A DNA stretch of 63,425 nt from an uncultured Balneolaceae bacterium (GCA_964421495.1 CAYQXO010000001.1:1-63425); one strand, 5' to 3'; counted from the first letter of the stretch, positions 1-63,425 are shown. Made by a program: numbers and translations. The notes: generated by a model from the sequence alone, not told the origin.

Positions 1-1533
1 TATTATGCCGGGGGATACTTGTCAGCGGAAATCGACTCGATTCAGGTTACTCCACCTGAAAAGGGAAAAAACTCCTATATTGCGATAAACCGGGGATGCA
101 GATATGACATTTCCACTTTTCAGATAGATCCCGATACCCTGGCGGAAAGAAGAAACTACCAACCGTATCTCCAAGGTGCACCGTATTCGCGCGAGAAGAT
201 TGAACAGGAGTTGGATCGGCTGATCGAATTTTATGAGAATCGCGGTTATCCGCTCGTTCAAGTGCATGTGGATGAGGTTCGGCGGGACCCGGAAGCTTGC
301 GCCGCCGGACTGAAAATTCGAGTTGAGGCGGGCGAGCGGATGCGGGTGGACGGGCTGCTGTTGCCGTCATTGGAAAATGTGGATCCCGATTATATCCGAC
401 GGGCCAGCGGGGTCGCCGATTCGGCACTGATTACCCCCGCACTCTTGCAATCAACCCGGGATCGCCTGATGAATACCGGCTTTTTCAGAAGGGTGGGAGA
501 ACCGGAGATTGTGATTCAAGGGGATAAAACCTATATACAGCTTCCGCTTACAGAACGTAATCCAAACCTGTTTGATTTGGTGATCGGCTATAATCCCCAG
601 GCGGAAAATGGCGGGTCCGTTGTGGGAGACGGTCAGTTGCACATACGAAATATCTTTTGGCCGGGTAGTACGACCCGCCTGCAATTCGAGCGGCTGAGGC
701 GCCTGGTTACCAAACTGAACGTGGCATTTCAAAGGGATTGGATTATGGGGATGCCGTTGGGGGCCGGGATTGACTTTAAATTTCTGCAACAGGATACTAC
801 CTATCAGGTGCGTAATCTGTCTCTCAGGGGATCGTATGCGCTTACCGGCAATACGAGGATCAGCGGACAATTACGCCGGAAGGTTTCGGTGGGCAACGAG
901 AGTCTTCGTGACATCTCCAACGTGCTGGATGCCGAGGGACTTTATGGCGGGCTTGGAGTGGAATATCAGAAACTCGATGATCCATTAACGCCCACCCGGG
1001 GAATCGAATTCTCGGTCGACCTGCAAACCGGGGTAAAGAGGGTCACCGATGAACGGGCGGAGACCGATAGTATCGACAACCGTATCCCTCAGCGTATGTT
1101 TGAGTTTGACATCCAGCCCTACCTGCCGGTTTTCCGGCGACAAATTCTGACCATGACACTCCACGGCTACTTGCTGGATGCCCGACAGATAACGGAGAGT
1201 GATATGACCCGCTTCGGCGGCGCGCAGTCGCTCAGGGGATATCGGGAAGATCAGTTTCGGGCCTCCCGGGTGGTCTGGGGTGAACTGGAATATCGCTATT
1301 TGATTGATCCCACCACGTATGGATTTGTCTTCGGAGGGGCGGGTACCTATCACCGCCCGAAGCTGGTCACGGAAGCCGGTGACGAAAATGAGGTTACCGG
1401 CTGGCTCTATTCCTGGGGACTGGGATTCTCCTACAATACCCAAATCGGAAGATTACGGTTCTCGTATGCTATATCCCCCGAAGACGCCATCAGCAATGGG
1501 AAGGTGCATTTCGGTATTGTGGCCGATTTGTAG
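1..1533 (+). CDS. Omp85/BamA-family outer-membrane protein (POTRA plus surface-antigen barrel), truncated at the 5' window edge
   Basis: Frame 1 is open from nt 1 (YYAGGYLSAEID...), so the listed TTG at nt 19 is not the true start. A POTRA-like segment (REKIEQELDRLIEFYENRGYPLVQV) is followed by a long beta-rich C-terminal half typical of D15/Omp85 barrels. Confidence 0.7.
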   Translation, partial: YYAGGYLSAEIDSIQVTPPEKGKNSYIAINRGCRYDISTFQIDPDTLAERRNYQPYLQGAPYSREKIEQELDRLIEFYENRGYPLVQVHVDEVRRDPEACAAGLKIRVEAGERMRVDGLLLPSLENVDPDYIRRASGVADSALITPALLQSTRDRLMNTGFFRRVGEPEIVIQGDKTYIQLPLTERNPNLFDLVIGYNPQAENGGSVVGDGQLHIRNIFWPGSTTRLQFERLRRLVTKLNVAFQRDWIMGMPLGAGIDFKFLQQDTTYQVRNLSLRGSYALTGNTRISGQLRRKVSVGNESLRDISNVLDAEGLYGGLGVEYQKLDDPLTPTRGIEFSVDLQTGVKRVTDERAETDSIDNRIPQRMFEFDIQPYLPVFRRQILTMTLHGYLLDARQITESDMTRFGGAQSLRGYREDQFRASRVVWGELEYRYLIDPTTYGFVFGGAGTYHRPKLVTEAGDENEVTGWLYSWGLGFSYNTQIGRLRFSYAISPEDAISNGKVHFGIVADL

Positions 1534-1547
1534 GTGGTATCCAGTAT

Positions 1548-1589
1548 TCTGTCGGACTTTTCGGATCGTAGCGAAAAAAGTCCGACAGA
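1548..1589. repeat. Hairpin repeat element, copy 1 (14-bp perfect stem, conserved loop TTCGGATCGTAGCGA)
   Basis: TCTGTCGGACTTTT (1548-1561) is the exact reverse complement of AAAAGTCCGACAGA (1576-1589). The loop and most of the stem recur at 11757-11800. Confidence 0.8.
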
Positions 1590-1674
1590 CTCCCGGGCAG
1601 CCAAAACGGGGATGAGTGAAAATGACAGTGTGGAATCGAAAATTGTATTGAATTGGAAATGGAAGCGATAGCGC

Positions 1675-3237
1675 ATGCAATTTATGATGTTTGATTCATT
1701 AAAGCGCATATGGCATAGGAATATAAAAACCTATCCAAATCCCCAGAACTTTCAGTGGACCCGGTGGTTGTTGCTCCGGGGACTGGGCGGCATCGCCCTG
1801 ATTGCCTTTGTTTCGTTCTGGGTTCAGCTGGAGGGGCTCGTCGGTCCGCAGGGCATACTGCCGGCCGATTCATTTTTACAGCGAGTGAGCGAACAACTGG
1901 GTGCCGAACGTTATTTTCGGTTCCCGACCCTCGCCTGGCTCGATGCGAGCGGCTTCACGTTGCATTTGATGGCGGGACTGGGTGTCATCGCTTCCCTGAT
2001 GCTGTTGTTTAATATCGCTCCCGCTTTATCGGTATTTCTGGTGTGGTTGCTGTATTTGTCGCTTTGCGTCGTCGGACAGGTATTCATGCAGTACCAGTGG
2101 GATAATCTACTCATCGAGACCAGCTTCTTGGCCATTTTTATTGCTCCCTGGCAATGGTGGCCCCGCCGGGCTCAAACCACGAAGGTCAACCCGGTGAGTG
2201 TATGGCTGTTCCGGCTGCTGCTGTTTAAGTTGATTTTTGCCTCGGGGTTGGTGAAACTGGCGAGCGGAGATCCGACATGGAGCGGTTTTACCGCCTTGAC
2301 CTATCATTTCTTCACCCAGCCGCTGCCGACTGTTTTCGGTTGGCTTGCCCATCAGTTGCCCGATTGGATATTAAAGGGGATGACTTTTCTGTCGCTTGCT
2401 ATCGAAATTGCAGTGCCTTTTCTCATCGTTACCACGCGCCGATTGCGACAGGTGGCCGGTTATGTAATTGGCGCGTTAATGGTGCTGATTGGCTTGACGG
2501 GTAATTACGGTTTTTTCAACTTGCTGGGGCTGTTGCTCTGCATATCCCTTTTCGATGATCGAGCCTTCCGAAACATGGTCGATTTTATAAAGGGTAAGAT
2601 TGGTATGGGAGGAATGAGTATAGCTTTCGCTTCCCCGTCGCAATCGGAATTCTCCATAAAGCGATATGCGATGTACCTTTATCTGGCTTTATACCTCGTG
2701 GTTAGTCTTATTCAGTTGACCAATATAACCGGGAAAAGGGGATGGATTCCGGAATGGGGCAAAAAAGTGAACGAAACGGTCCGCGCCACGAGAACCATCA
2801 ACAGTTACGGGCTTTTTGCCAACATGACCACGGAACGACCCGAGATTGTGGTTCAGGGCAGCCGGGATGGACGAACATGGAAAACGTATCGTTTCAAATA
2901 TAAAGCGGGTGCATTGGATGAAGCCCCAACCTGGGCGCAACCCCATATGCCGCGGTTGGATTGGCAGATGTGGTTTGCGGCCCTCGGGAATTATCGTCAG
3001 AATCCGTGGTTTATGCAGTTTTTGGTCAAGTTGCTACAGGATCGAGATCCCGTGCTGGATTTAATCGAAAAAAATCCCTTTCCCGATCGTCCTCCGCAGT
3101 ATATCCGGGCGATTGAATACAACTACAAGTTTACTACGCTGACCCAATGGTGGCAATACGGCCGTTGGTGGGAGCGAGAGCAACAGCAGATGTACGTACC
3201 CGCTTTCTCGTTGCAGCAATTGAGGCGGAACCGCTAA
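1675..3237 (+). CDS. Lipase maturation factor (LMF1-like) family integral membrane protein
   Basis: ATG start. Multi-pass membrane protein carrying the LMF-type motif YQWDNLLIETSFLAIF and a Trp-rich C-terminal soluble part. Confidence 0.65.
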   Translation: MQFMMFDSLKRIWHRNIKTYPNPQNFQWTRWLLLRGLGGIALIAFVSFWVQLEGLVGPQGILPADSFLQRVSEQLGAERYFRFPTLAWLDASGFTLHLMAGLGVIASLMLLFNIAPALSVFLVWLLYLSLCVVGQVFMQYQWDNLLIETSFLAIFIAPWQWWPRRAQTTKVNPVSVWLFRLLLFKLIFASGLVKLASGDPTWSGFTALTYHFFTQPLPTVFGWLAHQLPDWILKGMTFLSLAIEIAVPFLIVTTRRLRQVAGYVIGALMVLIGLTGNYGFFNLLGLLLCISLFDDRAFRNMVDFIKGKIGMGGMSIAFASPSQSEFSIKRYAMYLYLALYLVVSLIQLTNITGKRGWIPEWGKKVNETVRATRTINSYGLFANMTTERPEIVVQGSRDGRTWKTYRFKYKAGALDEAPTWAQPHMPRLDWQMWFAALGNYRQNPWFMQFLVKLLQDRDPVLDLIEKNPFPDRPPQYIRAIEYNYKFTTLTQWWQYGRWWEREQQQMYVPAFSLQQLRRNR

Positions 3238-3281
3238 TTACAATGGGAAAAAGTACATAGTTGTAGTTTCCCTCTAAGATG

Positions 3282-5906
3282 TTACAAGCTCAATTTCGCG
3301 CCGATCTGCAGTTGAAAACCGGGTAGATGCCGGCGGGGGTCGAGGTGCTGGAATACATCCTGAAAATTGAGAAATTGACCCGTTTCGGGATCCCGGTCTC
3401 CAACCTTGTAGGGTTGGCCGGTATCGTGATTAAATCCGAAGTCGGGGTTTACGTTGGTCTGGTTGAACAGGTTGATCGTTTCCACAAAAAGGGTGGTTCC
3501 CACTCCATCCCAATGGAAACGCTTGGTGAACTTGAGGTCGGTGCGCATGCGGTAGTCGGTGGTGGAGCTATTCCATTGCTGGATTGTTTCTGAAATTTCG
3601 GTCGTGTACGGGGTGTAGGGGACGCCGGAATCGTATTTCCAGAGGAGGGACAAGTTCCAGCCGGACGGCAGACCGAGTCCGAATAACTGCAGCGGATCCC
3701 CGGAGGGAGACTGCAACCGGGACTGGAGGACCACCTGGTGCCTCCGATTCCAATTCAATGGGTGACCTGATACGGTACGGGGGATATCGTTTCTAAAGGT
3801 AAAAGGATTATTGTTCTGCGTTTCGAACAGGTTAAAGCCCGGATTATATAATCGATTGCCCTCGGCCCATTGAACGGCGTATTGGCCGGACAGTTTAAAA
3901 TGTGGGGTAGGATTCCAGTTAGTGCCAATTTCCGCTCCCCAGATGCGTGATTTTCCCTCATCTCTAAAGGTAGTGGTAGGAATGTGCGAGCCTAAAACCG
4001 TGATTGCATTTGGCAGCCCCTCCACCTCTTTGTGATATCCGGTTAAATTAAGCCGGAGATGGGGGAGTATTCTATGATTCATTCCGAATTCAAATTGTTC
4101 CGTTGTTATATAATCGAGGGATGGATTGCCGACCAGTCCGCCTGAAAAGGGATCGCGGTATAAGTACTGAAGTTCCGGCATTTGATTAAAGTGACCGTAA
4201 GAGAAGTAAAAGGAGGATTGATCGTAGGGATACTGGATGGTAACGCGGGGACTGAGGGCACGTGTGGTCTGGTGAAATTTTGGCTCTCCGTGCTCGACGT
4301 AATCGAAAAGAGAGGAGGAAGTTGCATTTTTCAGGGCTTCACGATATTCCTGATCATTAATGCTTGATCCCCGGTCAAAACGATCCAGCCGCAGACCGGC
4401 CCGTACTTTTAAATCCTCCAGTTGAAGCTGATATTGGAGATAACCGAACATCTTCCCGGGATTCGTTTGAAAAAAAGAACGGTACGAGCCAAAAAAGGAA
4501 TAGGGACCGGGTGGCGGGGAAATTACCCGTGTAAAGTCTACCCCTCTTAATTCCTGTTGTCCATAGGGACTCAGGCTTGTGGCTCCATGCATGATTTGGC
4601 CGTAATCCAGTTCCATGCTTTGTGTACCTGCTCCAATCGTAAACCGGTGTACGCCAAACCAGGGGGATTTATAATGTCCCTGGAACGTATTCACTGCTGT
4701 TTCTTCCCTTTGCCATATATCCTGGATGGAGCCCGAGTCGACAAATCCGCTAAAGAGATCCGTTCGCCGGTCGCGGGGATTAAATTGAATCGGTTCCACG
4801 ATGGATCGCATGGAGTCCGTACCCACATTGATCCAGTAGTCCCCTATATTCCGCTTGCCGGCATCCGCCTCATAATGATTGTCCAGATAACTAAAAGAGA
4901 ATTCCAGTCGGGACCTATTTTCCCATTTGTGTTGGTATGAGAGATTCAGGTGATGGGTTCGACGATCGAAGTCGGCCAGTTGATCCGGATAAAAATTCCA
5001 CACCCAGCTGAATTCGTGCCACTGACTCCAATAACCGTTATAATTCAGCCGAAGACGTTGATCAGAAGTTAATTGGTAGTTCGCCGTAGCATTGAGATTG
5101 GACCGGTTTTCCTGGTGGGCGGTCAGGGGAATACTCAAAACGGAGTAATCGGGTTTGGAGGATTTCGCCATATGGTAGGGCGTATCCGACAAATCGAATC
5201 CCCCGGAGAGTGCGACCTGGAATTTATTCGTGAAGGGGGCCAAATCACCGGCAAAAAAGGTCAGTCGGTTGCGATCAAAGGAGTTGTGTCCAAACTGATC
5301 GCTGCCCATTTTGTAGCCGGTCTCCAGGGTAAATTCGTTGCCGGGTTTCCGCATTTCCATGTTGACGATACCCGATTGAGCTTGCCCGTAGCGGACCGGC
5401 GCTACTCCTTTGTAGAACTTGACAGATTGTACACTTGAGAGATTTAGATTCAACAGGTTCCTGCCTCCGTAGAGCGGGTGCTGGACGGGAGATCCCTCAA
5501 TTAAATATTGTATCTGATTGGGACGACTCCCGCGAAAATGTACGCTGGAAAGACTTTGGTCGCGGGTGCGAAGTTGGTCCCGGGTAGAGGATTGCCTGTA
5601 AAAAAGATCCGGCTCTTCCCCAACGATGGCAGCTCCGCTTTCAAGCTGGAACAGGTCATTGATATTTTCCATGCCGGGTAAGCGGATCACGTCCTTTCGT
5701 TTATACAGATTAACAGAAGGTATTTCCTCCGCTGTGCTATCCGGTGTATCTACCGTTAATAATTCAGTAGGGGAGTGGGCAGATTTGTGGGAATGATCGG
5801 CGGTTTGAGCGTAAATTTGGTTATGTGTTTTAGGGTCCAAGACCGTTATGATAAGAATGCATAATATAAATAGCCGATATAACATGAGTAACCGTAAAGT
5901 TGGCAT
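3282..5906 (-). CDS. TonB-dependent-receptor-like outer-membrane barrel with plug domain
   Basis: ATG start and signal peptide. Plug-like segment (FRGSRPNQIQYLIEGSPVQHPLYGG...VKFYKGVAPVRYGQAQSGIVNM) followed by about 650 aa of beta-rich sequence. Confidence 0.75.
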   Translation of the reverse strand: MPTLRLLMLYRLFILCILIITVLDPKTHNQIYAQTADHSHKSAHSPTELLTVDTPDSTAEEIPSVNLYKRKDVIRLPGMENINDLFQLESGAAIVGEEPDLFYRQSSTRDQLRTRDQSLSSVHFRGSRPNQIQYLIEGSPVQHPLYGGRNLLNLNLSSVQSVKFYKGVAPVRYGQAQSGIVNMEMRKPGNEFTLETGYKMGSDQFGHNSFDRNRLTFFAGDLAPFTNKFQVALSGGFDLSDTPYHMAKSSKPDYSVLSIPLTAHQENRSNLNATANYQLTSDQRLRLNYNGYWSQWHEFSWVWNFYPDQLADFDRRTHHLNLSYQHKWENRSRLEFSFSYLDNHYEADAGKRNIGDYWINVGTDSMRSIVEPIQFNPRDRRTDLFSGFVDSGSIQDIWQREETAVNTFQGHYKSPWFGVHRFTIGAGTQSMELDYGQIMHGATSLSPYGQQELRGVDFTRVISPPPGPYSFFGSYRSFFQTNPGKMFGYLQYQLQLEDLKVRAGLRLDRFDRGSSINDQEYREALKNATSSSLFDYVEHGEPKFHQTTRALSPRVTIQYPYDQSSFYFSYGHFNQMPELQYLYRDPFSGGLVGNPSLDYITTEQFEFGMNHRILPHLRLNLTGYHKEVEGLPNAITVLGSHIPTTTFRDEGKSRIWGAEIGTNWNPTPHFKLSGQYAVQWAEGNRLYNPGFNLFETQNNNPFTFRNDIPRTVSGHPLNWNRRHQVVLQSRLQSPSGDPLQLFGLGLPSGWNLSLLWKYDSGVPYTPYTTEISETIQQWNSSTTDYRMRTDLKFTKRFHWDGVGTTLFVETINLFNQTNVNPDFGFNHDTGQPYKVGDRDPETGQFLNFQDVFQHLDPRRHLPGFQLQIGAKLSL

Positions 5907-5989
5907 TATTTTTTTCTCTTACTTTCCGTTACAACAAATCTATTATCCAAGGATGTTCAATATTCGTTACGTGTGTGTTGCCCGAAGTC

Positions 5990-7912
5990 TCATAAAATAA
6001 TTACAAATTTACCGGTTTTGGTGTCACCGTTTTCCTGATTCTCAACCGTATATAGATAAATACCGCTGCTTACCTGTTCGCCCTCCTTATTGGTCAGATT
6101 CCACCCTTTGATTCCCTTATTTTCGTCGTGATGTTGCAAGGATTTGACCTTTCGACCCGACAAGGTGAATATATTAATCGTTGCACGAGCCGGCAGGTTA
6201 ATGAATAGAAGACGGCGGTCAGCCGGCAGCCATACCTCCCGGACAGCAGGGGGCTTTTCCCAGGGATTATCGCCGCGGTGATAGTCCAGGTCTCCCCGGT
6301 ATGGATTGGGGACGACGGACACACTGTCCAGGTTCTGGCGAGGTTCCGTATCGGCAATGATAGTCCAGCTATTGGTGCTGGTAATTTCGGATTCGAGCGG
6401 TGGAAATCCCAGGACGGTATCCTCCCGCGTATAGGCGGTAACTGCATAATGATATTCCTGGTAGGACGACAAATTTCGGTCAACGAATTCGTACTGCAGG
6501 CCGGTGTTAGGACTCAGGCGGTTATTCGGTCGGTCATATTGGGCCAACAACGTCCAATCGGGATTTCTATGCCGGTCGCCGGTCGTTTTGTACACCCGGT
6601 ACCCTTCGAAAGGTTTTTCGGCTCCGTCGAGTCGGTGAGGATCGGTATAGGTTTCGACCTCGTCGGACCATTGGATAATGGCTTTATTGTCCTCCGTTTC
6701 GACCGATATTTCAGGGGAGGGAGGAGGTTCAGGCAGTTCAAAGCCTTGCTCGTGCAGTTTTCTGAGCAGGGATCCATAACGGCGGACCGTCTGAGCGTCG
6801 CTCCCCAGGCTGAGCGCGATGCGAAACTGCAGGGTATCGCCGACCGCAATATCGAAAGGTCCCATGGCATGGAGGTACGGCCGGGTGGTTGAGGTGTCCG
6901 CCGGGTGATCGTCGATATTACCGCTGCTCATAGCCTTGTACCGGTCGGCGTCGTTATAAAGTCCGAGGTTGCCGCCGGAGGAGGCGTGCCACGACCAGGT
7001 AAGGGATTGGGCATTCGTATCAGGCAGGATCTGAGTGCCGATGGCAGAGCCGCCCGACCTGCCGGGAAGGTTGGAATCATGGGTGATTACCTGTTTTTGC
7101 TCCTGGTTGTAACGAATTCGGTCCACACCGCCGGCCTCATCGGATCCGTCGGTAACCCGTTCAATAACGGGAGCAAAGTATGAGGCTATGAATACGTCTT
7201 CGAGGGGGAATTGCGTGGGGGTCACCCGATAGTTGACTACAATAACATTGTCCAGGGGATGGAGGGAATTCCCGTGGCGTAATTCCGGAGTATGGGGTGG
7301 AAGATTTGCAGGATTCGGGGAGTATCCCCAGGAGTAACTTATTTGATACACATCCACATACAAAGGATCGTGATTCGCGTTTTGTCGGGCAGACGGATTA
7401 TAATCATTATAGCGCGTCAGCAGGTCCTGGTGGGAGAAAGGCTCATAGGATTGATAGAAATAATCGGGTGGGGGATTGAATTCATTATGGTGGGTCCGAT
7501 TCGATTCGAACCTGAAAACGCCATCATCTGGATGATCACTGTACCCGTTAAATTCACGATTCGCACTTAAAAATGGAATATGAGTGGTGGTAACCAAGGT
7601 ATCTCCCTGGGGAGTAATGCCTCCAATCCACCATCCCCCGGAACTTATATGCTCGATATCGCTTCCTTTTGGGAATTCGGTGTTTAGTAAATCTGGTATA
7701 TAAATTAATCCCCGGGCGTTGAAACTGCCTGAGTTATTGATGAACTGTTGTACCCGCCCCACGTCGTGCAGAGCGAAATCTTCCGTAATGAATTGGGCTT
7801 TGCTCACATCCGGGTAAACGGTACTGAGAAGGAGAGCAATCCCACACCATTTAAAAAACGTAAATATGCGAGATGTTAGCGTGGGAATAGATCGACCGAC
7901 TCCAAATGGCAT
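5990..7912 (-). CDS. Secreted protein with an FN3-like module and a T9SS C-terminal sorting domain
   Basis: ATG start and signal/anchor. The C-terminus (INIFTLSGRKVKSL...SSGIYLYTVENQENGDTKTGKFVIIL) matches the type-A Por/T9SS sorting-domain pattern. Same strand as, and directly upstream of, the barrel gene. Confidence 0.65.
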   Translation of the reverse strand: MPFGVGRSIPTLTSRIFTFFKWCGIALLLSTVYPDVSKAQFITEDFALHDVGRVQQFINNSGSFNARGLIYIPDLLNTEFPKGSDIEHISSGGWWIGGITPQGDTLVTTTHIPFLSANREFNGYSDHPDDGVFRFESNRTHHNEFNPPPDYFYQSYEPFSHQDLLTRYNDYNPSARQNANHDPLYVDVYQISYSWGYSPNPANLPPHTPELRHGNSLHPLDNVIVVNYRVTPTQFPLEDVFIASYFAPVIERVTDGSDEAGGVDRIRYNQEQKQVITHDSNLPGRSGGSAIGTQILPDTNAQSLTWSWHASSGGNLGLYNDADRYKAMSSGNIDDHPADTSTTRPYLHAMGPFDIAVGDTLQFRIALSLGSDAQTVRRYGSLLRKLHEQGFELPEPPPSPEISVETEDNKAIIQWSDEVETYTDPHRLDGAEKPFEGYRVYKTTGDRHRNPDWTLLAQYDRPNNRLSPNTGLQYEFVDRNLSSYQEYHYAVTAYTREDTVLGFPPLESEITSTNSWTIIADTEPRQNLDSVSVVPNPYRGDLDYHRGDNPWEKPPAVREVWLPADRRLLFINLPARATINIFTLSGRKVKSLQHHDENKGIKGWNLTNKEGEQVSSGIYLYTVENQENGDTKTGKFVIIL

Positions 7913-8275
7913 AAATATTAATGATTTTTTCTATTTGCATCTCATTACATTACCTCTAAAAGCTAATGTAAATATGTATAAATAATTGTATGCCAGTAAA
8001 TTATGGGATATATATAATGTGTAATTTATATATATGACATCGATATTTTATCTCTTGACCGCGTATACTTTGTAATTGGGTCAGTTAATCCAAGTTGGCA
8101 TTCGAGTACTTTAAAAATGCCTCCTTTTGTTACCGGGTCGTTATCTATCTCTCTTAAAGCTGAACAGTTAGATATTTTTGTTAGTTCCTTTTTGGTATCG
8201 GACTCATAAATCTCTTGTCTATCAGCCGCAAGTTCTTTTAATTAAACTATTGAATCCCAACTAAAAATTTTTGAC

Positions 8276-8590
8276 ATGAAAACGCTCAGAGTATTTCCCC
8301 TTTTCCTCGGTATTTTGTTTTTCATAGCTGCATGCGGTGGCGAGACGGATGTAGTTGAATCCGGTACCTATGCAGGCACGATACAAAAAGTAGTTCCTGA
8401 AGAATCTGAAATTTATGTGCAGATCGAAGACGGTAAAAAACTGGAATTGTACTTTATTGACGAGACGACGTTGACCCGCAATGGTGCGGAGGTTTCGTTC
8501 AGCGAGTTGGAAAAAGGCCAACAAGTTGAGGTGAAGGTCGAAAAAGTCGGGAAGCGACTGGATCCGCTGGCGGTTCGCATCCTCGAATAA
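8276..8590 (+). CDS. Small lipoprotein, function unknown
   Basis: ATG start. Signal peptide ending in the lipobox-like FIAAC-GG. Its stop overlaps the next start (TAATG). Confidence 0.6.
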   Translation: MKTLRVFPLFLGILFFIAACGGETDVVESGTYAGTIQKVVPEESEIYVQIEDGKKLELYFIDETTLTRNGAEVSFSELEKGQQVEVKVEKVGKRLDPLAVRILE

Positions 8591-9093
8591 TGAATGCCCT
8601 GCCCGACATATGGAGGGTGGAGTTGTGGCATCCCCTGACGGTTCATTTCCCGATTGTCCTGTTGATAGGGGCGATGCTGGCTCGTTTGGCCTCCCGCTTT
8701 CTGGATGCGAGTTCCGAATGGGTCGTTAAAATGAGTCGCGTTCTACTGTTTGGCGGTACTATTTTTGCCTGGCTTGCCGTGTACACGGGCAGTCTCGCAG
8801 ATGCCGAAGTCGTTCGTTCCATGTGCGATCCCACGGTGCTGGAGGTTCATGAAAATCTCTCGTACTCCGTGGGCTGGATATTTACGGCAGCTGCCATACT
8901 GGATGTAATATATATGTTTTCGCCCGGCGTGTTGGAGAGCATTCGCACATCCTGGAAGGAGTGGATACTCATCGGTTTGCTGCTGGTCGGGACCGGATAC
9001 CTGACCTATACCTCTCATCTGGGAGTGCGCCTCGTATATCAGCAGGCGGCCGGGGTGTATCAACCCGCCGAGGATTGTCGCAACTTTGAATGA
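8590..9093 (+). CDS. DUF2231-like membrane protein
   Basis: N-terminal WHPLTVHFPIVLL motif and four predicted TM segments. Translationally coupled to the upstream lipoprotein gene. Confidence 0.55.
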   Translation: MNALPDIWRVELWHPLTVHFPIVLLIGAMLARLASRFLDASSEWVVKMSRVLLFGGTIFAWLAVYTGSLADAEVVRSMCDPTVLEVHENLSYSVGWIFTAAAILDVIYMFSPGVLESIRTSWKEWILIGLLLVGTGYLTYTSHLGVRLVYQQAAGVYQPAEDCRNFE

Positions 9094-9423
9094 AATGGAG
9101 TAAGAAGTTTTTGCATCTCGTTCCGAATCTTTTCTACGTTCAACGGTGGGGTGATTCGTGTCAAGTGTTCGGGGACCCTCCTTTTTGTAAAAGCCTCTCT
9201 TCTTATTCATATGCAGCTCGATAAATCTGCCTTTTAAAACGGCATTATGAATCGCCTTCCTTTTCTATAGAATTCCATCCCGTTAGATAAAAAATGTGTA
9301 ACCGGACCCGTCCGGTTGGTATCTAATGGGTGCCGTTCAACATTAAAATAATGGGTCAATATTTGTGATCCCGTCATTTGAGGTCTCTATAAATGACGGG
9401 ATTAAACCTCCATCGGGATCAAT

Positions 9424-11505
9424 ATGGATATACTGGTCGATACAAGTACCATTACAAAGGATATGTCCGGTACGGGCGTGTATACGCGCGGGCTGCTTGC
9501 CTCTTTATTATCCCGTAAAGCGGTAGATCGGGTTACGGCGGTAGGGGGCGACTTGTCGCATTTTTCGACGAATAAGGGGGACAAGCTTCATCACGTTTTC
9601 GGAGGTCGTACGGATTGGCATACCCTGTTGAACCGGGATCTGGCGGGTAATCGGCCTAATTTGCAGGCGGATCTTGCCCTGTTTCCCAACTATTTTATGC
9701 CCCCCGGTTTTTCGATTCCTTCGCTGGTAACGGTCCATGATGTATCATTTTTATCGCATCCCCGGTTCTACACCCGTCGGATGAGGCTGTTTTATCGAAA
9801 GCGAATTTTACACAGTTTCAGACGGGCCGACGCCATTCTAACGGTCAGTCAAAGTTCCCGTGACACTATTGCGCGCTATTATCCTGATTACCGTTCCAAA
9901 TTAAAGGTCGTTCGTCCCGGATACCGGTTGGCGGCTGACCGAAGTCGGTTCACTAACGGATCTTCAGCGGGATCGACCCGAACCCTGATATACCTGGGAA
10001 CGGTGGAGCCCCGGAAAAATATACTGTCCATGCTGGAGGGGTTTCAACAGGCGGAGCTGACCGATACGCGGCTTTTTTTAATTGGAAAAATGAATGGGAC
10101 TTACCGGTATGTGCAAAAAGTACGCAAAAAACTTTCTTCCATATCCCATGCAAAGTACCTGGGATACCTACCGGATGAAACGGTTAGATCGTATATATCC
10201 CGGGCTGACGGGGTAGTCAATGTGTCAAAGCTGGAGGGCTTCGGCTTTTCCATATTGGAGGCGCTGGCCGGGGGACTGCCTTGCATGATCTCGGAGGATC
10301 CGGCGCTTATGGAACTTGCAGACGGCCATGCGGTAACGGTGGATGCCCATTCGATAGAATCGATATCAGAGGGTTTTCAAAAGTTGTGCAACCGGGACCA
10401 TTCGGGCGTCGAGCGGTATGCCGAAACAATACGGGATTCTTTGACCTGGGACGCCTTTGGGCGAAAAATGGTGCAACACCTTAAGCAGGTTCAAAAAGAG
10501 CGGTTGCCCGAGATGAAATCCTGTAACATTACGGACCATTCAATTCAGCAGGAAATATTGGAAGCTCTTGCCTACAGCGCCGTATTTGAGGCTCCCATAG
10601 AGAAGAAAAAGCTGTATCAGGGGCTGGGGACGAAGGTGGACTATGCAACTTTTTCCAAACAATTGAATCACCTGAAAAGCAGGGCTCCTTCGCTTGTCGA
10701 ACAGGAGGGATACTTTTACTCGCTCCAACCCTGGGCCCGGGACGGGAAAGAGTATGTAACCGAAAAATACAGAAACCGGCAATTTCTGTTGAAATACCGG
10801 GATGTTTTACGGCGAATTGACCGGCTGCCATTCATTCAAGGCTTGTACTTTTCCGGCGGTTCCGTGCATGGAAGCCAGTTGGAACAGCGAGATCTCGATT
10901 TATTTATTGTGACGCAGTCCAATCGAATATGGCTGGTTTATGCCATGTTAAAAGTGATTTCGAAGTTCCTGATGCACAAATCCGTGCTGTGTTTCAACTA
11001 CCTGGTGGATAGCGAAGCACTGCGCATCCGATACCAGCAGGATTATTTTACGGCTCATCAACTGCTTTACCTTCAACCCGCCCTGCCGGACAAGGAGTAT
11101 CCCGATTTACAAGCACACAATCGATGGATCAGAACATATTTCCCCAATGCTCCTTATTCTGAACTTGAACAGGAAAAGGCAAATGCGACAGCTTCAAATT
11201 CCCGCGATAACTCCGGCAGTTTATGGAATCCGCTCAACCTGCTGAACCTGTTGCTGATGACCTGCTTCAGCTTTGCATGGCGACGGAAGGGGCTTGGCAA
11301 CCTGGAGGGTGGTCTTATGTGGGATGCTCATCGGATCAAACTGCATACCAACGATCATCGACCGTGGATCTATCGAAGATTCAATGAAATTATGCGAGAT
11401 GTAAAAGATCGTACCGGATATCTTTTCGATAGATCAAGTGCACGGTTTGCGGATGGGGAAGAGGCCCCCTCCGTAAAAGAAGACGAGACGGAACTGACGG
11501 GATAA
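9424..11505 (+). CDS. GT4-type glycosyltransferase fused to a C-terminal nucleotidyltransferase-fold-like domain
   Basis: ATG start. The N-terminal ~360 aa carry the GT1/GT4 signature EGFGFSILEALAGGLPCMIS. The C-terminal ~330 aa carry a Pol-beta-type NTase motif, SGGSVHGSQLEQRDLDLFIV (G-S-x9-D-x-D). Confidence 0.7.
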   Translation: MDILVDTSTITKDMSGTGVYTRGLLASLLSRKAVDRVTAVGGDLSHFSTNKGDKLHHVFGGRTDWHTLLNRDLAGNRPNLQADLALFPNYFMPPGFSIPSLVTVHDVSFLSHPRFYTRRMRLFYRKRILHSFRRADAILTVSQSSRDTIARYYPDYRSKLKVVRPGYRLAADRSRFTNGSSAGSTRTLIYLGTVEPRKNILSMLEGFQQAELTDTRLFLIGKMNGTYRYVQKVRKKLSSISHAKYLGYLPDETVRSYISRADGVVNVSKLEGFGFSILEALAGGLPCMISEDPALMELADGHAVTVDAHSIESISEGFQKLCNRDHSGVERYAETIRDSLTWDAFGRKMVQHLKQVQKERLPEMKSCNITDHSIQQEILEALAYSAVFEAPIEKKKLYQGLGTKVDYATFSKQLNHLKSRAPSLVEQEGYFYSLQPWARDGKEYVTEKYRNRQFLLKYRDVLRRIDRLPFIQGLYFSGGSVHGSQLEQRDLDLFIVTQSNRIWLVYAMLKVISKFLMHKSVLCFNYLVDSEALRIRYQQDYFTAHQLLYLQPALPDKEYPDLQAHNRWIRTYFPNAPYSELEQEKANATASNSRDNSGSLWNPLNLLNLLLMTCFSFAWRRKGLGNLEGGLMWDAHRIKLHTNDHRPWIYRRFNEIMRDVKDRTGYLFDRSSARFADGEEAPSVKEDETELTG

Positions 11506-11581
11506 AAAATATACGGCTTTTGACGGACGGGAACGACGGTTCGATTCACAGGGTCAAAAGTTCCAGCACAAATTTCTTGTT

Positions 11582-11712
11582 GAGTACGACGCGAAGCTTA
11601 ACGAGCAGGGCAATTCCCGCGTTAGCGCTCAGAGCGGAGCGATTCCCGCGCAGTGCTCCGAGTGTCAGCGATTTCCGCAATGCGCATCTAGCGAAGTGAC
11701 ATTCGGGCCAGG
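11582..11712. repeat. Dispersed 28-29-bp-unit intergenic repeat, locus R1 (reverse orientation)
   Basis: Contains AATTCCCGCGTTAGCGCTCAGAGCGGAGCGATTCCCGCGCAGTGCTCCGAGTGTCAGCGATTTCCGC. This is the reverse complement of the CGCGGGAATCGCT...GGTGCAC... / ...CTCTGAGCGCT units seen at 25.8, 36.1, 39.6 and 42.6 kb. Confidence 0.8.
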
Positions 11713-11756
11713 CTCCGACAAACTTTTAGGATTTAATTAATCATATCAGCCAGGAT

Positions 11757-11800
11757 TCTCTCGGACTATTTCGGATCGTAGCGAGTAAAAGTCCGAGAGA
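11757..11800. repeat. Hairpin repeat element, copy 2
   Basis: TCTCTCGGACT (11757-11767) pairs perfectly with AGTCCGAGAGA (11790-11800). The loop contains the same TTCGGATCGTAGCGA as copy 1. Confidence 0.8.
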
Positions 11801-11829
11801 TTTCTGGTAAAATTCATAACTCAAAAATT

Positions 11830-13380
11830 ATGTCGGCAAAAATTCTTTTCGGTCAGTCGTATTATCTGCGTTTCGATAACAAACTATGGGAGGCGATGCA
11901 GCCGTATCCGCCGCTGGGTACGCTTTATGCGGCTTCCTATATACGCGAGAAGGGATACGAAGTGGCCATGTTCGACGCTATGCTGGCTGACTCCGAACAA
12001 CGGTGGGCCGAAAAGCTGGATGAGGAGCAGCCCGACTACGCCGTAATTTACGAGGATAATTTCAATTACCTCTCAAAAATGTGTTTGCTGCGGATGCGAA
12101 AATCCGCCTTTAAAATGATTCGCATGGCGAGGGAGCGCGATATACCTGTTTTTGTGTGTGGTTCTGATGCCACGGACCGGGCCGAACAGTATCTCGACCG
12201 CGGTGCCGATTTTATTCTGAAGGGAGAGGGAGAGATTACCCTGGGTCGGCTGCTGGACCATCTGACCCGGGGCGAGCCGTCTTCTCCGATGAATATAAAA
12301 AGTTTGCTGTTCAAGCCTGAAGGAATGAACGAGGTGGTGAAAACCGAGGATCGGAAAAACATCCGGGACCTGGACCGGCTTCCGTTTCCGGCGAGGGATC
12401 TGGTCGATATAGACCGCTACAAGCAGGTCTGGCAGCGGAATCATGGGTATTTTGCGTTGAACATGGTAACGACGCGCGGATGCCCTTTTCATTGCAACTG
12501 GTGTGCCAAGCCGATCTGGGGACAGCGCTACAACGCCCGTTCTCCCGAAAATGTGGTGGAGGAGATGGTGGCAATAAAAAAACGGTACGATCCCGATTAT
12601 ATCTGGTTTGCCGACGATATCATGGGATTGAAGCCGCGCTGGATGGGAAAGTTTGCGGATTTACTGGAGAAGCGCGACATGGAAATCCCTTTTCAGTGTT
12701 TGAATCGCCCCGACCTGCTTCTGCGGGACGGAGATATCAAGTCGCTGGCCCGTGCGGGCTGCGATATGGTGTGGATGGGAGCCGAGTCGGGATCCCAGAA
12801 AGTGCTGGATGCGATGGAAAAGGGGACCAAAGTGGAGCAAATCCATCAAGCGGCCGACCGACTGCATGAGGAGGGAATCAAGGTGGGATTTTTTATTCAA
12901 TTCGGGTATCCCGGCGAGGAGTGGGAGGATATAGAAAAAACCCGGCAATTGATCCGGTCCGCCGAACCCGATGACATCGGTATCTCGGTTTCCTATCCGC
13001 TTCCGGGAACGAAGTTTTATGAACGGGTCAGGGAGCAGTTGGGCGACAAACAGAACTGGGTCGACTCGGAGGACCTGGATATGATGTTCCAGGGTCCGTA
13101 TGACACGCGATTCTATCGAAAATTGCATACGGTGGTCCACCGGGAGTTCATCGTCCGCCGTGCCTTGAAATCGGTCGGTCGCAAGCTCAAACAATCCCCG
13201 CTTCGCTGGTCCCGCCAGGATCTTAAAGAATTGGCGCGTATCGGTTATCATGGCCTGTTATTCCCATTCGACCGACTTCGACTCAATCAACTTGCCCGCA
13301 TACCGAGCGACGGATTTAAACAACTTCCAACCTTTTTGAGCCGGGAAGAAGCTGCTACGCCAACTCCTCAAGTTAAATAG
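11830..13380 (+). CDS. B12-binding-domain radical SAM enzyme (class B-like)
   Basis: ATG start. The N-terminal region resembles a B12-binding Rossmann domain. The radical SAM cluster motif CPFHCNWC is encoded at 12481-12504, followed by a GAESGS-type SAM-binding strand. Confidence 0.8.
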   Translation: MSAKILFGQSYYLRFDNKLWEAMQPYPPLGTLYAASYIREKGYEVAMFDAMLADSEQRWAEKLDEEQPDYAVIYEDNFNYLSKMCLLRMRKSAFKMIRMARERDIPVFVCGSDATDRAEQYLDRGADFILKGEGEITLGRLLDHLTRGEPSSPMNIKSLLFKPEGMNEVVKTEDRKNIRDLDRLPFPARDLVDIDRYKQVWQRNHGYFALNMVTTRGCPFHCNWCAKPIWGQRYNARSPENVVEEMVAIKKRYDPDYIWFADDIMGLKPRWMGKFADLLEKRDMEIPFQCLNRPDLLLRDGDIKSLARAGCDMVWMGAESGSQKVLDAMEKGTKVEQIHQAADRLHEEGIKVGFFIQFGYPGEEWEDIEKTRQLIRSAEPDDIGISVSYPLPGTKFYERVREQLGDKQNWVDSEDLDMMFQGPYDTRFYRKLHTVVHREFIVRRALKSVGRKLKQSPLRWSRQDLKELARIGYHGLLFPFDRLRLNQLARIPSDGFKQLPTFLSREEAATPTPQVK

Positions 13381-13388
13381 GTTGATTT

Positions 13389-14240
13389 ATGTTTCAAGAT
13401 AAAAGGCGTGTTACGGAGCGTTCAATATCACCCGACTTCAGAAAATTACAAGATACACAGCGGGCTTTTGACAAGGTAGCGGCCGATTACGACGGGACGT
13501 TGGGGAACAATGCGTTAATTCAAAGGCTGAGAAAACATTTTTTATCGGTAGTCCGGCAGTATACCACCGCCGGCGATCATCTGTTGGATGTAGGTTGTGG
13601 GACCGGTCTCGATGCGGTAAGCCTGGCTCGGGCCGGTCGGTGGATCACCGCCGTTGATTGGTCCGATGCGATGGTGGGGCGGACCCGAAAAAGAGCTGAA
13701 AAGGAAAATCTGGCCGATCGTGTTTTCGCTCACCAGATGGGAGCCCATGAAATCACCAATTTCCCGTCTGATCACTTTAATGTTATATATTCCGATCTGG
13801 GGGCCCTTAACTGTATTATGAACCAGGATGCATTTGCCCGTCAGTGCCGGCGCGTATTAAAGAGCGAGGGGTACCTTGTTGCCAGCGTTATCGGACGTAT
13901 ATGCCCCTGGGAAATATTCTACTACTTGTTCCGGGGAAAATGGAAGCGGGCGTTGATTCGTCTGAAGCGGGAGCCGGTAGCGGTTAATTTGGAAGGTGAA
14001 AAAGTATGGACCCAATATTTTACGCCGAGAGAATTTATCGATCACTATGAACCATCCTTTGAAGTTACCCGACTTCGGTCGATGAACCTGTTTGCGCCGC
14101 CGCCCTACCTGGTAGCATGGTACCATAAATATCCCCAATGGTTTGCAAGGGGGGAGCAATTGGATGTAAAGTCGGGCGATTGGCCGATTCTGCGCAGCAT
14201 GGGAGACCATTTTCTGGTGGTATTGAAGAAAAAGGATTGA
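13389..14240 (+). CDS. Class I SAM-dependent methyltransferase
   Basis: ATG start 8 nt after the preceding stop. Motif I is LLDVGCGTGLDA. Size and layout match Methyltransf_11/25-type enzymes. Confidence 0.8.
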   Translation: MFQDKRRVTERSISPDFRKLQDTQRAFDKVAADYDGTLGNNALIQRLRKHFLSVVRQYTTAGDHLLDVGCGTGLDAVSLARAGRWITAVDWSDAMVGRTRKRAEKENLADRVFAHQMGAHEITNFPSDHFNVIYSDLGALNCIMNQDAFARQCRRVLKSEGYLVASVIGRICPWEIFYYLFRGKWKRALIRLKREPVAVNLEGEKVWTQYFTPREFIDHYEPSFEVTRLRSMNLFAPPPYLVAWYHKYPQWFARGEQLDVKSGDWPILRSMGDHFLVVLKKKD

Positions 14241-14241
14241 T

Positions 14242-15927
14242 ATGCCGGTAAAAACACCTCATACCGAGACGAATGCCATCCGCCTTGCTTGTCCCCTGTG
14301 CAAAGAGGAACTGGACCGGCAGGGGGAGCAGGGTATATGTCCGCACTGTGGTAGTTCCTACATAAAAGAGGACGGGTATTGGGATATGATGCCTTCGTCC
14401 ACCCGGGAAAAATATGAATCATTTGCAGATAAATACTCCAGGATTCGAAAACGGGAAGGATGGAGTATCGATCGGACCGAATATTTTAATCGGTTACCGT
14501 ATCAGGATCTATCCGGTAATTTTACCCACCTGTGGAAGCGACGAGCCCGACACTGGAAAACATTTCTCAGGCAGGTACTTTATCCGTTGGAAGAGCGGCG
14601 CCAACGTCCCTTGAAAGTACTTGAGGCTGGAACAGGTAACGGGTGGGCAGCCAACAGGTTATCCAAAAGAGGCCATACGGTGTGGGCCGTTGATGTAAAT
14701 GCGGATATAACTGAGGGATTGGGAGCTCACCGACATTACTCCACCCCATTTCAATCCGTCCGGGCCCCTTTCAATCAGTTGCCGTTTCCGAAGCGCGTAT
14801 TTGATCTCGTTTTATTCAACGGTGCATTGCACTACACGAGCTCCCTGGAAGATTCCCTTGATGAAGCCCTCCGGGTGCTCCGGTACGGGGGAGTGCTCGT
14901 TATTATGGACACGCCCGTATATGAAGATGAATCGACCGGCTGTACGATGGTCGAGGAAAAGCTCCGTTACCTGGAGCAATTAGATGCCCCGGAAGACCTG
15001 GTAAATGGAAACATTCATTTTTTGACGTTCGATGAGCTTCGTGATCAAGTTATTAAGCGAAATTGCAACTTACGTTTTTACGAGCCGGGCTTGCCGTGGA
15101 TGGAACGCCTGCGGAAGGGGTGGCGCCGGTTGCAGGGGAGCCGGAAGGAAGCTGAAATGCCCGTTATGGTCATTTGCCGCCGCTGGCCGATTCACCGTAA
15201 AAACCCGGTTCGCTATTCCCTGGTACGTCAAATCAAGGTGGCCAAGCTGCTATGGCTTGTGGTGCTTCGGCTGTATATACGCGTAGTTAAGCGTTTCTAT
15301 TATAATCGGGGGACCACCGAGCAAATATTCGGGTTTGACGTATATGTGGCAAAACAGGTATTCAATCCGGTCCAGTTGCGCTCGGGCAAACTGTTGGCCG
15401 GGGCACTTCAGGATCATAACGGGTTATTTCGAAAAGGGGATACCGTGCTGGAGCTGGGTACCGGAACCGGAATCGGGGCCCTGGCGGCGGCCCGGCAAGG
15501 GGGACATGTAGTGGCTACGGATAAAAATCCCCATGCCGTTCGATGCGCGCAACAAAATGCAGCCCGGAACGGCCTCGGTGAAAAAATTGAGGTCAGGGAG
15601 GGGGACCTGTTTGACCCCCTGGACAAGGAGCAATTCGACAAGATACTGTTCAATCCGCCTTATTATTACGGTACGCCGACCGATTATCTCGACCTGGCGT
15701 GGCAGTCTGAAAATATTCCTCGACGTTTGGCGGAGCAGACAGGCGATTATTTGGCTCCCGACGGAATGCTATTATTGATGCTATCCGATCGGGGAGAGCC
15801 CGAGGAGTTCCTGTGGCAGCTCTGTAAACAGGGCTTTTATATAGAAGAATGGCTCCATCGCGATTATGTAAATGAGATACTAACCCTCTATAAAATTACG
15901 GCAGCAACCCATGATTCTACTATTTAA
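14242..15927 (+). CDS. Three-module protein: Cys4 zinc ribbon, class I methyltransferase, and NPPY-type (HemK/Mtq2-like) methyltransferase
   Basis: ATG lies 1 nt after the preceding stop. The zinc ribbon is CPLCKEEL...CPHCGSSY. The first MTase has motif I VLEAGTGNGW. The second MTase has motif I VLELGTGTGIGA and the catalytic motif FNPPYYYG (nt 15649-15672). Confidence 0.75.
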   Translation: MPVKTPHTETNAIRLACPLCKEELDRQGEQGICPHCGSSYIKEDGYWDMMPSSTREKYESFADKYSRIRKREGWSIDRTEYFNRLPYQDLSGNFTHLWKRRARHWKTFLRQVLYPLEERRQRPLKVLEAGTGNGWAANRLSKRGHTVWAVDVNADITEGLGAHRHYSTPFQSVRAPFNQLPFPKRVFDLVLFNGALHYTSSLEDSLDEALRVLRYGGVLVIMDTPVYEDESTGCTMVEEKLRYLEQLDAPEDLVNGNIHFLTFDELRDQVIKRNCNLRFYEPGLPWMERLRKGWRRLQGSRKEAEMPVMVICRRWPIHRKNPVRYSLVRQIKVAKLLWLVVLRLYIRVVKRFYYNRGTTEQIFGFDVYVAKQVFNPVQLRSGKLLAGALQDHNGLFRKGDTVLELGTGTGIGALAAARQGGHVVATDKNPHAVRCAQQNAARNGLGEKIEVREGDLFDPLDKEQFDKILFNPPYYYGTPTDYLDLAWQSENIPRRLAEQTGDYLAPDGMLLLMLSDRGEPEEFLWQLCKQGFYIEEWLHRDYVNEILTLYKITAATHDSTI

Positions 15928-17392
15928 TCCGCAAAGTAATCCACAGCAAAAACCGGTTTTACCCATCGCCCTGCTAACGCTGGGATCGGTGTTGGAGCGG
16001 GAGTATGACTATCGTATCATCGATGGAAATTTGTCCGATGAGCCCGTGGAGGATATCAGCGAGCAAGTTCGCACCACGGGAGCCGATATCCTGGGCGTGA
16101 CGGTGATGGGCGGTCCGCAGTTGCAGCATGCGGTACCCGCGTGCAGGCGGATCAAGCAAAAACATCCCGGGCTGACGATCGTATGGGGTGGATATTTCCC
16201 GACGCAGCACTACGAAATTTGTCTGAAAGCGCCGTATGTGGATTATGTGGTACGTGGACATGGCGAGTATGTATTTAAGGAGCTGATCGACAAACTAAGG
16301 GGTAAGGGCGATATTCAGGAAATGGAGTGGGACGGAATTGCGTACCGGGATGAACAATCCTCGTTGACGGTCACCGACCCGGTCGCCTCCATCCCGGATC
16401 CGGAGCAGCTTCCTGCTTTGCCGTATCACAAGCTGCCGATTGAGCAATATGTGCGATCAACGTACCTGGGATCCCGAACCCTGTCTCACCATTCCAGCTA
16501 TGGGTGTCCGTTTAAATGTAACTTTTGCGCCGTGGTCAACATGGTGGACGGTAAATGGAAACCCCAATCGGCCGAGCGCACCGCCGGGACTGTAAAGATG
16601 ATGCAGCAAAAGTGGGGTGTTAACGGCATTGAATTCTTTGATAACAATTTTTTCGTTCACGAGAGGCGAACGGCCGAATTCTCCGATCGAATCAGGGATC
16701 TGGACGTCAATTGGTGGGGCGAGGCCCGAGTCGACACGATGATGAAATACCGGGAGGAAACCTGGCGTAAAATGAGGGACAGTGGACTCAAGATGCTGTT
16801 TCTGGGAGCCGAATCCGGGTCCGACGAAACCCTTCAGCGTATGAATAAAGGGGGCAAAGCCTCCACGCAGAAAACCCTGGACCTGGTTCGGCGAATGAAG
16901 CGATTTGGCGTAGTTCCGGAGCTGTCCTTCGTTATGGGCAATCCTCCCGAGCCCGAAAAGGATATCGATCAGACCATCCGGTTTATACGCAAGATTAAGC
17001 GCATTAACCCGGCCGCCGAAATTATCATGTATATGTACACCCCCGTTCCCCGGGCGGGAGAACTTTTCGAGCAGGCCAAGGCCAACGGTTTCGATTTCCC
17101 GGATACGTTGGAAGAGTGGATCAATGAGGAATGGAGGGAATTTTCAACACGGAGAAGTAAGCATATACCGTGGATTACGGACTCCATGCGGCAAAAGGTA
17201 CAAAATTTTGAGCGGGTGTTGAATGCCTATTATCCCACGGTTACCGACCAACGGTTGAACGGCTGGAAGCGAAATTTGCTGAAAACGGTAGGTGGATGGA
17301 GATACCATGCGGAAATTTACGATAACCCTCTGGAGTTGCGTGCGCTGCAAAAATGGATGCGGTATCAGCGACCCGAAACCAGCGGCTTTTAA
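15911..17392 (+). CDS. B12-binding-domain radical SAM enzyme (second copy, divergent from the first)
   Basis: The ATG overlaps the upstream gene by 17 nt. The cluster motif CPFKCNFC is encoded at 16505-16528. The N-terminal region resembles a B12-binding domain. Confidence 0.8.
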   Translation: MILLFNPQSNPQQKPVLPIALLTLGSVLEREYDYRIIDGNLSDEPVEDISEQVRTTGADILGVTVMGGPQLQHAVPACRRIKQKHPGLTIVWGGYFPTQHYEICLKAPYVDYVVRGHGEYVFKELIDKLRGKGDIQEMEWDGIAYRDEQSSLTVTDPVASIPDPEQLPALPYHKLPIEQYVRSTYLGSRTLSHHSSYGCPFKCNFCAVVNMVDGKWKPQSAERTAGTVKMMQQKWGVNGIEFFDNNFFVHERRTAEFSDRIRDLDVNWWGEARVDTMMKYREETWRKMRDSGLKMLFLGAESGSDETLQRMNKGGKASTQKTLDLVRRMKRFGVVPELSFVMGNPPEPEKDIDQTIRFIRKIKRINPAAEIIMYMYTPVPRAGELFEQAKANGFDFPDTLEEWINEEWREFSTRRSKHIPWITDSMRQKVQNFERVLNAYYPTVTDQRLNGWKRNLLKTVGGWRYHAEIYDNPLELRALQKWMRYQRPETSGF

Positions 17393-17398
17393 AGTATA

Positions 17399-17423
17399 GG
17401 GGGGCTCTGGTTGTTAGTCCCCC
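17399..17423. terminator. Possible bidirectional hairpin between convergent genes
   Basis: A G-run (17399-17404) pairs with a C-run (17419-17423) around a 9-nt loop, sitting between the radical SAM stop and the sulfotransferase stop. No clean U-tract, and the stem has a bulge. Confidence 0.25.
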
Positions 17424-17443
17424 GGTAGTATTCGGTGGTAAAA

Positions 17444-18376
17444 TCAACTGTATGGGTTGAGTCCCAGGCGCGACAAAAAGTATGACGCACGAATACGTAG
17501 CATTTCGGGGTTTGCCGGCATTTTTCCCGTTGATAATCTCCCTGTTCCTTCTACATAATTTTCGATTTTTCGAGCTTCCCGGGCAGATAGCACGCGGGTC
17601 CACTTATCCCGGTTCTGAGGCTCTATAGAATATTCAGATCCCGTATGGAATCCCGGTTCATTTCCGTAAGAGCTGTTGGTGACTCCCGGTTCCAGCATTT
17701 CTTTCTGGTAGGGTATGTTTACATAGGAGCAAACCCGCTTTAGTACCTTCCCGGGTTGATGGGTCAGTTGATGATAGGGAACCGTGAGTAGGCGGTGGTT
17801 GTAGCGATTTCTCATCAGTTTGGCGATTTTCAATAATGCGGAAATCCGGTGCAGGGCTTGTTTGCGTGTATCATAGGTGTGGTCGGGTTTATTATGCAAA
17901 TAGGAGGCGACGACCAGTTTTGGGTCCCGCTGCATAAAGAGTAGAGAGGCGTGGGGAAACCAACTCAGAATCAGGGGGATATAGAGGAAGTGATTCGGGG
18001 TTTTTTCGCCATATCGATCGGCCCGGTGATGAGTGGCAAAATAGCGCATGATATGGGCAAAGAGGGAGGTATGGCCGGGAGGCTGCTCACTTAAACTTTT
18101 AATGAGCGCTTCTTTTTGATTGTCAAGGGAGGCCAGGGAGGGGTCGCCCGACGTATGGAAAATTCGATCCACCAGGACAGAGGGATTAATGGAACCGAAA
18201 AAGGAGCCTATAAGACGTCGCTTGCCGAAAATGCGTGGAAAATAGTGGGTTTCCGGGCTGATGTATACGTTGGAATGGGCGTTCAAGCAATATCGCAGCA
18301 GGGTGGTACCCGAACGCGGCGCTCCCATAACGAAGACAGGGTGTTCCATTACAGGCGATGGATAAGTTGATCCCAT
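17444..18376 (-). CDS. Sulfotransferase family protein (PAPS-dependent type)
   Basis: ATG start. The N-terminal 5'-PSB-like loop is VFVMGAPRSGTTLL. Length is about 310 aa, typical of the family. Confidence 0.75.
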   Translation of the reverse strand: MGSTYPSPVMEHPVFVMGAPRSGTTLLRYCLNAHSNVYISPETHYFPRIFGKRRLIGSFFGSINPSVLVDRIFHTSGDPSLASLDNQKEALIKSLSEQPPGHTSLFAHIMRYFATHHRADRYGEKTPNHFLYIPLILSWFPHASLLFMQRDPKLVVASYLHNKPDHTYDTRKQALHRISALLKIAKLMRNRYNHRLLTVPYHQLTHQPGKVLKRVCSYVNIPYQKEMLEPGVTNSSYGNEPGFHTGSEYSIEPQNRDKWTRVLSAREARKIENYVEGTGRLSTGKMPANPEMLRIRASYFLSRLGLNPYS

Positions 18377-18427
18377 TTGAGTTATTGAGGTTTCAAAAAA
18401 GTTGCAAAAGCAGCTATGTAAAAGTCT

Positions 18428-19702
18428 TCACCAATATTTATGAGTTCTGTAAACGGTATATGCGCCTGAGAGCCCCGTGGCGACAAACCGTGCCAGTATG
18501 ATTCCCATGAGCCCGATGTAGGGAAGTAAGATCAACAGTAAAATAAATAAAATGAACGTTTTAATCGCCTCGGCAATCGTTTTTTCGTTTTCTTTTCGCA
18601 CCGAATAAAACAGTAACAGGAAAGGGGTGAGGTAAACTTCCAGAATGACGATGGCCGCCAGCCATTGGAAAAGGTTGGCTGATGTTGCATAGGACGTTCC
18701 GTAAACGAGGGGAATGAGCGGATCAGCAGCGAGGATAACCCCCAATATGAGGAGGCTGATCCAGGTAGAGCGCCCCAGGCTCTTTCGAATGAATTGACGG
18801 CGCCGCTCCCTGGAATCTAGGTTGGAGGTCTTGGGAAGCACGACGGTATATAAGTTATGATTCACCGTACTCAAACGTCGGGACAGGTTGAAGGACAGAG
18901 CGTAGATTCCCACCTGCCAGCTCGATAACCAGAAGGGAATAATCAGGAGGTCCATGCGAATGCCCAATTTCTCGATGATATTGGCCAGCCAGATCCAAAC
19001 TCCCGAACGAGTCAGGCGTTTCCACCCCCGTTTTAATTCGACCGTTGACGGCAGTTCAATCGACCACCGGGGATGAATCCACAGGTACCCGATTACCACA
19101 ATCACCATTTCTTTGACGATCAAAAGAAAGAAGATCGCACTGGTCAGGTTTAGTTGACGGCTAATAGCTAGAATTCCGGTCAACCCGCACGTTACGGCCG
19201 CCCCCGTGATAGTCAGAAGAGAGTAACGGTTAAAATCGGCGTCTACTTGCAGGAAAGTCTTCATGCCGTCGTTTACGGCATTTGCCACAACGGCTATGGC
19301 GGCTAGCTGGATAAAAATGAGGGGTAGCCCGATGGATCCGACGATCGGTATAATAAAATAAGCCGAGAGTCCAATAAGGGCAGCCAATAGTGCGGAGTAT
19401 AAAACCCGAAGCCAGAAATACACACGTCCGAGAGACACCGCCTGTTCCAGGCTTTTCTTCCATTGATCGGGAATGTGATAGGAGGCGGAGGCCGTCAGTC
19501 CGAGGTCGGATATTGCACCGCCAACGGCTATAAAGCTGATGATTACATTGAAATAGCCGTAGTGGTCCACTTTCAATATACGAGCCAACAATAGTCCCGT
19601 GACGAAACTGAATAGTATCTGGACTCCATTACTACCCAGTACTTTTAGCCAGTCCCGGGTGATATCGTCCGGGGAAGAGGTATTTTTGAGTTGAAAGTTC
19701 AA
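18428..19702 (-). CDS. Wzx-like oligosaccharide/polysaccharide flippase (MOP superfamily)
   Basis: About 12 hydrophobic segments across 424 aa, with a layout like polysaccharide biosynthesis (Wzx) proteins. The listed start is TTG, so the exact start is uncertain. Confidence 0.6.
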   Translation of the reverse strand: MNFQLKNTSSPDDITRDWLKVLGSNGVQILFSFVTGLLLARILKVDHYGYFNVIISFIAVGGAISDLGLTASASYHIPDQWKKSLEQAVSLGRVYFWLRVLYSALLAALIGLSAYFIIPIVGSIGLPLIFIQLAAIAVVANAVNDGMKTFLQVDADFNRYSLLTITGAAVTCGLTGILAISRQLNLTSAIFFLLIVKEMVIVVIGYLWIHPRWSIELPSTVELKRGWKRLTRSGVWIWLANIIEKLGIRMDLLIIPFWLSSWQVGIYALSFNLSRRLSTVNHNLYTVVLPKTSNLDSRERRRQFIRKSLGRSTWISLLILGVILAADPLIPLVYGTSYATSANLFQWLAAIVILEVYLTPFLLLFYSVRKENEKTIAEAIKTFILFILLLILLPYIGLMGIILARFVATGLSGAYTVYRTHKYW

Positions 19703-19791
19703 GTCGGGTTATAGACGGATTAAAAGAGCATGGAGTAACTGCCAATCAAAATATAAATAGTTTCAAAGGGATCTATAACGGAAATAACCCG

Positions 19792-19828
19792 AAATAAAAA
19801 GGGAGCGTCCCTCCCAAAGGTCGCTCCC
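19792..19828 (-). terminator. Rho-independent terminator downstream of the Toprim-region gene
   Basis: On the minus strand, GGGAGCG (19828-19822), a loop, and CGCTCCC (19807-19801) are followed by TTTTTATTT. Confidence 0.6.
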
Positions 19829-19910
19829 TCGCTTTGTTATGCGCCAAGCAATTTTATCGTTTGCAAGGTGACAGGGTGCCGGTGAAGAAAAAGGGGCAAT
19901 CCTGAATGAC

Positions 19911-20282
19911 CTACTCGCCCAATATCTCGTTCAGCCAGGAGGCAAGTGTATCCGGATCAAAAGAGGAGGAATCGAGTTGTTGACGAATATGGGTAATAAA
20001 CGACTTCAAAGCCCTGTAATTATGGATCTCCGATGCCATCTTTTTCAGTGCAGGACCGGGTAGAATATTTCCCTCGACTCCGCATTTAATCAGGTTGTTT
20101 TTCAACAGGTGATCGGTGCAGACTCCGATGCGGGAGGATCTGATGGATTTCCAGCTCGTCAAACGTTGCATTAGATCTCCCATCGTCATATAGGGAGAGA
20201 GGCTGTATTGATCCTGCCCATGCTTGGTGGATCCTTCCCCTGCATAAAAACGGTATTCCGAGTTGGATTCTCGGTATCGCAA
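19911..20282 (-). CDS. Hypothetical ORF, probably the C-terminal continuation of the upstream Toprim ORF in the -1 frame
   Basis: The only listed start is TTG. The same frame is open further upstream to nt 20371, immediately after an in-frame TGA inside the Toprim ORF. No recognisable motif. Confidence 0.4.
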   Translation of the reverse strand: MRYRESNSEYRFYAGEGSTKHGQDQYSLSPYMTMGDLMQRLTSWKSIRSSRIGVCTDHLLKNNLIKCGVEGNILPGPALKKMASEIHNYRALKSFITHIRQQLDSSSFDPDTLASWLNEILGE

Positions 20283-20314
20283 GGCCCGATAAAGTTGGGG
20301 AGTCCGAATTACTT

Positions 20315-20641
20315 TTAAATGGTATGTATACAGCGTGCGATACAGCGCCGGATCGTAACGATCCAGATGTTTTCACCGGCTGCATCATAATCGGTGGCTA
20401 TAATAATTTGTGCGGCCCAGCGGGCCTGGTCACGTATACGGTTTCGAATGTCTCGTTTGTCGGGGTCGGCTTTCAGGGTTAGCTGGTTGGTGGAGGAATC
20501 GTACCGTGGAATCCAGCAATACCCGTGTGTGGCTATGACGGTTAGATAGGGAATCTCAAAGCGTTTGATAATGCGGGCAATGGTAGGGGATTCAACGATG
20601 AGAAGAGTATTATTATGGATGACGGAAGATGGCCCGGTCAT
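20315..20641 (-). CDS. Toprim-domain protein (topoisomerase IA N-terminal-like), apparently truncated by a frameshift
   Basis: The ATG overlaps the ybeY stop (TAATG). LLIVESPTIARII, VIATHGYCWIP and IIATDYDAAGENIW parallel the topo IA Toprim motifs (IVESP..A, G H, ATD.D.EGE). Confidence 0.6.
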   Translation of the reverse strand: MTGPSSVIHNNTLLIVESPTIARIIKRFEIPYLTVIATHGYCWIPRYDSSTNQLTLKADPDKRDIRNRIRDQARWAAQIIIATDYDAAGENIWIVTIRRCIARCIHTI

Positions 20642-21087
20642 TACCTCTCATTTAATTTGTCCAGGTAGTAATTTTCCTGTCTTCGCATAGTCGATTGGTC
20701 TTCCTCCGTTTGGTCCCGGTATCCCGCTAAATGCAATAAACCGTGGAGTAAGACCCGATGAAATTCTCGTCCGGGCGTTTCATTATAGTCCTTTGCCTGT
20801 TCACTGATACGGGACCAGCAGCAGTATAACGTCCCCTCAATACGGGAGAATCCTTTATTTTCGTCATATCGAAATGTGATGATATCAGTTACGTAATCAT
20901 GGTCCAGATACTCTCGATTGATCTCGCGTATGCGCGTTTCCGTCACAGCCACGGCTTCCAGCAATTGAAAGGAGCAATCCTCCCCTTCTTCCACAAGTTT
21001 GGCCAACGCTTGAAAAGTGGAGGAGTCGACGGGCAGGGAAGCGCCGGTATCGTTAAATAACTCGATGGACGATGCTGGTAGTTTCAC
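20641..21087 (-). CDS. ybeY: rRNA maturation endoribonuclease YbeY
   Basis: Size is 148 aa. The motif is VLLHGLLHLAGYRD (metal-binding H..LHL.GY). GTG start. Confidence 0.85.
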   Translation of the reverse strand: MKLPASSIELFNDTGASLPVDSSTFQALAKLVEEGEDCSFQLLEAVAVTETRIREINREYLDHDYVTDIITFRYDENKGFSRIEGTLYCCWSRISEQAKDYNETPGREFHRVLLHGLLHLAGYRDQTEEDQSTMRRQENYYLDKLNER

Positions 21088-21152
21088 AACCGGGAATGGC
21101 AGGATAAATGAAAAGTTAGTGAGAAGAGAGTCTGAAACGTAAATGATCCGCG

Positions 21153-21614
21153 CTATTCCTCGTCATCGAAACTGAAATCATCTTCGTCTAATGATTCGGT
21201 TAGCGACAAAGCAATGCTGCACATCATCAAGTCTTCCGGCAACTGGGTGAAATCACTGTTCAGAATGGCCTCTTTTACGTTCGCGTACATGCTGCAACCG
21301 GCTTCCCGCTCAACGATAAGACCGGTGGTGCGTTCTCCGTATTTGCCGAAAAACGTAACCTGGTTTAAGGTTTCACTTGCAATGAAAGCGGTACAGTTAT
21401 GTAATTGGAGAAAGGTATTCGAGGCGTAAACGGACACCAGGTTCATAGGCTCATCTTCCGCTTCCAGGCCGAGATGTATTTCAAGGGCGAGTTTCCTGTT
21501 TTCTTCGGGATTTTTGACTTCCAGCCGGAATACATCATCTCCCAGGGGCTTCGGAGTCGTATCCAGCACCCGTCCGATCGCTTCAATATTTTCCTTCGTG
21601 AATTTGTGGACCAT
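21153..21614 (-). CDS. Hypothetical cytoplasmic protein with an acidic C-terminal tail
   Basis: The first ATG gives MVHKFTKENIE. The listed TTG start lies 3 codons upstream. The protein ends in SLDEDDFSFDDEE. No motif recognised. Confidence 0.5.
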   Translation of the reverse strand: MVHKFTKENIEAIGRVLDTTPKPLGDDVFRLEVKNPEENRKLALEIHLGLEAEDEPMNLVSVYASNTFLQLHNCTAFIASETLNQVTFFGKYGERTTGLIVEREAGCSMYANVKEAILNSDFTQLPEDLMMCSIALSLTESLDEDDFSFDDEE

Positions 21615-21693
21615 ATACGTCAAAAATGACTTTTTAAAGCGCCCATGCGTACGTCAGTATAGTCAATATATTAATCTAAATGTAATATTGCTA

Positions 21694-21863
21694 AAGCCCG
21701 ATGAAAAACCCGGGGAGGTCTCTTCAGCCAGGGAAATTCGGCTGACTGTTGCTTTGCGAGGGCAGGAATCTGAAATAACGTCTTTTTTGAGAATAACCTT
21801 TTTAGTCATTATGCCGAACAACCCAAGTGCTTCAGAGACCTCCCCGGGTTTTTCATCGGGCTT
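21694..21863. repeat. Perfect 30-bp inverted repeat flanking a 110-bp spacer (MITE-like or long-hairpin element)
   Basis: AAGCCCGATGAAAAACCCGGGGAGGTCTCT (21694-21723) is the exact reverse complement of 21834-21863. The element lies between two minus-strand genes. Confidence 0.85.
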
Positions 21864-21894
21864 CGCCACTCAAACGGCCGAACCATTATATCTC

Positions 21895-24800
21895 TCAATT
21901 CATGGGCATCTGGTCAACCTGCTTTTTGTTTGCTTCTTCCGTGGTCGGAAATCTCAGGCGATCCATGGTCATTTCATTGACCTGGGCGGCCAGGTCTTTG
22001 GCTTCCTGTTCTTTTTCAGCCATGAAATAGATCCGTTGTATGTAAATTAAACGGCTGGATGCATAGGATACTTGCTGAGCCTGGTTTTTACGAGAGGATT
22101 TAACCTGTTTGAGTCTATTCTCAAGTTTTTGCTGAGTTGAATAATTGGCGTTTTTCTTTGCCTGTTTTATCTGGCTTTGCAGCTGGCTGATTTGGCCCTG
22201 TACCTCATCATATCTGTTCATGCGGTAATCGAGGTCATCTAAAAGTTTCGATTCCGCTCTTTTCGCAAGATCATAGCCCCGGTCAATCGCACCAAGCCTG
22301 CCATAACGGTATGCGTAGCTTACCATGGAACTCATATCTCCCTGAACCGATTTAAAGGGAATTTTATCCTGTCCCCATTTCAACCAGTGCAAGGCGCTGT
22401 CCGGCTGGTTTCGATCTATGTATTCATTAGCCAGTTGTGTAAAGGAAAAACGATAATTGTCAAGCATCCGGCGAATGTTATGATTAAAGTAAACACCCGG
22501 ATTATCCATTTCCCTGAATTTAAACTTTTTCAATCGTTTGGTGTGGATTTCCGGTTTAATATATCCATAACTGGCATCCGGGTGTTCATTAGGTACCACC
22601 CGATAGGCTTGTCCCTCCAGCCTGAAGTAGTTTTGCAGATTCATCTGGCTTTCCCGCGCGACGGTAGTGGCAAAGTAGACGGGACGTAACCAGTTATTGT
22701 TTTTGAGGATATCCAGGATGATGTCATCCTGAATACGGGTGTAGTATAGTTTTTGGCCATTTCGATTCTGACCCAGGTAGTGACCTTCATAATGAAAGCT
22801 GACTTCATCGTCGAGCGAATCCACCGGTGTGCCGAAATCAATACCGTCGGCATAGATGTTGAAGGTTGTATCGGAGGTGACCCCGATGTTCCTGCGATAC
22901 TGGGCCGGATTACCGAATGATTGCTTCAACAATTCTTTATTAACCGGGATGGTATGCGTTTGAGGCTGATAAAAATCATCGGGCGAATTGAAACTGAACT
23001 TGCTGTCCATGTTTTCGATTTCCTCGTCGGGAATCGTAATGGGCAGGGGGGGAGAGTCATTCGACCACTGATTTTTCAACTGTTTAATATACCAGTCGGT
23101 ATTGAGCAGGCTAAGGCAAACCACCCGAACGTCGGTGCGGACCCCTTCTACTTCCTGGGCATACCAGAGAGGGAAGGTGTCGTTGTCTCCATTGGTGAAT
23201 ATAATGGAGTTGGGAGCGGTGGATTGTAGCAGGTTTTCAGCGTAGTCGGCGGCTACGTAGCGGTTACTGCGATCATGATCATCAAAGTTTTGATATCCCA
23301 TGAGAAAGGGGACGCCCAGGAATGTGGCTAATAGCACCCCGTAAGAGGCCAACTGAGCGAGACGCACTTTCCCCATGTAGTGTTTAACAAGTTGGATGAG
23401 TCCGGTGGCCCCCAGCCCGATCCAGATAGAGTAGGCAAAGAACGATCCCACATAGGCATAGTCCCGCTCGCGGGGCTGGTAGGGCGTTTGGTTTAGATAC
23501 AGGATAATCGCCAGGCCCGTCATGAAGAAAAGGACAAATACGGAGAGGGCCCTTTTCCAGTCATTCTGGAAGTGAAATATTAAACCGAAGATACCCAGCA
23601 GGAAGGGCAGGTAGTAATAGCTGTTGTGCGCGGGATTGTCTTCATTGCGACTTTGCGAGAATCCCGCCTGCCAGCCGGCATCCTGCACATCCGATTCACG
23701 TCCAATGAACTGCCAGTTGAAGTATCGGACATACATATGCTTGATCTGATAATCCAGGAAAAACTCCCAGTCGCTGTCATACTCGGCGTATTTTTGCTGA
23801 TGGCGTGGCTGGGAAGAATAGCGGCGGGGGAACCAGACTTCCTCATCCCGGTTGATTCCTTCCTGCGAATTATCGTAGGTGTTCCCACTTAGAAGAGGAG
23901 TATCGCCATATTGCTCTCGCTGCAGGTAGCTTTCAAATGACTCAACCGTCTCCGGATCATTTTCGTCAATCGGGGGATCGGCCATTGAGCGAATGAAAAT
24001 AATGGAATAGGCGCTGTATCCCAGTAAAATTACGGCATAGCTGACGAAAACTATATTGGCGAGTCGATATTGCTTTTTATGGGTGTAATATATGCCCAGA
24101 CCCACCGTAAGAAAAATGAGAAAGAAGTAGGTAACAGGTCCCACCAGACCATAGGTTGCAAAATTTATATTGTCTATTAAACCGGGCAACTTAATTACAG
24201 TAAACGGATATATGGCCAGAAACGTCACAGAAGCTATTCCGGCCATAACCAGGAATGAGGTGATATTGAACTCGTATTTCCTGAAATACACTATAATGGC
24301 TACGAAAAACAGGGCCAGTAAATTGAGCAGGTGAACGCCAAGGGCAATCCCGAAGCAAAAAGCAATGACCACCAGCCAGCGTTCACTGCGCGGCTCGTCG
24401 GCTTCGTCAGCCCACTTTAATGCTAACCACACCACGATAGCCGTGAAAAACATCGAGAGGGCATACATTTCGGTTTCGACCGCATTAAACCAGAAGCTGT
24501 CGGTTACGGCAAACGTAAAAGCACCGATCATGGCACCGCCATAGGTTGAAATCAAGTCGACGCGATCATACTGGTCGGGATGACCTTTCCACTGGGTTAT
24601 CAAGCGGACTATAATCAAATAGAGCAGCATGATGGTCAGGGCGGAGGAAAGCGCACTGATAAAGTTGACACTGACGGCTACCCAGAAGGTCGGCATGAAC
24701 ATGGAAAAAAGCCGGCCCAAAAGAATAAAGAAGGGGTTGCCCGGGGGGTGGGGGACTTCAAGTTTGTATGCGACCGCAATGTACTCGCCTGCGTCCCAGA

Positions 24801-24912
24801 AACTGGTGGTGGGAGCAATGGTTATACAGTATAAAACCAGTGCAGCAATAAATACGAAAAAACCAAGTACACGGTTTCGATTATGATGGGTAGCAAAATA
24901 TTTGGCTAACAT
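21895..24912 (-). CDS. DUF2723-family large membrane protein (GT-C-like putative glycosyltransferase) with a C-terminal coiled-coil/TPR-like region
   Basis: ATG start. The N-terminal signature is TSFWDAGEYIAVAYKLEVPHPPGNPFFILLGRLF. Many TM segments are followed by a soluble C-terminal half. Confidence 0.75.
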   Translation of the reverse strand: MLAKYFATHHNRNRVLGFFVFIAALVLYCITIAPTTSFWDAGEYIAVAYKLEVPHPPGNPFFILLGRLFSMFMPTFWVAVSVNFISALSSALTIMLLYLIIVRLITQWKGHPDQYDRVDLISTYGGAMIGAFTFAVTDSFWFNAVETEMYALSMFFTAIVVWLALKWADEADEPRSERWLVVIAFCFGIALGVHLLNLLALFFVAIIVYFRKYEFNITSFLVMAGIASVTFLAIYPFTVIKLPGLIDNINFATYGLVGPVTYFFLIFLTVGLGIYYTHKKQYRLANIVFVSYAVILLGYSAYSIIFIRSMADPPIDENDPETVESFESYLQREQYGDTPLLSGNTYDNSQEGINRDEEVWFPRRYSSQPRHQQKYAEYDSDWEFFLDYQIKHMYVRYFNWQFIGRESDVQDAGWQAGFSQSRNEDNPAHNSYYYLPFLLGIFGLIFHFQNDWKRALSVFVLFFMTGLAIILYLNQTPYQPRERDYAYVGSFFAYSIWIGLGATGLIQLVKHYMGKVRLAQLASYGVLLATFLGVPFLMGYQNFDDHDRSNRYVAADYAENLLQSTAPNSIIFTNGDNDTFPLWYAQEVEGVRTDVRVVCLSLLNTDWYIKQLKNQWSNDSPPLPITIPDEEIENMDSKFSFNSPDDFYQPQTHTIPVNKELLKQSFGNPAQYRRNIGVTSDTTFNIYADGIDFGTPVDSLDDEVSFHYEGHYLGQNRNGQKLYYTRIQDDIILDILKNNNWLRPVYFATTVARESQMNLQNYFRLEGQAYRVVPNEHPDASYGYIKPEIHTKRLKKFKFREMDNPGVYFNHNIRRMLDNYRFSFTQLANEYIDRNQPDSALHWLKWGQDKIPFKSVQGDMSSMVSYAYRYGRLGAIDRGYDLAKRAESKLLDDLDYRMNRYDEVQGQISQLQSQIKQAKKNANYSTQQKLENRLKQVKSSRKNQAQQVSYASSRLIYIQRIYFMAEKEQEAKDLAAQVNEMTMDRLRFPTTEEANKKQVDQMPMN

Positions 24913-25098
24913 CGGCTATGGATTTCTGCCCTAAGTTGTGTTTTAATATTTCAAGTATGAAATTCTGCTAAAATACAGATTTCCAATAATAGGTATAGCA
25001 ATGTAGGGAGTCAAAGGCAATTTGTATAAACTAATTCCCCCTTTAACTTAGAATATCGATAGATGGACTAACGTGCGATTAATTACTCTTATTTTTAA

Positions 25099-25665
25099 CT
25101 AATCCACCTCTTGTTCAATTAAATCCATAGCCACAGAATTGACGCAATAGCGGAGGCCGGTCGGTTCGGGTCCATCTTCGAAAACATGACCCAGGTGTGA
25201 TCCGCAGCGGCTGCAAAGTACTTCGGTGCGTGTCATGGACATACTGTTGTCGGTTTTGGTTTCGACGGCCTCCTGGTCAATGGGGGCGTAAAAGGCGGGC
25301 CATCCACTGCCTGAATGGTATTTGGTTTCCGAACTGAACAGCTTTTTTCCGCATGCCGCACATACGTATATTCCCTCTTTTTCCGTTTTATAGTATTCAT
25401 TGATGTAGGGGAGTTCGGTACCCTTGTTTCTCAATATGCGGTATTCCTCCCGCGTCAACTCTTTTCGCCATTCATCCTCGGTTTTCTTTACGTCGTAAGC
25501 CTGATTTTTGTCGGAGTTGCCCATGGTACTGTCTTTGTACGTTTGTTGTTGGAGGTGATTGTCTGTACGTCCTTTCGTAGCGACTACGTTGGAATACAAG
25601 TAAAAACCGACGCCGATCAATACCGTGGCGAGAGCTGTGAACTTTAGAATATTGAAAAGTTTCAT
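25099..25665 (-). CDS. msrB: Peptide-methionine (R)-S-oxide reductase MsrB with an N-terminal hydrophobic anchor or signal
   Basis: The zinc and catalytic motifs are CAACGKKLF...GWPAFY...[16 protein letters not shown]...RYCVNS. The N-terminal hydrophobic segment is [16 protein letters not shown]. Confidence 0.85.
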
Positions 25666-25785
25666 ATAAACCTGTGTAGCGGGTTAGCATCCAAGATTTA
25701 TTTCTTTGACTATGTGTAACTGATATAAAACCGGCATAGTATAACAGCGGCAAATTATTATGGTTTTTAAAAGACTCTAGTCCGT

Positions 25786-25869
25786 ATTGCGCTCACGCGG
25801 GAATCGCTAACGCTCGGTGCACTTCGCGGGTGACGCTTCGCTCTGAGCTCACCAAGAAATTCGGGCTAG
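25786..25869. repeat. Dispersed 28-29-bp-unit intergenic repeat, locus R2
   Basis: ATTGCGCTCA-CGCGGGAATCGCTAACGCTCGGTGCACTT-CGCGGGTGACGCTTCGCTCTGAGCTCACC-AAGAAATTCGGGCTAG. The last 4 nt overlap the stop codon of the tricorn-like gene. Confidence 0.8.
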
Positions 25870-28800
25870 GGAGTATCAAGGATGCGATTTTCGTATCGTG
25901 GACGCCGATTACCCGGTTTCTTGCGAGTTTTACGTTGTTTCTGAATCCACTCAATAGCTTTTTCCAACTGGGGATCTTGCCCCCTGGCCATACGTGTGGG
26001 ATCATTGATCACTTTTATATCCGGTTCCACCCCGTATCCCTCCCGGAACCATTCTCCTTCCGGAGTGTACATGCGAAAAGTGGGTACGGTGATGGTACTT
26101 CCATCGATTAAATGGGGAACTCCCGTTATGCCGATGAGTCCGCCCCAGGTTCGGGTACCGATCAGGGGACCGAGGTCCTGTTGTTTGAAGTAGAACGGAA
26201 AAGCATCACCGCCGGATCCGCTCCATCCGTTGATAAGCATGGTCATGGGACCGGTATGGGTAATAGGCGGCCACTGCCAGTCTCGTCCGTCACGTACCGC
26301 CCAATATGACATAATTTTGCGCTGTAAAAGGGCTATGAATCGATCCGGTATTTGCCCACCGCTGTTAAATCGCTCGTCTATGATCAATGCCTCTTTGTTA
26401 TACTGCGCGTTAAATTGCCGAACCAGTTCGTTCTGACCTTCTACGCCGGTATTGGGTACGTATATATAGCCGACATTGCCATTCGTTGCTTCGGCCACTC
26501 GCTTGCGTTTGGACTCCAGCCATTCGTGATACCGTAACTCTTGTTCTGAGGGCAGGGTTTTGATATAAAACGTCTGTGCCTGTCCGGGGTCGGGAATCGA
26601 GTCGGCCTTTAGTTCAACCGTTTTGCCGGCCAGTCCCTCGAAAGAAGCCCAGGGAGCCACAGCGGTATCAAGTTTCATACCATTGACGGCAAATACATAA
26701 TACCCTTCCTCAATTTCAACACCGGGTTGATCCAGGGGAGATCGAGTTTTAACGTCCCACGGAGCTCCGCGGACAATATTTTTGATTCGATAGTACCCCT
26801 CGTCGACCTCCCAGTCTACTCCGAGTAATCCTATATGACTGCTTACCTCTTTCTTCGGATTAACCCCCTTGTTGTAGGTGTGCGAGGCATTTAATTCGGA
26901 AATCATATCACCAATGATATGATTTACGTCCCATCGCGTTGCTGCTTCCTGAATAAGTGGTTTATACTGGTTTTTCACTTTTCCCCAATCCAGGCCGTGC
27001 ATCGTCGGATCATAAAAGAAATCTCTTTCAAAGCGCCAGACATCCATAAATATTTGGGCCCATTCTTTACGAGGATCGACGACCATTTCCATTTGTTCGG
27101 TGGGCATAGGGTCGTCCATCTTCTGGCCGGTTGAAATATCAATAATTTTATAGTCATTGTTGTTCAAGACCAACAATTTTTGTCCGTCACCGGAGACTTT
27201 ATAAAGATCTGTTTCACCGATAATCGTTTTTTCTTCGCGCTGATGCAGGTCAAAATATTTTAAGGGCGAGTTTTTGTTGGTCGATCCCGTACGTGGTAAT
27301 TTACGATATAGCAGTTTTCCGTCGACAGCTTGCGGATTGGCATAATTACCGGGTTTGGGGGGAAGAATGACCATCCGACTTTCAAACTGCTCCAGGTCGA
27401 TATCAATCGGGGCGGCAGAAGAATCATTTTTGGTTCGTATATTATCTTCAGGTTCCGGGGAAGTTACATTGGTATCCCTGTCCACTGTATATTTCCGGGG
27501 AGACAGGGGAGACAATATATTGGAACGAAGCGGCACGGCTGCCAGCTGCATCGTATTGGAATATATCCACGTGTTGTCAATATCACTGTAAGCCGGTTCA
27601 AAATTCCGATGCGTTAGCAGAAATAGATACTCTCCTCTTGAACCGAAGCGGGGTGCCCGGTCGTGGTAATAATCTGAAGTAGCCTGGTACAGGGTGTCAT
27701 TATGAGTGTCATATAAGAAAACGGCGTCATGTCGATTTTCAAGACCGCGGGAATAAGTCAGCCATCGTCCGTAGGGCGACCAATCAATTTTAAAGTTGCG
27801 CAAATCGTTGTGATATCTCCAGAGTCCCTTGTCCACCAGGGTTATTTCCTCGCTCCGGGTATTGTATATTTTTATCTCCATCGCATTATTTATAAAAGCG
27901 AGGTGCTTGCTGTCGGGACTCCAGAAAATATTATAGCGGTAACCCACCCCGAAATCGGAAATTTTCACTTCGGTTCCGAGTCCCCGGTTACCTCTTAAAA
28001 ATAACTCGTACTCCGAATCACGATCGCTCCAGTAGGCTATTTTGGTTCCATCCGGAGACCAGGCGGGATTGCGTTCAGCAATACCCGGGGTATTGGTTAA
28101 GTTGCGTACGGGGCCTTGTTGTGCGGGAACGGAAAAAATATCTCCCCGTGCTTCAAAAACGGCCCGGCTGCCGTGGGGAGAAATGGATATGTTTTGAATA
28201 AGGTGATCCACTTGTTTTATATGGCGTTGAACCTGACGCTGATCCGTTACGAGTTCAATGTCGACCGGCCGGTAATCTTCGGTTTTCAAATCGAGGAGGT
28301 ACAATTGGTTTCGGGCATGAAATATCAAATCGGAAGGTCCGATGGCGGGAAAGTTGACGTCGGATTCCCGAAAATGTGTGACCTGCCGGAATGTATCGCT
28401 TTGCCGCTCGTAAGCCCAGATATTGTATACCCCGCTGGGACCGCGATCAGACAGAAAATAGAGCGTTTTTCCATGCCACATGGGATGGGCATCGTTTGCG
28501 GGACTGTCGGTGATATTTTTCGAAGTACTGTCTCGCAGATTGAACTGCCAGATATCGGAAACCCGGCCGCCGCGATATCTTTTCCAATTGTGATATAAAC
28601 TACTTTTGGGCATATAGGCCAGAAGGTCATTCTCCGGAGAAATAGCACCGAATTCGCCGTAGGGTACGGGAAGTTTATGGGGAAGTCCCCCGCTTCTGGC
28701 TACCCGATATAGTTGATTGACCGGTTTATTACCACTTTTCATTGGGGAAGCGAAAAGGATGGAGTCTCCGGAGGGGTACCAGTCTAGCATTCGCTCGGTT

Positions 28801-29132
28801 TGGGGATGATAGGTAATCCGTTTTGGCTTTCCTCCCAGGGTGGGTATTACATAGATTTCTGTATTACCATGATAATTAGCGCTGTATGCGATTGAATTTC
28901 CATCCGGCGAGAACCGGGGAAATTTCTCCGTTCCCCGCGGTGAGCTCAGTCGGTGAGCGTTTCCTCCCTTTTTATCGACGATCCATATGTCTCTGGCATA
29001 TTCAAAGGTAATTTTGGATTCAGAAACATCGGGGTAACGCATCAGACGGGCATCTATCTGAGCTGCCGTATAGAGAGGGAAGAGGAGAAACAGCAGAATA
29101 GTGAAATGATGAAGGAATCGACAATTAGACAT
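25866..29132 (-). CDS. Tricorn-protease-like S41 family peptidase (beta-propellers, PDZ-like and S41 domains), secreted
   Basis: ATG start and signal peptide. The N-terminus is tricorn/TolB-like (RYPDVSESKITFEYARDIWIVDKKGG...FSPDGNSIAY). Repeated SPDG propeller motifs are followed by a C-terminal S41-like region (GWSGSGGDAFPFYFK). Length is 1088 aa. Confidence 0.75.
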   Translation of the reverse strand: MSNCRFLHHFTILLFLLFPLYTAAQIDARLMRYPDVSESKITFEYARDIWIVDKKGGNAHRLSSPRGTEKFPRFSPDGNSIAYSANYHGNTEIYVIPTLGGKPKRITYHPQTERMLDWYPSGDSILFASPMKSGNKPVNQLYRVARSGGLPHKLPVPYGEFGAISPENDLLAYMPKSSLYHNWKRYRGGRVSDIWQFNLRDSTSKNITDSPANDAHPMWHGKTLYFLSDRGPSGVYNIWAYERQSDTFRQVTHFRESDVNFPAIGPSDLIFHARNQLYLLDLKTEDYRPVDIELVTDQRQVQRHIKQVDHLIQNISISPHGSRAVFEARGDIFSVPAQQGPVRNLTNTPGIAERNPAWSPDGTKIAYWSDRDSEYELFLRGNRGLGTEVKISDFGVGYRYNIFWSPDSKHLAFINNAMEIKIYNTRSEEITLVDKGLWRYHNDLRNFKIDWSPYGRWLTYSRGLENRHDAVFLYDTHNDTLYQATSDYYHDRAPRFGSRGEYLFLLTHRNFEPAYSDIDNTWIYSNTMQLAAVPLRSNILSPLSPRKYTVDRDTNVTSPEPEDNIRTKNDSSAAPIDIDLEQFESRMVILPPKPGNYANPQAVDGKLLYRKLPRTGSTNKNSPLKYFDLHQREEKTIIGETDLYKVSGDGQKLLVLNNNDYKIIDISTGQKMDDPMPTEQMEMVVDPRKEWAQIFMDVWRFERDFFYDPTMHGLDWGKVKNQYKPLIQEAATRWDVNHIIGDMISELNASHTYNKGVNPKKEVSSHIGLLGVDWEVDEGYYRIKNIVRGAPWDVKTRSPLDQPGVEIEEGYYVFAVNGMKLDTAVAPWASFEGLAGKTVELKADSIPDPGQAQTFYIKTLPSEQELRYHEWLESKRKRVAEATNGNVGYIYVPNTGVEGQNELVRQFNAQYNKEALIIDERFNSGGQIPDRFIALLQRKIMSYWAVRDGRDWQWPPITHTGPMTMLINGWSGSGGDAFPFYFKQQDLGPLIGTRTWGGLIGITGVPHLIDGSTITVPTFRMYTPEGEWFREGYGVEPDIKVINDPTRMARGQDPQLEKAIEWIQKQRKTRKKPGNRRPRYENRILDTP

Positions 29133-29234
29133 GGAACACGCAAATGTTAAAAGTTCAACCGTTTCAGATGTTCATTCAAAGTAAAATAGTTAAATCAGGA
29201 TCAATGTTTTACCAGGGAGGGTACTGGAAAGGAT

Positions 29235-30392
29235 TTATTTGGAATCCACCGGATGTCCGTAAATACTCATTATTTCCATCACTTCGGACGCCGGGAGCGC
29301 CTTGACGGTATGTCCCTTGAATCCCTGCAGATCGGTAGCTGCGAAAAGGCTGTTGATGATGGCTTCTTCCGTGGCTTCAATTGCAGCCATAAACAGGGGA
29401 GAGATAACGTCGTTACGCAGTACCTTTATTTCCCGTTTATTGGAGTCGCTGGATGCACTCATTCGCAGGTCGGGATGCGTGGAAAACGCGATTACATAAT
29501 CACCGCTCCCGTTTGATGCGATGCCGCCCGTGCGTGCAAGGCCAAAGGTAGCCCGCTTGGCCAGCCGTTCAAGGTTTCTGGATTTCATTGGAGCATCCGT
29601 GGCAACTATTATCATGCAGGATCCACCCGGATCACGATCGTAAGAATTGTTCAGGTAATGTTTGTTCAGCTCTTCTCCAACGGGCACTCCATCCACGCGG
29701 AGAACCCCTCCAAAGTTGGATTGAACCAGAACTCCGACTCGATATCCCCCGTATTCTTCCGGAATCACGCGCGATGCTGTACCGATCCCCCCTTTGAAAC
29801 CGAAAGCTATGGTACCCGTACCGGCCCCTACAACACCCTGTTTAACATTTCCGGTATCAGCCCGGTAAATAGCTTTCAGTATGTGTTGTTCCTGGATGTG
29901 CCGACCTCTTATGTCATTCAGCCACCCATCGTTGGTTTCTCCGACCACGGGATTGACCGAGCGAACCTGGCTATTTCCAGGTTGCTCCAGCGTATAGGTG
30001 ATTAATGCGTCGGCGGCCGTCGGTACACTTAGTGTATTGGTCAGAACGATAGGGGTTTCGAGTTGCCCCAATTCCCTTATCTGGGTCGTTCCGGTTAATT
30101 TGCCAAATCCATTGCTGACGTGAACGGCGGCTGGAATTTTTTGCTGATAGATATTCCCGGAATGGGGGAGGATAGCGGTAACGCCTGTACGGACCGAATC
30201 GCCCTGTTGGAGCGTAACCTGACCTACTTTAACACCCGGTATATCGGTAATGGAATTGAGGGATCCTGTTTTCATAATCCCCAGTTCTATACCGTAACCG
30301 CGGGGTTTTTTCCGTTGTGCGTGGCCGGGGTCGCAAATTCCTATTATAAATGCTAACACCAGAATATACGTTACGGGATAAAGCTTATTCAT
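29235..30392 (-). CDS. DmpA/S58 (P1) family aminopeptidase-like protein, secreted
   Basis: ATG start and signal peptide. The N-terminal motif is NSITDIPGVKVGQVT...GVTAILP, with Gly-rich autoprocessing-family motifs further in. Confidence 0.7.
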   Translation of the reverse strand: MNKLYPVTYILVLAFIIGICDPGHAQRKKPRGYGIELGIMKTGSLNSITDIPGVKVGQVTLQQGDSVRTGVTAILPHSGNIYQQKIPAAVHVSNGFGKLTGTTQIRELGQLETPIVLTNTLSVPTAADALITYTLEQPGNSQVRSVNPVVGETNDGWLNDIRGRHIQEQHILKAIYRADTGNVKQGVVGAGTGTIAFGFKGGIGTASRVIPEEYGGYRVGVLVQSNFGGVLRVDGVPVGEELNKHYLNNSYDRDPGGSCMIIVATDAPMKSRNLERLAKRATFGLARTGGIASNGSGDYVIAFSTHPDLRMSASSDSNKREIKVLRNDVISPLFMAAIEATEEAIINSLFAATDLQGFKGHTVKALPASEVMEIMSIYGHPVDSK

Positions 30393-30629
30393 GTAAAACC
30401 GAAATACTTTCGATTAATATTAGTCACTGTGGCTTTTTCCGGGCTTTTCGCTACAGGAACCTATGCAGGTATGAAATTACCTGTTGTAAAAACATTCTCA
30501 GAGGAAGTCCAAAGAGCGAAAATCGTTTACAAACAATAACCTGTAGAGTTTACGTATATATAAGCCTGCGGCAGCCTCTTGCATTAGTTAACGAGCAGTC
30601 ACCTTGATATGGATGCAGTATAGCAACTA

Positions 30630-31886
30630 TTAATTATTATGAAAAGATTTTTCCACCAAATCCAGTATGCAGTTTAATGAAAGGCTGCTTTTTTCTATTC
30701 TGCGGCCATTAATATATAGCGTTGGAATATGATCTATTTCCAGGGTTCTGGCTTTTTCCTTTTCCATATAAATTCGTGACCGGATTAGCTCTGCCGATTT
30801 TGTTCCTTCCAGCAAGTCTATTTTGAGGCCTGCTTTGCGAGCGCTTTGTTGCAATAATTTTTCACCGGTCAGTCCCTCTTGCTTAAAATCGAGAAGTAAC
30901 TCGAGAAACTCCATGAACTTATCTTCCTGTGATGCTGCATATAATGCACTGACAGCGGGTATGGAAGCGGACGAAAGGGCGACTGGCTTATAGGCGATTT
31001 CAAGTTGGTTGGCCCATTGATCCAGCAGAGAGTCGGTAAAGTTGATCATTGGTTGTGTAGACGGGTGCAGCGGATCAAAATAAAGGATGAGCGACGTACT
31101 ACTTTGTCGCGTACCCTGGAGGGGATCATAAAAGCTGATTAACCCTTTTTGCGACTTATCGTGGTTCGCATCGCGATACCCGCACTCCGAAGGTACAGTG
31201 GCAGGAAGGGATATTGACGTTGCCGAACGTAATAATAGAGAATCGGACCTGATAGTTGAATTCTGGTCAGAGGTGGAAGGCGGGGGCGTTTGATAGTTTG
31301 CCAGCAGTAAATCCGCACCTCCCAGTGCTACAATGGCAACGGCCAGGATGATGCGAATTTTTATTTCCCGCGCAAAAGAGTAGGACGGAGGATGCATGGC
31401 CTCCTTCTTGCTGGCGAAGAAACGAGCCCATTCCAGGATTACCAGCAGTGTTATTATGGAGGCCGATATTAAGCATAACAGGCAGTATTCACCTAATACT
31501 CCATATTGGTAATATACCAGATATCCGGCATATATGAAGGCGAGGGACAATCCTCCTGTAATGGTGAGATTCAGCGCAAACCGAATCTTTTTAACTCTAT
31601 ACATACGCAAAAATAACAGAACAGCGAGCAATAAATAAAAGGCTAGCCCAAGGAATGTATTGCTTATCCCGATCAAACTGCCCGCTTCGCTTTCCACTAC
31701 CTGTTTGCAGTTGAAAGACTGTTCGATGGCAGCATCCAAAAAACCGAGACATCCTTTGTTAAAACCAAAGGTTCTCTGCACGTAAAGATGAACGGTATCC
31801 AGAATACCCAGAAGGGCCAGGCCGTACATCGACCGGTTAATATACCTCAAAATAGGGATCTGCCAATCTATAGAGGGTCGGTTCAT
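30630..31886 (-). CDS. VKOR-family quinone reductase fused to a DsbA/thioredoxin-like domain that lacks CXXC
   Basis: The VKOR part has loop cysteines (KGCLGF, FNCKQV) and the active-site CLLC in a TM helix. The C-terminal Trx-like fold has LHPS where CXXC is expected (LILYFDPLHPST). The cis-Pro region IPTLYINGRRI is retained. Confidence 0.7.
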   Translation of the reverse strand: MNRPSIDWQIPILRYINRSMYGLALLGILDTVHLYVQRTFGFNKGCLGFLDAAIEQSFNCKQVVESEAGSLIGISNTFLGLAFYLLLAVLLFLRMYRVKKIRFALNLTITGGLSLAFIYAGYLVYYQYGVLGEYCLLCLISASIITLLVILEWARFFASKKEAMHPPSYSFAREIKIRIILAVAIVALGGADLLLANYQTPPPSTSDQNSTIRSDSLLLRSATSISLPATVPSECGYRDANHDKSQKGLISFYDPLQGTRQSSTSLILYFDPLHPSTQPMINFTDSLLDQWANQLEIAYKPVALSSASIPAVSALYAASQEDKFMEFLELLLDFKQEGLTGEKLLQQSARKAGLKIDLLEGTKSAELIRSRIYMEKEKARTLEIDHIPTLYINGRRIEKSSLSLNCILDLVEKSFHNN

Positions 31887-31887
31887 C

Positions 31888-32223
31888 CTATTTACCTTGC
31901 CTGCTTCGGATTTTTCGTTGCGATGCCCAGGATACTATCCAGATTCCAACCCATATGCTTCCTGTAAACCACCATTTAAAGCTAAACAGGGCGGCCACGT
32001 TTACAGCATAGAGAATATGCGATATCCACTCGGGGGCTTCGGTTTTAACCTTGTGCAGCATACGGAGGTGCTGTTCACCGAAGTAAACGATGGTTTTGGC
32101 CACGATCATCAGTAGCGAGTAGCCGAAGACCACTCCCGTGAGAATTTCATTATTCACGATCACGGCAACTATGATAACCGTAGTCACGACGAGGTCGGTT
32201 ATAATATCTTTAATCCATCCCAT
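31888..32223 (-). CDS. Small multi-pass membrane protein, function unknown
   Basis: The first ATG gives MGWIKDIITDLVV. The listed TTG start at 32307 is less likely. The stop lies 1 nt from the VKOR gene start, so the two are probably co-transcribed. Confidence 0.45.
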   Translation of the reverse strand: MGWIKDIITDLVVTTVIIVAVIVNNEILTGVVFGYSLLMIVAKTIVYFGEQHLRMLHKVKTEAPEWISHILYAVNVAALFSFKWWFTGSIWVGIWIVSWASQRKIRSRQGK

Positions 32224-32358
32224 TGAAATCACCGGACTATTTTGATAAAGATCTATACACCGGGTAGTCGCTCGTACAATTCTAACGTTCGACTGACTCC
32301 AGCGCAATTTCTCATTCTAAAATACAAGTTACCATGATTTTCTTCCTGCAAAATGGGC

Positions 32359-34008
32359 TCAATCCCTTTTAAGTTTATTGTATTGGATCCGATGCGGGTG
32401 GTCTTCTTCTCCGAGTCGCTTTTTCCGATTATTTTCATACTCCCGAAAATTGCCCTCAAACCATTTTACCTGGCTGTTTCCTTCAAATGCGAGCATGTGG
32501 GTGGCAATCCGGTCAAGAAACCACCGGTCGTGCGAAATAACCATGGCGCAGCCCGCAAAGTTCAGCAGACCGTCTTCCAGGGCTCGCAGCGTGTTTACAT
32601 CCAGGTCATTGCTGGGTTCGTCAAGCAGCAGGAGATTGGCTCCCTCCCGCAAGGTTTTTGCGAGGTGGACCCGGTTGGCTTCACCTCCAGAAATCTCGGA
32701 GATTTTCTTTTGCTGATCGGATCCGCTGAAATTGAATCGCGCTACATAGGCCCGCGAGTTGAATTCCCGATTCCCCAGTTTAATCGTATCCTTCCCCCCG
32801 GTAATTTCCTCCCATATCGTGTTCTCCTCGTTCAGGGGACGACTTTGATCCGCATAGCCGATTTTTACAGTATCTCCAATGGAAAGCATTCCCGAATCAG
32901 GCTTTTCTTCACCGGTAATCATGCGGAAAAGGGTGGTTTTACCTGCTCCGTTGGGACCAATAATGCCCACAATCCCGCCGCGAGGTAGATCGAATTCCAG
33001 ATTTTCCATCAGCAATTTGTCGTCATAGCCTTTTGCAACCTTTTCGGCTTTAACTACCTCATCTCCCAGGCGTGGTCCCGGTGGAATATAAATTTCAAGA
33101 TCCTGTTCATCCGTACCGTCTTCATATAACTGTTCGTAGGATCCCAGCCGATCACCCCGGGCCGAGTCCTTTCGATTGATCCACTCCAGTTCACGCTGCA
33201 GGGTTTTTCGCCGCACCGAGTTTTTATCCGCGTCTTTTAACAACTGCTTTTTTTGCTCCAGCCAGGAAGCGTAGTTGCCTTTAAACGGAACGCCTTCGCC
33301 CCCTTCCAGCTCCAGTATCCACTTGGCTACATTGTTCAGGAAGTATCGGTCGTGGGTGGCGGCAATGACGGTGCCCTCATAGTTATCCAGGTAATGTTCC
33401 AGCCACTCCACCGTTTCGGCATCCAGGTGGTTGGTTGGCTCGTCGAGCAGCAGCACATCCGGTTCTTTCAGCAAAAGGCGGCACAGGGCCACTCGTCGAC
33501 GTTCGCCGCCGGAAATGACGGAAACAGAGGTCTCAGGCGGGGGACATCGAAGGGCATCCATGGCCATGTCGAGCTTGCTGTCGAGATCCCAGGCATCCTG
33601 CTGCTCAATTTTTTCCTGCAGTTTCGATTGTCGTTCTATCAACGCTTCATAGTCGGCATCCGGCTCCGCAAATTTATTGCTGATTTCCTCATATTCATTC
33701 AGCAGATCAACGGTTTCCTGGACGCCCTCTTCAACAATTTCCCTGACGGTTTTGTCCGGGTCGAGCTCTGGCTCCTGGGGAAGATAGCCGAAATCGATGC
33801 CTTTCTGGACCGATATTTTGCCCTGGTAATCTTCATCCTCGCCGGCTATAATCCGCAAAAGCGTACTTTTACCGGAACCGTTTAATCCGACGACTCCAAT
33901 CTTTGCACCGTAGAAAAAAGAGAGATTAATGTCCTTTAGTACCTGGAGGTCCGGTTTATAGATTTTACCGACCTCATTCATTGAAAAAATTACTTTTTGA
34001 TCTGACAC
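32359..34008 (-). CDS. ettA: Energy-dependent translational throttle protein EttA (ABC-F ATPase)
   Basis: The N-terminus [51 protein letters not shown] resembles EttA. Two ABC cassettes with LSGGE signatures. GTG start. Confidence 0.85.
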   Translation of the reverse strand: MSDQKVIFSMNEVGKIYKPDLQVLKDINLSFFYGAKIGVVGLNGSGKSTLLRIIAGEDEDYQGKISVQKGIDFGYLPQEPELDPDKTVREIVEEGVQETVDLLNEYEEISNKFAEPDADYEALIERQSKLQEKIEQQDAWDLDSKLDMAMDALRCPPPETSVSVISGGERRRVALCRLLLKEPDVLLLDEPTNHLDAETVEWLEHYLDNYEGTVIAATHDRYFLNNVAKWILELEGGEGVPFKGNYASWLEQKKQLLKDADKNSVRRKTLQRELEWINRKDSARGDRLGSYEQLYEDGTDEQDLEIYIPPGPRLGDEVVKAEKVAKGYDDKLLMENLEFDLPRGGIVGIIGPNGAGKTTLFRMITGEEKPDSGMLSIGDTVKIGYADQSRPLNEENTIWEEITGGKDTIKLGNREFNSRAYVARFNFSGSDQQKKISEISGGEANRVHLAKTLREGANLLLLDEPSNDLDVNTLRALEDGLLNFAGCAMVISHDRWFLDRIATHMLAFEGNSQVKWFEGNFREYENNRKKRLGEEDHPHRIQYNKLKRD

Positions 34009-34283
34009 CGTAATAAATATTTATTTAGAATTAGCTGGGAGAATAGAGTATAAGTAATTGTGAGACAGCGGTAAATACTGGATTTGGATTTTCAGATGTC
34101 ATAGGAACTTACCAGTTGTCGCGGTTCAGTCCGGTTTGGTACCTATGTTCGAGAAAACTGGCTGACCTCCTGGTTTTAACGGCGAGTTCGCAGAAGCGTC
34201 AAAAACTTGATGTATGCGATAAACGGGCAAGAGAAACCTGGGAGTGTCGCCTGTAGATGGGGATTATCACGGTACGCGTATGC

Positions 34284-34841
34284 TTAAATTCCGAGAACGG
34301 GACGATCGTCTTCGGGGATCCGGATGGCCGACCGGTGTTTCCGCAGAAAGCGGATAATATTGCCGATGTCCTTTATTTTGAGAGCCATCTTTTCGGGAGC
34401 AATATCTATAAGGGGTCGATAGTCTTTTTCTGCTTCGGAACGATAGACGACAAGGTAGTCTGTCGCAAAGTCATAGAGGGCCTCGTTTTGTCCCGGCGGT
34501 GTGCGTGCCTGGTAGGTAATGGTATCGATCGACTGTAAGGGAATGGAGTATTCGTTGACCGGGTCTTCACCATAAAAAATTTTGATTATGAGATGATCTT
34601 TCAAAATCTGGAAAACCACAGTGTAGATAGGTTGCACGGTTTTATAAATACCCCATATGCCGAGCGTAAAAAGAAATGAGATAATGATAATAAGGGAGTA
34701 TTCCTCGGAAAAGTATCTGCTGTTTTGCAGGGGATCGAAGAGTACCGTGCCCGTTAGCAAACTTAGGATCGTAACGAGTCCCCACACGAAGCGGTAATGG
34801 TTTTCTTCAACCGTCAATTGATTAGGGGCTTCATCTTTCAT
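34284..34841 (-). CDS. Hypothetical membrane protein (two N-terminal TM segments plus a soluble domain)
   Basis: The ATG at 34841 overlaps the upstream stop (TGATG). No motif recognised. Confidence 0.5.
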   Translation of the reverse strand: MKDEAPNQLTVEENHYRFVWGLVTILSLLTGTVLFDPLQNSRYFSEEYSLIIIISFLFTLGIWGIYKTVQPIYTVVFQILKDHLIIKIFYGEDPVNEYSIPLQSIDTITYQARTPPGQNEALYDFATDYLVVYRSEAEKDYRPLIDIAPEKMALKIKDIGNIIRFLRKHRSAIRIPEDDRPVLGI

Positions 34842-35293
34842 CAAACAATGTGGCCGTCGAAGTTCTGCATCATCTGCATACTGTCCATCATATAGCTGAA
34901 AAAGAAAATGATTCCGACGATATAGAGAAGAAATAGTACGATAGAGATAATGATCAGGATCTTGCCTATAAAAAAGAATTTTTGCTGATATCGCAGTCCC
35001 TTTTCCAGGGAAAATTCGTCATGTTCATCCTGGTAGACGGAAAAAGCCCGGGCCCCGTCCCGGAGCCGGATCCCCGCGATTATCATGGGAATTCCAAAAA
35101 TGGCTCCTATGAATGTCAGACAATAAAATGCGCCAATGATAATTGTGAAGATACCGACGAATTTCATGTCCCGGACTAAACGTCGAGTGGTTTCTACCAG
35201 TAATTGACGAGTATATTGATCCTCGGTGCTTTTTGATGAATCAGGGGTGGGCGAAACGGGGTCCGGAGCCTGTTCGGATGATTCGTTGTCCAT
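34841..35293 (-). CDS. Hypothetical small membrane protein (possibly DUF5362-like)
   Basis: ATG start. A polar N-terminus is followed by MKFVGIFTIIIGAFYCLTFIGAIFGIPMIIAGIRL and a second TM pair. Confidence 0.45.
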   Translation of the reverse strand: MDNESSEQAPDPVSPTPDSSKSTEDQYTRQLLVETTRRLVRDMKFVGIFTIIIGAFYCLTFIGAIFGIPMIIAGIRLRDGARAFSVYQDEHDEFSLEKGLRYQQKFFFIGKILIIISIVLFLLYIVGIIFFFSYMMDSMQMMQNFDGHIV

Positions 35294-35408
35294 ATATATT
35301 TAAGTTTTATTGTCGATCGATACGTTTGGCTCTTGTAATGTAAATGACTGTCCCTTAAACTCCAATAGTGCAAACAGGACACCCCATAAAATTAGTGGAA
35401 TTAAGGTC

Positions 35409-36023
35409 ATGGCTGAAAAAAAAGCTACCAACATTACCTGGCATGAAGGATCTGTAAGCAAAAAGGATCGGGAGGATTTACTGGGCCAGCGAGGAGTGAT
35501 TTTGTGGTTTACCGGTTTGTCGGGCTCAGGTAAATCAACGCTGGCGCGTCACGTTGAACATACGCTTACTGGACGAGGTCACCTGGCGTATGTATTGGAC
35601 GGTGATAATATTCGACATGGACTTAACAAGAATCTCGGTTTTACTCCAGAGGATCGAAAGGAGAATATACGTCGTATAGGAGAGGTTGCCCGGCTTTTTG
35701 CAGATGCCGGGATCATAACCATGGCGGCTTTCATATCGCCGTACCAGGAGGATCGCGACCGGATTCGGGGACTTGTGGAAGAGGGAGAATTTCTCGAAAT
35801 ATATGTCAAGGTCCCCCTGGAGGTAGCCGAGCAGCGCGATCCGAAAGGGCTTTATAAAAAGGCGCGTTCCGGGGAAATAGACAATTTTACCGGTATTGAC
35901 GCCCCCTATGAGGAGCCGGAAAATCCCGAAATAGTTATTGAAACGGGCCGTACGGGGTTAAAAGAGAGCGTACAGACGATAGTACGATATCTGGAGAACA
36001 ATAATATAATCGAGGCTGAATAG
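35409..36023 (+). CDS. cysC: Adenylyl-sulfate (APS) kinase
   Basis: MAEKKATNITWHEGSVSKKDRE..., the P-loop WFTGLSGSGKSTLA, and FISPY. The ATG at 35409 is preferred to the listed upstream start at 35310, which adds 33 non-conserved residues. Confidence 0.9.
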   Translation: MAEKKATNITWHEGSVSKKDREDLLGQRGVILWFTGLSGSGKSTLARHVEHTLTGRGHLAYVLDGDNIRHGLNKNLGFTPEDRKENIRRIGEVARLFADAGIITMAAFISPYQEDRDRIRGLVEEGEFLEIYVKVPLEVAEQRDPKGLYKKARSGEIDNFTGIDAPYEEPENPEIVIETGRTGLKESVQTIVRYLENNNIIEAE

Positions 36024-36038
36024 CCCCGCCTAACCTGG

Positions 36039-36191
36039 ATTGCGCTGCGCGGGAATCGCTGACGTTCGGTGCACTTCGTGGGTAACGCTTCGCTCTGAGC
36101 GCTAACGCGGGAATCGCTTCGCTCGGTGCACCTCGTGGGCGACGTTTTACTCTGAGCGCTGACGCGGGTGGTACTTCGTTCTGTACTTACC
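36039..36191. repeat. Dispersed 28-29-bp-unit intergenic repeat, locus R3 (largest copy, five tandem units)
   Basis: ATTGCGCTG is followed by units of 29, 29, 28, 29 and 29 nt starting at 36048. Units alternate between CG(C/T)GGG....TCGGTGCAC(T/C)T and CGTGGG....CTCTGAGCGCT(A/G)A types. The array ends in CTGTACTTACC. Confidence 0.85.
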
Positions 36192-36226
36192 AATAACTCC
36201 GGGCCAGAGTACCTTTCTGCCTGCAA

Positions 36227-38296
36227 TTAATCAAACTCAAGCGTAAACCCGGCTGTCCAGTGGCGGTCGGGAGCGGGCTCGTAGTAGCGGTCGTTCCGGG
36301 CGTTTACGGTAACGGAACTGTTGTACCGGGTGCCGGTTGTATTGTCGATTTCCAGAAAGGGGGTCAGGGAGATTCCATCGGCAAGGGGAAAGCCGGTGTA
36401 GCTTATTTTTGAGTTTAAAACTACGTACCCGTCGTTTTCAAATGTGTTTTCACTGTTTACCGGGTAGGAACTGACCCCTTGCGCTTCCAGATGGACCATG
36501 AACTTTCCCGGATTCCAGTCTAAAGTTGCACTGGCTCGAAGTGCCGGTATGCCGGGAATCCTGTTTTGGTCGACGTCGGTCCCCGAGGCCGTGCGTGCCT
36601 GGCGAAAACGGGCACGAACATAGGTGTAGGATATTTTGGTATTTAGCGAGGGACTGAGTTGAAGGCGGGCTGCCAGTTCGAGTCCGCTGTGTCGCGTCTC
36701 TCCCTCGTTACGGTAGAATGTGCGATCGCTGGTTTCGGTCTGGTAAGGGAGTAATAGGTCATCAATCCACATTGTATAAAGAGCCAGATCATAGCTGAGA
36801 ACCGGATTGGAGAACTGTCCCTTGAAGCCCGTTTCTAGACTGACGGTATTTTCAGGCTCAAGCGAGGGATTGAATCCACCGCCTCCGCCGGGACGGTTTA
36901 CCAGCTCGGTCGTGGTGGGAGCTTCAAAGGCGGTGCTTGCATTTGCGTAAAAACGGCGGCTTCCCATACTGTAGGAGAGGCCAAACGAGGGACTCCAGGC
37001 GTGAAAACTGCGACTCCCGGATTGGTCCCCGTCTCTCAACAAATGATCGTCGACCGAGAAGTTTAGTCGGTCGTACCGAATACCGCTGCTTGCTTTTATA
37101 TCTTCAGTCAGCTTGTAATTCAACAGACCGAAGGCGGACCAGTTGGAGACGGTTTCAAGCTGGGCCAGAAGGCGATCGGCGCCGGCCTCCCCCTCATCCG
37201 TTGTATTTCGGTTCATGCGGTCGTCCCTTTGGTATTTACTCTCAATACCGGCATTCCAATCAAGTCGATCAATCGAGTTTTCAAACATTATTCGTCCGCC
37301 TCCCATAAGTCGGTCCAGGTCTATATAGGAAAAGGGCAGGGGACTGACCAGGTCGCGATATACTCCGTATCCAGTCAGGGAAAGTGTCCCAACCGGCAGT
37401 TGTTGGTGTAACGTCGCACCCAGTTGACCGTGATTGACCTCCTCTCGAGCGTTTACTCCAACAAATGCATTACGCGCCGAGCGCGGTGTAATCCGGGCCG
37501 TATCTTTGTCCATCGTACTGGGATTTTCAGCTTTTGGCATCGAGGCGTAGGCACCGAAAATACGGAGTGAGCTATTTTCTCCCAGGTGCCAGCGGCTGGT
37601 GAGTCCCACGCGGCCGATGCGGGCTTCGCTGTGCTCCCGGAATCCGTCTTGCCGGAAATAGGAGCCGAAAACATGCATGCTATTTTTGTCCCATTGCTGT
37701 ATGTATTCGGCTTCCGTTTTGTGCAGTCCATACGATCCGGCCATTCCGCGAACGCGAAGGCGGGGGGCGTCCGTATATGAAGGCCGGGTGGAAAGATATA
37801 CGACCCCCCCGCTGCTGTTGCCCCAAAATGTGGAAGCGGGTCCGCGAAGCACCTCCATATCACGGATAAAAGCGGGGTCAACGAGGTTTGTGACGGTTTG
37901 TCCGTCGGCCGTAGTGAGTGGGATGCCGTCGAGGATAACCTGGATGCCCCGGATACCAAATGCAGAACGCCAACCGATGCCCCGGATGGTCATACGCTGA
38001 CCGAGGGCGTAATTATGGCGATTGTTTACCCAGATTCCGGGCATATCGTAAGTAAGTTTATCCAGGGTTAATGCCGAAGAACTGTTTATTTCTTCCAGAG
38101 AGCGGTTCTTTTGGATGAGAGCACGGGGGACTTCGTCAACCGTAATAGAGGAGTGCACGGCTTTTACTTCGATGGGTTCCAGATCATACTCCAGCGTGTC
38201 AGCCTGGGGTCTATCCTGGGCCTTTATCCGAAAGGGAATCAGAATAACATATAAAATATTTATTGATATTAGTATTGATAATACATTGGTACTCAT
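36227..38296 (-). CDS. TonB-dependent receptor (about 690 aa, siderophore or small-ligand size class)
   Basis: ATG start and signal peptide. The plug region is MTIRGIGWRSAFGIRGIQVILDGIPLTTADGQT...MEVLRGPASTFWGNSSGGVVY, followed by a long barrel. Confidence 0.85.
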   Translation of the reverse strand: MSTNVLSILISINILYVILIPFRIKAQDRPQADTLEYDLEPIEVKAVHSSITVDEVPRALIQKNRSLEEINSSSALTLDKLTYDMPGIWVNNRHNYALGQRMTIRGIGWRSAFGIRGIQVILDGIPLTTADGQTVTNLVDPAFIRDMEVLRGPASTFWGNSSGGVVYLSTRPSYTDAPRLRVRGMAGSYGLHKTEAEYIQQWDKNSMHVFGSYFRQDGFREHSEARIGRVGLTSRWHLGENSSLRIFGAYASMPKAENPSTMDKDTARITPRSARNAFVGVNAREEVNHGQLGATLHQQLPVGTLSLTGYGVYRDLVSPLPFSYIDLDRLMGGGRIMFENSIDRLDWNAGIESKYQRDDRMNRNTTDEGEAGADRLLAQLETVSNWSAFGLLNYKLTEDIKASSGIRYDRLNFSVDDHLLRDGDQSGSRSFHAWSPSFGLSYSMGSRRFYANASTAFEAPTTTELVNRPGGGGGFNPSLEPENTVSLETGFKGQFSNPVLSYDLALYTMWIDDLLLPYQTETSDRTFYRNEGETRHSGLELAARLQLSPSLNTKISYTYVRARFRQARTASGTDVDQNRIPGIPALRASATLDWNPGKFMVHLEAQGVSSYPVNSENTFENDGYVVLNSKISYTGFPLADGISLTPFLEIDNTTGTRYNSSVTVNARNDRYYEPAPDRHWTAGFTLEFD

Positions 38297-38425
38297 ATAG
38301 TTATAATATATAGTTAAACCTTTTTATAATATTGTACTGTAACGTATTGTAGAAGTGAGTTATCTAATAGTAGAATTACAAAGGCATTACAAATAATGAA
38401 TTGCATACTGGAATGGAATTTGTGA

Positions 38426-38445
38426 CTTTGAAACTTGTTTCAAAG
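38426..38445. promoter_or_regulatory. 20-bp palindrome in a divergent promoter region (candidate operator)
   Basis: CTTTGAAAC-TT-GTTTCAAAG has perfect 9-bp half-sites. It lies in the 314-bp AT-rich spacer between the TonB-dependent receptor gene (-) and the DUF2752 gene (+). Confidence 0.3.
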
Positions 38446-38619
38446 ATTTGCGTACTATGATAGAGCATAACATGCCGGGTAATCAATCATAATGAAAGAG
38501 TAAGAAGAATAACAAATGTAATTAATGATAACCCTATTACCTCCTGTTTCCCGGCCGTTGTTGAGCCGTGTTTTAAGGACGGACAGCGATCGATTTAAGC
38601 AGTATATATTTTGATTCAT

Positions 38620-38928
38620 ATGACAAGCCGTGCAATTTCAAAAATATTGTCAATTGTTAAACCACATCTCGAGTGGGTGGTGTGGGTGACCGGACTCCTT
38701 TTACTGGCCCTGATGGATCCTTTGCAGGAACAAACCACCCTGTGTTTATTCGAATGGGTCGGTTTTAACTGGTGTCCCGGACACGGTTTGGGACATTCCA
38801 TTGCCTTTCTTTTCAGGGGGGAATGGTACCAGGCATTTTACGCTCATCCGGTGGGACCCGCCGCGGTTCCGATCCTGCTGGCGAGAGTCGGAAAATGCAG
38901 TTATCAAGCGTTTACCCGAAATACATAA
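38620..38928 (+). CDS. DUF2752-like membrane protein
   Basis: The ATG at 38620 is preferred to the listed TTG at 38611. The motif is LCLFEWVGFNWCPGHGLGHS (C...CPG.G pattern). Confidence 0.5.
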   Translation: MTSRAISKILSIVKPHLEWVVWVTGLLLLALMDPLQEQTTLCLFEWVGFNWCPGHGLGHSIAFLFRGEWYQAFYAHPVGPAAVPILLARVGKCSYQAFTRNT

Positions 38929-38943
38929 ACTTAAAAAATCTAC

Positions 38944-39285
38944 ATGAGTAACGTAATTGACCTGTTACCTGAACTGGAAGGCGACGAGGCAGCGTATATC
39001 GGCAAACTGATTTCATCCATGGAGGAAGATCGTGCCCGGCGATTTGCCCAGGCCTATCGAGCTCGCCGCAAGGATCCGCAAACGGTGCTTTTAACTACTA
39101 TACTCGGCTTTTTTATCGTAGCGGGGGTGCAGCGGTTTTTGCTGCGTCAAATCGGAATGGGATTACTCTATCTTTTTACCGGGGGACTTTGCCTGGTCGG
39201 AACGATAGTGGACTTGGTTAATCATCGTTCCCTGGCCTTTGAATATAATCGCGAAGTTGCCCGGGAATTGGTTCAGTACGTTTAA
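38944..39285 (+). CDS. TM2-domain membrane protein
   Basis: ATG start. The TM2-like hairpin is LLTTILGFFIVAGVQRFLLRQIGMGLLYLFTGGLCLVGTIVDLV. Confidence 0.6.
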   Translation: MSNVIDLLPELEGDEAAYIGKLISSMEEDRARRFAQAYRARRKDPQTVLLTTILGFFIVAGVQRFLLRQIGMGLLYLFTGGLCLVGTIVDLVNHRSLAFEYNREVARELVQYV

Positions 39286-39540
39286 AGAACCCACCGCGGG
39301 ATTTTAAAAAAGGCTTTCAAAGCAGCTGTCAGATTGTTAAAACTACAGTTGATCTGTGGAGTATCATATATAGCCGCCATTAATGATAAAAGTCAAAAAA
39401 TTTAATATTGAATAGATTATTATATTTTTTTAAATACAAAATTAAGCTGGTCAAATTTTAATTTTTTAAAAGACTTCTCTAAAATTAAAGATAAGTAGTT
39501 TAAAATCATGAACATAGCGTCACACATAAATTTCCCTTGT

Positions 39541-39613
39541 GAGCACCGGACGAAGCGATTCCCGCAAAGCGCACCGAGCGTTAGCGATTCCCGCGAAGCG
39601 AAATTCGGGCTAG
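39541..39613. repeat. Dispersed 28-29-bp-unit intergenic repeat, locus R4 (reverse orientation)
   Basis: GAGCACCGGACGAAGCGATTCCCGCAAAGCGCACCGAGCGTTAGCGATTCCCGCGAAGCGAAATTCGGGCTAG. Confidence 0.8.
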
Positions 39614-39651
39614 TGTCTGTTCGCTGTAACTTCTCGTTTATTCGTTGCTCA

Positions 39652-40845
39652 ATGGGGATTTTAATACCTCTTTTACTATTGCTGATTGTATCAGTGGCGT
39701 TTGGCCAGAAGACCGAAGACCTTCCCTACGAGCAACTGGAAGAGCGGGTTATAACCATATTCAACAGCAGTTGCGCGCAGACGGGATGTCACGGGGGAGC
39801 GGGACCGCAACAGGGGATGAGCCTGAACGAGGACAATTTCTTTGGCCATACGGTGAATTCTCCCAGCCGGGAGCGACCGGATCTTGATCTCGTAGAGCCG
39901 GGCAAACCCGACAGCAGTTACCTGTTCATGAAAGTAAACGGTTCCGAGGATATCATAGGCGTGCAAATGCCGTTGACCGGCGAACTCGACGACGATGAAG
40001 TTGAAACCATCAGGCAGTGGATCAAGAAAATTCCGAAAGAGGGGAAAACCGCTTCCCGTTCACGGGAAGCCGCTCCCAAATACGCTCATGCATTTGACGC
40101 CTGGACCGCCATAAACACCCCCACCAACCGAATGGTTGATAAGGGGAAATGGCTGTTTTTAATTGCCCATCGCTTTAATCCCAAAATCAGTTCCGGCTAC
40201 GATCAGTTCTATGGATTGGACGGCAGTGCGAATATCCTGCTCAGCATGGGATACGCTTTGTCGGATAATACGCTGGTAAATCTGGGTAGAAGCCGGATAA
40301 ACGGCACCGTCAATGCCCAAGTGAAGCACCAGTTTTTACGGCAGACGCTTTCGGGCAGTACACCGCTGGGCATAACCGCCCTCGGAACGGTGAATTGGGC
40401 ATCGACCGCCCAAACAGAACGATTGGATAGTCCGCCATTTACCTATACGGGACAAGTTAGCCTGACGAGAGAGCTCATGGACGGAGTGGGCGTGACAGTG
40501 GCGCCGGGGATCACCTTCAACCCCGATATGGAAAACCAGGGGGAGAATCCGCTGGTTACCCTGGGAATGGGAGGACGCTGGAGGATGCATCGAAATATCT
40601 ATCTGATAGGGGAGTGGAATCCCATCTTGACGGGATATACGCTTACCAATACCCTGGGCAATTTTAACCGCTTCGACAGTTGGGGAACCGGCATTGAAAT
40701 TTCGGTGGGGGCGCATGTTTTCCAAATTTTTCTGACCAACTCTTTCGGGACCACCACCAACCAATACCTGCGCGGCGGCGATCTGGATATACGGAACGAA
40801 AGTCTGCGACTTGGTTTTAATATTTATCGAATTCTTAATTTTTAA
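39652..40845 (+). CDS. Secreted protein: PSCyt1-like domain with CX4CH, plus a C-terminal outer-membrane beta-barrel-like domain
   Basis: The start is moved to the ATG at 39652 (MGILIPLLLLLIVSVAFGQ signal), because the listed N-terminal 48 aa are a translation of repeat R4. The domain reads SSCAQTGCHGG...LVEPGKPDSSYLFMKV...MPL...ETIRQWIKK. The C-terminus ends in ...LGFNIYRILNF (terminal Phe). Confidence 0.6.
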   Translation: MGILIPLLLLLIVSVAFGQKTEDLPYEQLEERVITIFNSSCAQTGCHGGAGPQQGMSLNEDNFFGHTVNSPSRERPDLDLVEPGKPDSSYLFMKVNGSEDIIGVQMPLTGELDDDEVETIRQWIKKIPKEGKTASRSREAAPKYAHAFDAWTAINTPTNRMVDKGKWLFLIAHRFNPKISSGYDQFYGLDGSANILLSMGYALSDNTLVNLGRSRINGTVNAQVKHQFLRQTLSGSTPLGITALGTVNWASTAQTERLDSPPFTYTGQVSLTRELMDGVGVTVAPGITFNPDMENQGENPLVTLGMGGRWRMHRNIYLIGEWNPILTGYTLTNTLGNFNRFDSWGTGIEISVGAHVFQIFLTNSFGTTTNQYLRGGDLDIRNESLRLGFNIYRILNF

Positions 40846-40854
40846 CAAGGGATT

Positions 40855-41289
40855 ATGATAGTGAGAAAGTCCATTTTATTTATAGGCGCAGCACTTGTCG
40901 CATTTTTAATAACTCTTACGGGATGTGAACATGCGGAAGCTCCTACCGGGCCGGGTAATGGAGTACAGGCACCCGATTTTGACTCAATTCAGGTTGCGAT
41001 TTTTAGTCAGACGTGTGCTCCCGGTTGTCATGAAGGTTCAAATCCGGCGGGTGGCATGAATCTCAGTGAGGGAGAAGCCTATGATAATATTGTAGAGGTG
41101 CGCAGCCGACAGGCCCCCGAATATTTCCGTGTGGAGCCAAATAATCCCGATAGCAGTTATATTATTATGAAGTTGGAGGGAAGCGACAAAATTGTAGGTC
41201 AGCGCATGCCTGCCGGGGGTAGAGGCCCTTTATCGCAGGAAAAAATTGATGCCATTCGAGAGTGGATTGATGAGGGAGCTTCCCAGTAA
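40855..41289 (+). CDS. Lipoprotein with a PSCyt1-like domain carrying CX3CH
   Basis: ATG start and lipobox LTGC. The domain reads QTCAPGCHEGSNPAGGMNLSE...VEPNNPDSSYIIMKL...MPAGG...IDAIREWIDEGA, paralogous to the N-terminal domain of the upstream gene. Confidence 0.6.
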   Translation: MIVRKSILFIGAALVAFLITLTGCEHAEAPTGPGNGVQAPDFDSIQVAIFSQTCAPGCHEGSNPAGGMNLSEGEAYDNIVEVRSRQAPEYFRVEPNNPDSSYIIMKLEGSDKIVGQRMPAGGRGPLSQEKIDAIREWIDEGASQ

Positions 41290-41434
41290 CTATTTCGCCC
41301 CCTGCCCTTCCTGCCTGCCATCCTATTAGTTCTTTAATATTCTCTGTACCATGACAATAACCGGTTGGCCCAAGGGGTTAAACATGATCCTTGTATGAAT
41401 AAAGTATGAATCCTATACGAGTTTAGTCGCCACC

Positions 41435-42514
41435 ATGAACAGCACCCATTTTTTCAGTAAGCGCCCCCTGTATTATTGGATAATCGTCATTTTGTTGTCG
41501 GTTCTTACGTTTTTAATGGTGTTTATCTCCCGTTGGCAACGACTGTATCATCAACCTGCATTATCTATATCCGAGACGGAAACACTGTATGTATCCCGAC
41601 CCACCGATATTCAAGCGTTGACCACTCGTCTGGATACGTTGGATTGGCTTCCAAGAAAGGATGAGATGATGTGGGCGAGTCGAGTTCTCGGATGGAAGAA
41701 CTTTCGAAAGGGAAGGTATGAGCTCACCCCGGATATTAATTACAATGACTTGATGGAGAAACTCGGCAAAGGTATACAGGATCCGCAGGAGATCACTGTT
41801 CTGCCGGGCACGGATTTGGAACGATTTAACCACCGCCTGGCTCGTCAGTTTGCTTTCGACAGTGCGGCTGTAAGTCGATTATTCCGCGATTCCACCTACT
41901 TGAAAGAAAAGTCGCTCACTCAACAGGAACTTTTTGGTCGGATGCTACCGGATACGTATCAGTTCTATTGGACCGAATCACCGTCCGGGGTGATTGACGA
42001 AATTTTGGCTCATTTCCGGGAGAAGGTGGAGCAGAACTTCGATGATCGTTTACATCAGGTTAGATTTGAACTCAATGAGATTGTCACGCTGGCTTCTATT
42101 ATCGAGTGGGAGGCGAACAAGGAAGGGGAAAAAGATGTAATAAGTGGTTTATATTGGAACCGCCTGGATCGCGGAATGCGTTTGCAGGCGGATCCCACGG
42201 TCTTGTATGCCCTGGGGGAACGCCGACGCCTCTATTATAAAGATTATAAAATTCAACATCCCTATAACACCTATATCCATGACGGATTGCCACCGGGTCC
42301 CATCACCAATCCAAGCCTGAGTTCAATACGTGCGGCGCTATCTCCGGCTCAACACGATTATCTGTATATGGTGGCTACGCCCGACGGGGAGCATTTGTAT
42401 TCAAAAACATTTGAAGAACACAAGCAAAAAAGCCGTGAGTGGAGAAAGTGGATACGGGAGCAATACCGGCTGAAAAGGGAACGGGAAGCGGAAGAAAATA
42501 AAGGGACCAGGTAA
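41435..42514 (+). CDS. mltG: Endolytic murein transglycosylase MltG (YceG-like)
   Basis: A single N-terminal TM segment is followed by a YceG-like domain (LASIIEWEA...LQADPTVLYA...YNTYIHDGLPPGPITNPS). Confidence 0.85.
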   Translation: MNSTHFFSKRPLYYWIIVILLSVLTFLMVFISRWQRLYHQPALSISETETLYVSRPTDIQALTTRLDTLDWLPRKDEMMWASRVLGWKNFRKGRYELTPDINYNDLMEKLGKGIQDPQEITVLPGTDLERFNHRLARQFAFDSAAVSRLFRDSTYLKEKSLTQQELFGRMLPDTYQFYWTESPSGVIDEILAHFREKVEQNFDDRLHQVRFELNEIVTLASIIEWEANKEGEKDVISGLYWNRLDRGMRLQADPTVLYALGERRRLYYKDYKIQHPYNTYIHDGLPPGPITNPSLSSIRAALSPAQHDYLYMVATPDGEHLYSKTFEEHKQKSREWRKWIREQYRLKREREAEENKGTR

Positions 42515-42562
42515 ACTCGCCGGCCCCAAGACCAAACGCAAAATTGCTAAACCGTAAATCCT

Positions 42563-42620
42563 GGTAAGTACAAAGCGAAGCCTTACCCACGAAGTGCACC
42601 GAGCGTCAGCGATTTCCGGG
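42563..42620. repeat. Dispersed 28-29-bp-unit intergenic repeat, locus R5 (reverse orientation, short copy)
   Basis: GGTAAGTACAAAGCGAAGCCTTACCCACGAAGTGCACCGAGCGTCAGCGATTTCCGGG. Its first 10 nt are the reverse complement of the terminal TGTACTTACC of R3. Confidence 0.75.
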
Positions 42621-42723
42621 TTGGGAGAAATCCAATGCCTGGGAAAAACTGCTTACTATGGCATACCAGCTCTACGGCCACCTCGCGACAAAAGAAGATG
42701 AAACATCGCCCCCCTTATGAAGA

Positions 42724-44514
42724 TCACTTTTCCAGCTCGATCTTCTTGATTTCGATCTCTTGATTAATTTGCTCTCCACGAAAGTGAATGGGACCGGTAA
42801 GCCCTTCATAAAGGGGATTGTTTCTAAGTTTGTTTCTTAGCAAGGAGGGGTTGCCGACTTTATTCAGCGTCTTGAGTAACAGGTCAGCCGTATCATACCC
42901 GATATAGGAGAATTTGGAGGGGGGCGTTCCAAAGCGGTTTTTGTAGGATTGATCGAACTGCCGGTATTGACTGCTGTCGGCCGTTAAGGGGTCGGATTCC
43001 GGGTAATACATCTCAAAATTCCGGATTCGTTTATCATTCATATCGTACGCTCCCCATCCGGCAGAACCCAACAGCGTGGCATCGGAATTGGCAGCTTCCA
43101 GATCAGTCATCAGTAAATCGATCAATGTTGAAGCAGCCTGTCCGGTGAAGGGAGCGTAAATGGCATCTACGTCCAGTTTTTGTATATCTTCTTTTTCCCG
43201 GGTTTCCTCATCTGCGGTAAAATATTTGCTGAAGTCGCTCAAATCATAGCCATTAGCTTCAAAGTCATCCACATAGAAATGGGATATTTTGGCTCCAAGT
43301 CGTTCGGCCTGATCCCGAAATGCAAAAGCTGACTCATAACCCAGGGCATTCTTTTGTGCAATGACGGCCATGGTGTCTAGTCCGAGATTTCGGACGGCAA
43401 ATCGAGCCATTTTTCGTCCCCGAACAGCAAAAGTGGGATTCAATTGAAAAACATAGGGATTATGAAGGTTCAGGGTATCCGAGTTGGCCAGGGGCGTTAT
43501 CATCGGAACCTCGTGCTGCTCGGCTAATTCCGCCATTCTATAGGCTGATTCGGAGAAGAGGGGACCAATAATGACATCTATGGGATAGGCCCAGATTAAC
43601 TGATTAAATACGGCACCTGCCCGTGAAGTTTTTTGCGTCGTGTTACGGTGCCTTATAAAAACTTTTCGATCGGGGTTGCGCTTGTTATAATCCTCTGCAG
43701 CAAGAATAATGCCGTTGTACAATCCTCTGGTAACATTGAATTCAGCTTCGTCAGGACTAAACAACGGCAGGGCTACTCCGATTTCGTAACTCATTCCTTC
43801 CGGAGGGGTCAGGGAGTCATCCGGATTTTCATACTTCCTTGCGTATTGGGCGGAATCAGAGAGGACCGATTTAATATGGCTGATCTGTAATGGAGCTTGT
43901 GAGGAATCGGATAGATACGGTTTTAAGCGTTGGAATAGAGATGCCATGGTTGGATAGTCCACACGGCCGATTATCGACTCCAGCAGATCCAATCGGATGG
44001 CAGGATCGGCAACTGAAGAAAATACCTCCTTTTGCTGGTCCACCGTCAAATAGGAGAGGACTGATTTATAAAAATCTTCAGAAGTTTTCCGAAGGGTGGA
44101 CCCAATCTCGTTGTGTTCCTTGGTCTGGTGAAGCAGCCGAACGACCTGGTCAAACTGTTTTAATTGAAAGGCCACCAGGGATCGCGTGTATTGACTTTCC
44201 AGATATATGTTAGCCGGAGCGCTTTCAGAAATGGAGCTCAAATACGATTGAGCATCAAAATAAGCGCCCGCTGCATAAAAACTCTTGCCTGCAAAAAGAC
44301 GTGCTTCGGCCGAGTTAATTTGAGAAAAAATCCGGGCTGCTTCTGAATATCGGGCATTTTCGTAAAGTTCCAGCCCTTCTCCAAAAGTGGTGTCGGAGGA
44401 TGATTGGGCCAGACCATTGAGGCAAGTTGCAGACAAAAGTCCGACGATCAATAAAAAACCGCTGAAAAGAGTGGAAAGTTTGGTTGTGTATTGCTGTTTT
44501 GTGAAAGCTGACAT
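42724..44514 (-). CDS. Periplasmic-binding-protein type I fold protein with an N-terminal TPR-like region (LpoA/LppC-like or ABC substrate-binding-like)
   Basis: The start is moved to the ATG at 44514 (MSAFTKQQ..., followed by a hydrophobic signal), which removes the overlap with guaA. TPR-like helices are followed by a type-I PBP-like region. Confidence 0.4.
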   Translation of the reverse strand: MSAFTKQQYTTKLSTLFSGFLLIVGLLSATCLNGLAQSSSDTTFGEGLELYENARYSEAARIFSQINSAEARLFAGKSFYAAGAYFDAQSYLSSISESAPANIYLESQYTRSLVAFQLKQFDQVVRLLHQTKEHNEIGSTLRKTSEDFYKSVLSYLTVDQQKEVFSSVADPAIRLDLLESIIGRVDYPTMASLFQRLKPYLSDSSQAPLQISHIKSVLSDSAQYARKYENPDDSLTPPEGMSYEIGVALPLFSPDEAEFNVTRGLYNGIILAAEDYNKRNPDRKVFIRHRNTTQKTSRAGAVFNQLIWAYPIDVIIGPLFSESAYRMAELAEQHEVPMITPLANSDTLNLHNPYVFQLNPTFAVRGRKMARFAVRNLGLDTMAVIAQKNALGYESAFAFRDQAERLGAKISHFYVDDFEANGYDLSDFSKYFTADEETREKEDIQKLDVDAIYAPFTGQAASTLIDLLMTDLEAANSDATLLGSAGWGAYDMNDKRIRNFEMYYPESDPLTADSSQYRQFDQSYKNRFGTPPSKFSYIGYDTADLLLKTLNKVGNPSLLRNKLRNNPLYEGLTGPIHFRGEQINQEIEIKKIELEK

Positions 44515-44551
44515 AGCACCTAAACTCGTGGAAAAGGCTGTGTATAAACTA

Positions 44552-46102
44552 TTATTCCCATTCAATGGTAGAAGGAGGTTTTGAACTAATGTCATATACG
44601 ACGCGGTTGACTCCTCGAACTTCGTTTATAATGCGATTCGAGACTTTTGAAAGAAACGAGTGGGGTAAATGGGCCCAGTCCGCCGTCATGCCGTCCACGC
44701 TCGTAACGGCCCGCAGGCCTGCCGTAAATTCATAGGTTCGTTCATCTCCCATAACGCCTACCGTTTGTATAGGCAATAGCACGGCAAAAGCCTGCCAGAC
44801 TTCATCGTATAAGTTCTGCTCTTTTAATTCATTGATAAATATATGGTCAGCTTCCCGCAGCATCTCCAGTTTGTCTCGATCAACATCTGAAATCACCCGA
44901 ATACCCAGTCCGGGACCGGGAAAGGGATGGCGTTTGAGAAAGTGTTCCGGGATACCGAGCGCTGCACCGACCTGCCGGACTTCGTCTTTAAAAAGTTCTC
45001 GAACCGGCTCTATCAACTCGAGGTTCATTTGATCGGGCAGACCGCCGACATTGTGGTGCGATTTAATAGTGGCCGAGGGACCCTTAAAGGAAATGCTTTC
45101 GATCACATCCGGATAGAGGGTTCCCTGGGCCAGGTACTTATAAGCTTCGTCATCGGCTATCGCCTCATCAAATATATCGATAAATGTATTACCAACAATC
45201 TTGCGTTTTTTTTCCGGATCAAAAACGCCTTCCAAACGGTCCAGAAATCGGTCGGACGCATCAATGCCCTTCACGGGTAAATTTAGATCTCTCTGGTAGA
45301 GATGTAAAACATCCTCGAATTCATTTTTGCGTAAAAGACCATTGTCAACGAATATACACTGTAACTGATCTCCGATGGCCTTGTGCACAAGTGTCGCCAC
45401 TACCGTGGAGTCTACCCCGCCGGAAAGGGCTGCGAGGACTTTATGATCCCCCACCTGCTGACGGATACCCTCCAGTGTTTCCTCGATGAAGGACTCGGCC
45501 GTCCAGTCACAATGAAGATTGCAAATTTCTAGCACGAAGTTTTCGATAACTTTTTTACCATATACCGTATGGATAACTTCGGGATGAAACTGAACTCCGT
45601 AGATCGGTTTCTCGATATGTCGAACGGCTGCGGTTTCGGCGTTTACGGTGTGGGCGATGACTTCATAGGAGGGGGGGAGCTCTATAATTTGATCACTGTG
45701 TGACATCCACACGACCGTTTCGGCCGGAATGTCCTTGAGCAAATCGCTGCCGTCATCCACTATAAGTTCGGAGCGGCCGAATTCACGCTTGTCAGCTTCT
45801 TCCACGCAACCGGGCCTTTCGCTGTGGGCAAGTAGTTGAAGGCCGTAACAGATACCCAGAATGGGGACCTCCCAGTCGAAAATATGCGTGTTGAGGCCGG
45901 GGGCATCCTCCTCATTGACGCTGCGGGGTCCGCCGGACAGGATAACGGCGTTCGGCGGCTGTTCGTCCATCGGGGACAGATCCTTGTTGAAGGGATGGAT
46001 TTCACAATATACGTTCAACTCACGGAATCGCCGCGCTATCAACTGGGTATATTGAGATCCATAATCCAGGATCAGAACCCACTCGTGATGTCGGATCTTC
46101 AT
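44552..46102 (-). CDS. guaA: GMP synthase (glutamine-hydrolysing)
   Basis: The GATase domain has [11 protein letters not shown]. The ATP-PPase motif is [10 protein letters not shown]. The C-terminus is [10 protein letters not shown]. Confidence 0.95.
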
Positions 46103-46168
46103 AAAAAATGGGGTGAAAAGAGTAAAATATTTTGCACTTTCCTTATAAAGGGAATGATAAAACGGATA

Positions 46169-46549
46169 TCAGGCAATTATTTCCTGATATTCATCTACGG
46201 AAAGTAAGTCGTCAAGCTCTGAATCGTCAGACATTTCAATCTTAACCATCCAGCCGTCGCCGTACGGATCATTATTGACGGCTTCTGGTTCATCCTCGAG
46301 TGATTCGTTGATTTCACTGATTTCGCCGCTGACGGGTGCATAGAGTTCCGAGACTGTTTTTACGGCTTCAACCGTCCCGAATACGTCGTCTTTTTCGACT
46401 TCCAGGCCTTCTTCTTCAAGCTCCACAAATACAATATCCCCCAACTCGCCCTGGGCAAAATCCGTGATGCCGATCGTTGCCGTACCGTCGCCGTTGTCTC
46501 GTACCCATTCATGTTCGCTTGTATATTTAAGATCTTCTGGAGTTTCCAT
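46169..46549 (-). CDS. gcvH: Glycine cleavage system protein H
   Basis: Size is 126 aa. The lipoyl-lysine motif is VEAVKTVSELYAPVSGEI. The N-terminus YTSEHEWV is typical. Confidence 0.95.
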   Translation of the reverse strand: METPEDLKYTSEHEWVRDNGDGTATIGITDFAQGELGDIVFVELEEEGLEVEKDDVFGTVEAVKTVSELYAPVSGEISEINESLEDEPEAVNNDPYGDGWMVKIEMSDDSELDDLLSVDEYQEIIA

Positions 46550-46554
46550 AGTGT

Positions 46555-47910
46555 CTATTTTTCTTTTTGCGTAGTAAATTGAAATGAGTTTTCCAGATAC
46601 TTCGTGTTATGTGTACCTTCTTGAAACCGCTCGTCATCCATCAATTGCAAGTGATAGGGTATGATGGTTTTGACTCCTTCCACGATGAATTCCGATAGAG
46701 CCCGGCGCATCCGACGTATGGCGCTGGGCCGGTCGGGTGCTCTGACAATCAATTTGGCTACCATGGAATCGTAATGCGGTGGAATTCGATAGCCGGCGTA
46801 AGCGTGAGTATCCAACCGAACACTGTGTCCGCCGGGCGGGTGCATCACTTCTATCGTACCTGCGGTGGGCCTGAAATTCTTGGCTGGATCTTCTGCATTG
46901 ATGCGGCATTCGATGGCATGTCCCCGCATTTCGAGGGGTTTGTCTTTTAGCTTTTCCCCCGAGGCAACGCGGATTTGCTCTTCAACAAGGTCGTAATCGG
47001 TGATTTCCTCCGTAACCGGATGTTCAACCTGGATACGGGTGTTCATCTCCATAAAGTAAAATTTGTGATTTTTATCGACCAGGAATTCGACGGTACCGGC
47101 TCCCTCGTAATCCACGGCTTTAGCAGCATTTACGGCAGCATCCCCCATTTTTTTGCGCAACTTCTCATCTACAATGGGAGAGGGGGCTTCCTCCAGGACT
47201 TTTTGATGCCGCCGTTGAAGCGAGCAGTCTCTTTCCCCGAGGTGAATCACGTTCCCGTATTGATCGCCCAGCACCTGTATTTCCACGTGGTGCGGGTCCT
47301 CGATATATTTTTCGATATAAACCGAGGGATCATTGAAGGCTCCCTCTGCCTCGGTGCGGCACATTTCGTAACTTTTTTTCAAATCGGATGGTTCGTGCAC
47401 CACTCGCATTCCGCGTCCACCGCCGCCGGAAGAGGCTTTAATGATGATGGGATACCCGATTTCTTCCGCCACTTTTTCGGCTTCTTCAAGCGACTCAACA
47501 TCTCCTTCACTGCCGGGAAGGATAGGGACCCCGCTTTCCTCCATGGTGGCTTTGGCAACGGATTTATCTCCCATCGAGGCAATCGCATCGGCCGAGGGAC
47601 CGATAAACTTCAGATCGTGTTCGGCGCAGATGCGGGAAAATTCGGCGTTCTCCGAAAGGAAACCGTATCCCGGATGGATGGCTTCGGCATTGGTTATTTC
47701 GGCCGCCGCGAGAATGCTTGGGATTTTCAGGTAGCTTTCGCGGCTCGAGGGGGGACCTATGCAAACGGCCTCGTCGGCGAATTTTACGGGGAGACTGTTT
47801 TCGTCGGCCGTCGAATAGACCGCAACGGTATTAATCCCCATTTCCTTACATGTTCGGATGACTCGAAGGGCAATTTCTCCCCGGTTCGCAATAAGTATCT
47901 TGTTGAGCAT
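46555..47910 (-). CDS. accC: Acetyl-CoA carboxylase biotin carboxylase subunit
   Basis: [26 protein letters not shown]... and ATP-grasp motifs, immediately downstream of accB. Confidence 0.95.
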
Positions 47911-47932
47911 GAAACTGATAAATTACGGTGAA

Positions 47933-48445
47933 TTACTTTTTCTCAATTTTGAACAGTGGCTGTTCAAATTCCACGGGCTGGGCATCTTCCACCAGCACCT
48001 CCTTTATTACGCCGGACTTCTCCGACTCAATTTCGTTCATTATTTTCATTGCTTCCACGATACATACGGTCTGGCCTTCTTTCACTTCATCTCCCACTTC
48101 AATAAACGGATCGGAATCCGGGGAGGGGGAGCGGTAAAAGGTTCCTACGATAGGAGAGGTGATCGTTTCAAATTGTTCCTCTTCCGCAGTTTCCTCCTCG
48201 GTCGAAGAAGCCGACGGCTGATTACTATCCTGTTGTTGAACCGGGGGAGTAGCGGGTTGTTGTTGCGGCTGCGGCTGGGCCGGAATTTGATACTGCGGTG
48301 GAATTGCGGCATAGGCCGCCTCCTGATGATCCTGTTCGGCCTGCTTCTTCACCTTTATCTTAAATTCCCCTTCCTCTATCGATACCTCGTCTACGTCACT
48401 ATCGGCAATCAGATTCAATAAATTTTCTACAAGTTTGAGATCCAT
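47933..48445 (-). CDS. accB: Biotin carboxyl carrier protein of acetyl-CoA carboxylase
   Basis: A Pro/Gln-rich linker is followed by the biotinyl-lysine motif [13 protein letters not shown]. Confidence 0.9.
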
Positions 48446-48447
48446 AA

Positions 48448-49023
48448 TTAGTCTGTCTTTACGCGTTCAATGTATTCGCCGGTTCGAGTATCTACCTTGA
48501 TTTCCTCATCACGTTCTATGAATAGAGGCACCTGTACAACGGCTCCTGTTTCCAACGTGGCCGGTTTACTGCCACCCTGAGCCGTATCCCCCCGCACGCC
48601 GGGATCGGTTTTGACAACTTTGGCATCAATTTGTGCCGGGGGCTCAGCATAGAGCACTTTCTCATTGTCAACGTCAATCATCAAGGTACAAACTTCACCG
48701 TCTTTGATAAATTCGGTCTTTTTAACCCGGGCTCTTTCCAGGGGAACCTGTTCGTACGTTTCCTGGTGCATAAAGAAGAACATGTCTTCTTCGGCGTATA
48801 AAAATTGGTAAGGGTGACTCTCCACCCTTACTGATATCAATTTTTCGCCGGAACGGAACGTTTTATCCAGGGTCTTTTCGTTGACAACCCCTTTAAGTTT
48901 GGTGCGAATAAAAGCGCCGCCTTTCCCGGGCTTTACGTGCTGAAAGTCGTCAATGGTATATAACTCACCATCCAGATCTATCGTGAGACCATTGCGAATT
49001 TCGGATGTATCGATCTTTGGCAT
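48448..49023 (-). CDS. efp: Elongation factor P
   Basis: Size is 191 aa. The modified-lysine loop is [16 protein letters not shown]. Confidence 0.95.
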
Positions 49024-49120
49024 AGTTCTATAATGTAAAAAGATTCATAAAACCGGAAAAATAACTTCCGTTCTGAAAGTGAATGGAGCCTTAAAATAGA
49101 ATTTATATTGCTAAAATCAC

Positions 49121-50476
49121 TTAAAATGTTCCAAACAGGGTGGAAACCAGGTTGTAGAGTATCGCAAGGGGGGCGAGCACCTTGATAAAAACGGGCCAGG
49201 CTTTGCGGACGATTGATTTTTCGAACTGATCGTAGCCTACCTCCAGTTCGGCCATGGCATCCTGGGGTCCCCACTTGTATCCGACGAACAGACAGATCAG
49301 GAAACCGCCCAGGGGAAGACCTATACTGCTGAATATCAGGTCAAGGGTACCGATTAAACTAATATCAAATGAAATGAACAGGGATACGAGCAGTATGCCC
49401 GAACCGACGCCCATGGCCGCCTTCTTCCGCTGAACTCCGTGTTCGTCGATCGCATATGCCGTTACGACCTCTAAGAGGGATATGGTAGAAGTAAGGGCCG
49501 CGATAGACAAAAGCAGAAAGAATCCCACCCCGAAGACCATGCCCCACATGCCTCCGATATTATGGAACATGTTGGGCAAAACCTGGAAAATCAGGGCCGG
49601 ACCGGCTTTCAATCCTCCTCCTTCGAAGATCGTAATTCCGTTGCTTTGAGCGACAAACATGGCGGGTATAATGAGCAGACCGGCTAGAAAGGCGATACCG
49701 GTATCAAATAACGTTACATAGGCCGCAGCTCCCGCAATATTTTCTCGTTTCGGGAGGTAGGAGCCGTACGTGATGATAGCTCCCATTCCGAGGGACAGGG
49801 AGAAGAAAGCCTGTCCCATAGCGGCAAAAATAACCTCCGCATTGATTTTTGTGAGGTCGGGAGTCAAATAGCGGGACAACCCTTTGGCGCTTCCTTCCTG
49901 CGTCAGTACATAACCGATCAGAATTATAAGAATCAGAATTAACAGCGGCATGAGGGTTTTGGTGGCTTTTTCGATACCTTCGGCCACGCCCCCGGTGATA
50001 ATGGCGATCGTCGCGCTCATGAATAAAACAGAGAACAGCGCATTATTGATACCGTGGCTGGTATCCCCGAACCAGTTGGACAACTCGGCCATACCCATGA
50101 AGTGGAATAATTCTTCAAAAACGTAACTAAAAGTCCATCCGGCAACTACCGTATAATAAGAAAGAATCATGATGCCGCAGAGAACGCCCCAGGCACCGAT
50201 GAGCATATAGAGTTTATTATCACTGGCCAGAAATTTAAAGGCTCCCACGGGATTTTTCCGACTATTTCGGCCGATCGACATTTCAGCCATCATAACGGGA
50301 TAGCCAATGAGAAAGGCAAAAACCAAATAGATAAGTAGGAAAACTCCACCCCCGTGCGATGCGGCCTCGGTGGGAAAGCGCCAGATATTCCCTAAACCGA
50401 CAGCAGATCCAGCCGCTGCAAGGATAAATGCAAGTTTGCCACTCCAGATACCTCGTTCTTTTGTCGCTTCAGCCAA
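49121..50476 (-). CDS. Sodium-dependent transporter of the SNF (neurotransmitter:sodium symporter) family
   Basis: The N-terminal signature is LAFILAAAGSAVGLGNIWRFP, with about 11-12 TM segments. The listed start is TTG, so the start is uncertain. Confidence 0.85.
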   Translation of the reverse strand: MAEATKERGIWSGKLAFILAAAGSAVGLGNIWRFPTEAASHGGGVFLLIYLVFAFLIGYPVMMAEMSIGRNSRKNPVGAFKFLASDNKLYMLIGAWGVLCGIMILSYYTVVAGWTFSYVFEELFHFMGMAELSNWFGDTSHGINNALFSVLFMSATIAIITGGVAEGIEKATKTLMPLLILILIILIGYVLTQEGSAKGLSRYLTPDLTKINAEVIFAAMGQAFFSLSLGMGAIITYGSYLPKRENIAGAAAYVTLFDTGIAFLAGLLIIPAMFVAQSNGITIFEGGGLKAGPALIFQVLPNMFHNIGGMWGMVFGVGFFLLLSIAALTSTISLLEVVTAYAIDEHGVQRKKAAMGVGSGILLVSLFISFDISLIGTLDLIFSSIGLPLGGFLICLFVGYKWGPQDAMAELEVGYDQFEKSIVRKAWPVFIKVLAPLAILYNLVSTLFGTF

Positions 50477-50659
50477 CGGTTACTCCGGTTTTGATTCTGA
50501 GTTATGCCTTTTCTTGTCCGGCATTCAGTCGGTATTTTCACTACAATTCGGTATGTCCGACAGACTGCCTGGGTTTCGCTAAAATATTTTATGGCCTCTT
50601 TTATTGCAACTATAAGCAATTATTTATTGTATAGCATGCCGTTACAATATTTATCTGAT

Positions 50660-52699
50660 TCAGTCGTCCCCCGCTCGCTTACGGCAGACCATTCCCGTTG
50701 AGGGAGCTAGTTTATAGGACTCACGAACCTCCCCCAGCGTATCGGTGCCGGCTTGCTCGGCGTTGGCCACTATTTGCCAGGTTCCGCCGGGAAGATTTCC
50801 GCCATTTTTTTCCTCATTATTACCATTCAAGGCCACAAAATAATCGTAGGGATCATTGGCCGAGTTACCTTTAATGGTAAAAGCAAGGTGAAAGGGATCT
50901 TCCGTTTCCAGAAAGTCGATATGGTCTTCATCGGAATTACGCAGGGCGGGGGCATTCTTGCGTAATTTAATCAGTCCCCGGTAGTAGGAGACCAACGCTT
51001 TATTGATTAACAGTTCCTCGAAATTCAGGTGATTGGTGTCATTATCCTTGTTGTAACTATCGTGGTCAATTTTACCGATATCCGGATCTCTGGCATGGGA
51101 ATCGGCAATTACTTTGGAACGCCCCCATTCCTGTCCCTCATGTATCATGACACATCCCTGCGAGACGAATAGGAATAGGGCCCCCAGCTTGGCCATTTTC
51201 ATTTCCTTCGAGCTGAATCGAAGATGATTCTTTCGATTCTGCACTTTTCGCTGGATAAGTTCCGGATCCTGGTTGATACGGATAAAATCTCCAAGGGTGT
51301 ATCCGTCATGGGATTCCAGGTAATTGACACTGTGTTCGGATGTATTGAACAGTCCGTTGGGCCGATGTTCGAGCGTGCCGAGCACTAAATTTTGAAGAAC
51401 CTCCCGGCTGGTTTCATATTGCCAGTTTCCCGTCAGGAAACCGGGATCATCAATAGGGTGCGAACCTTTTACACCATTGCGAATCTTGTCGTTCCATGCT
51501 CCGATTTCGCGGTCAGAATACCCGTTTGGATCGTAATGAGGTCCCCAGGGTTCGGCAATTAAAATGGCGTTTGGATTGATGGAGAGGGCCTTGCTGCGGA
51601 TGGTCTCCATGGTTTCCCAGTCGATCAGCGGAGCCAGATCAAATCTGAAGCCGTCGATGTGAAATTCCTCCATCCAGTAGGCAATCGAATCGACGATGAG
51701 TTTACGGGCCATGGGGGACTCCGTTTTAAAATCGTTGCCGCAGCCGCTGTGTGATTCGAAATTCCCCTGTTCGTCGAAACGAAAATAATAGGATTTGTCA
51801 ATATATTTTAGTGGATTGAGATCATACTGGGAAACGTGATTGTACACTACATCCATGATGACGGCGATTCCCTCGTCATGCAAGGCCTTGACCATATCCT
51901 TAAATTCCCGGATCCCGTCTTCCTGCAGGCCGTTGACCTCTCCCGGACCGATACTGCCCGACTCGGCAAAACGGGCTTCCGGAGCGAAAAAGAAGGAGGT
52001 CATATATCCCCAGTGATTTCTCTCATAGGGATTCCAGTGATTACGGACTCCTTCTTCCGTTGTCTTCTTAAAAGGGGGCTCAAAATAGGCGTAGTTCTGA
52101 AGCGGTAAAAATTCCACTGCATTCACGCCCATGCGTTTCAGGTGAGCAATTCCACCTTCCTGGCGGAGATCGGTGAATCCTCGATACGTGCCGGGCCGGG
52201 AGCACTTTGCAGATGGATGAAAGGTCATGTCCTTGAGATGAGCTTCGTAAATGATAAGATCGGAAAGGTTATCTATCTGGATGAACTTATCGGATTCCCA
52301 GTCGTAGGAGAGGTCGACTATTTTGGTAAGCGGTTCCTGGCGATGATCGTTACGATGAGAAACCCACTTACTGTAGGGATCTGCGATGACGGTGTCTGCA
52401 GACATGAAATCGGCCGGTCCATCTTCGGGCGAATTTATATCGTAACCGTAATAGAGACCGATTAGATCTTTTTCTATGCAAACGTACCACCAGCCTTCCT
52501 CGTCCCCTGTCATTGTAACCGAGCGGGGATTATCACTCTCGTACTCGTCGAAAATCATCAGGTTAACTTCCGGGGATCGCGGACAGAATAATTTGAAAAC
52601 GGTTCGTTGCCCCGTAAACGTTACGCCGGGTTGGTAGGTAGCATGATCAATATCATGGGTAATATCTTCCTCAGAAACAGGATGAACAGGGATAGTCAT
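50660..52699 (-). CDS. GH13 alpha-1,6-glucosidase, pullulanase/debranching type
   Basis: GH13 conserved regions are present: VIMDVVYNHV, DGFRFDLA, IAEPWG, YLESHDG. An N-terminal CBM48-like segment is present. No signal peptide is evident. Confidence 0.7.
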   Translation of the reverse strand: MTIPVHPVSEEDITHDIDHATYQPGVTFTGQRTVFKLFCPRSPEVNLMIFDEYESDNPRSVTMTGDEEGWWYVCIEKDLIGLYYGYDINSPEDGPADFMSADTVIADPYSKWVSHRNDHRQEPLTKIVDLSYDWESDKFIQIDNLSDLIIYEAHLKDMTFHPSAKCSRPGTYRGFTDLRQEGGIAHLKRMGVNAVEFLPLQNYAYFEPPFKKTTEEGVRNHWNPYERNHWGYMTSFFFAPEARFAESGSIGPGEVNGLQEDGIREFKDMVKALHDEGIAVIMDVVYNHVSQYDLNPLKYIDKSYYFRFDEQGNFESHSGCGNDFKTESPMARKLIVDSIAYWMEEFHIDGFRFDLAPLIDWETMETIRSKALSINPNAILIAEPWGPHYDPNGYSDREIGAWNDKIRNGVKGSHPIDDPGFLTGNWQYETSREVLQNLVLGTLEHRPNGLFNTSEHSVNYLESHDGYTLGDFIRINQDPELIQRKVQNRKNHLRFSSKEMKMAKLGALFLFVSQGCVMIHEGQEWGRSKVIADSHARDPDIGKIDHDSYNKDNDTNHLNFEELLINKALVSYYRGLIKLRKNAPALRNSDEDHIDFLETEDPFHLAFTIKGNSANDPYDYFVALNGNNEEKNGGNLPGGTWQIVANAEQAGTDTLGEVRESYKLAPSTGMVCRKRAGDD

Positions 52700-52745
52700 G
52701 TATGAGTAAAAGCTGAACGATTTTAAAAGGGATGAACAAGTAAGA

Positions 52746-54785
52746 TTAACTTATCTGACTTCCGGGCTCGGCATCGGTTTCGAGAAAATGGAAGTTGTCT
52801 TCGGTATCCTGGGCCATCAGGATCATACCCTGGCTTTCAACGCCCATCATTTCTTTGGGGGCAAGATTTGCAACCACCCCGATTTTACGTCCCACGATTT
52901 CATCGGGATGGTATTGCCTGGCGATACCGGCAACCAGGGTCCGTTTTTCAAAGCCGATATCCACTTCAAGCCTGAGCAGCTTGTCGGCTTTGGGAATGGG
53001 AGAGGCATTTACAATTTTTCCAACGCGGAGATCCAGCTTGGAAAAAGTGTTGAAGTTAACTTGATTCTTCAAGGGCTCGTAGTGTTTTTGGTCCGGCTCA
53101 GCTTCTTGTGAGCGCTGCTTTAATTTATCGAGTTGTTTCTCGACTACCTGGTCCTCAATTTTCTCGAACAGTATATCGCCCGAATCTATCGTATGGCCCG
53201 GTTCCAGCATCTCCAGCCCTATATCGGTCCAATACGCTTCATCTTCCATTTGCAAGTAGGAGCGGAGCTGTTTCATCTTGGCGGGCATGACCGGGTCGAA
53301 GAGCACGGAGAGAGCCGCCGAGATTTGAAGGCATACGTGGAGCGTATTACCGCAATCCGACCGGTTATCCTTGCGGGTTTTCCAGGGTTCTTTTTCGGTA
53401 AAGTAACGATTGCCGATGCGAGCAAGTTCCATGGATTCGGATAACGCTTCCCGAAACCGGAAACGTTCGAATCGATCTTCTACTTCCCGTTTCTGCCGGT
53501 CAATCTGCTCCAGTACTTCCCGATCTCGTTCACCGGGTTGATCCAGGGGCGGAACCTGTCCGTCAAAATACTTGGTGGTAAACGTCAGCGTACGATTGAT
53601 AAAGTTGCCGAGTACGTCGGCCAGTTCGTTGTTGTTTTTGCTCTGGAAATCTTCCCAGGAAAAGTCGGCGTCACTTGTTTCGGGTAAGATGGTGCCCAGG
53701 ACGTACCGCATTAAATCGGGTTCAAATTCATCCAGGTATTCATCCAGCCATACCGCCCATCCGCGGGAAGTGGACAGTTTTCGTCCCTCGAGGTTCAGAA
53801 ATTCATTGGCCGGGACGTTGTCCGGCAAAATATAGTCCCCGTGCGCCATGAGCTGGGCGGGAAACATGATACAGTGGAATACGATGTTATCCTTACCGAT
53901 GAAATGCACGAGTTTGGTGTCACTGTCCTGCCAGTATTTTTTCCACTCGTCCGGTTTGCCCTTTGCTTCAGCCCATTCTTTCGTGGCGGAGATATATCCG
54001 ATCGGGGCATCAAACCATACGTATAAAACCTTGCTCTCCATATCTTCGGCCGGGACCGGTACGCCCCACTTCAAATCCCGCGTTACAGCGCGATCCTCCA
54101 ATCCCTGCTGCAGCCAGCTTTTGCATTGGCCGAGGACGTTGGATTTCCAGTCGTCTTGCTGGTTTAACCAATTTTCCAGTCGCTCTTGAAACTCGCCGAG
54201 AGGGAGGTAGAGATGCTCCGTTTTGCGTTTAACGGGTTTGTTGCCGGTGAGCGCACTTCGGGGATTAATCAGCTCGGTGGGGGAGAGAGAGGAACCGCAA
54301 TTTTCACATTGATCGCCGTAGGCCTCTTCAAAATCGCATTTCGGACAGGTACCCACGACATACCGGTCGGGAAGGAACATATCGGCTTCTTCATCATATA
54401 ATTGCTCCTCGGTTTTGCGTTTGAAGACCCCTTTTTCGTACAGGGTTCGAAAAAACTCGCGGGCCGTTTCATGGTGGACGTCAGAGCTGGTCCGTCCAAA
54501 ATAGTCGAAGGAGATACCAAAGCGCTCGAAAATTCGCTTATTCGCCTGGTGGTACTCTTCAACCACTTCAGGAGGCGTTTTCCCGGACTGCTCGGCGGCA
54601 ATTGTGATCGGGACCCCGTTTTCGTCCGATCCGCAGATGTATAGTATGTCTTCTTTACGGGAGCGTTTATAGCGCACATAGAAGTCAGCCGGCAAGTAAG
54701 CCCCCGCCATATGTCCCAAATGAATGGGGCCGTTGGCGTAAGGAAGAGCCGATGTTACTAATATTCTTTGATAATCTCTGGCCAT
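52746..54785 (-). CDS. metG: Methionine--tRNA ligase with a C-terminal tRNA-binding (Trbp111/EMAP-like) domain
   Basis: The ATG at 54785 gives MARDYQRILVTSALPYANGPIHLGH (HIGH motif). KLSTSRG is the KMSKS-like motif. A Zn knuckle is CPKCDFE...CENCG. The C-terminal domain contains LDLRVGKIV. Confidence 0.95.
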   Translation of the reverse strand: MARDYQRILVTSALPYANGPIHLGHMAGAYLPADFYVRYKRSRKEDILYICGSDENGVPITIAAEQSGKTPPEVVEEYHQANKRIFERFGISFDYFGRTSSDVHHETAREFFRTLYEKGVFKRKTEEQLYDEEADMFLPDRYVVGTCPKCDFEEAYGDQCENCGSSLSPTELINPRSALTGNKPVKRKTEHLYLPLGEFQERLENWLNQQDDWKSNVLGQCKSWLQQGLEDRAVTRDLKWGVPVPAEDMESKVLYVWFDAPIGYISATKEWAEAKGKPDEWKKYWQDSDTKLVHFIGKDNIVFHCIMFPAQLMAHGDYILPDNVPANEFLNLEGRKLSTSRGWAVWLDEYLDEFEPDLMRYVLGTILPETSDADFSWEDFQSKNNNELADVLGNFINRTLTFTTKYFDGQVPPLDQPGERDREVLEQIDRQKREVEDRFERFRFREALSESMELARIGNRYFTEKEPWKTRKDNRSDCGNTLHVCLQISAALSVLFDPVMPAKMKQLRSYLQMEDEAYWTDIGLEMLEPGHTIDSGDILFEKIEDQVVEKQLDKLKQRSQEAEPDQKHYEPLKNQVNFNTFSKLDLRVGKIVNASPIPKADKLLRLEVDIGFEKRTLVAGIARQYHPDEIVGRKIGVVANLAPKEMMGVESQGMILMAQDTEDNFHFLETDAEPGSQIS

Positions 54786-54883
54786 ATTCAAAAATCAATT
54801 GTTGTTAGTTTATACAAAACGGGACGCGATGAATTTAACACCTAGCTCGAACAAACCCAATATCGTCAGCTGTTTTTGGAGTT

Positions 54884-55417
54884 TCACCATTGTTTTTGCA
54901 GTAATCCGTATAGTACGGCGCCTACGGTTACCGAGATATTAAGCGAATGCTTGTGCCCATACTGGGGGATTTCTATGCATTCATCCGCGATTTCCAATAT
55001 TCGATCATCGATGCCCGTAACCTCATTTCCAAATAATAAACACAAAGGTCGGGAGGATGAAGGAGTAAATTCCGGCAAGGGCGTGCTGTTTGTAGTCTGT
55101 TCAAGACCGATTATGCGGTAATTATGGTCATTTAAATATTCTACTACGGGTTCTGCCTCTTCCTGATGCCGCCAATCCACGTATTTTTCCGCCCCAATTG
55201 CGGTTTTTGTTATTTCAGACCGGGGAGGGCAGGGGGTGAAACCCGACAGCAGGAGTTCCGAAATGCCGAAGGCATCAGCCGATCTGAAGACAGCCCCTAC
55301 GTTATGCAAACTTCGAATATTATGAATCCATACTTTTAAATTTTGAAGCAGGGAGGGAGGAGTTCTTGCTAAATTACGTTCGAGTATTTTTCGGGTGGTA
55401 AGTTTTTGTACTGACAT
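54884..55417 (-). CDS. TrmH/SpoU-family RNA 2'-O-methyltransferase
   Basis: SPOUT motifs are NVGAVFRSADAFG, LLFGNEVTGI and IPQYGHKHSLNISVTVGAVLY. The ATG at 55417 is preferred to the adjacent TTG. Confidence 0.75.
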   Translation of the reverse strand: MSVQKLTTRKILERNLARTPPSLLQNLKVWIHNIRSLHNVGAVFRSADAFGISELLLSGFTPCPPRSEITKTAIGAEKYVDWRHQEEAEPVVEYLNDHNYRIIGLEQTTNSTPLPEFTPSSSRPLCLLFGNEVTGIDDRILEIADECIEIPQYGHKHSLNISVTVGAVLYGLLQKQW

Positions 55418-55556
55418 CAAGTATTGTATATTTTTTGAATCACAGAAGCGAAAGCTTCCAATATTTTAAAGGAATATCCGTTGCTTTGCATGGAATAGTA
55501 TTGTAACAATCGATATTAACGTTCACATTGTTTAATTAAAAGCACTGTCTAAAACC

Positions 55557-56027
55557 GTGAAAAAGAATTATCTGTCCAGGGAAGGTTACGAAGAACTCCG
55601 CGAAGAGCTGCATGAATTGAAGACCAGCGAGCGGAGGCGTATAGCCCAAACAATAGCGGAAGCCAGGGAGAAAGGTGATCTGAGTGAAAATGCAGAATAC
55701 GATGCGGCAAAAGAAGAACAGGGGAAACTGGAAGCCCGTATTGCTGATCTGGAAAAAAAATTGGCCAACGCCCAGATTCTGGAAGAAGAAGACGTTAAAA
55801 CAGATAAAGCCTATCTCTTGTCCACGGTCACCATCCTCAATAAAAATACGGACAAAGAGATGCAGTACAAGCTGGTCTCGGCTGACGAAAGCGATATAAA
55901 TCAAAACAAATTGTCTATTGAATCCCCTATAGGAAAAGCGATCCTGGGACAGGAAGAAGGAGATGTTGTTAATGTTGATGTCCCGGCGGGAACACTGGAG
56001 CTGGAAATCCTCAGTATCGATCGCTGA
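55557..56027 (+). CDS. greA: Transcription elongation factor GreA
   Basis: Size is 156 aa. The coiled-coil N-terminus carries [12 protein letters not shown]. The C-terminal domain carries [15 protein letters not shown] start. Confidence 0.9.
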
Positions 56028-56071
56028 TCCTGTATAATTACTAATCTTTCACTTTTCATCGAGATAACTAA

Positions 56072-57403
56072 ATGAAACTAGCTGTAATTGGAACGGGTTA
56101 TGTTGGACTGGTATCCGGTACGTGCTTTGCTGACACCGGCAATGATGTGACGTGTGTTGATATTGACGAAGATAAAGTGGAGCAGTTGCAGGAGGGGAAT
56201 ATCACTATTTATGAGCCGGGGCTTGAAGCTCTTTTCAATCGTTCATTGCGTGAGGGGCGGCTCCACTTCACCACTCGGTTGGAACAAGCGGTGCGGGAAG
56301 CAGAAATCATTTTCCTTTGCTTGCCTACTCCGGCCGGAGCAGGGGGAGAAGCCGATCTTTCGGCGGTATTGAAAGTTGCTGGACAGCTGGGAGAAATTAT
56401 TGACGAGTATAAAATTATCGTTAATAAAAGCACGGTCCCCGTGGGAACGGCTGACAAGGTTAGAGACGCCATCGCCGCAAAAACAGATGTGCCGTTTGAC
56501 GTTGCCTCGAATCCCGAATTTTTAAAAGAGGGAGCGGCGGTGGAAGACTTCCTCAAACCCGAACGTATTGTGGTGGGCACGTCAAGCGATAAAGTAGCCC
56601 GTAAATTGAAATTGTTGTATGAGCCGTTTGTGCGGAGTGGTAATCCCATAATCATCATGGATCCGCGTAGTGCCGAGATGACGAAATACGCCGCAAATGC
56701 CATGTTGGCAACGAAGATTTCTTTCATGAACGAAATAGCCAACTTGTGCGAACGGGTGGGAGCGGATGTAGACAATATTCGAAAGGGAATTGGAACGGAT
56801 AGCCGTATTGGCAAGCGATTTCTGTTTGCCGGTCACGGATTTGGGGGAAGCTGCTTTCCCAAGGATGTCAAAGCCATCCATCAGACGGCTGCTAACCATG
56901 GTTACGATTTTAGAATCATGGATGCGGTTATACGTGTAAATGATCGTCAAAAGTTAACCCTGGTACGAAAAATCAAGCAGTTTTACGGGGCCGACCTGTC
57001 CGGTAAAGTTTTTGGATTCTGGGGACTGTCTTTTAAGCCGGAAACAAACGATGTGCGTGAATCGCCCGCCTTGTATATAACCAAAGAACTGATCAATAGC
57101 GGTGCACGCCTGAAAGCGTACGATCCGGAAGCCATGGAAACTTTCAGGGAGGCGGTGGATCCGGAGATCAACGAGTCAATCAGCTATGAAAAAGACCAGG
57201 CCAAGGCTATCGAGGAGGTCGATGCCCTGGTTATTTGCACCGAGTGGAACGAATTCCGCCGGCCGGATTTGGAATCCTTCTCCGATTATATGAAAGAACC
57301 GGTAATATTTGATGGTCGGAATCTATACGATCTGGAACGTGCCCGTGAAGCTGGACTCCAGTATATAAGCATAGGCCGCCCCAGTATTAACGTCGAGCTG
57401 TAA
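56072..57403 (+). CDS. ugd: UDP-glucose 6-dehydrogenase
   Basis: The NAD-binding motif is MKLAVIGTGYVGLV. The catalytic motif is GFGGSCFPKDV. Length is 443 aa. Confidence 0.85.
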   Translation: MKLAVIGTGYVGLVSGTCFADTGNDVTCVDIDEDKVEQLQEGNITIYEPGLEALFNRSLREGRLHFTTRLEQAVREAEIIFLCLPTPAGAGGEADLSAVLKVAGQLGEIIDEYKIIVNKSTVPVGTADKVRDAIAAKTDVPFDVASNPEFLKEGAAVEDFLKPERIVVGTSSDKVARKLKLLYEPFVRSGNPIIIMDPRSAEMTKYAANAMLATKISFMNEIANLCERVGADVDNIRKGIGTDSRIGKRFLFAGHGFGGSCFPKDVKAIHQTAANHGYDFRIMDAVIRVNDRQKLTLVRKIKQFYGADLSGKVFGFWGLSFKPETNDVRESPALYITKELINSGARLKAYDPEAMETFREAVDPEINESISYEKDQAKAIEEVDALVICTEWNEFRRPDLESFSDYMKEPVIFDGRNLYDLERAREAGLQYISIGRPSINVEL

Positions 57404-57496
57404 TTCACCTAAACCGTACTCCGTTATCATCCCGGTACTGGTTTGCAGATCAGAATTGTACGCCCGGCGAATTCAACGTTTAACAATTGATGCTCC

Positions 57497-58729
57497 ATGA
57501 GGTTTTTACGTCAGGGAATCTATCTTCTCGCGCTCGCAATCGGGTTGTCCATCAGTTCAAACCCGGCTTTGAGTCAATCGACAGGCTATACCTATCAAAT
57601 TGAAGCAAGACCCGATATATGGTATAATACCGTGGATGGGATACGGGTCGGAGGCGTGGTGGACGGCCGTGAACTGGCTTCCATAGAGAAAAGTTCCCAC
57701 CAACTGGATCTGGGCGTTTGGTTGGGGACTCATTTGCCGGAGATGCCGATTTCCTATTATCTGAGCTTGAAAGAACCGATTCCCGCTATAGCCACACTCG
57801 GACAGGAAGCTTTTGTGGAAGGGATAAGCAGCGTGCGAACGGGGTATCAGCAGCATGGACTAGGGTTTTATAAACGATGGAAACCGCAGCGAGAGCGCAA
57901 TCGCACTACCAGTTTTACGTTTAATCTCTTCGCCGCCCGGCGATTTGAAGTGGCTTATTTACAATACCCGCAAACCTGGCAGGAAGAATGGATTACGGCT
58001 TCGACGACTGGCTTGACGCTTCGTGACTTAGGCGCTCGAAAATCCTGGCAACTGTCAACCCGCGCCATGTTAAACTTCCCTCTTCAAACCGATTGGTTTG
58101 CCCGATTCAAGTCAACTTTTATTCATACTTACCGGATTGGAAATTTGTTCAGGCTCAATAAACGGGTTTTCCTGGGTATTGCTACCAGCCGAACGGCTCC
58201 CGAGTACCAGTGGATCCCTTCCATGGCTTCCCCCATACATTGGAATGAACGCGGCTTGTTCAGGGCACGGGGAACCATGCCGTCGAAATGGATGAGAAGC
58301 GGGCAGGTCCAGCCGGTTGGAGGTCCGCATCTTCGAGGTTATACGGACCGACATATTCAGCAATTGAATGCGGGTATTGCGCCACTTATTCAATCCATCG
58401 GTGCCGTTAACCTGGAATTTGAATTCCCCAATCCCGTTAACCGGGCCCTGAAAAATGTTCCGACGATACATAAGTTTACCCGCGTTTCCAGCTATTTATT
58501 CTGGGATGGGGGCACATCGCTGGGGTTGACGGAGTCCGAACTGGATCGGTTTCTGAGTAATGCGGGAGTGGGAATGCGATGGAGCTTTAATATTCCCGAT
58601 TATTTGCACCAATCCCGCGGTTTTTTTATACGTTATGAGATACCGTTGTGGCTGTCTGTTCCTCTAAACGAAGAAGATGCCTGGCAAATTCGTCATCTTG
58701 TGGGCTTCGGAACCGTTTTTAATTTTTAA
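57497..58729 (+). CDS. Hypothetical outer-membrane beta-barrel protein
   Basis: ATG start and a signal peptide ending in ALSQ. The sequence is beta-rich and aromatic-rich. The C-terminus LVGFGTVFNF has the terminal Phe typical of outer-membrane proteins. Confidence 0.5.
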   Translation: MRFLRQGIYLLALAIGLSISSNPALSQSTGYTYQIEARPDIWYNTVDGIRVGGVVDGRELASIEKSSHQLDLGVWLGTHLPEMPISYYLSLKEPIPAIATLGQEAFVEGISSVRTGYQQHGLGFYKRWKPQRERNRTTSFTFNLFAARRFEVAYLQYPQTWQEEWITASTTGLTLRDLGARKSWQLSTRAMLNFPLQTDWFARFKSTFIHTYRIGNLFRLNKRVFLGIATSRTAPEYQWIPSMASPIHWNERGLFRARGTMPSKWMRSGQVQPVGGPHLRGYTDRHIQQLNAGIAPLIQSIGAVNLEFEFPNPVNRALKNVPTIHKFTRVSSYLFWDGGTSLGLTESELDRFLSNAGVGMRWSFNIPDYLHQSRGFFIRYEIPLWLSVPLNEEDAWQIRHLVGFGTVFNF

Positions 58730-58739
58730 AGCCTATGAC

Positions 58740-60566
58740 ATGAACATTAACCTGAAAAACAAAATTTGCGGCAGGAAATTTTTTGCTATTGCTGTTTTTG
58801 CAATGGGCTTGTTCATGGTGTCGGTAACCTCGTGCACTTCTTCCCGATGGGTCGTACGCGAAATGGATGCCGTCGATCAGAATGACTACGAAGTCGTCGA
58901 TTCCAAACCCTACCTCATGCAAAGCGGAGAACCCACCCCGGAAAACCCGGTTTTGGAATTATCCGCTTATGACCAGGTTACCTATCGTTACAAAGAAAAG
59001 ATACAAACTGAGCGATATATACAGGAGTATAGGCCGCGATGGTTTTTTACGGGAGTCAGCTTAGCTTCTTCGGCACTCATATTCTATAGCGCCCATTCCG
59101 ACCAGTTTGTTGAAGATTTATCGGGTCCCCAGTCCTTATTTTTTAACCTCGCGGGAGGTGCACTGGCCCTTGCTCCTTTCATAAGCATGAGACCGAAGGG
59201 AGAACCGATTGAGACCGGAGAAACACAATTAAAGCGGGTAACCGGATCGCGTGAAGTGAGCGAGAAGGAACAAACAGGAAACACGATAATAAAAAAAATC
59301 CGTCTCTCGCTTGTTCATAGTGGAGATAGCCTGATAAATAACCGGGAGATCAGGGTGCAGGACAATAAAATCAACTTGAATTTAGTGGAGCTTATAGATA
59401 CCGGTTTATTTGACGGGGTTCGTGCAGATACGGTTGAACTTGCCGTTGGTTTCAGGGAGAGTACTTTTAGTTACAGGATTCCAATTTCAAAATTTCTCGT
59501 TCCTTACGCCCGGGTTTCAACTGATTTTTCAGAATTGCATAATTCTCCATCCAGCTCATCTGACAATATTCTCACCGATTTGGCTCGCAATAGTATGCTG
59601 GAATTTGTTGAAACCGTAGAAGAGGATTGGTACAGAGTGAAATTCGGTGTAAAGGATACGTATATCGAAAGGGAAGATGTAGAGTTGGTATGGCGATCAG
59701 CTTCATTTGAACAGCGCGAATCTATCGTTACGCTGGCCAATATACCGTTTGGAGATATCGATGTAGAGAGTAACGTACCCGTGTTAAACAGCTCGAGTCC
59801 AGAAGGTATGGGACTCATTATCTCAGGCGAAGAATATGAAAATAACCTTGGATTGCGAAAATATGCCCAGCGGGATGGGAGACTGATTAAGTTATACCTC
59901 GAACAAGCACTGGGATATCCCGCGCAGGATATCCATCATATCAGTAATTATAACTCGAACGATGAAATTAGTCGCCGCTTAGGACAGATTGAAGCCCGAA
60001 TGCGGTCAGATACCAGCGAATTATTTGTTTTTATCAGCGGTCATGCCACTGTACGAGAGACAGAGGGAGAATATCATTACTATCTCGTCCCGACGGATCA
60101 AGAAAACTATCAGGAGACCGAAGAAACAAATTTACTCGATCTAGGGCGTTTATTAAGGCGGCTTAGCCAATTACCGACCCGCCAAACCTTGATAACGGCG
60201 GAGCTGGATTTTCACTACCAGGATCCGATGCTGCAAGATTCTGAAAATCTGGAGGTGATTAGACCGCTGGCCGCGATAGCACGTAATTTGACCGAGTATC
60301 ATTCACGCAGTGCAGTTATTTTTTCTTCGTCCTTTGACCAATCACCCAACGTTTACTATCAAAAAGGGGGGCAAGACAAAAAGCACCGCATTTTTCCGTA
60401 TTACCTGGCGCAATCTTTGCAGCTTCGTAATACCGAGATTGAAGATATTATGCAGTATTTGGAGAGAAATATTAACTATACGTCCCGGAAGCTTCATGAC
60501 CTGCCCCAGAATCCACAGTTTTTCGGAAATGAAAATATTAATCTGACTACCCCGGCTGCTCCCTGA
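58740..60566 (+). CDS. Lipoprotein with a caspase (C14)-fold domain lacking the catalytic Cys
   Basis: The ATG at 58740 gives MNINLKNK...VSVTSC (lipobox-like). The listed upstream start would overlap the previous gene. The caspase-like block is GLIISGEEYENNLGLRKYAQRDGRLIKLYL...LFVFISGHA...YYLVPTD...TLITAELDFH. Confidence 0.55.
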   Translation: MNINLKNKICGRKFFAIAVFAMGLFMVSVTSCTSSRWVVREMDAVDQNDYEVVDSKPYLMQSGEPTPENPVLELSAYDQVTYRYKEKIQTERYIQEYRPRWFFTGVSLASSALIFYSAHSDQFVEDLSGPQSLFFNLAGGALALAPFISMRPKGEPIETGETQLKRVTGSREVSEKEQTGNTIIKKIRLSLVHSGDSLINNREIRVQDNKINLNLVELIDTGLFDGVRADTVELAVGFRESTFSYRIPISKFLVPYARVSTDFSELHNSPSSSSDNILTDLARNSMLEFVETVEEDWYRVKFGVKDTYIEREDVELVWRSASFEQRESIVTLANIPFGDIDVESNVPVLNSSSPEGMGLIISGEEYENNLGLRKYAQRDGRLIKLYLEQALGYPAQDIHHISNYNSNDEISRRLGQIEARMRSDTSELFVFISGHATVRETEGEYHYYLVPTDQENYQETEETNLLDLGRLLRRLSQLPTRQTLITAELDFHYQDPMLQDSENLEVIRPLAAIARNLTEYHSRSAVIFSSSFDQSPNVYYQKGGQDKKHRIFPYYLAQSLQLRNTEIEDIMQYLERNINYTSRKLHDLPQNPQFFGNENINLTTPAAP

Positions 60567-60905
60567 TATGATTAATACTAAACAACAATAAAGCAGGGGA
60601 AAATTAGTTAATGTGACTTGCCGTGTTACAATCATAAATAGTGCTATTTTACGTTAGCTCTTATAAAATGTATGGATTGGTGCAATCAGGTTGTTATCAT
60701 GTTCAAAAAATGTGTATATTTATCCTTTGGAAAGCTGGTATTTGGATTTAGTCTAAATAAGCGTAATAGTGGAAGTTTCGGGCGGCAAAACAGTGTGTGC
60801 AATTTCGGTATTTCTGAGCCTTACACAAGTGAAAAGCTTTAAACCGGTACCAGTTAAGCTTCTTTTTACTTAATCTGTCCAATTAAACCAACAAGATCCC
60901 AGTTT

Positions 60906-62348
60906 ATGAGTGAGACGAAAACGTTAGAATCCACTATCGGCAGTGAATACAAATATGGATTCAGTACGGATGTTGAATATGAGGATTTCCCGAAAGGTTT
61001 AAATGAAGATATTATTCGGGAGCTGTCCAGCCGTAAAGGTGAACCGGAATGGATGACCGAGTTTCGGCTGAAATCCTATCGAAGGTGGAAAGATATGTCG
61101 GAGCCTTCCTGGTTTAATGCCACGTACGAGAGTCCCGATTTTGAAAATATTCAGTATTATTCTTCTCCGAAGCAGAAAGAGAGCAAGGAGAGCCTGGACG
61201 AGGTGGATCCAAAGATACGGGAAACGTATGAAAAGCTGGGCATCCCGCTGGAGGAGCAAAAAATGTTGTCGGGAGTTGCCGTTGATGCGGTTTTTGACAG
61301 CGTATCGATATTTACGACGTTTAAAGAGAAGTTGGCAGAAGCCGGCGTCATCTTTTGTTCCATTTCCGAAGCCATTCAGGATTATCCCGAACTGGTGAAA
61401 AAATATATGGGATCGGTCGTCCCGCCGAATGACAATTTTTATGCAGCCCTCAACTCGGCGGTGTTTTCAGACGGTTCTTTTTGCTACGTACCCAAAGACA
61501 CCATCTGCCCGATGGAACTGTCTACCTATTTTCGGATTAATAACATGGATTCCGGACAGTTCGAGCGCACGTTGATCATTTGCGAGGATAACAGTCACGT
61601 AAGCTACCTGGAAGGCTGTACCGCTCCGATGTATGACAAAAATCAGTTGCATGCCGCGGTGGTTGAGCTGGTCGCCCTGGAAAATGCGGAAATTGAGTAT
61701 TCCACAATACAAAACTGGTACTCCGGCGACGAAGACGGCAAGGGCGGTATCTTCAATTTTGTGACCAAGCGAGGTCTTTGTGCGGGAGACAATTCCAAAA
61801 TCTCCTGGACCCAGCTGGAAACCGGTTCGGCCGTTACGCTGAAATATCCGAGCGTCATTTTGAAAGGTGATAACTCGATCGGCGAGTTTTATTCGGTAGC
61901 CGTTACAAATAAACGGCAGCAAGCCGATACCGGAACCAAGATGCATCACATCGGTAAAAACACCAAGAGTACGATCATTTCGAAAGGTATTTCAGCCGAC
62001 CAGTCCAATAACAGTTACCGCGGTTTGGTCAGCTTTAGCAAAAAAGCGGACGGTGCCCGCAACTATTCGCAATGCGACTCGATGCTGATTGGCCAGGAAT
62101 GCGGCGCTCATACGTTTCCCTACATAGAATCTGAAAACCCGACGGGCAAGGTAGAGCATGAAGCTTCAACCTCTCGAGTAGGGGAAGAGCAGTTGTTTTA
62201 TATGCAGCAGCGCGGACTGGATGAAGATGACGCCGTTTCCATGATTGTAAACGGATTTTGTAAAGAGGTCCTGCAGGAACTGCCGATGGAGTTTGCCGTA
62301 GAGGCCGATAAATTGTTGGATATCAAGCTCGAAGGTAGTGTTGGATAA
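60906..62348 (+). CDS. sufB: Fe-S cluster assembly protein SufB
   Basis: Size is 480 aa. The N-terminus has [10 protein letters not shown], and the C-terminal half is highly SufB-like (...[21 protein letters not shown]...). Confidence 0.95.
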
Positions 62349-62397
62349 GAAAATTTTTAAACGACAGTAAAGGTTAATTTCAAAAATTAAATAAAAA

Positions 62398-63165
62398 GTG
62401 TTAGAAATAAAGAATCTTCACGCAATTGTAGCCGAAGAAGGAACCGAGATCCTGAAAGGTGTGGATCTGACGATTAACAAAGGAGAGATCCATGCGGTTA
62501 TGGGTCCGAACGGAAGTGGTAAAAGCACCCTTTCAAAAGTGGTAGCCGGTCATCCCTCGTATGAGGTAACCGAAGGTGAAGTTATCTATGAAGGGGAGGA
62601 TCTGCTGGAGCTTGATCCGGATGAACGGGCTCACAAAGGGATTTTCCTGGCTTTCCAATATCCCGTGGAAGTACCGGGGGTAAGCAATAATCGCTTACTT
62701 CGCGAGGCTTATAATACAATTGCCAAGGAACAGGGAGAAGAGGAGCTCGATCCACTCCAGTTCGAGGATTATGTCAAGGAAAAGCTGGAGCTGGTCAATA
62801 TGAATCCCGACCTGCTCGACCGAAGCGTTAACGCCGGGTTTTCAGGAGGAGAGAAAAAGCGTAATGAGGTTTTCCAGATGGCCGTATTGAATCCCAAACT
62901 TTCTTTCCTGGATGAAACGGACTCAGGCCTGGATATCGATGCCTTGAAGACGGTGGCCAATGGCATCAATTCGATAGCCAACGAGGACAACGCCATCGTA
63001 TTGGTTACTCATTATCAGCGGATTCTCGAATACGTGGAGCCCGATGCGGTTCATGTAATGATGGACGGCAAGATAGCCAAATCCGGTGATAAGCAGTTGG
63101 CCTTCAAGCTCGAGGATGAAGGATACGACTGGCTCGAAAAGGAAGTTCAGGTTAACGCACAATAA
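62398..63165 (+). CDS. sufC: Fe-S cluster assembly ATPase SufC
   Basis: GTG start. LEIKNLHA..., Walker [10 protein letters not shown], signature FSGGEKKR, Walker [13 protein letters not shown]. Confidence 0.95.
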
Positions 63166-63174
63166 AATTCAACA

Positions 63175-63425
63175 ATGAGTAACGCAGCAAAAGAAAACAC
63201 CCTATTAAAAGATCTTCTCAAGTACCAAACTCATCTGAATGGCCAATCTTCCTTGCTGGAAAAGATTCGCAAGCAAAGTGCGGAAAAGGTCAGAAACACT
63301 TCTTTTCCCACGCCACGGGATGAGGATTGGCGTTTTACCAATCTCAAACCGTTAACGCGAGGCGAGGATTTTGTACCGGCTTTTGATGAAACGGCTGACT
63401 ATCAAGCCTCGGATCTACGGGAATA
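63175..63425 (+). CDS. sufD: Fe-S cluster assembly protein SufD, truncated at the 3' window edge
   Basis: The ATG at 63175 lies 9 nt after the sufC stop. The frame is open to the window end. The product MSNAAKENTLLKDLL...FPTPRDEDWRFTNLKPL carries the SufD-type EDWRFTNL motif. It is absent from the ORF track because no stop is reached. Confidence 0.8.
   Translation, partial: MSNAAKENTLLKDLLKYQTHLNGQSSLLEKIRKQSAEKVRNTSFPTPRDEDWRFTNLKPLTRGEDFVPAFDETADYQASDLRE

Follow-up and report, generated by a model that had tools for sequence, protein, structure and literature searches.

A conserved cassette of B12-type radical SAM proteins, methyltransferases and a nucleotidyltransferase-like domain, with a probable role in the tailoring of surface glycans

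The 63,425-nucleotide stretch of DNA analysed here (the window), from an uncultured Balneolaceae bacterium, harbours a compact cassette in which two B12-type radical SAM proteins, rSAM1 and rSAM2, bracket the methyltransferases MTA, MTB and MTC, preceded by an unannotated domain that we call X. We consider it reasonably likely that this cassette serves for the cytoplasmic-side tailoring of a cell-surface glycan or glycoconjugate before its export, the four radical SAM and methyltransferase genes representing its downstream part. The product is probably a sugar decoration rich in methyl groups and hitherto undescribed.

The four genes lie on the + strand from 11830 to 17392, with spacings of 8 nt and 1 nt followed by a 17-nt overlap: rSAM1 (516 aa, 11830-13380), MTA (283 aa, 13389-14240), the MTB-MTC fusion (561 aa, 14242-15927) and rSAM2 (493 aa, 15911-17392). 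This layout reproduces that of the initial annotation, as do the flanks. Upstream on the same strand, a 693-aa fusion (9424-11505) begins with a GT4 glycosyltransferase domain (aa 1-360, 9424-10503; Glycos_transf_1 at E 9.8e-17, also Glyco_trans_1_4 and Glyco_transf_4). Downstream, on the - strand, are a convergent sulfotransferase gene (17444-18376; Sulfotransfer_3, E 3.4e-29) and a gene for a MOP/Wzx-type flippase (18428-19702; Polysacc_synt_3, E 2e-21). The four-gene core of the proposed operon thus stands, but its start must be moved, as X, the C-terminal half of the so-called glycosyltransferase fusion (aa 361-693, 10504-11505), belongs to the cassette upstream of 11830. X was recognised there by its homology to a stand-alone ORF found upstream of rSAM1.

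X and rSAM1 are separated in the window by a 324-nt spacer (11506-11829, no strand assigned). Three 29-nt tandem units are found at 11603-11680 and an inverted repeat of 21 nt at 11750-11807, but the spacer has no credible gene, its only ORFs being a 59-aa TTG-initiated one on the + strand and others of 21-59 aa on the - strand. As X abuts or overlaps rSAM1 in most other genomes, the spacer resembles an insertion. Rfam models revealed no riboswitch, for cobalamin, SAM or otherwise, between 9100 and 20000, and the spacer has no Rfam match. Predicted promoters and terminators were no more numerous than in shuffled controls, and operon boundaries therefore cannot be set from them. The GC content of the island (0.49-0.53; GC3 0.53-0.62) lies inside the span covered by the window's other genes, and the island bears no mobile-element or compositional signature, which led us to reject a recent horizontal transfer. 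The best matches lie in other phyla, which suggests an older one.

The initial annotation had proposed two divergent B12-type radical SAM enzymes, and the Pfam profiles agree. Both proteins exceed the gathering scores of PF02310 (B12-binding; 39.0 bits for rSAM1 and 62.4 for rSAM2 versus 32.1) and PF04055 (Radical_SAM; 81 and 64.9 bits versus 29.5), and they share only 25% identity. The B12-binding domain covers residues 25-141 of rSAM1 and 17-125 of rSAM2, and the radical SAM core residues 212-375 and 196-359, respectively. The CxxxCxxC motifs are found where they had been placed, as CPFHCNWC in rSAM1 (12481-12504) and CPFKCNFC in rSAM2 (16505-16528). C218, C222 and C225 are invariant among 15 rSAM1 orthologues, and the C-terminal tail of rSAM1, EEAATPTPQ (13345-13371), is conserved. 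As for rSAM2, it is, judging from its sequence, a B12-binding/radical SAM protein, and its orthologues, 55-62% identical, are nearly always encoded directly after MTC.

A class B architecture, indicated by Pfam for both proteins, is also in keeping with the fold of rSAM1. Foldseek searches with the rSAM1 model yielded TsrM, MgmA, OxsB and TokK at E-values of 1e-14 to 3e-17, with alignments over both domains; MgmA (PDB 9CCB) matched at 3e-17 and TsrM (6WTE/6WTF) at 6.5e-17, with TM about 0.6. MgmA is also the solved structure nearest to rSAM1 by sequence (phmmer E 1.6e-18, 19% identity). AprD4, a dehydratase of similar fold that binds no cobalamin, matches both rSAM1 and rSAM2, so cobalamin use and methylation are not guaranteed for either. 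Class B enzymes use base-off cobalamin and share no universal binding motif (PMC12931638).

Neither protein appears to have a close orthologue in a characterised pathway, in line with the initial annotation. We compared them with the NCBIfam models for BchE, HpnJ, HpnR, PhpK, Sden_1168, MgmA/MJ_0865, the ladderane radical SAM protein, BzaD, ApyD, KedN5 and TsrM-type enzymes, and no equivalog cut-off (360-750 bits) was reached. The best score of rSAM1 was 131 bits, with a model named 'lipid biosynthesis B12-binding/radical SAM protein' (cut-off 360), and that of rSAM2 was 136.7 bits (cut-off 481).

Pfam confirmed that one single-domain methyltransferase, of 283 aa, and one two-domain protein, of 561 aa, are encoded between the radical SAM genes. 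MTA has a class I SAM methyltransferase domain (Methyltransf_25/11/31, E ~1e-16) and meets no NCBIfam cut-off; its orthologues in cassettes with the architecture of the window are 43-49% identical. The MTB-MTC fusion, whose two class I domains were identified with Pfam, NCBIfam and motifs, starts with a Cys4 zinc ribbon (CPLC...CPHC, 14290-14349), followed by the MTB domain (aa 127-221, ~14542-15069) and by a HemK/MTS-like domain, MTC (aa ~362-553, ~15325-15900), with an NPPY motif at aa 471-474 (15652-15663). In the locus L005, MTB and MTC are encoded separately, and in L001 they are fused. MTC scores 103.3 bits against the TIGR00537 model of the HemK2/MTQ2 family (cut-off 87); as this model is a 'hypothetical equivalog', the score does not imply that protein glutamine is the substrate, and the fact that MTC is conserved together with rSAM2 argues for a different one.

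Domain X, of ~300 aa, appears to combine a winged helix, an MNT/Pol-beta-like nucleotidyltransferase core and a helical C-terminal region. Its G-S-x11-D-x-D motif (10855-10899) fits the Pol-beta/MNT consensus hG[GS]x9-13Dh[DE]h, with G118, D130 and D132 invariant in 60 sequences, and in the structural model it falls on strands 111-117 and 131-137. X had no match passing Pfam or NCBIfam thresholds (NTP_transf_2, PF01909, came weakly at E 0.092, 13.6 bits versus 21) and none in a single-sequence PDB search, and a word-indexed single-sequence search with the X of the window found nothing. A profile built from locus-derived sequences detected its homologues, a family of 6720 representatives at 50% identity. 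Against the PDB, the X profile matched only the MNT antitoxin and the minimal nucleotidyltransferase 1WOT, weakly (E 0.07) and over the motif, and the top Foldseek hits of the AF2 model (pLDDT 74) were MNT AMPylases (probability 0.94-0.96, best E 0.016, target TM 0.43-0.48). MNT and ANT nucleotidyltransferases are the sole relatives that comparisons of sequence and fold yielded. These lines of evidence, individually weak, are coherent and suggest that X is an MNT/Pol-beta-type nucleotidyltransferase, presumably a catalytically active one. X represents a new partner family for rSAM1.

Relatives of rSAM1 at 55-62% identity occur in the genomes of at least 578 species, mostly Chloroflexota but also Acidobacteriota, KSB1, Rhodothermales and Cytophagia. 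Of the taxa that the initial annotation had put forward for a survey, Rhodothermales are indeed carriers, but the centre of gravity is in the Chloroflexota rather than in Bacteroidota-like groups. The full order reads X, rSAM1, two optional extra radical SAM genes, MTA, MTB, MTC and rSAM2. Co-conservation of the four genes was borne out by five loci with the order rSAM1-MTA-MTB-MTC-rSAM2 (L001, L042, L051, L074 and L084); the exact order of the window is present in Chloroflexota and Thermoanaerobaculaceae, and many further loci have it with insertions. Such recurrence of the same gene order across phyla puts the arrangement far beyond chance. Downstream sequence of 6 kb or more is available for 51 loci; 39 of these have MTA, 22 MTB, 19 MTC and 20 rSAM2, and 13 have all four. 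A stop-to-stop HMM scan of 74 non-redundant loci located X upstream of rSAM1 and on the same strand in 64 (86%), abutting or overlapping it in 41. What counts against the tailoring proposal is that about 14% of the rSAM1 loci are without X and that orphan copies of rSAM1 exist. Searches begun from X instead of rSAM1 again retrieved X followed by a B12-type radical SAM protein and methyltransferases. The window sulfotransferase is absent from all 86 related loci and is thus an accessory specific to this window.

The glycan or glycolipid context proposed in the initial annotation extends to these loci. The commonest neighbours are MOP flippases (19 loci), GT4 glycosyltransferases (16 and 11), Wzy_C proteins (16 and 7) and GT2 glycosyltransferases (7). 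The flippases, of the Polysacc_synt family, are the most frequent neighbours from outside the cassette; they do not cluster with the window's own flippase, and one adjoins the orphan rSAM1 copies of L055. A GT87 gene is located inside the cassette of L090, and in L034 X gives way to a NodU/CmcH-type carbamoyltransferase, an enzyme type that modifies sugars. X itself is fused to GT4 domains in both orders, as in the window, L006, P0248 and P0330 on the one hand and L050 and P0310 on the other, and P0249 and P0287 are further fusions, of X with a GT2 domain and with a Wzy_C protein, respectively. Between the window and L050, the GT4 halves share 27% identity (E 3e-29). The glycosyltransferase score for TIGR04157, the glyco_rSAM_CFB glycosyltransferase/radical SAM system of Bacteroidota, is 23.6 bits versus a cut-off of 400. 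As the window island has one glycosyltransferase and a flippase but neither sugar-nucleotide biosynthesis genes, an initiating phosphoglycosyl transferase nor Wzy, it does not define the glycan, and among the carriers we identified none with a chemically characterised glycan.

The unit from 9424 to 19702 would operate as follows. The GT4 domain would put a sugar on a lipid-linked acceptor, and the fused X, whose catalytic aspartates are intact, might nucleotidylate or otherwise handle that sugar or its substituent, as the sugar O-nucleotidyltransferases ANT/AadA would exemplify. rSAM1, the near-obligate partner of X, would take over the substrate from it. Both radical SAM proteins, as cobalamin-type enzymes, could alkylate unactivated carbons or perform another radical rearrangement, MTA and MTB might add O- or N-methyl groups, and MTC, given its NPPY motif, might methylate an amide or amino nitrogen. 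The sulfotransferase of this genome would then add sulfate, and the Wzx-type flippase export the product. The data establish the gene content, the identity of the domains, co-conservation, the joining of X to proteins of glycan assembly and the lack of a precursor peptide; we infer the substrate, the order of the steps, a methylase role of the radical SAM proteins and the catalytic activity of X, as well as the combination of C-methylation with O/N-methylation proposed in the initial annotation. A bolder form of this proposal, which we regard as possible and put forward tentatively, is that the cassette provides the first case of cobalamin-radical-SAM chemistry on a primary envelope glycan, one widespread in Chloroflexota and yielding a multiply C-alkylated, N/O-methylated sugar or cap, with X, as a new nucleotidyltransferase family, activating or tethering the substrate of rSAM1. 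Ethyl, isopropyl or tert-butyl-like groups might, for example, be built iteratively on methyls installed by the class I enzymes.

The nature of X, nucleotidyltransferase-like and the tightest partner of rSAM1, also fits a rather unlikely alternative, namely that the radical SAM proteins and methyltransferases act on a nucleotide-tethered small molecule rather than on a sugar, as Fom3 does on CMP-hydroxyethylphosphonate. This appendage, which X would activate as a nucleotide conjugate for later attachment to the glycan, might for example be an amino acid, an amide, a carbamoyl or a phosphono group, methylated several times. The resemblance of MTC, with its NPPY motif, to the HemK2/MTQ2-like amide-N methylases is consistent with this, as is the replacement of X by the carbamoyltransferase in L034. 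The P-methylase models PhpK and Sden_1168 score as well as others (109 and 122 bits) but far under their cut-offs of 575-600, and no biosynthetic gene for such a precursor, be it a PEP mutase, an amino-acid ligase or a cytidylyltransferase, is conserved in the loci. Moreover, Pol-beta-type nucleotidyltransferases are known mainly as modifiers of hydroxyls on finished molecules rather than as activators of precursors.

A membrane lipid or glycolipid head group is an unlikely target. The glycosyltransferases would make the head group and the flippase would move the modified lipid, on the model of HpnJ acting on hopanoid-GlcN or of the B12-type radical SAM enzymes in the ladderane pathway and others that lead to lipids. 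The lipid biosynthesis model is the best match of rSAM1 and HpnJ scores 118 and 127 bits with the two proteins, but these values are far under the cut-offs (360-577) and no better than those of BchE. The window GT4 does resemble glycolipid synthases in NCBIfam (GlcN-PG synthase, IagA/BgsA and MGlcDAG synthase), and the presence of just one glycosyltransferase and a flippase in the window island fits as well. Nevertheless, the Wzy_C polymerase/ligase-like genes and several glycosyltransferases common near the other loci, together with the X-Wzy_C fusion, point to polymers or oligosaccharides rather than to a simple lipid, and no lipid-synthesis genes are conserved near the loci.

Could the target be a protein, or a ribosomal peptide with its gene elsewhere, C-methylated by radical chemistry and N-methylated on amides as in polytheonamide or methyl-coenzyme M reductase, with the glycosyltransferases glycosylating the same protein? 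Among solved structures, rSAM1 comes nearest in sequence to MgmA, a glutamine C-methylase (PMC11796369). That similarity is remote and equalled by TsrM's, and RiPP radical SAM models remain below cut-off (ApyD, 93 and 119 bits versus 750). MTC passes the cut-off of a family of protein-glutamine methylases, and Wzy_C domains are also found in O-oligosaccharyltransferases. Against this, the initial annotation saw no RiPP precursor in the spacer, which indeed offers repeats and no plausible gene, and across 87 loci no ORF of 25-99 aa outside known genes is conserved in or near the cassette. Clusters of small ORFs considered as precursors proved to be artefacts, lying antisense or in another frame within X and MTA, which lowered our estimate of this idea. 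A RiPP recognition element is likewise missing, as are the proteases and transporters that RiPP clusters typically contain. We thus regard such a target as quite improbable.

A modification of nucleotides or nucleic acids, possibly for defence, is very improbable. In its favour, X is MNT-like, NPPY is also the motif of N6-adenine methylases, the zinc-ribbon methylase is RlmA-like, and the PADLOC profile mad2 matches MTB-MTC (150 bits) and MTA (64 bits). These matches, however, cover only the generic methyltransferase fold, in the same profile region for both, PADLOC gave no other defence component beyond a weak PDC-M51A hit and no match at all for GT4-X or rSAM1, the neighbours are glycan-assembly genes rather than nucleases or sensors, the island lacks mobile-element and compositional signatures, and the 'GT4-conflict' Pfam family, also considered, involves no radical SAM enzymes, nor does its source paper.

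Few enzyme groups as large as the B12-dependent radical SAM proteins are so little explored. According to a 2026 review, they fall into more than 100 sequence groups, of which the largest still await characterisation, and it names neither glycans nor polysaccharides as substrates (PMC12931638). Our study turns an anonymous operon into a defined and testable system, with a conserved cassette, a fixed gene grammar, the X family and fusions to glycan-assembly proteins. If the surface-glycan proposal holds, abundant environmental phyla such as Chloroflexota, Acidobacteriota and KSB1 carry an undescribed, heavily alkylated surface sugar, with a bearing on surface hydrophobicity, on recognition by phages and predators and possibly on methylated-sugar biomarkers in sediments. 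Enzymologists would also gain a soluble, well-conserved set of B12-type radical SAM proteins with an obvious partner protein to reconstitute.

Neither a literature search nor the 2026 review gave a description of the cassette, in agreement with the view that its gene order is not that of a characterised pathway, but parts of it recall known systems. In the HpnI/HpnK/HpnJ pathway, a glycosyltransferase puts a sugar on a lipid and a B12-type radical SAM enzyme, HpnJ, then remodels it at the cytoplasmic face. Unlike that system, which lacks methyltransferases and X, the loci have no conserved deacetylase or hopanoid genes, and the HpnJ cut-off (577.6 bits) is distant. MgmA/QCMT and TsrM, the nearest solved structures, have the two-domain cobalamin-radical SAM fold in common with rSAM1 at 18-19% identity; their substrates, a protein glutamine and free tryptophan, correspond to neither context here. 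X has a G-S-x(9-13)-D-x-D motif and an alpha/beta core in common with the antitoxin AMPylase MntA and with the aminoglycoside O-adenylyltransferases AadA and AAD(9), ANT enzymes that nucleotidylate sugar hydroxyls, a similarity at the detection limit. It differs from the MNT/ANT proteins by its extra N-terminal winged helix, its conserved C-terminal region with CPNY, W-E-M-x-R-K and C-K-G-H-F motifs and the absence of a HEPN partner. By arrangement, the cassette also resembles WbdD-type O-antigen capping, in which a kinase and a methyltransferase couple phosphotransfer to SAM-dependent methylation of a lipid-linked glycan before export; a relationship in sequence is not expected, and WbdD systems, unlike the cassette, use ABC transporters and no radical SAM enzymes. 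A parallel in content is B12-radical-SAM sugar tailoring by GenK, GenD1 and Fms7 in aminoglycoside and related pathways and by MoeK5 in moenomycin biosynthesis (PMC12931638). In both cases, cobalamin-type radical SAM enzymes with an N-terminal B12 domain and a radical SAM core stand beside class I N/O-methyltransferases and GT4-type glycosyltransferases and act, or would act, on sugars. This likeness does not extend to sequence-level orthology, as KedN5, PhpK and the other NCBIfam models score far below cut-off and GenK and Fom3 are not among the matches listed. GenK/MoeK5-type systems are actinomycete secondary-metabolite clusters, whereas the cassette, with up to four radical SAM proteins and X, has spread both vertically and horizontally and is found in Wzx/Wzy-type surface-glycan loci.

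The four ORFs of the window operon are packed on the forward strand as the initial annotation had described: the outer B12-binding/radical SAM protein rSAM1 (11830-13380, 516 aa), the methyltransferase MTA (13389-14240, 283 aa, one class I domain), a fusion of the methyltransferases MTB and MTC (14242-15927, 561 aa, with MTB at residues ~101-276 and MTC at ~362-553) and the second outer protein, rSAM2 (15911-17392, 493 aa). In the ORF table they are separated by 8 nt and 1 nt, and the last two overlap by 17 nt. Translation recovers the cluster motifs CPFHCNWC (12481-12504) and CPFKCNFC (16505-16528), and both outer proteins, whose mutual identity is only 25%, score above the Pfam gathering thresholds of B12-binding and Radical_SAM. 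The Pfam domains of the proteins between them likewise correspond to one single-domain and one two-domain methyltransferase; in the latter, a Cys4 zinc ribbon lies ahead of both methyltransferase domains, and MTC carries an NPPY motif. The flanks also agree with the first description, with a 693-aa GT4 fusion on one side and a convergent Sulfotransfer_3 protein and a MOP flippase on the other. The observation is confirmed and its interpretation supported, but the boundaries need widening to 9424-19702, because the genes beyond these limits (coding for a DUF2231 protein, a Toprim protein and YbeY) are unrelated. The island shows no compositional anomaly, Rfam detects no riboswitch in it, and promoter and terminator scans gave counts no higher than those of shuffled controls. 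About 2 kb past the flippase, beyond the housekeeping genes ybeY and Toprim, a 1005-aa protein (21895-24912, reverse strand) harbours a TMEM260-like domain (protein O-mannosyltransferase-like, GT-C; E 8.5e-66); it may be part of the glycosylation pathway of the island or unrelated to it.

The cassette is not confined to this genome. A search with rSAM1 returned at least 8000 candidates, of which the best 120 clusters are all full-length at ~60% identity, and at the sequence level the family is very well conserved, with a mean column identity of 76% over 15 members from several phyla. At least 578 carriers were found in a scan of one genome per species. They are mostly Chloroflexota (Anaerolineae, Ardenticatenaceae, Caldilineales, Thermomicrobiales and Chloroflexia), the others including Acidobacteriota, KSB1, one Rhodothermales chromosome, one Cytophagia MAG and one Bacteroidetes MAG; Sphaerobacter, Nitrolancea, Herpetosiphonaceae and Thermoanaerobaculaceae are represented among the carrier genomes. 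Mapping the window proteins on 86 loci revealed a common gene grammar, X - rSAM1 - (rSAM3) - (rSAM4) - MTA - MTB - MTC - rSAM2, in which X is a domain of ~300 residues and the genes in brackets code for optional extra radical SAM proteins. The initial annotation had stated that a lack of co-conservation of the four genes would refute its reading, and this shared order upholds it. The exact order of the window recurs in five loci (L001, L042, L051, L074 and L084). Where at least 6 kb of downstream sequence is available (51 loci), MTA is found in 39 cases, MTB in 22, MTC in 19, rSAM2 in 20, all four in 13 and extra radical SAM proteins in 28; rSAM2 almost always directly follows MTC. The cassette is highly modular: in L090 a GT87 membrane glycosyltransferase gene (11728-12978) sits between those of two radical SAM proteins, and the KSB1 locus L005 has an uninterrupted series of four B12-radical SAM and four methyltransferase genes (9665-17662). 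As for the host, a 640-aa protein (5990-7912, reverse strand) ends with a type IX secretion sorting domain (TIGR04183, 24.8 bits for a cut-off of 23), which indicates a Bacteroidota/Rhodothermota-like bacterium with that secretion system. Unlike this host, the best matches of the cassette belong to Chloroflexota and Acidobacteriota, a pattern consistent with an old horizontal transfer.

Neither radical SAM protein reaches an NCBIfam equivalog cut-off, so the expectation that they have no close orthologue in a characterised pathway holds. The best scores of rSAM1 are 131 bits for 'lipid biosynthesis B12-binding/radical SAM' (cut-off 360), 129 for BchE (481), 118 for HpnJ (578) and 109 for PhpK (600), and those of rSAM2 are 137 for BchE, 127 for HpnJ and 122 for Sden_1168 (575). 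By sequence, the nearest solved structures are those of MgmA (9CCB, E 1.6e-18), a glutamine C-methylase of MCR (PMC11796369), and AprD4 for rSAM1, and those of AprD4, OxsB, MgmA and TokK for rSAM2. When rSAM1 was modelled with AlphaFold (pLDDT 77), the model aligned across its two domains with TsrM, MgmA, OxsB and TokK (E 3e-17 to 5e-14). A class-B architecture is therefore well supported, but AprD4 has a related fold without cobalamin, so that sequence cannot prove cobalamin use. Members of the rSAM1 family share a conserved C-terminal tail, E-A-A-A-T-P-T-P-Q (residues 506-514 in the window, EEAATPTPQ, 13345-13371), which follows a long helical region and is modelled with low confidence. The tail may serve for the docking of X or another partner.

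Elsewhere, rSAM1 is directly preceded by an ORF of ~300 aa that carries no annotation, commonly overlaps rSAM1 by 4 nt and shows homology to the GT4 fusion of the window over residues 361-693 (10504-11505). A stop-to-stop HMM scan placed this domain, X, upstream of rSAM1 on the same strand in 64 of 74 non-redundant loci, at a distance of at most 700 nt in 61 and abutting or overlapping in 41. Two look-ups seeded with X instead of rSAM1 again yielded X followed by a B12-radical SAM protein and methyltransferases. The family comprises 6720 representatives at 50% identity, 2572 of them at E<=1e-30, and its members are all labelled 'hypothetical'; NCBIfam has no model for X, and the only Pfam match, NTP_transf_2 at E 0.09, falls short of the threshold. 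Three weak but concordant lines of evidence suggest that X consists of a winged helix and a Pol-beta/MNT-type nucleotidyltransferase core. The motif G-S-x11-D-x-D (10855-10899 in the window) is invariant, with G118, D130 and D132 present in 60 sequences, and the only PDB sequences matched by the X profile, MNT antitoxin and a 'minimal nucleotidyltransferase', align exactly over it. The best Foldseek matches of an AF2 model of X (pLDDT 74) are MNT AMPylases (probability 0.94-0.96), followed at lower probability (0.1-0.5) by DrrA and the AAD(9)/AadA sugar adenylyltransferases, and its N-terminus matches winged-helix regulators.

Whereas X and rSAM1 abut in most genomes, a 324-nt spacer parts them in the window. 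It holds three 29-nt tandem repeat units (11603-11680; core GCGATTCCCGCG) of a dispersed intergenic mini-repeat, whose other sites at 25750-25850 and 36020-36140 on the reverse strand and at 39535-39645 on the forward strand align well with it. With up to two mismatches, the core has 17 matches in the window against 7.6 expected, a count that none of 100 shuffles reaches. The spacer looks like a copy of this mini-repeat inserted between X and rSAM1, and the mini-repeat itself looks REP-like. A CRISPR array was rejected, since the period is too short and the units are too few. The start codon of rSAM1 is preceded, at a distance of 23 nt, by a 21-nt inverted repeat (11750-11770 / 11787-11807, 86% complementary, 16-nt loop) without a match in Rfam; the repeat might function as a regulatory hairpin or belong to the inserted element.

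As for the methyltransferases, MTA and MTB are generic class I enzymes. MTA occurs as two subtypes across loci, and the subtype 43-49% identical to that of the window is mostly found in cassettes devoid of rSAM3 and rSAM4, as in the window. MTC exceeds the cut-off of the NCBIfam model for the HemK2/MTQ2 family (103 bits for 87). Together with the NPPY motif, this match suggests an amide or amino nitrogen as the methylation target. Automatic annotation would probably describe the MTB-MTC fusion as a release-factor-type methylase (HemK2/MTQ2 protein-glutamine methyltransferase family), a label that is likely misleading in the context of the cassette. In the Cytophagia locus L034, X is absent; in the region that X usually occupies, a NodU/CmcH-type carbamoyltransferase gene (2325-4097; Carbam_trans_N E 9e-100) lies two genes upstream of rSAM1, with an MTA-like methyltransferase gene in between (4078-5007). 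This carbamoyltransferase hints at a carbamoyl or amide nitrogen as a possible target of MTC.

GT4-X fusions occur in the window, in the KSB1 locus L006 and in the X-family proteins P0248 and P0330, and fusions of the reverse order, with X first, in L050 and P0310 (hhalign probability 100, GT4 halves 27% identical); other fusion partners of X are GT2 in P0249 and a membrane protein with Wzy_C in P0287. That X has independently been joined to glycan-assembly proteins of three classes argues strongly for its action, and by linkage for that of rSAM1 and the other cassette members, on a membrane-located glycan intermediate. The gene neighbourhood is in line with this: the commonest families outside the cassette are a MOP flippase (19 loci), two GT4 families (16 and 11), two Wzy_C families (16 and 7) and a GT2 (7). 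An orphan rSAM1 copy adjoins a flippase gene in L055, a layout shared by L072, and the cassette is followed by an FkbM-type methylase gene in the Rhodothermales locus and by a flippase gene in L082.

We consider it fairly probable that the cassette tailors a surface glycan. GT4 would put a sugar on a lipid-linked acceptor, and X would nucleotidylate or present the product; rSAM1, then rSAM2 if present, would perform a cobalamin-dependent radical alkylation or rearrangement. MTA and MTB would serve as O- or N-methyltransferases, MTC would methylate the nitrogen of an amide or amine, and in the window genome the sulfotransferase would add sulfate before export of the product by the flippase. Given the conserved MTC-rSAM2 pairing, one may speculate that rSAM2 acts on or beside the group installed by MTC. 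The iterative extension of methyl groups by CysS-type enzymes is a precedent for this. It also figures in the list of a 2026 review of B12-radical SAM enzymes, which nowhere mentions polysaccharide, glycan, sugar or lipid substrates (PMC12931638).

In an unlikely variant of this model, the target would be a small nucleotide-activated appendage, later joined to the glycan. Slightly less likely still is a lipid or glycolipid target, which would suit the minimal island of the window, with its one GT4 and flippase, and the weak HpnJ and 'lipid' radical SAM scores; however, the Wzy_C and multi-glycosyltransferase neighbourhoods fit it less well. The resemblance of rSAM1 to MgmA and the HemK2-like MTC might suggest a RiPP or protein target, but its probability is low: the spacer of the window holds no credible ORF, as the initial annotation had noted in finding no precursor there, no conserved small ORF was found in 87 loci, and the NCBIfam models of RiPP radical SAM enzymes score far below cut-off. 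A defence or nucleic-acid role is most improbable, as its sole basis, PADLOC mad2 matches, reflects the generic methyltransferase fold.

No description of the cassette was found in the literature. For the tailoring of a surface glycan, the nearest functional analogues are the B12-radical SAM enzymes that tailor sugars in aminoglycoside and moenomycin pathways, and HpnJ, which acts on the hopanoid head group, but none of them is orthologous to the cassette. Similarly, MgmA and TsrM are the closest structural relatives of its radical SAM proteins, and the MNT and ANT nucleotidyltransferases those of X, without being orthologues. The enzyme superfamilies and the logic of cytoplasmic tailoring before flipping were already known; what we regard as new is their widespread combination and the partner family X.
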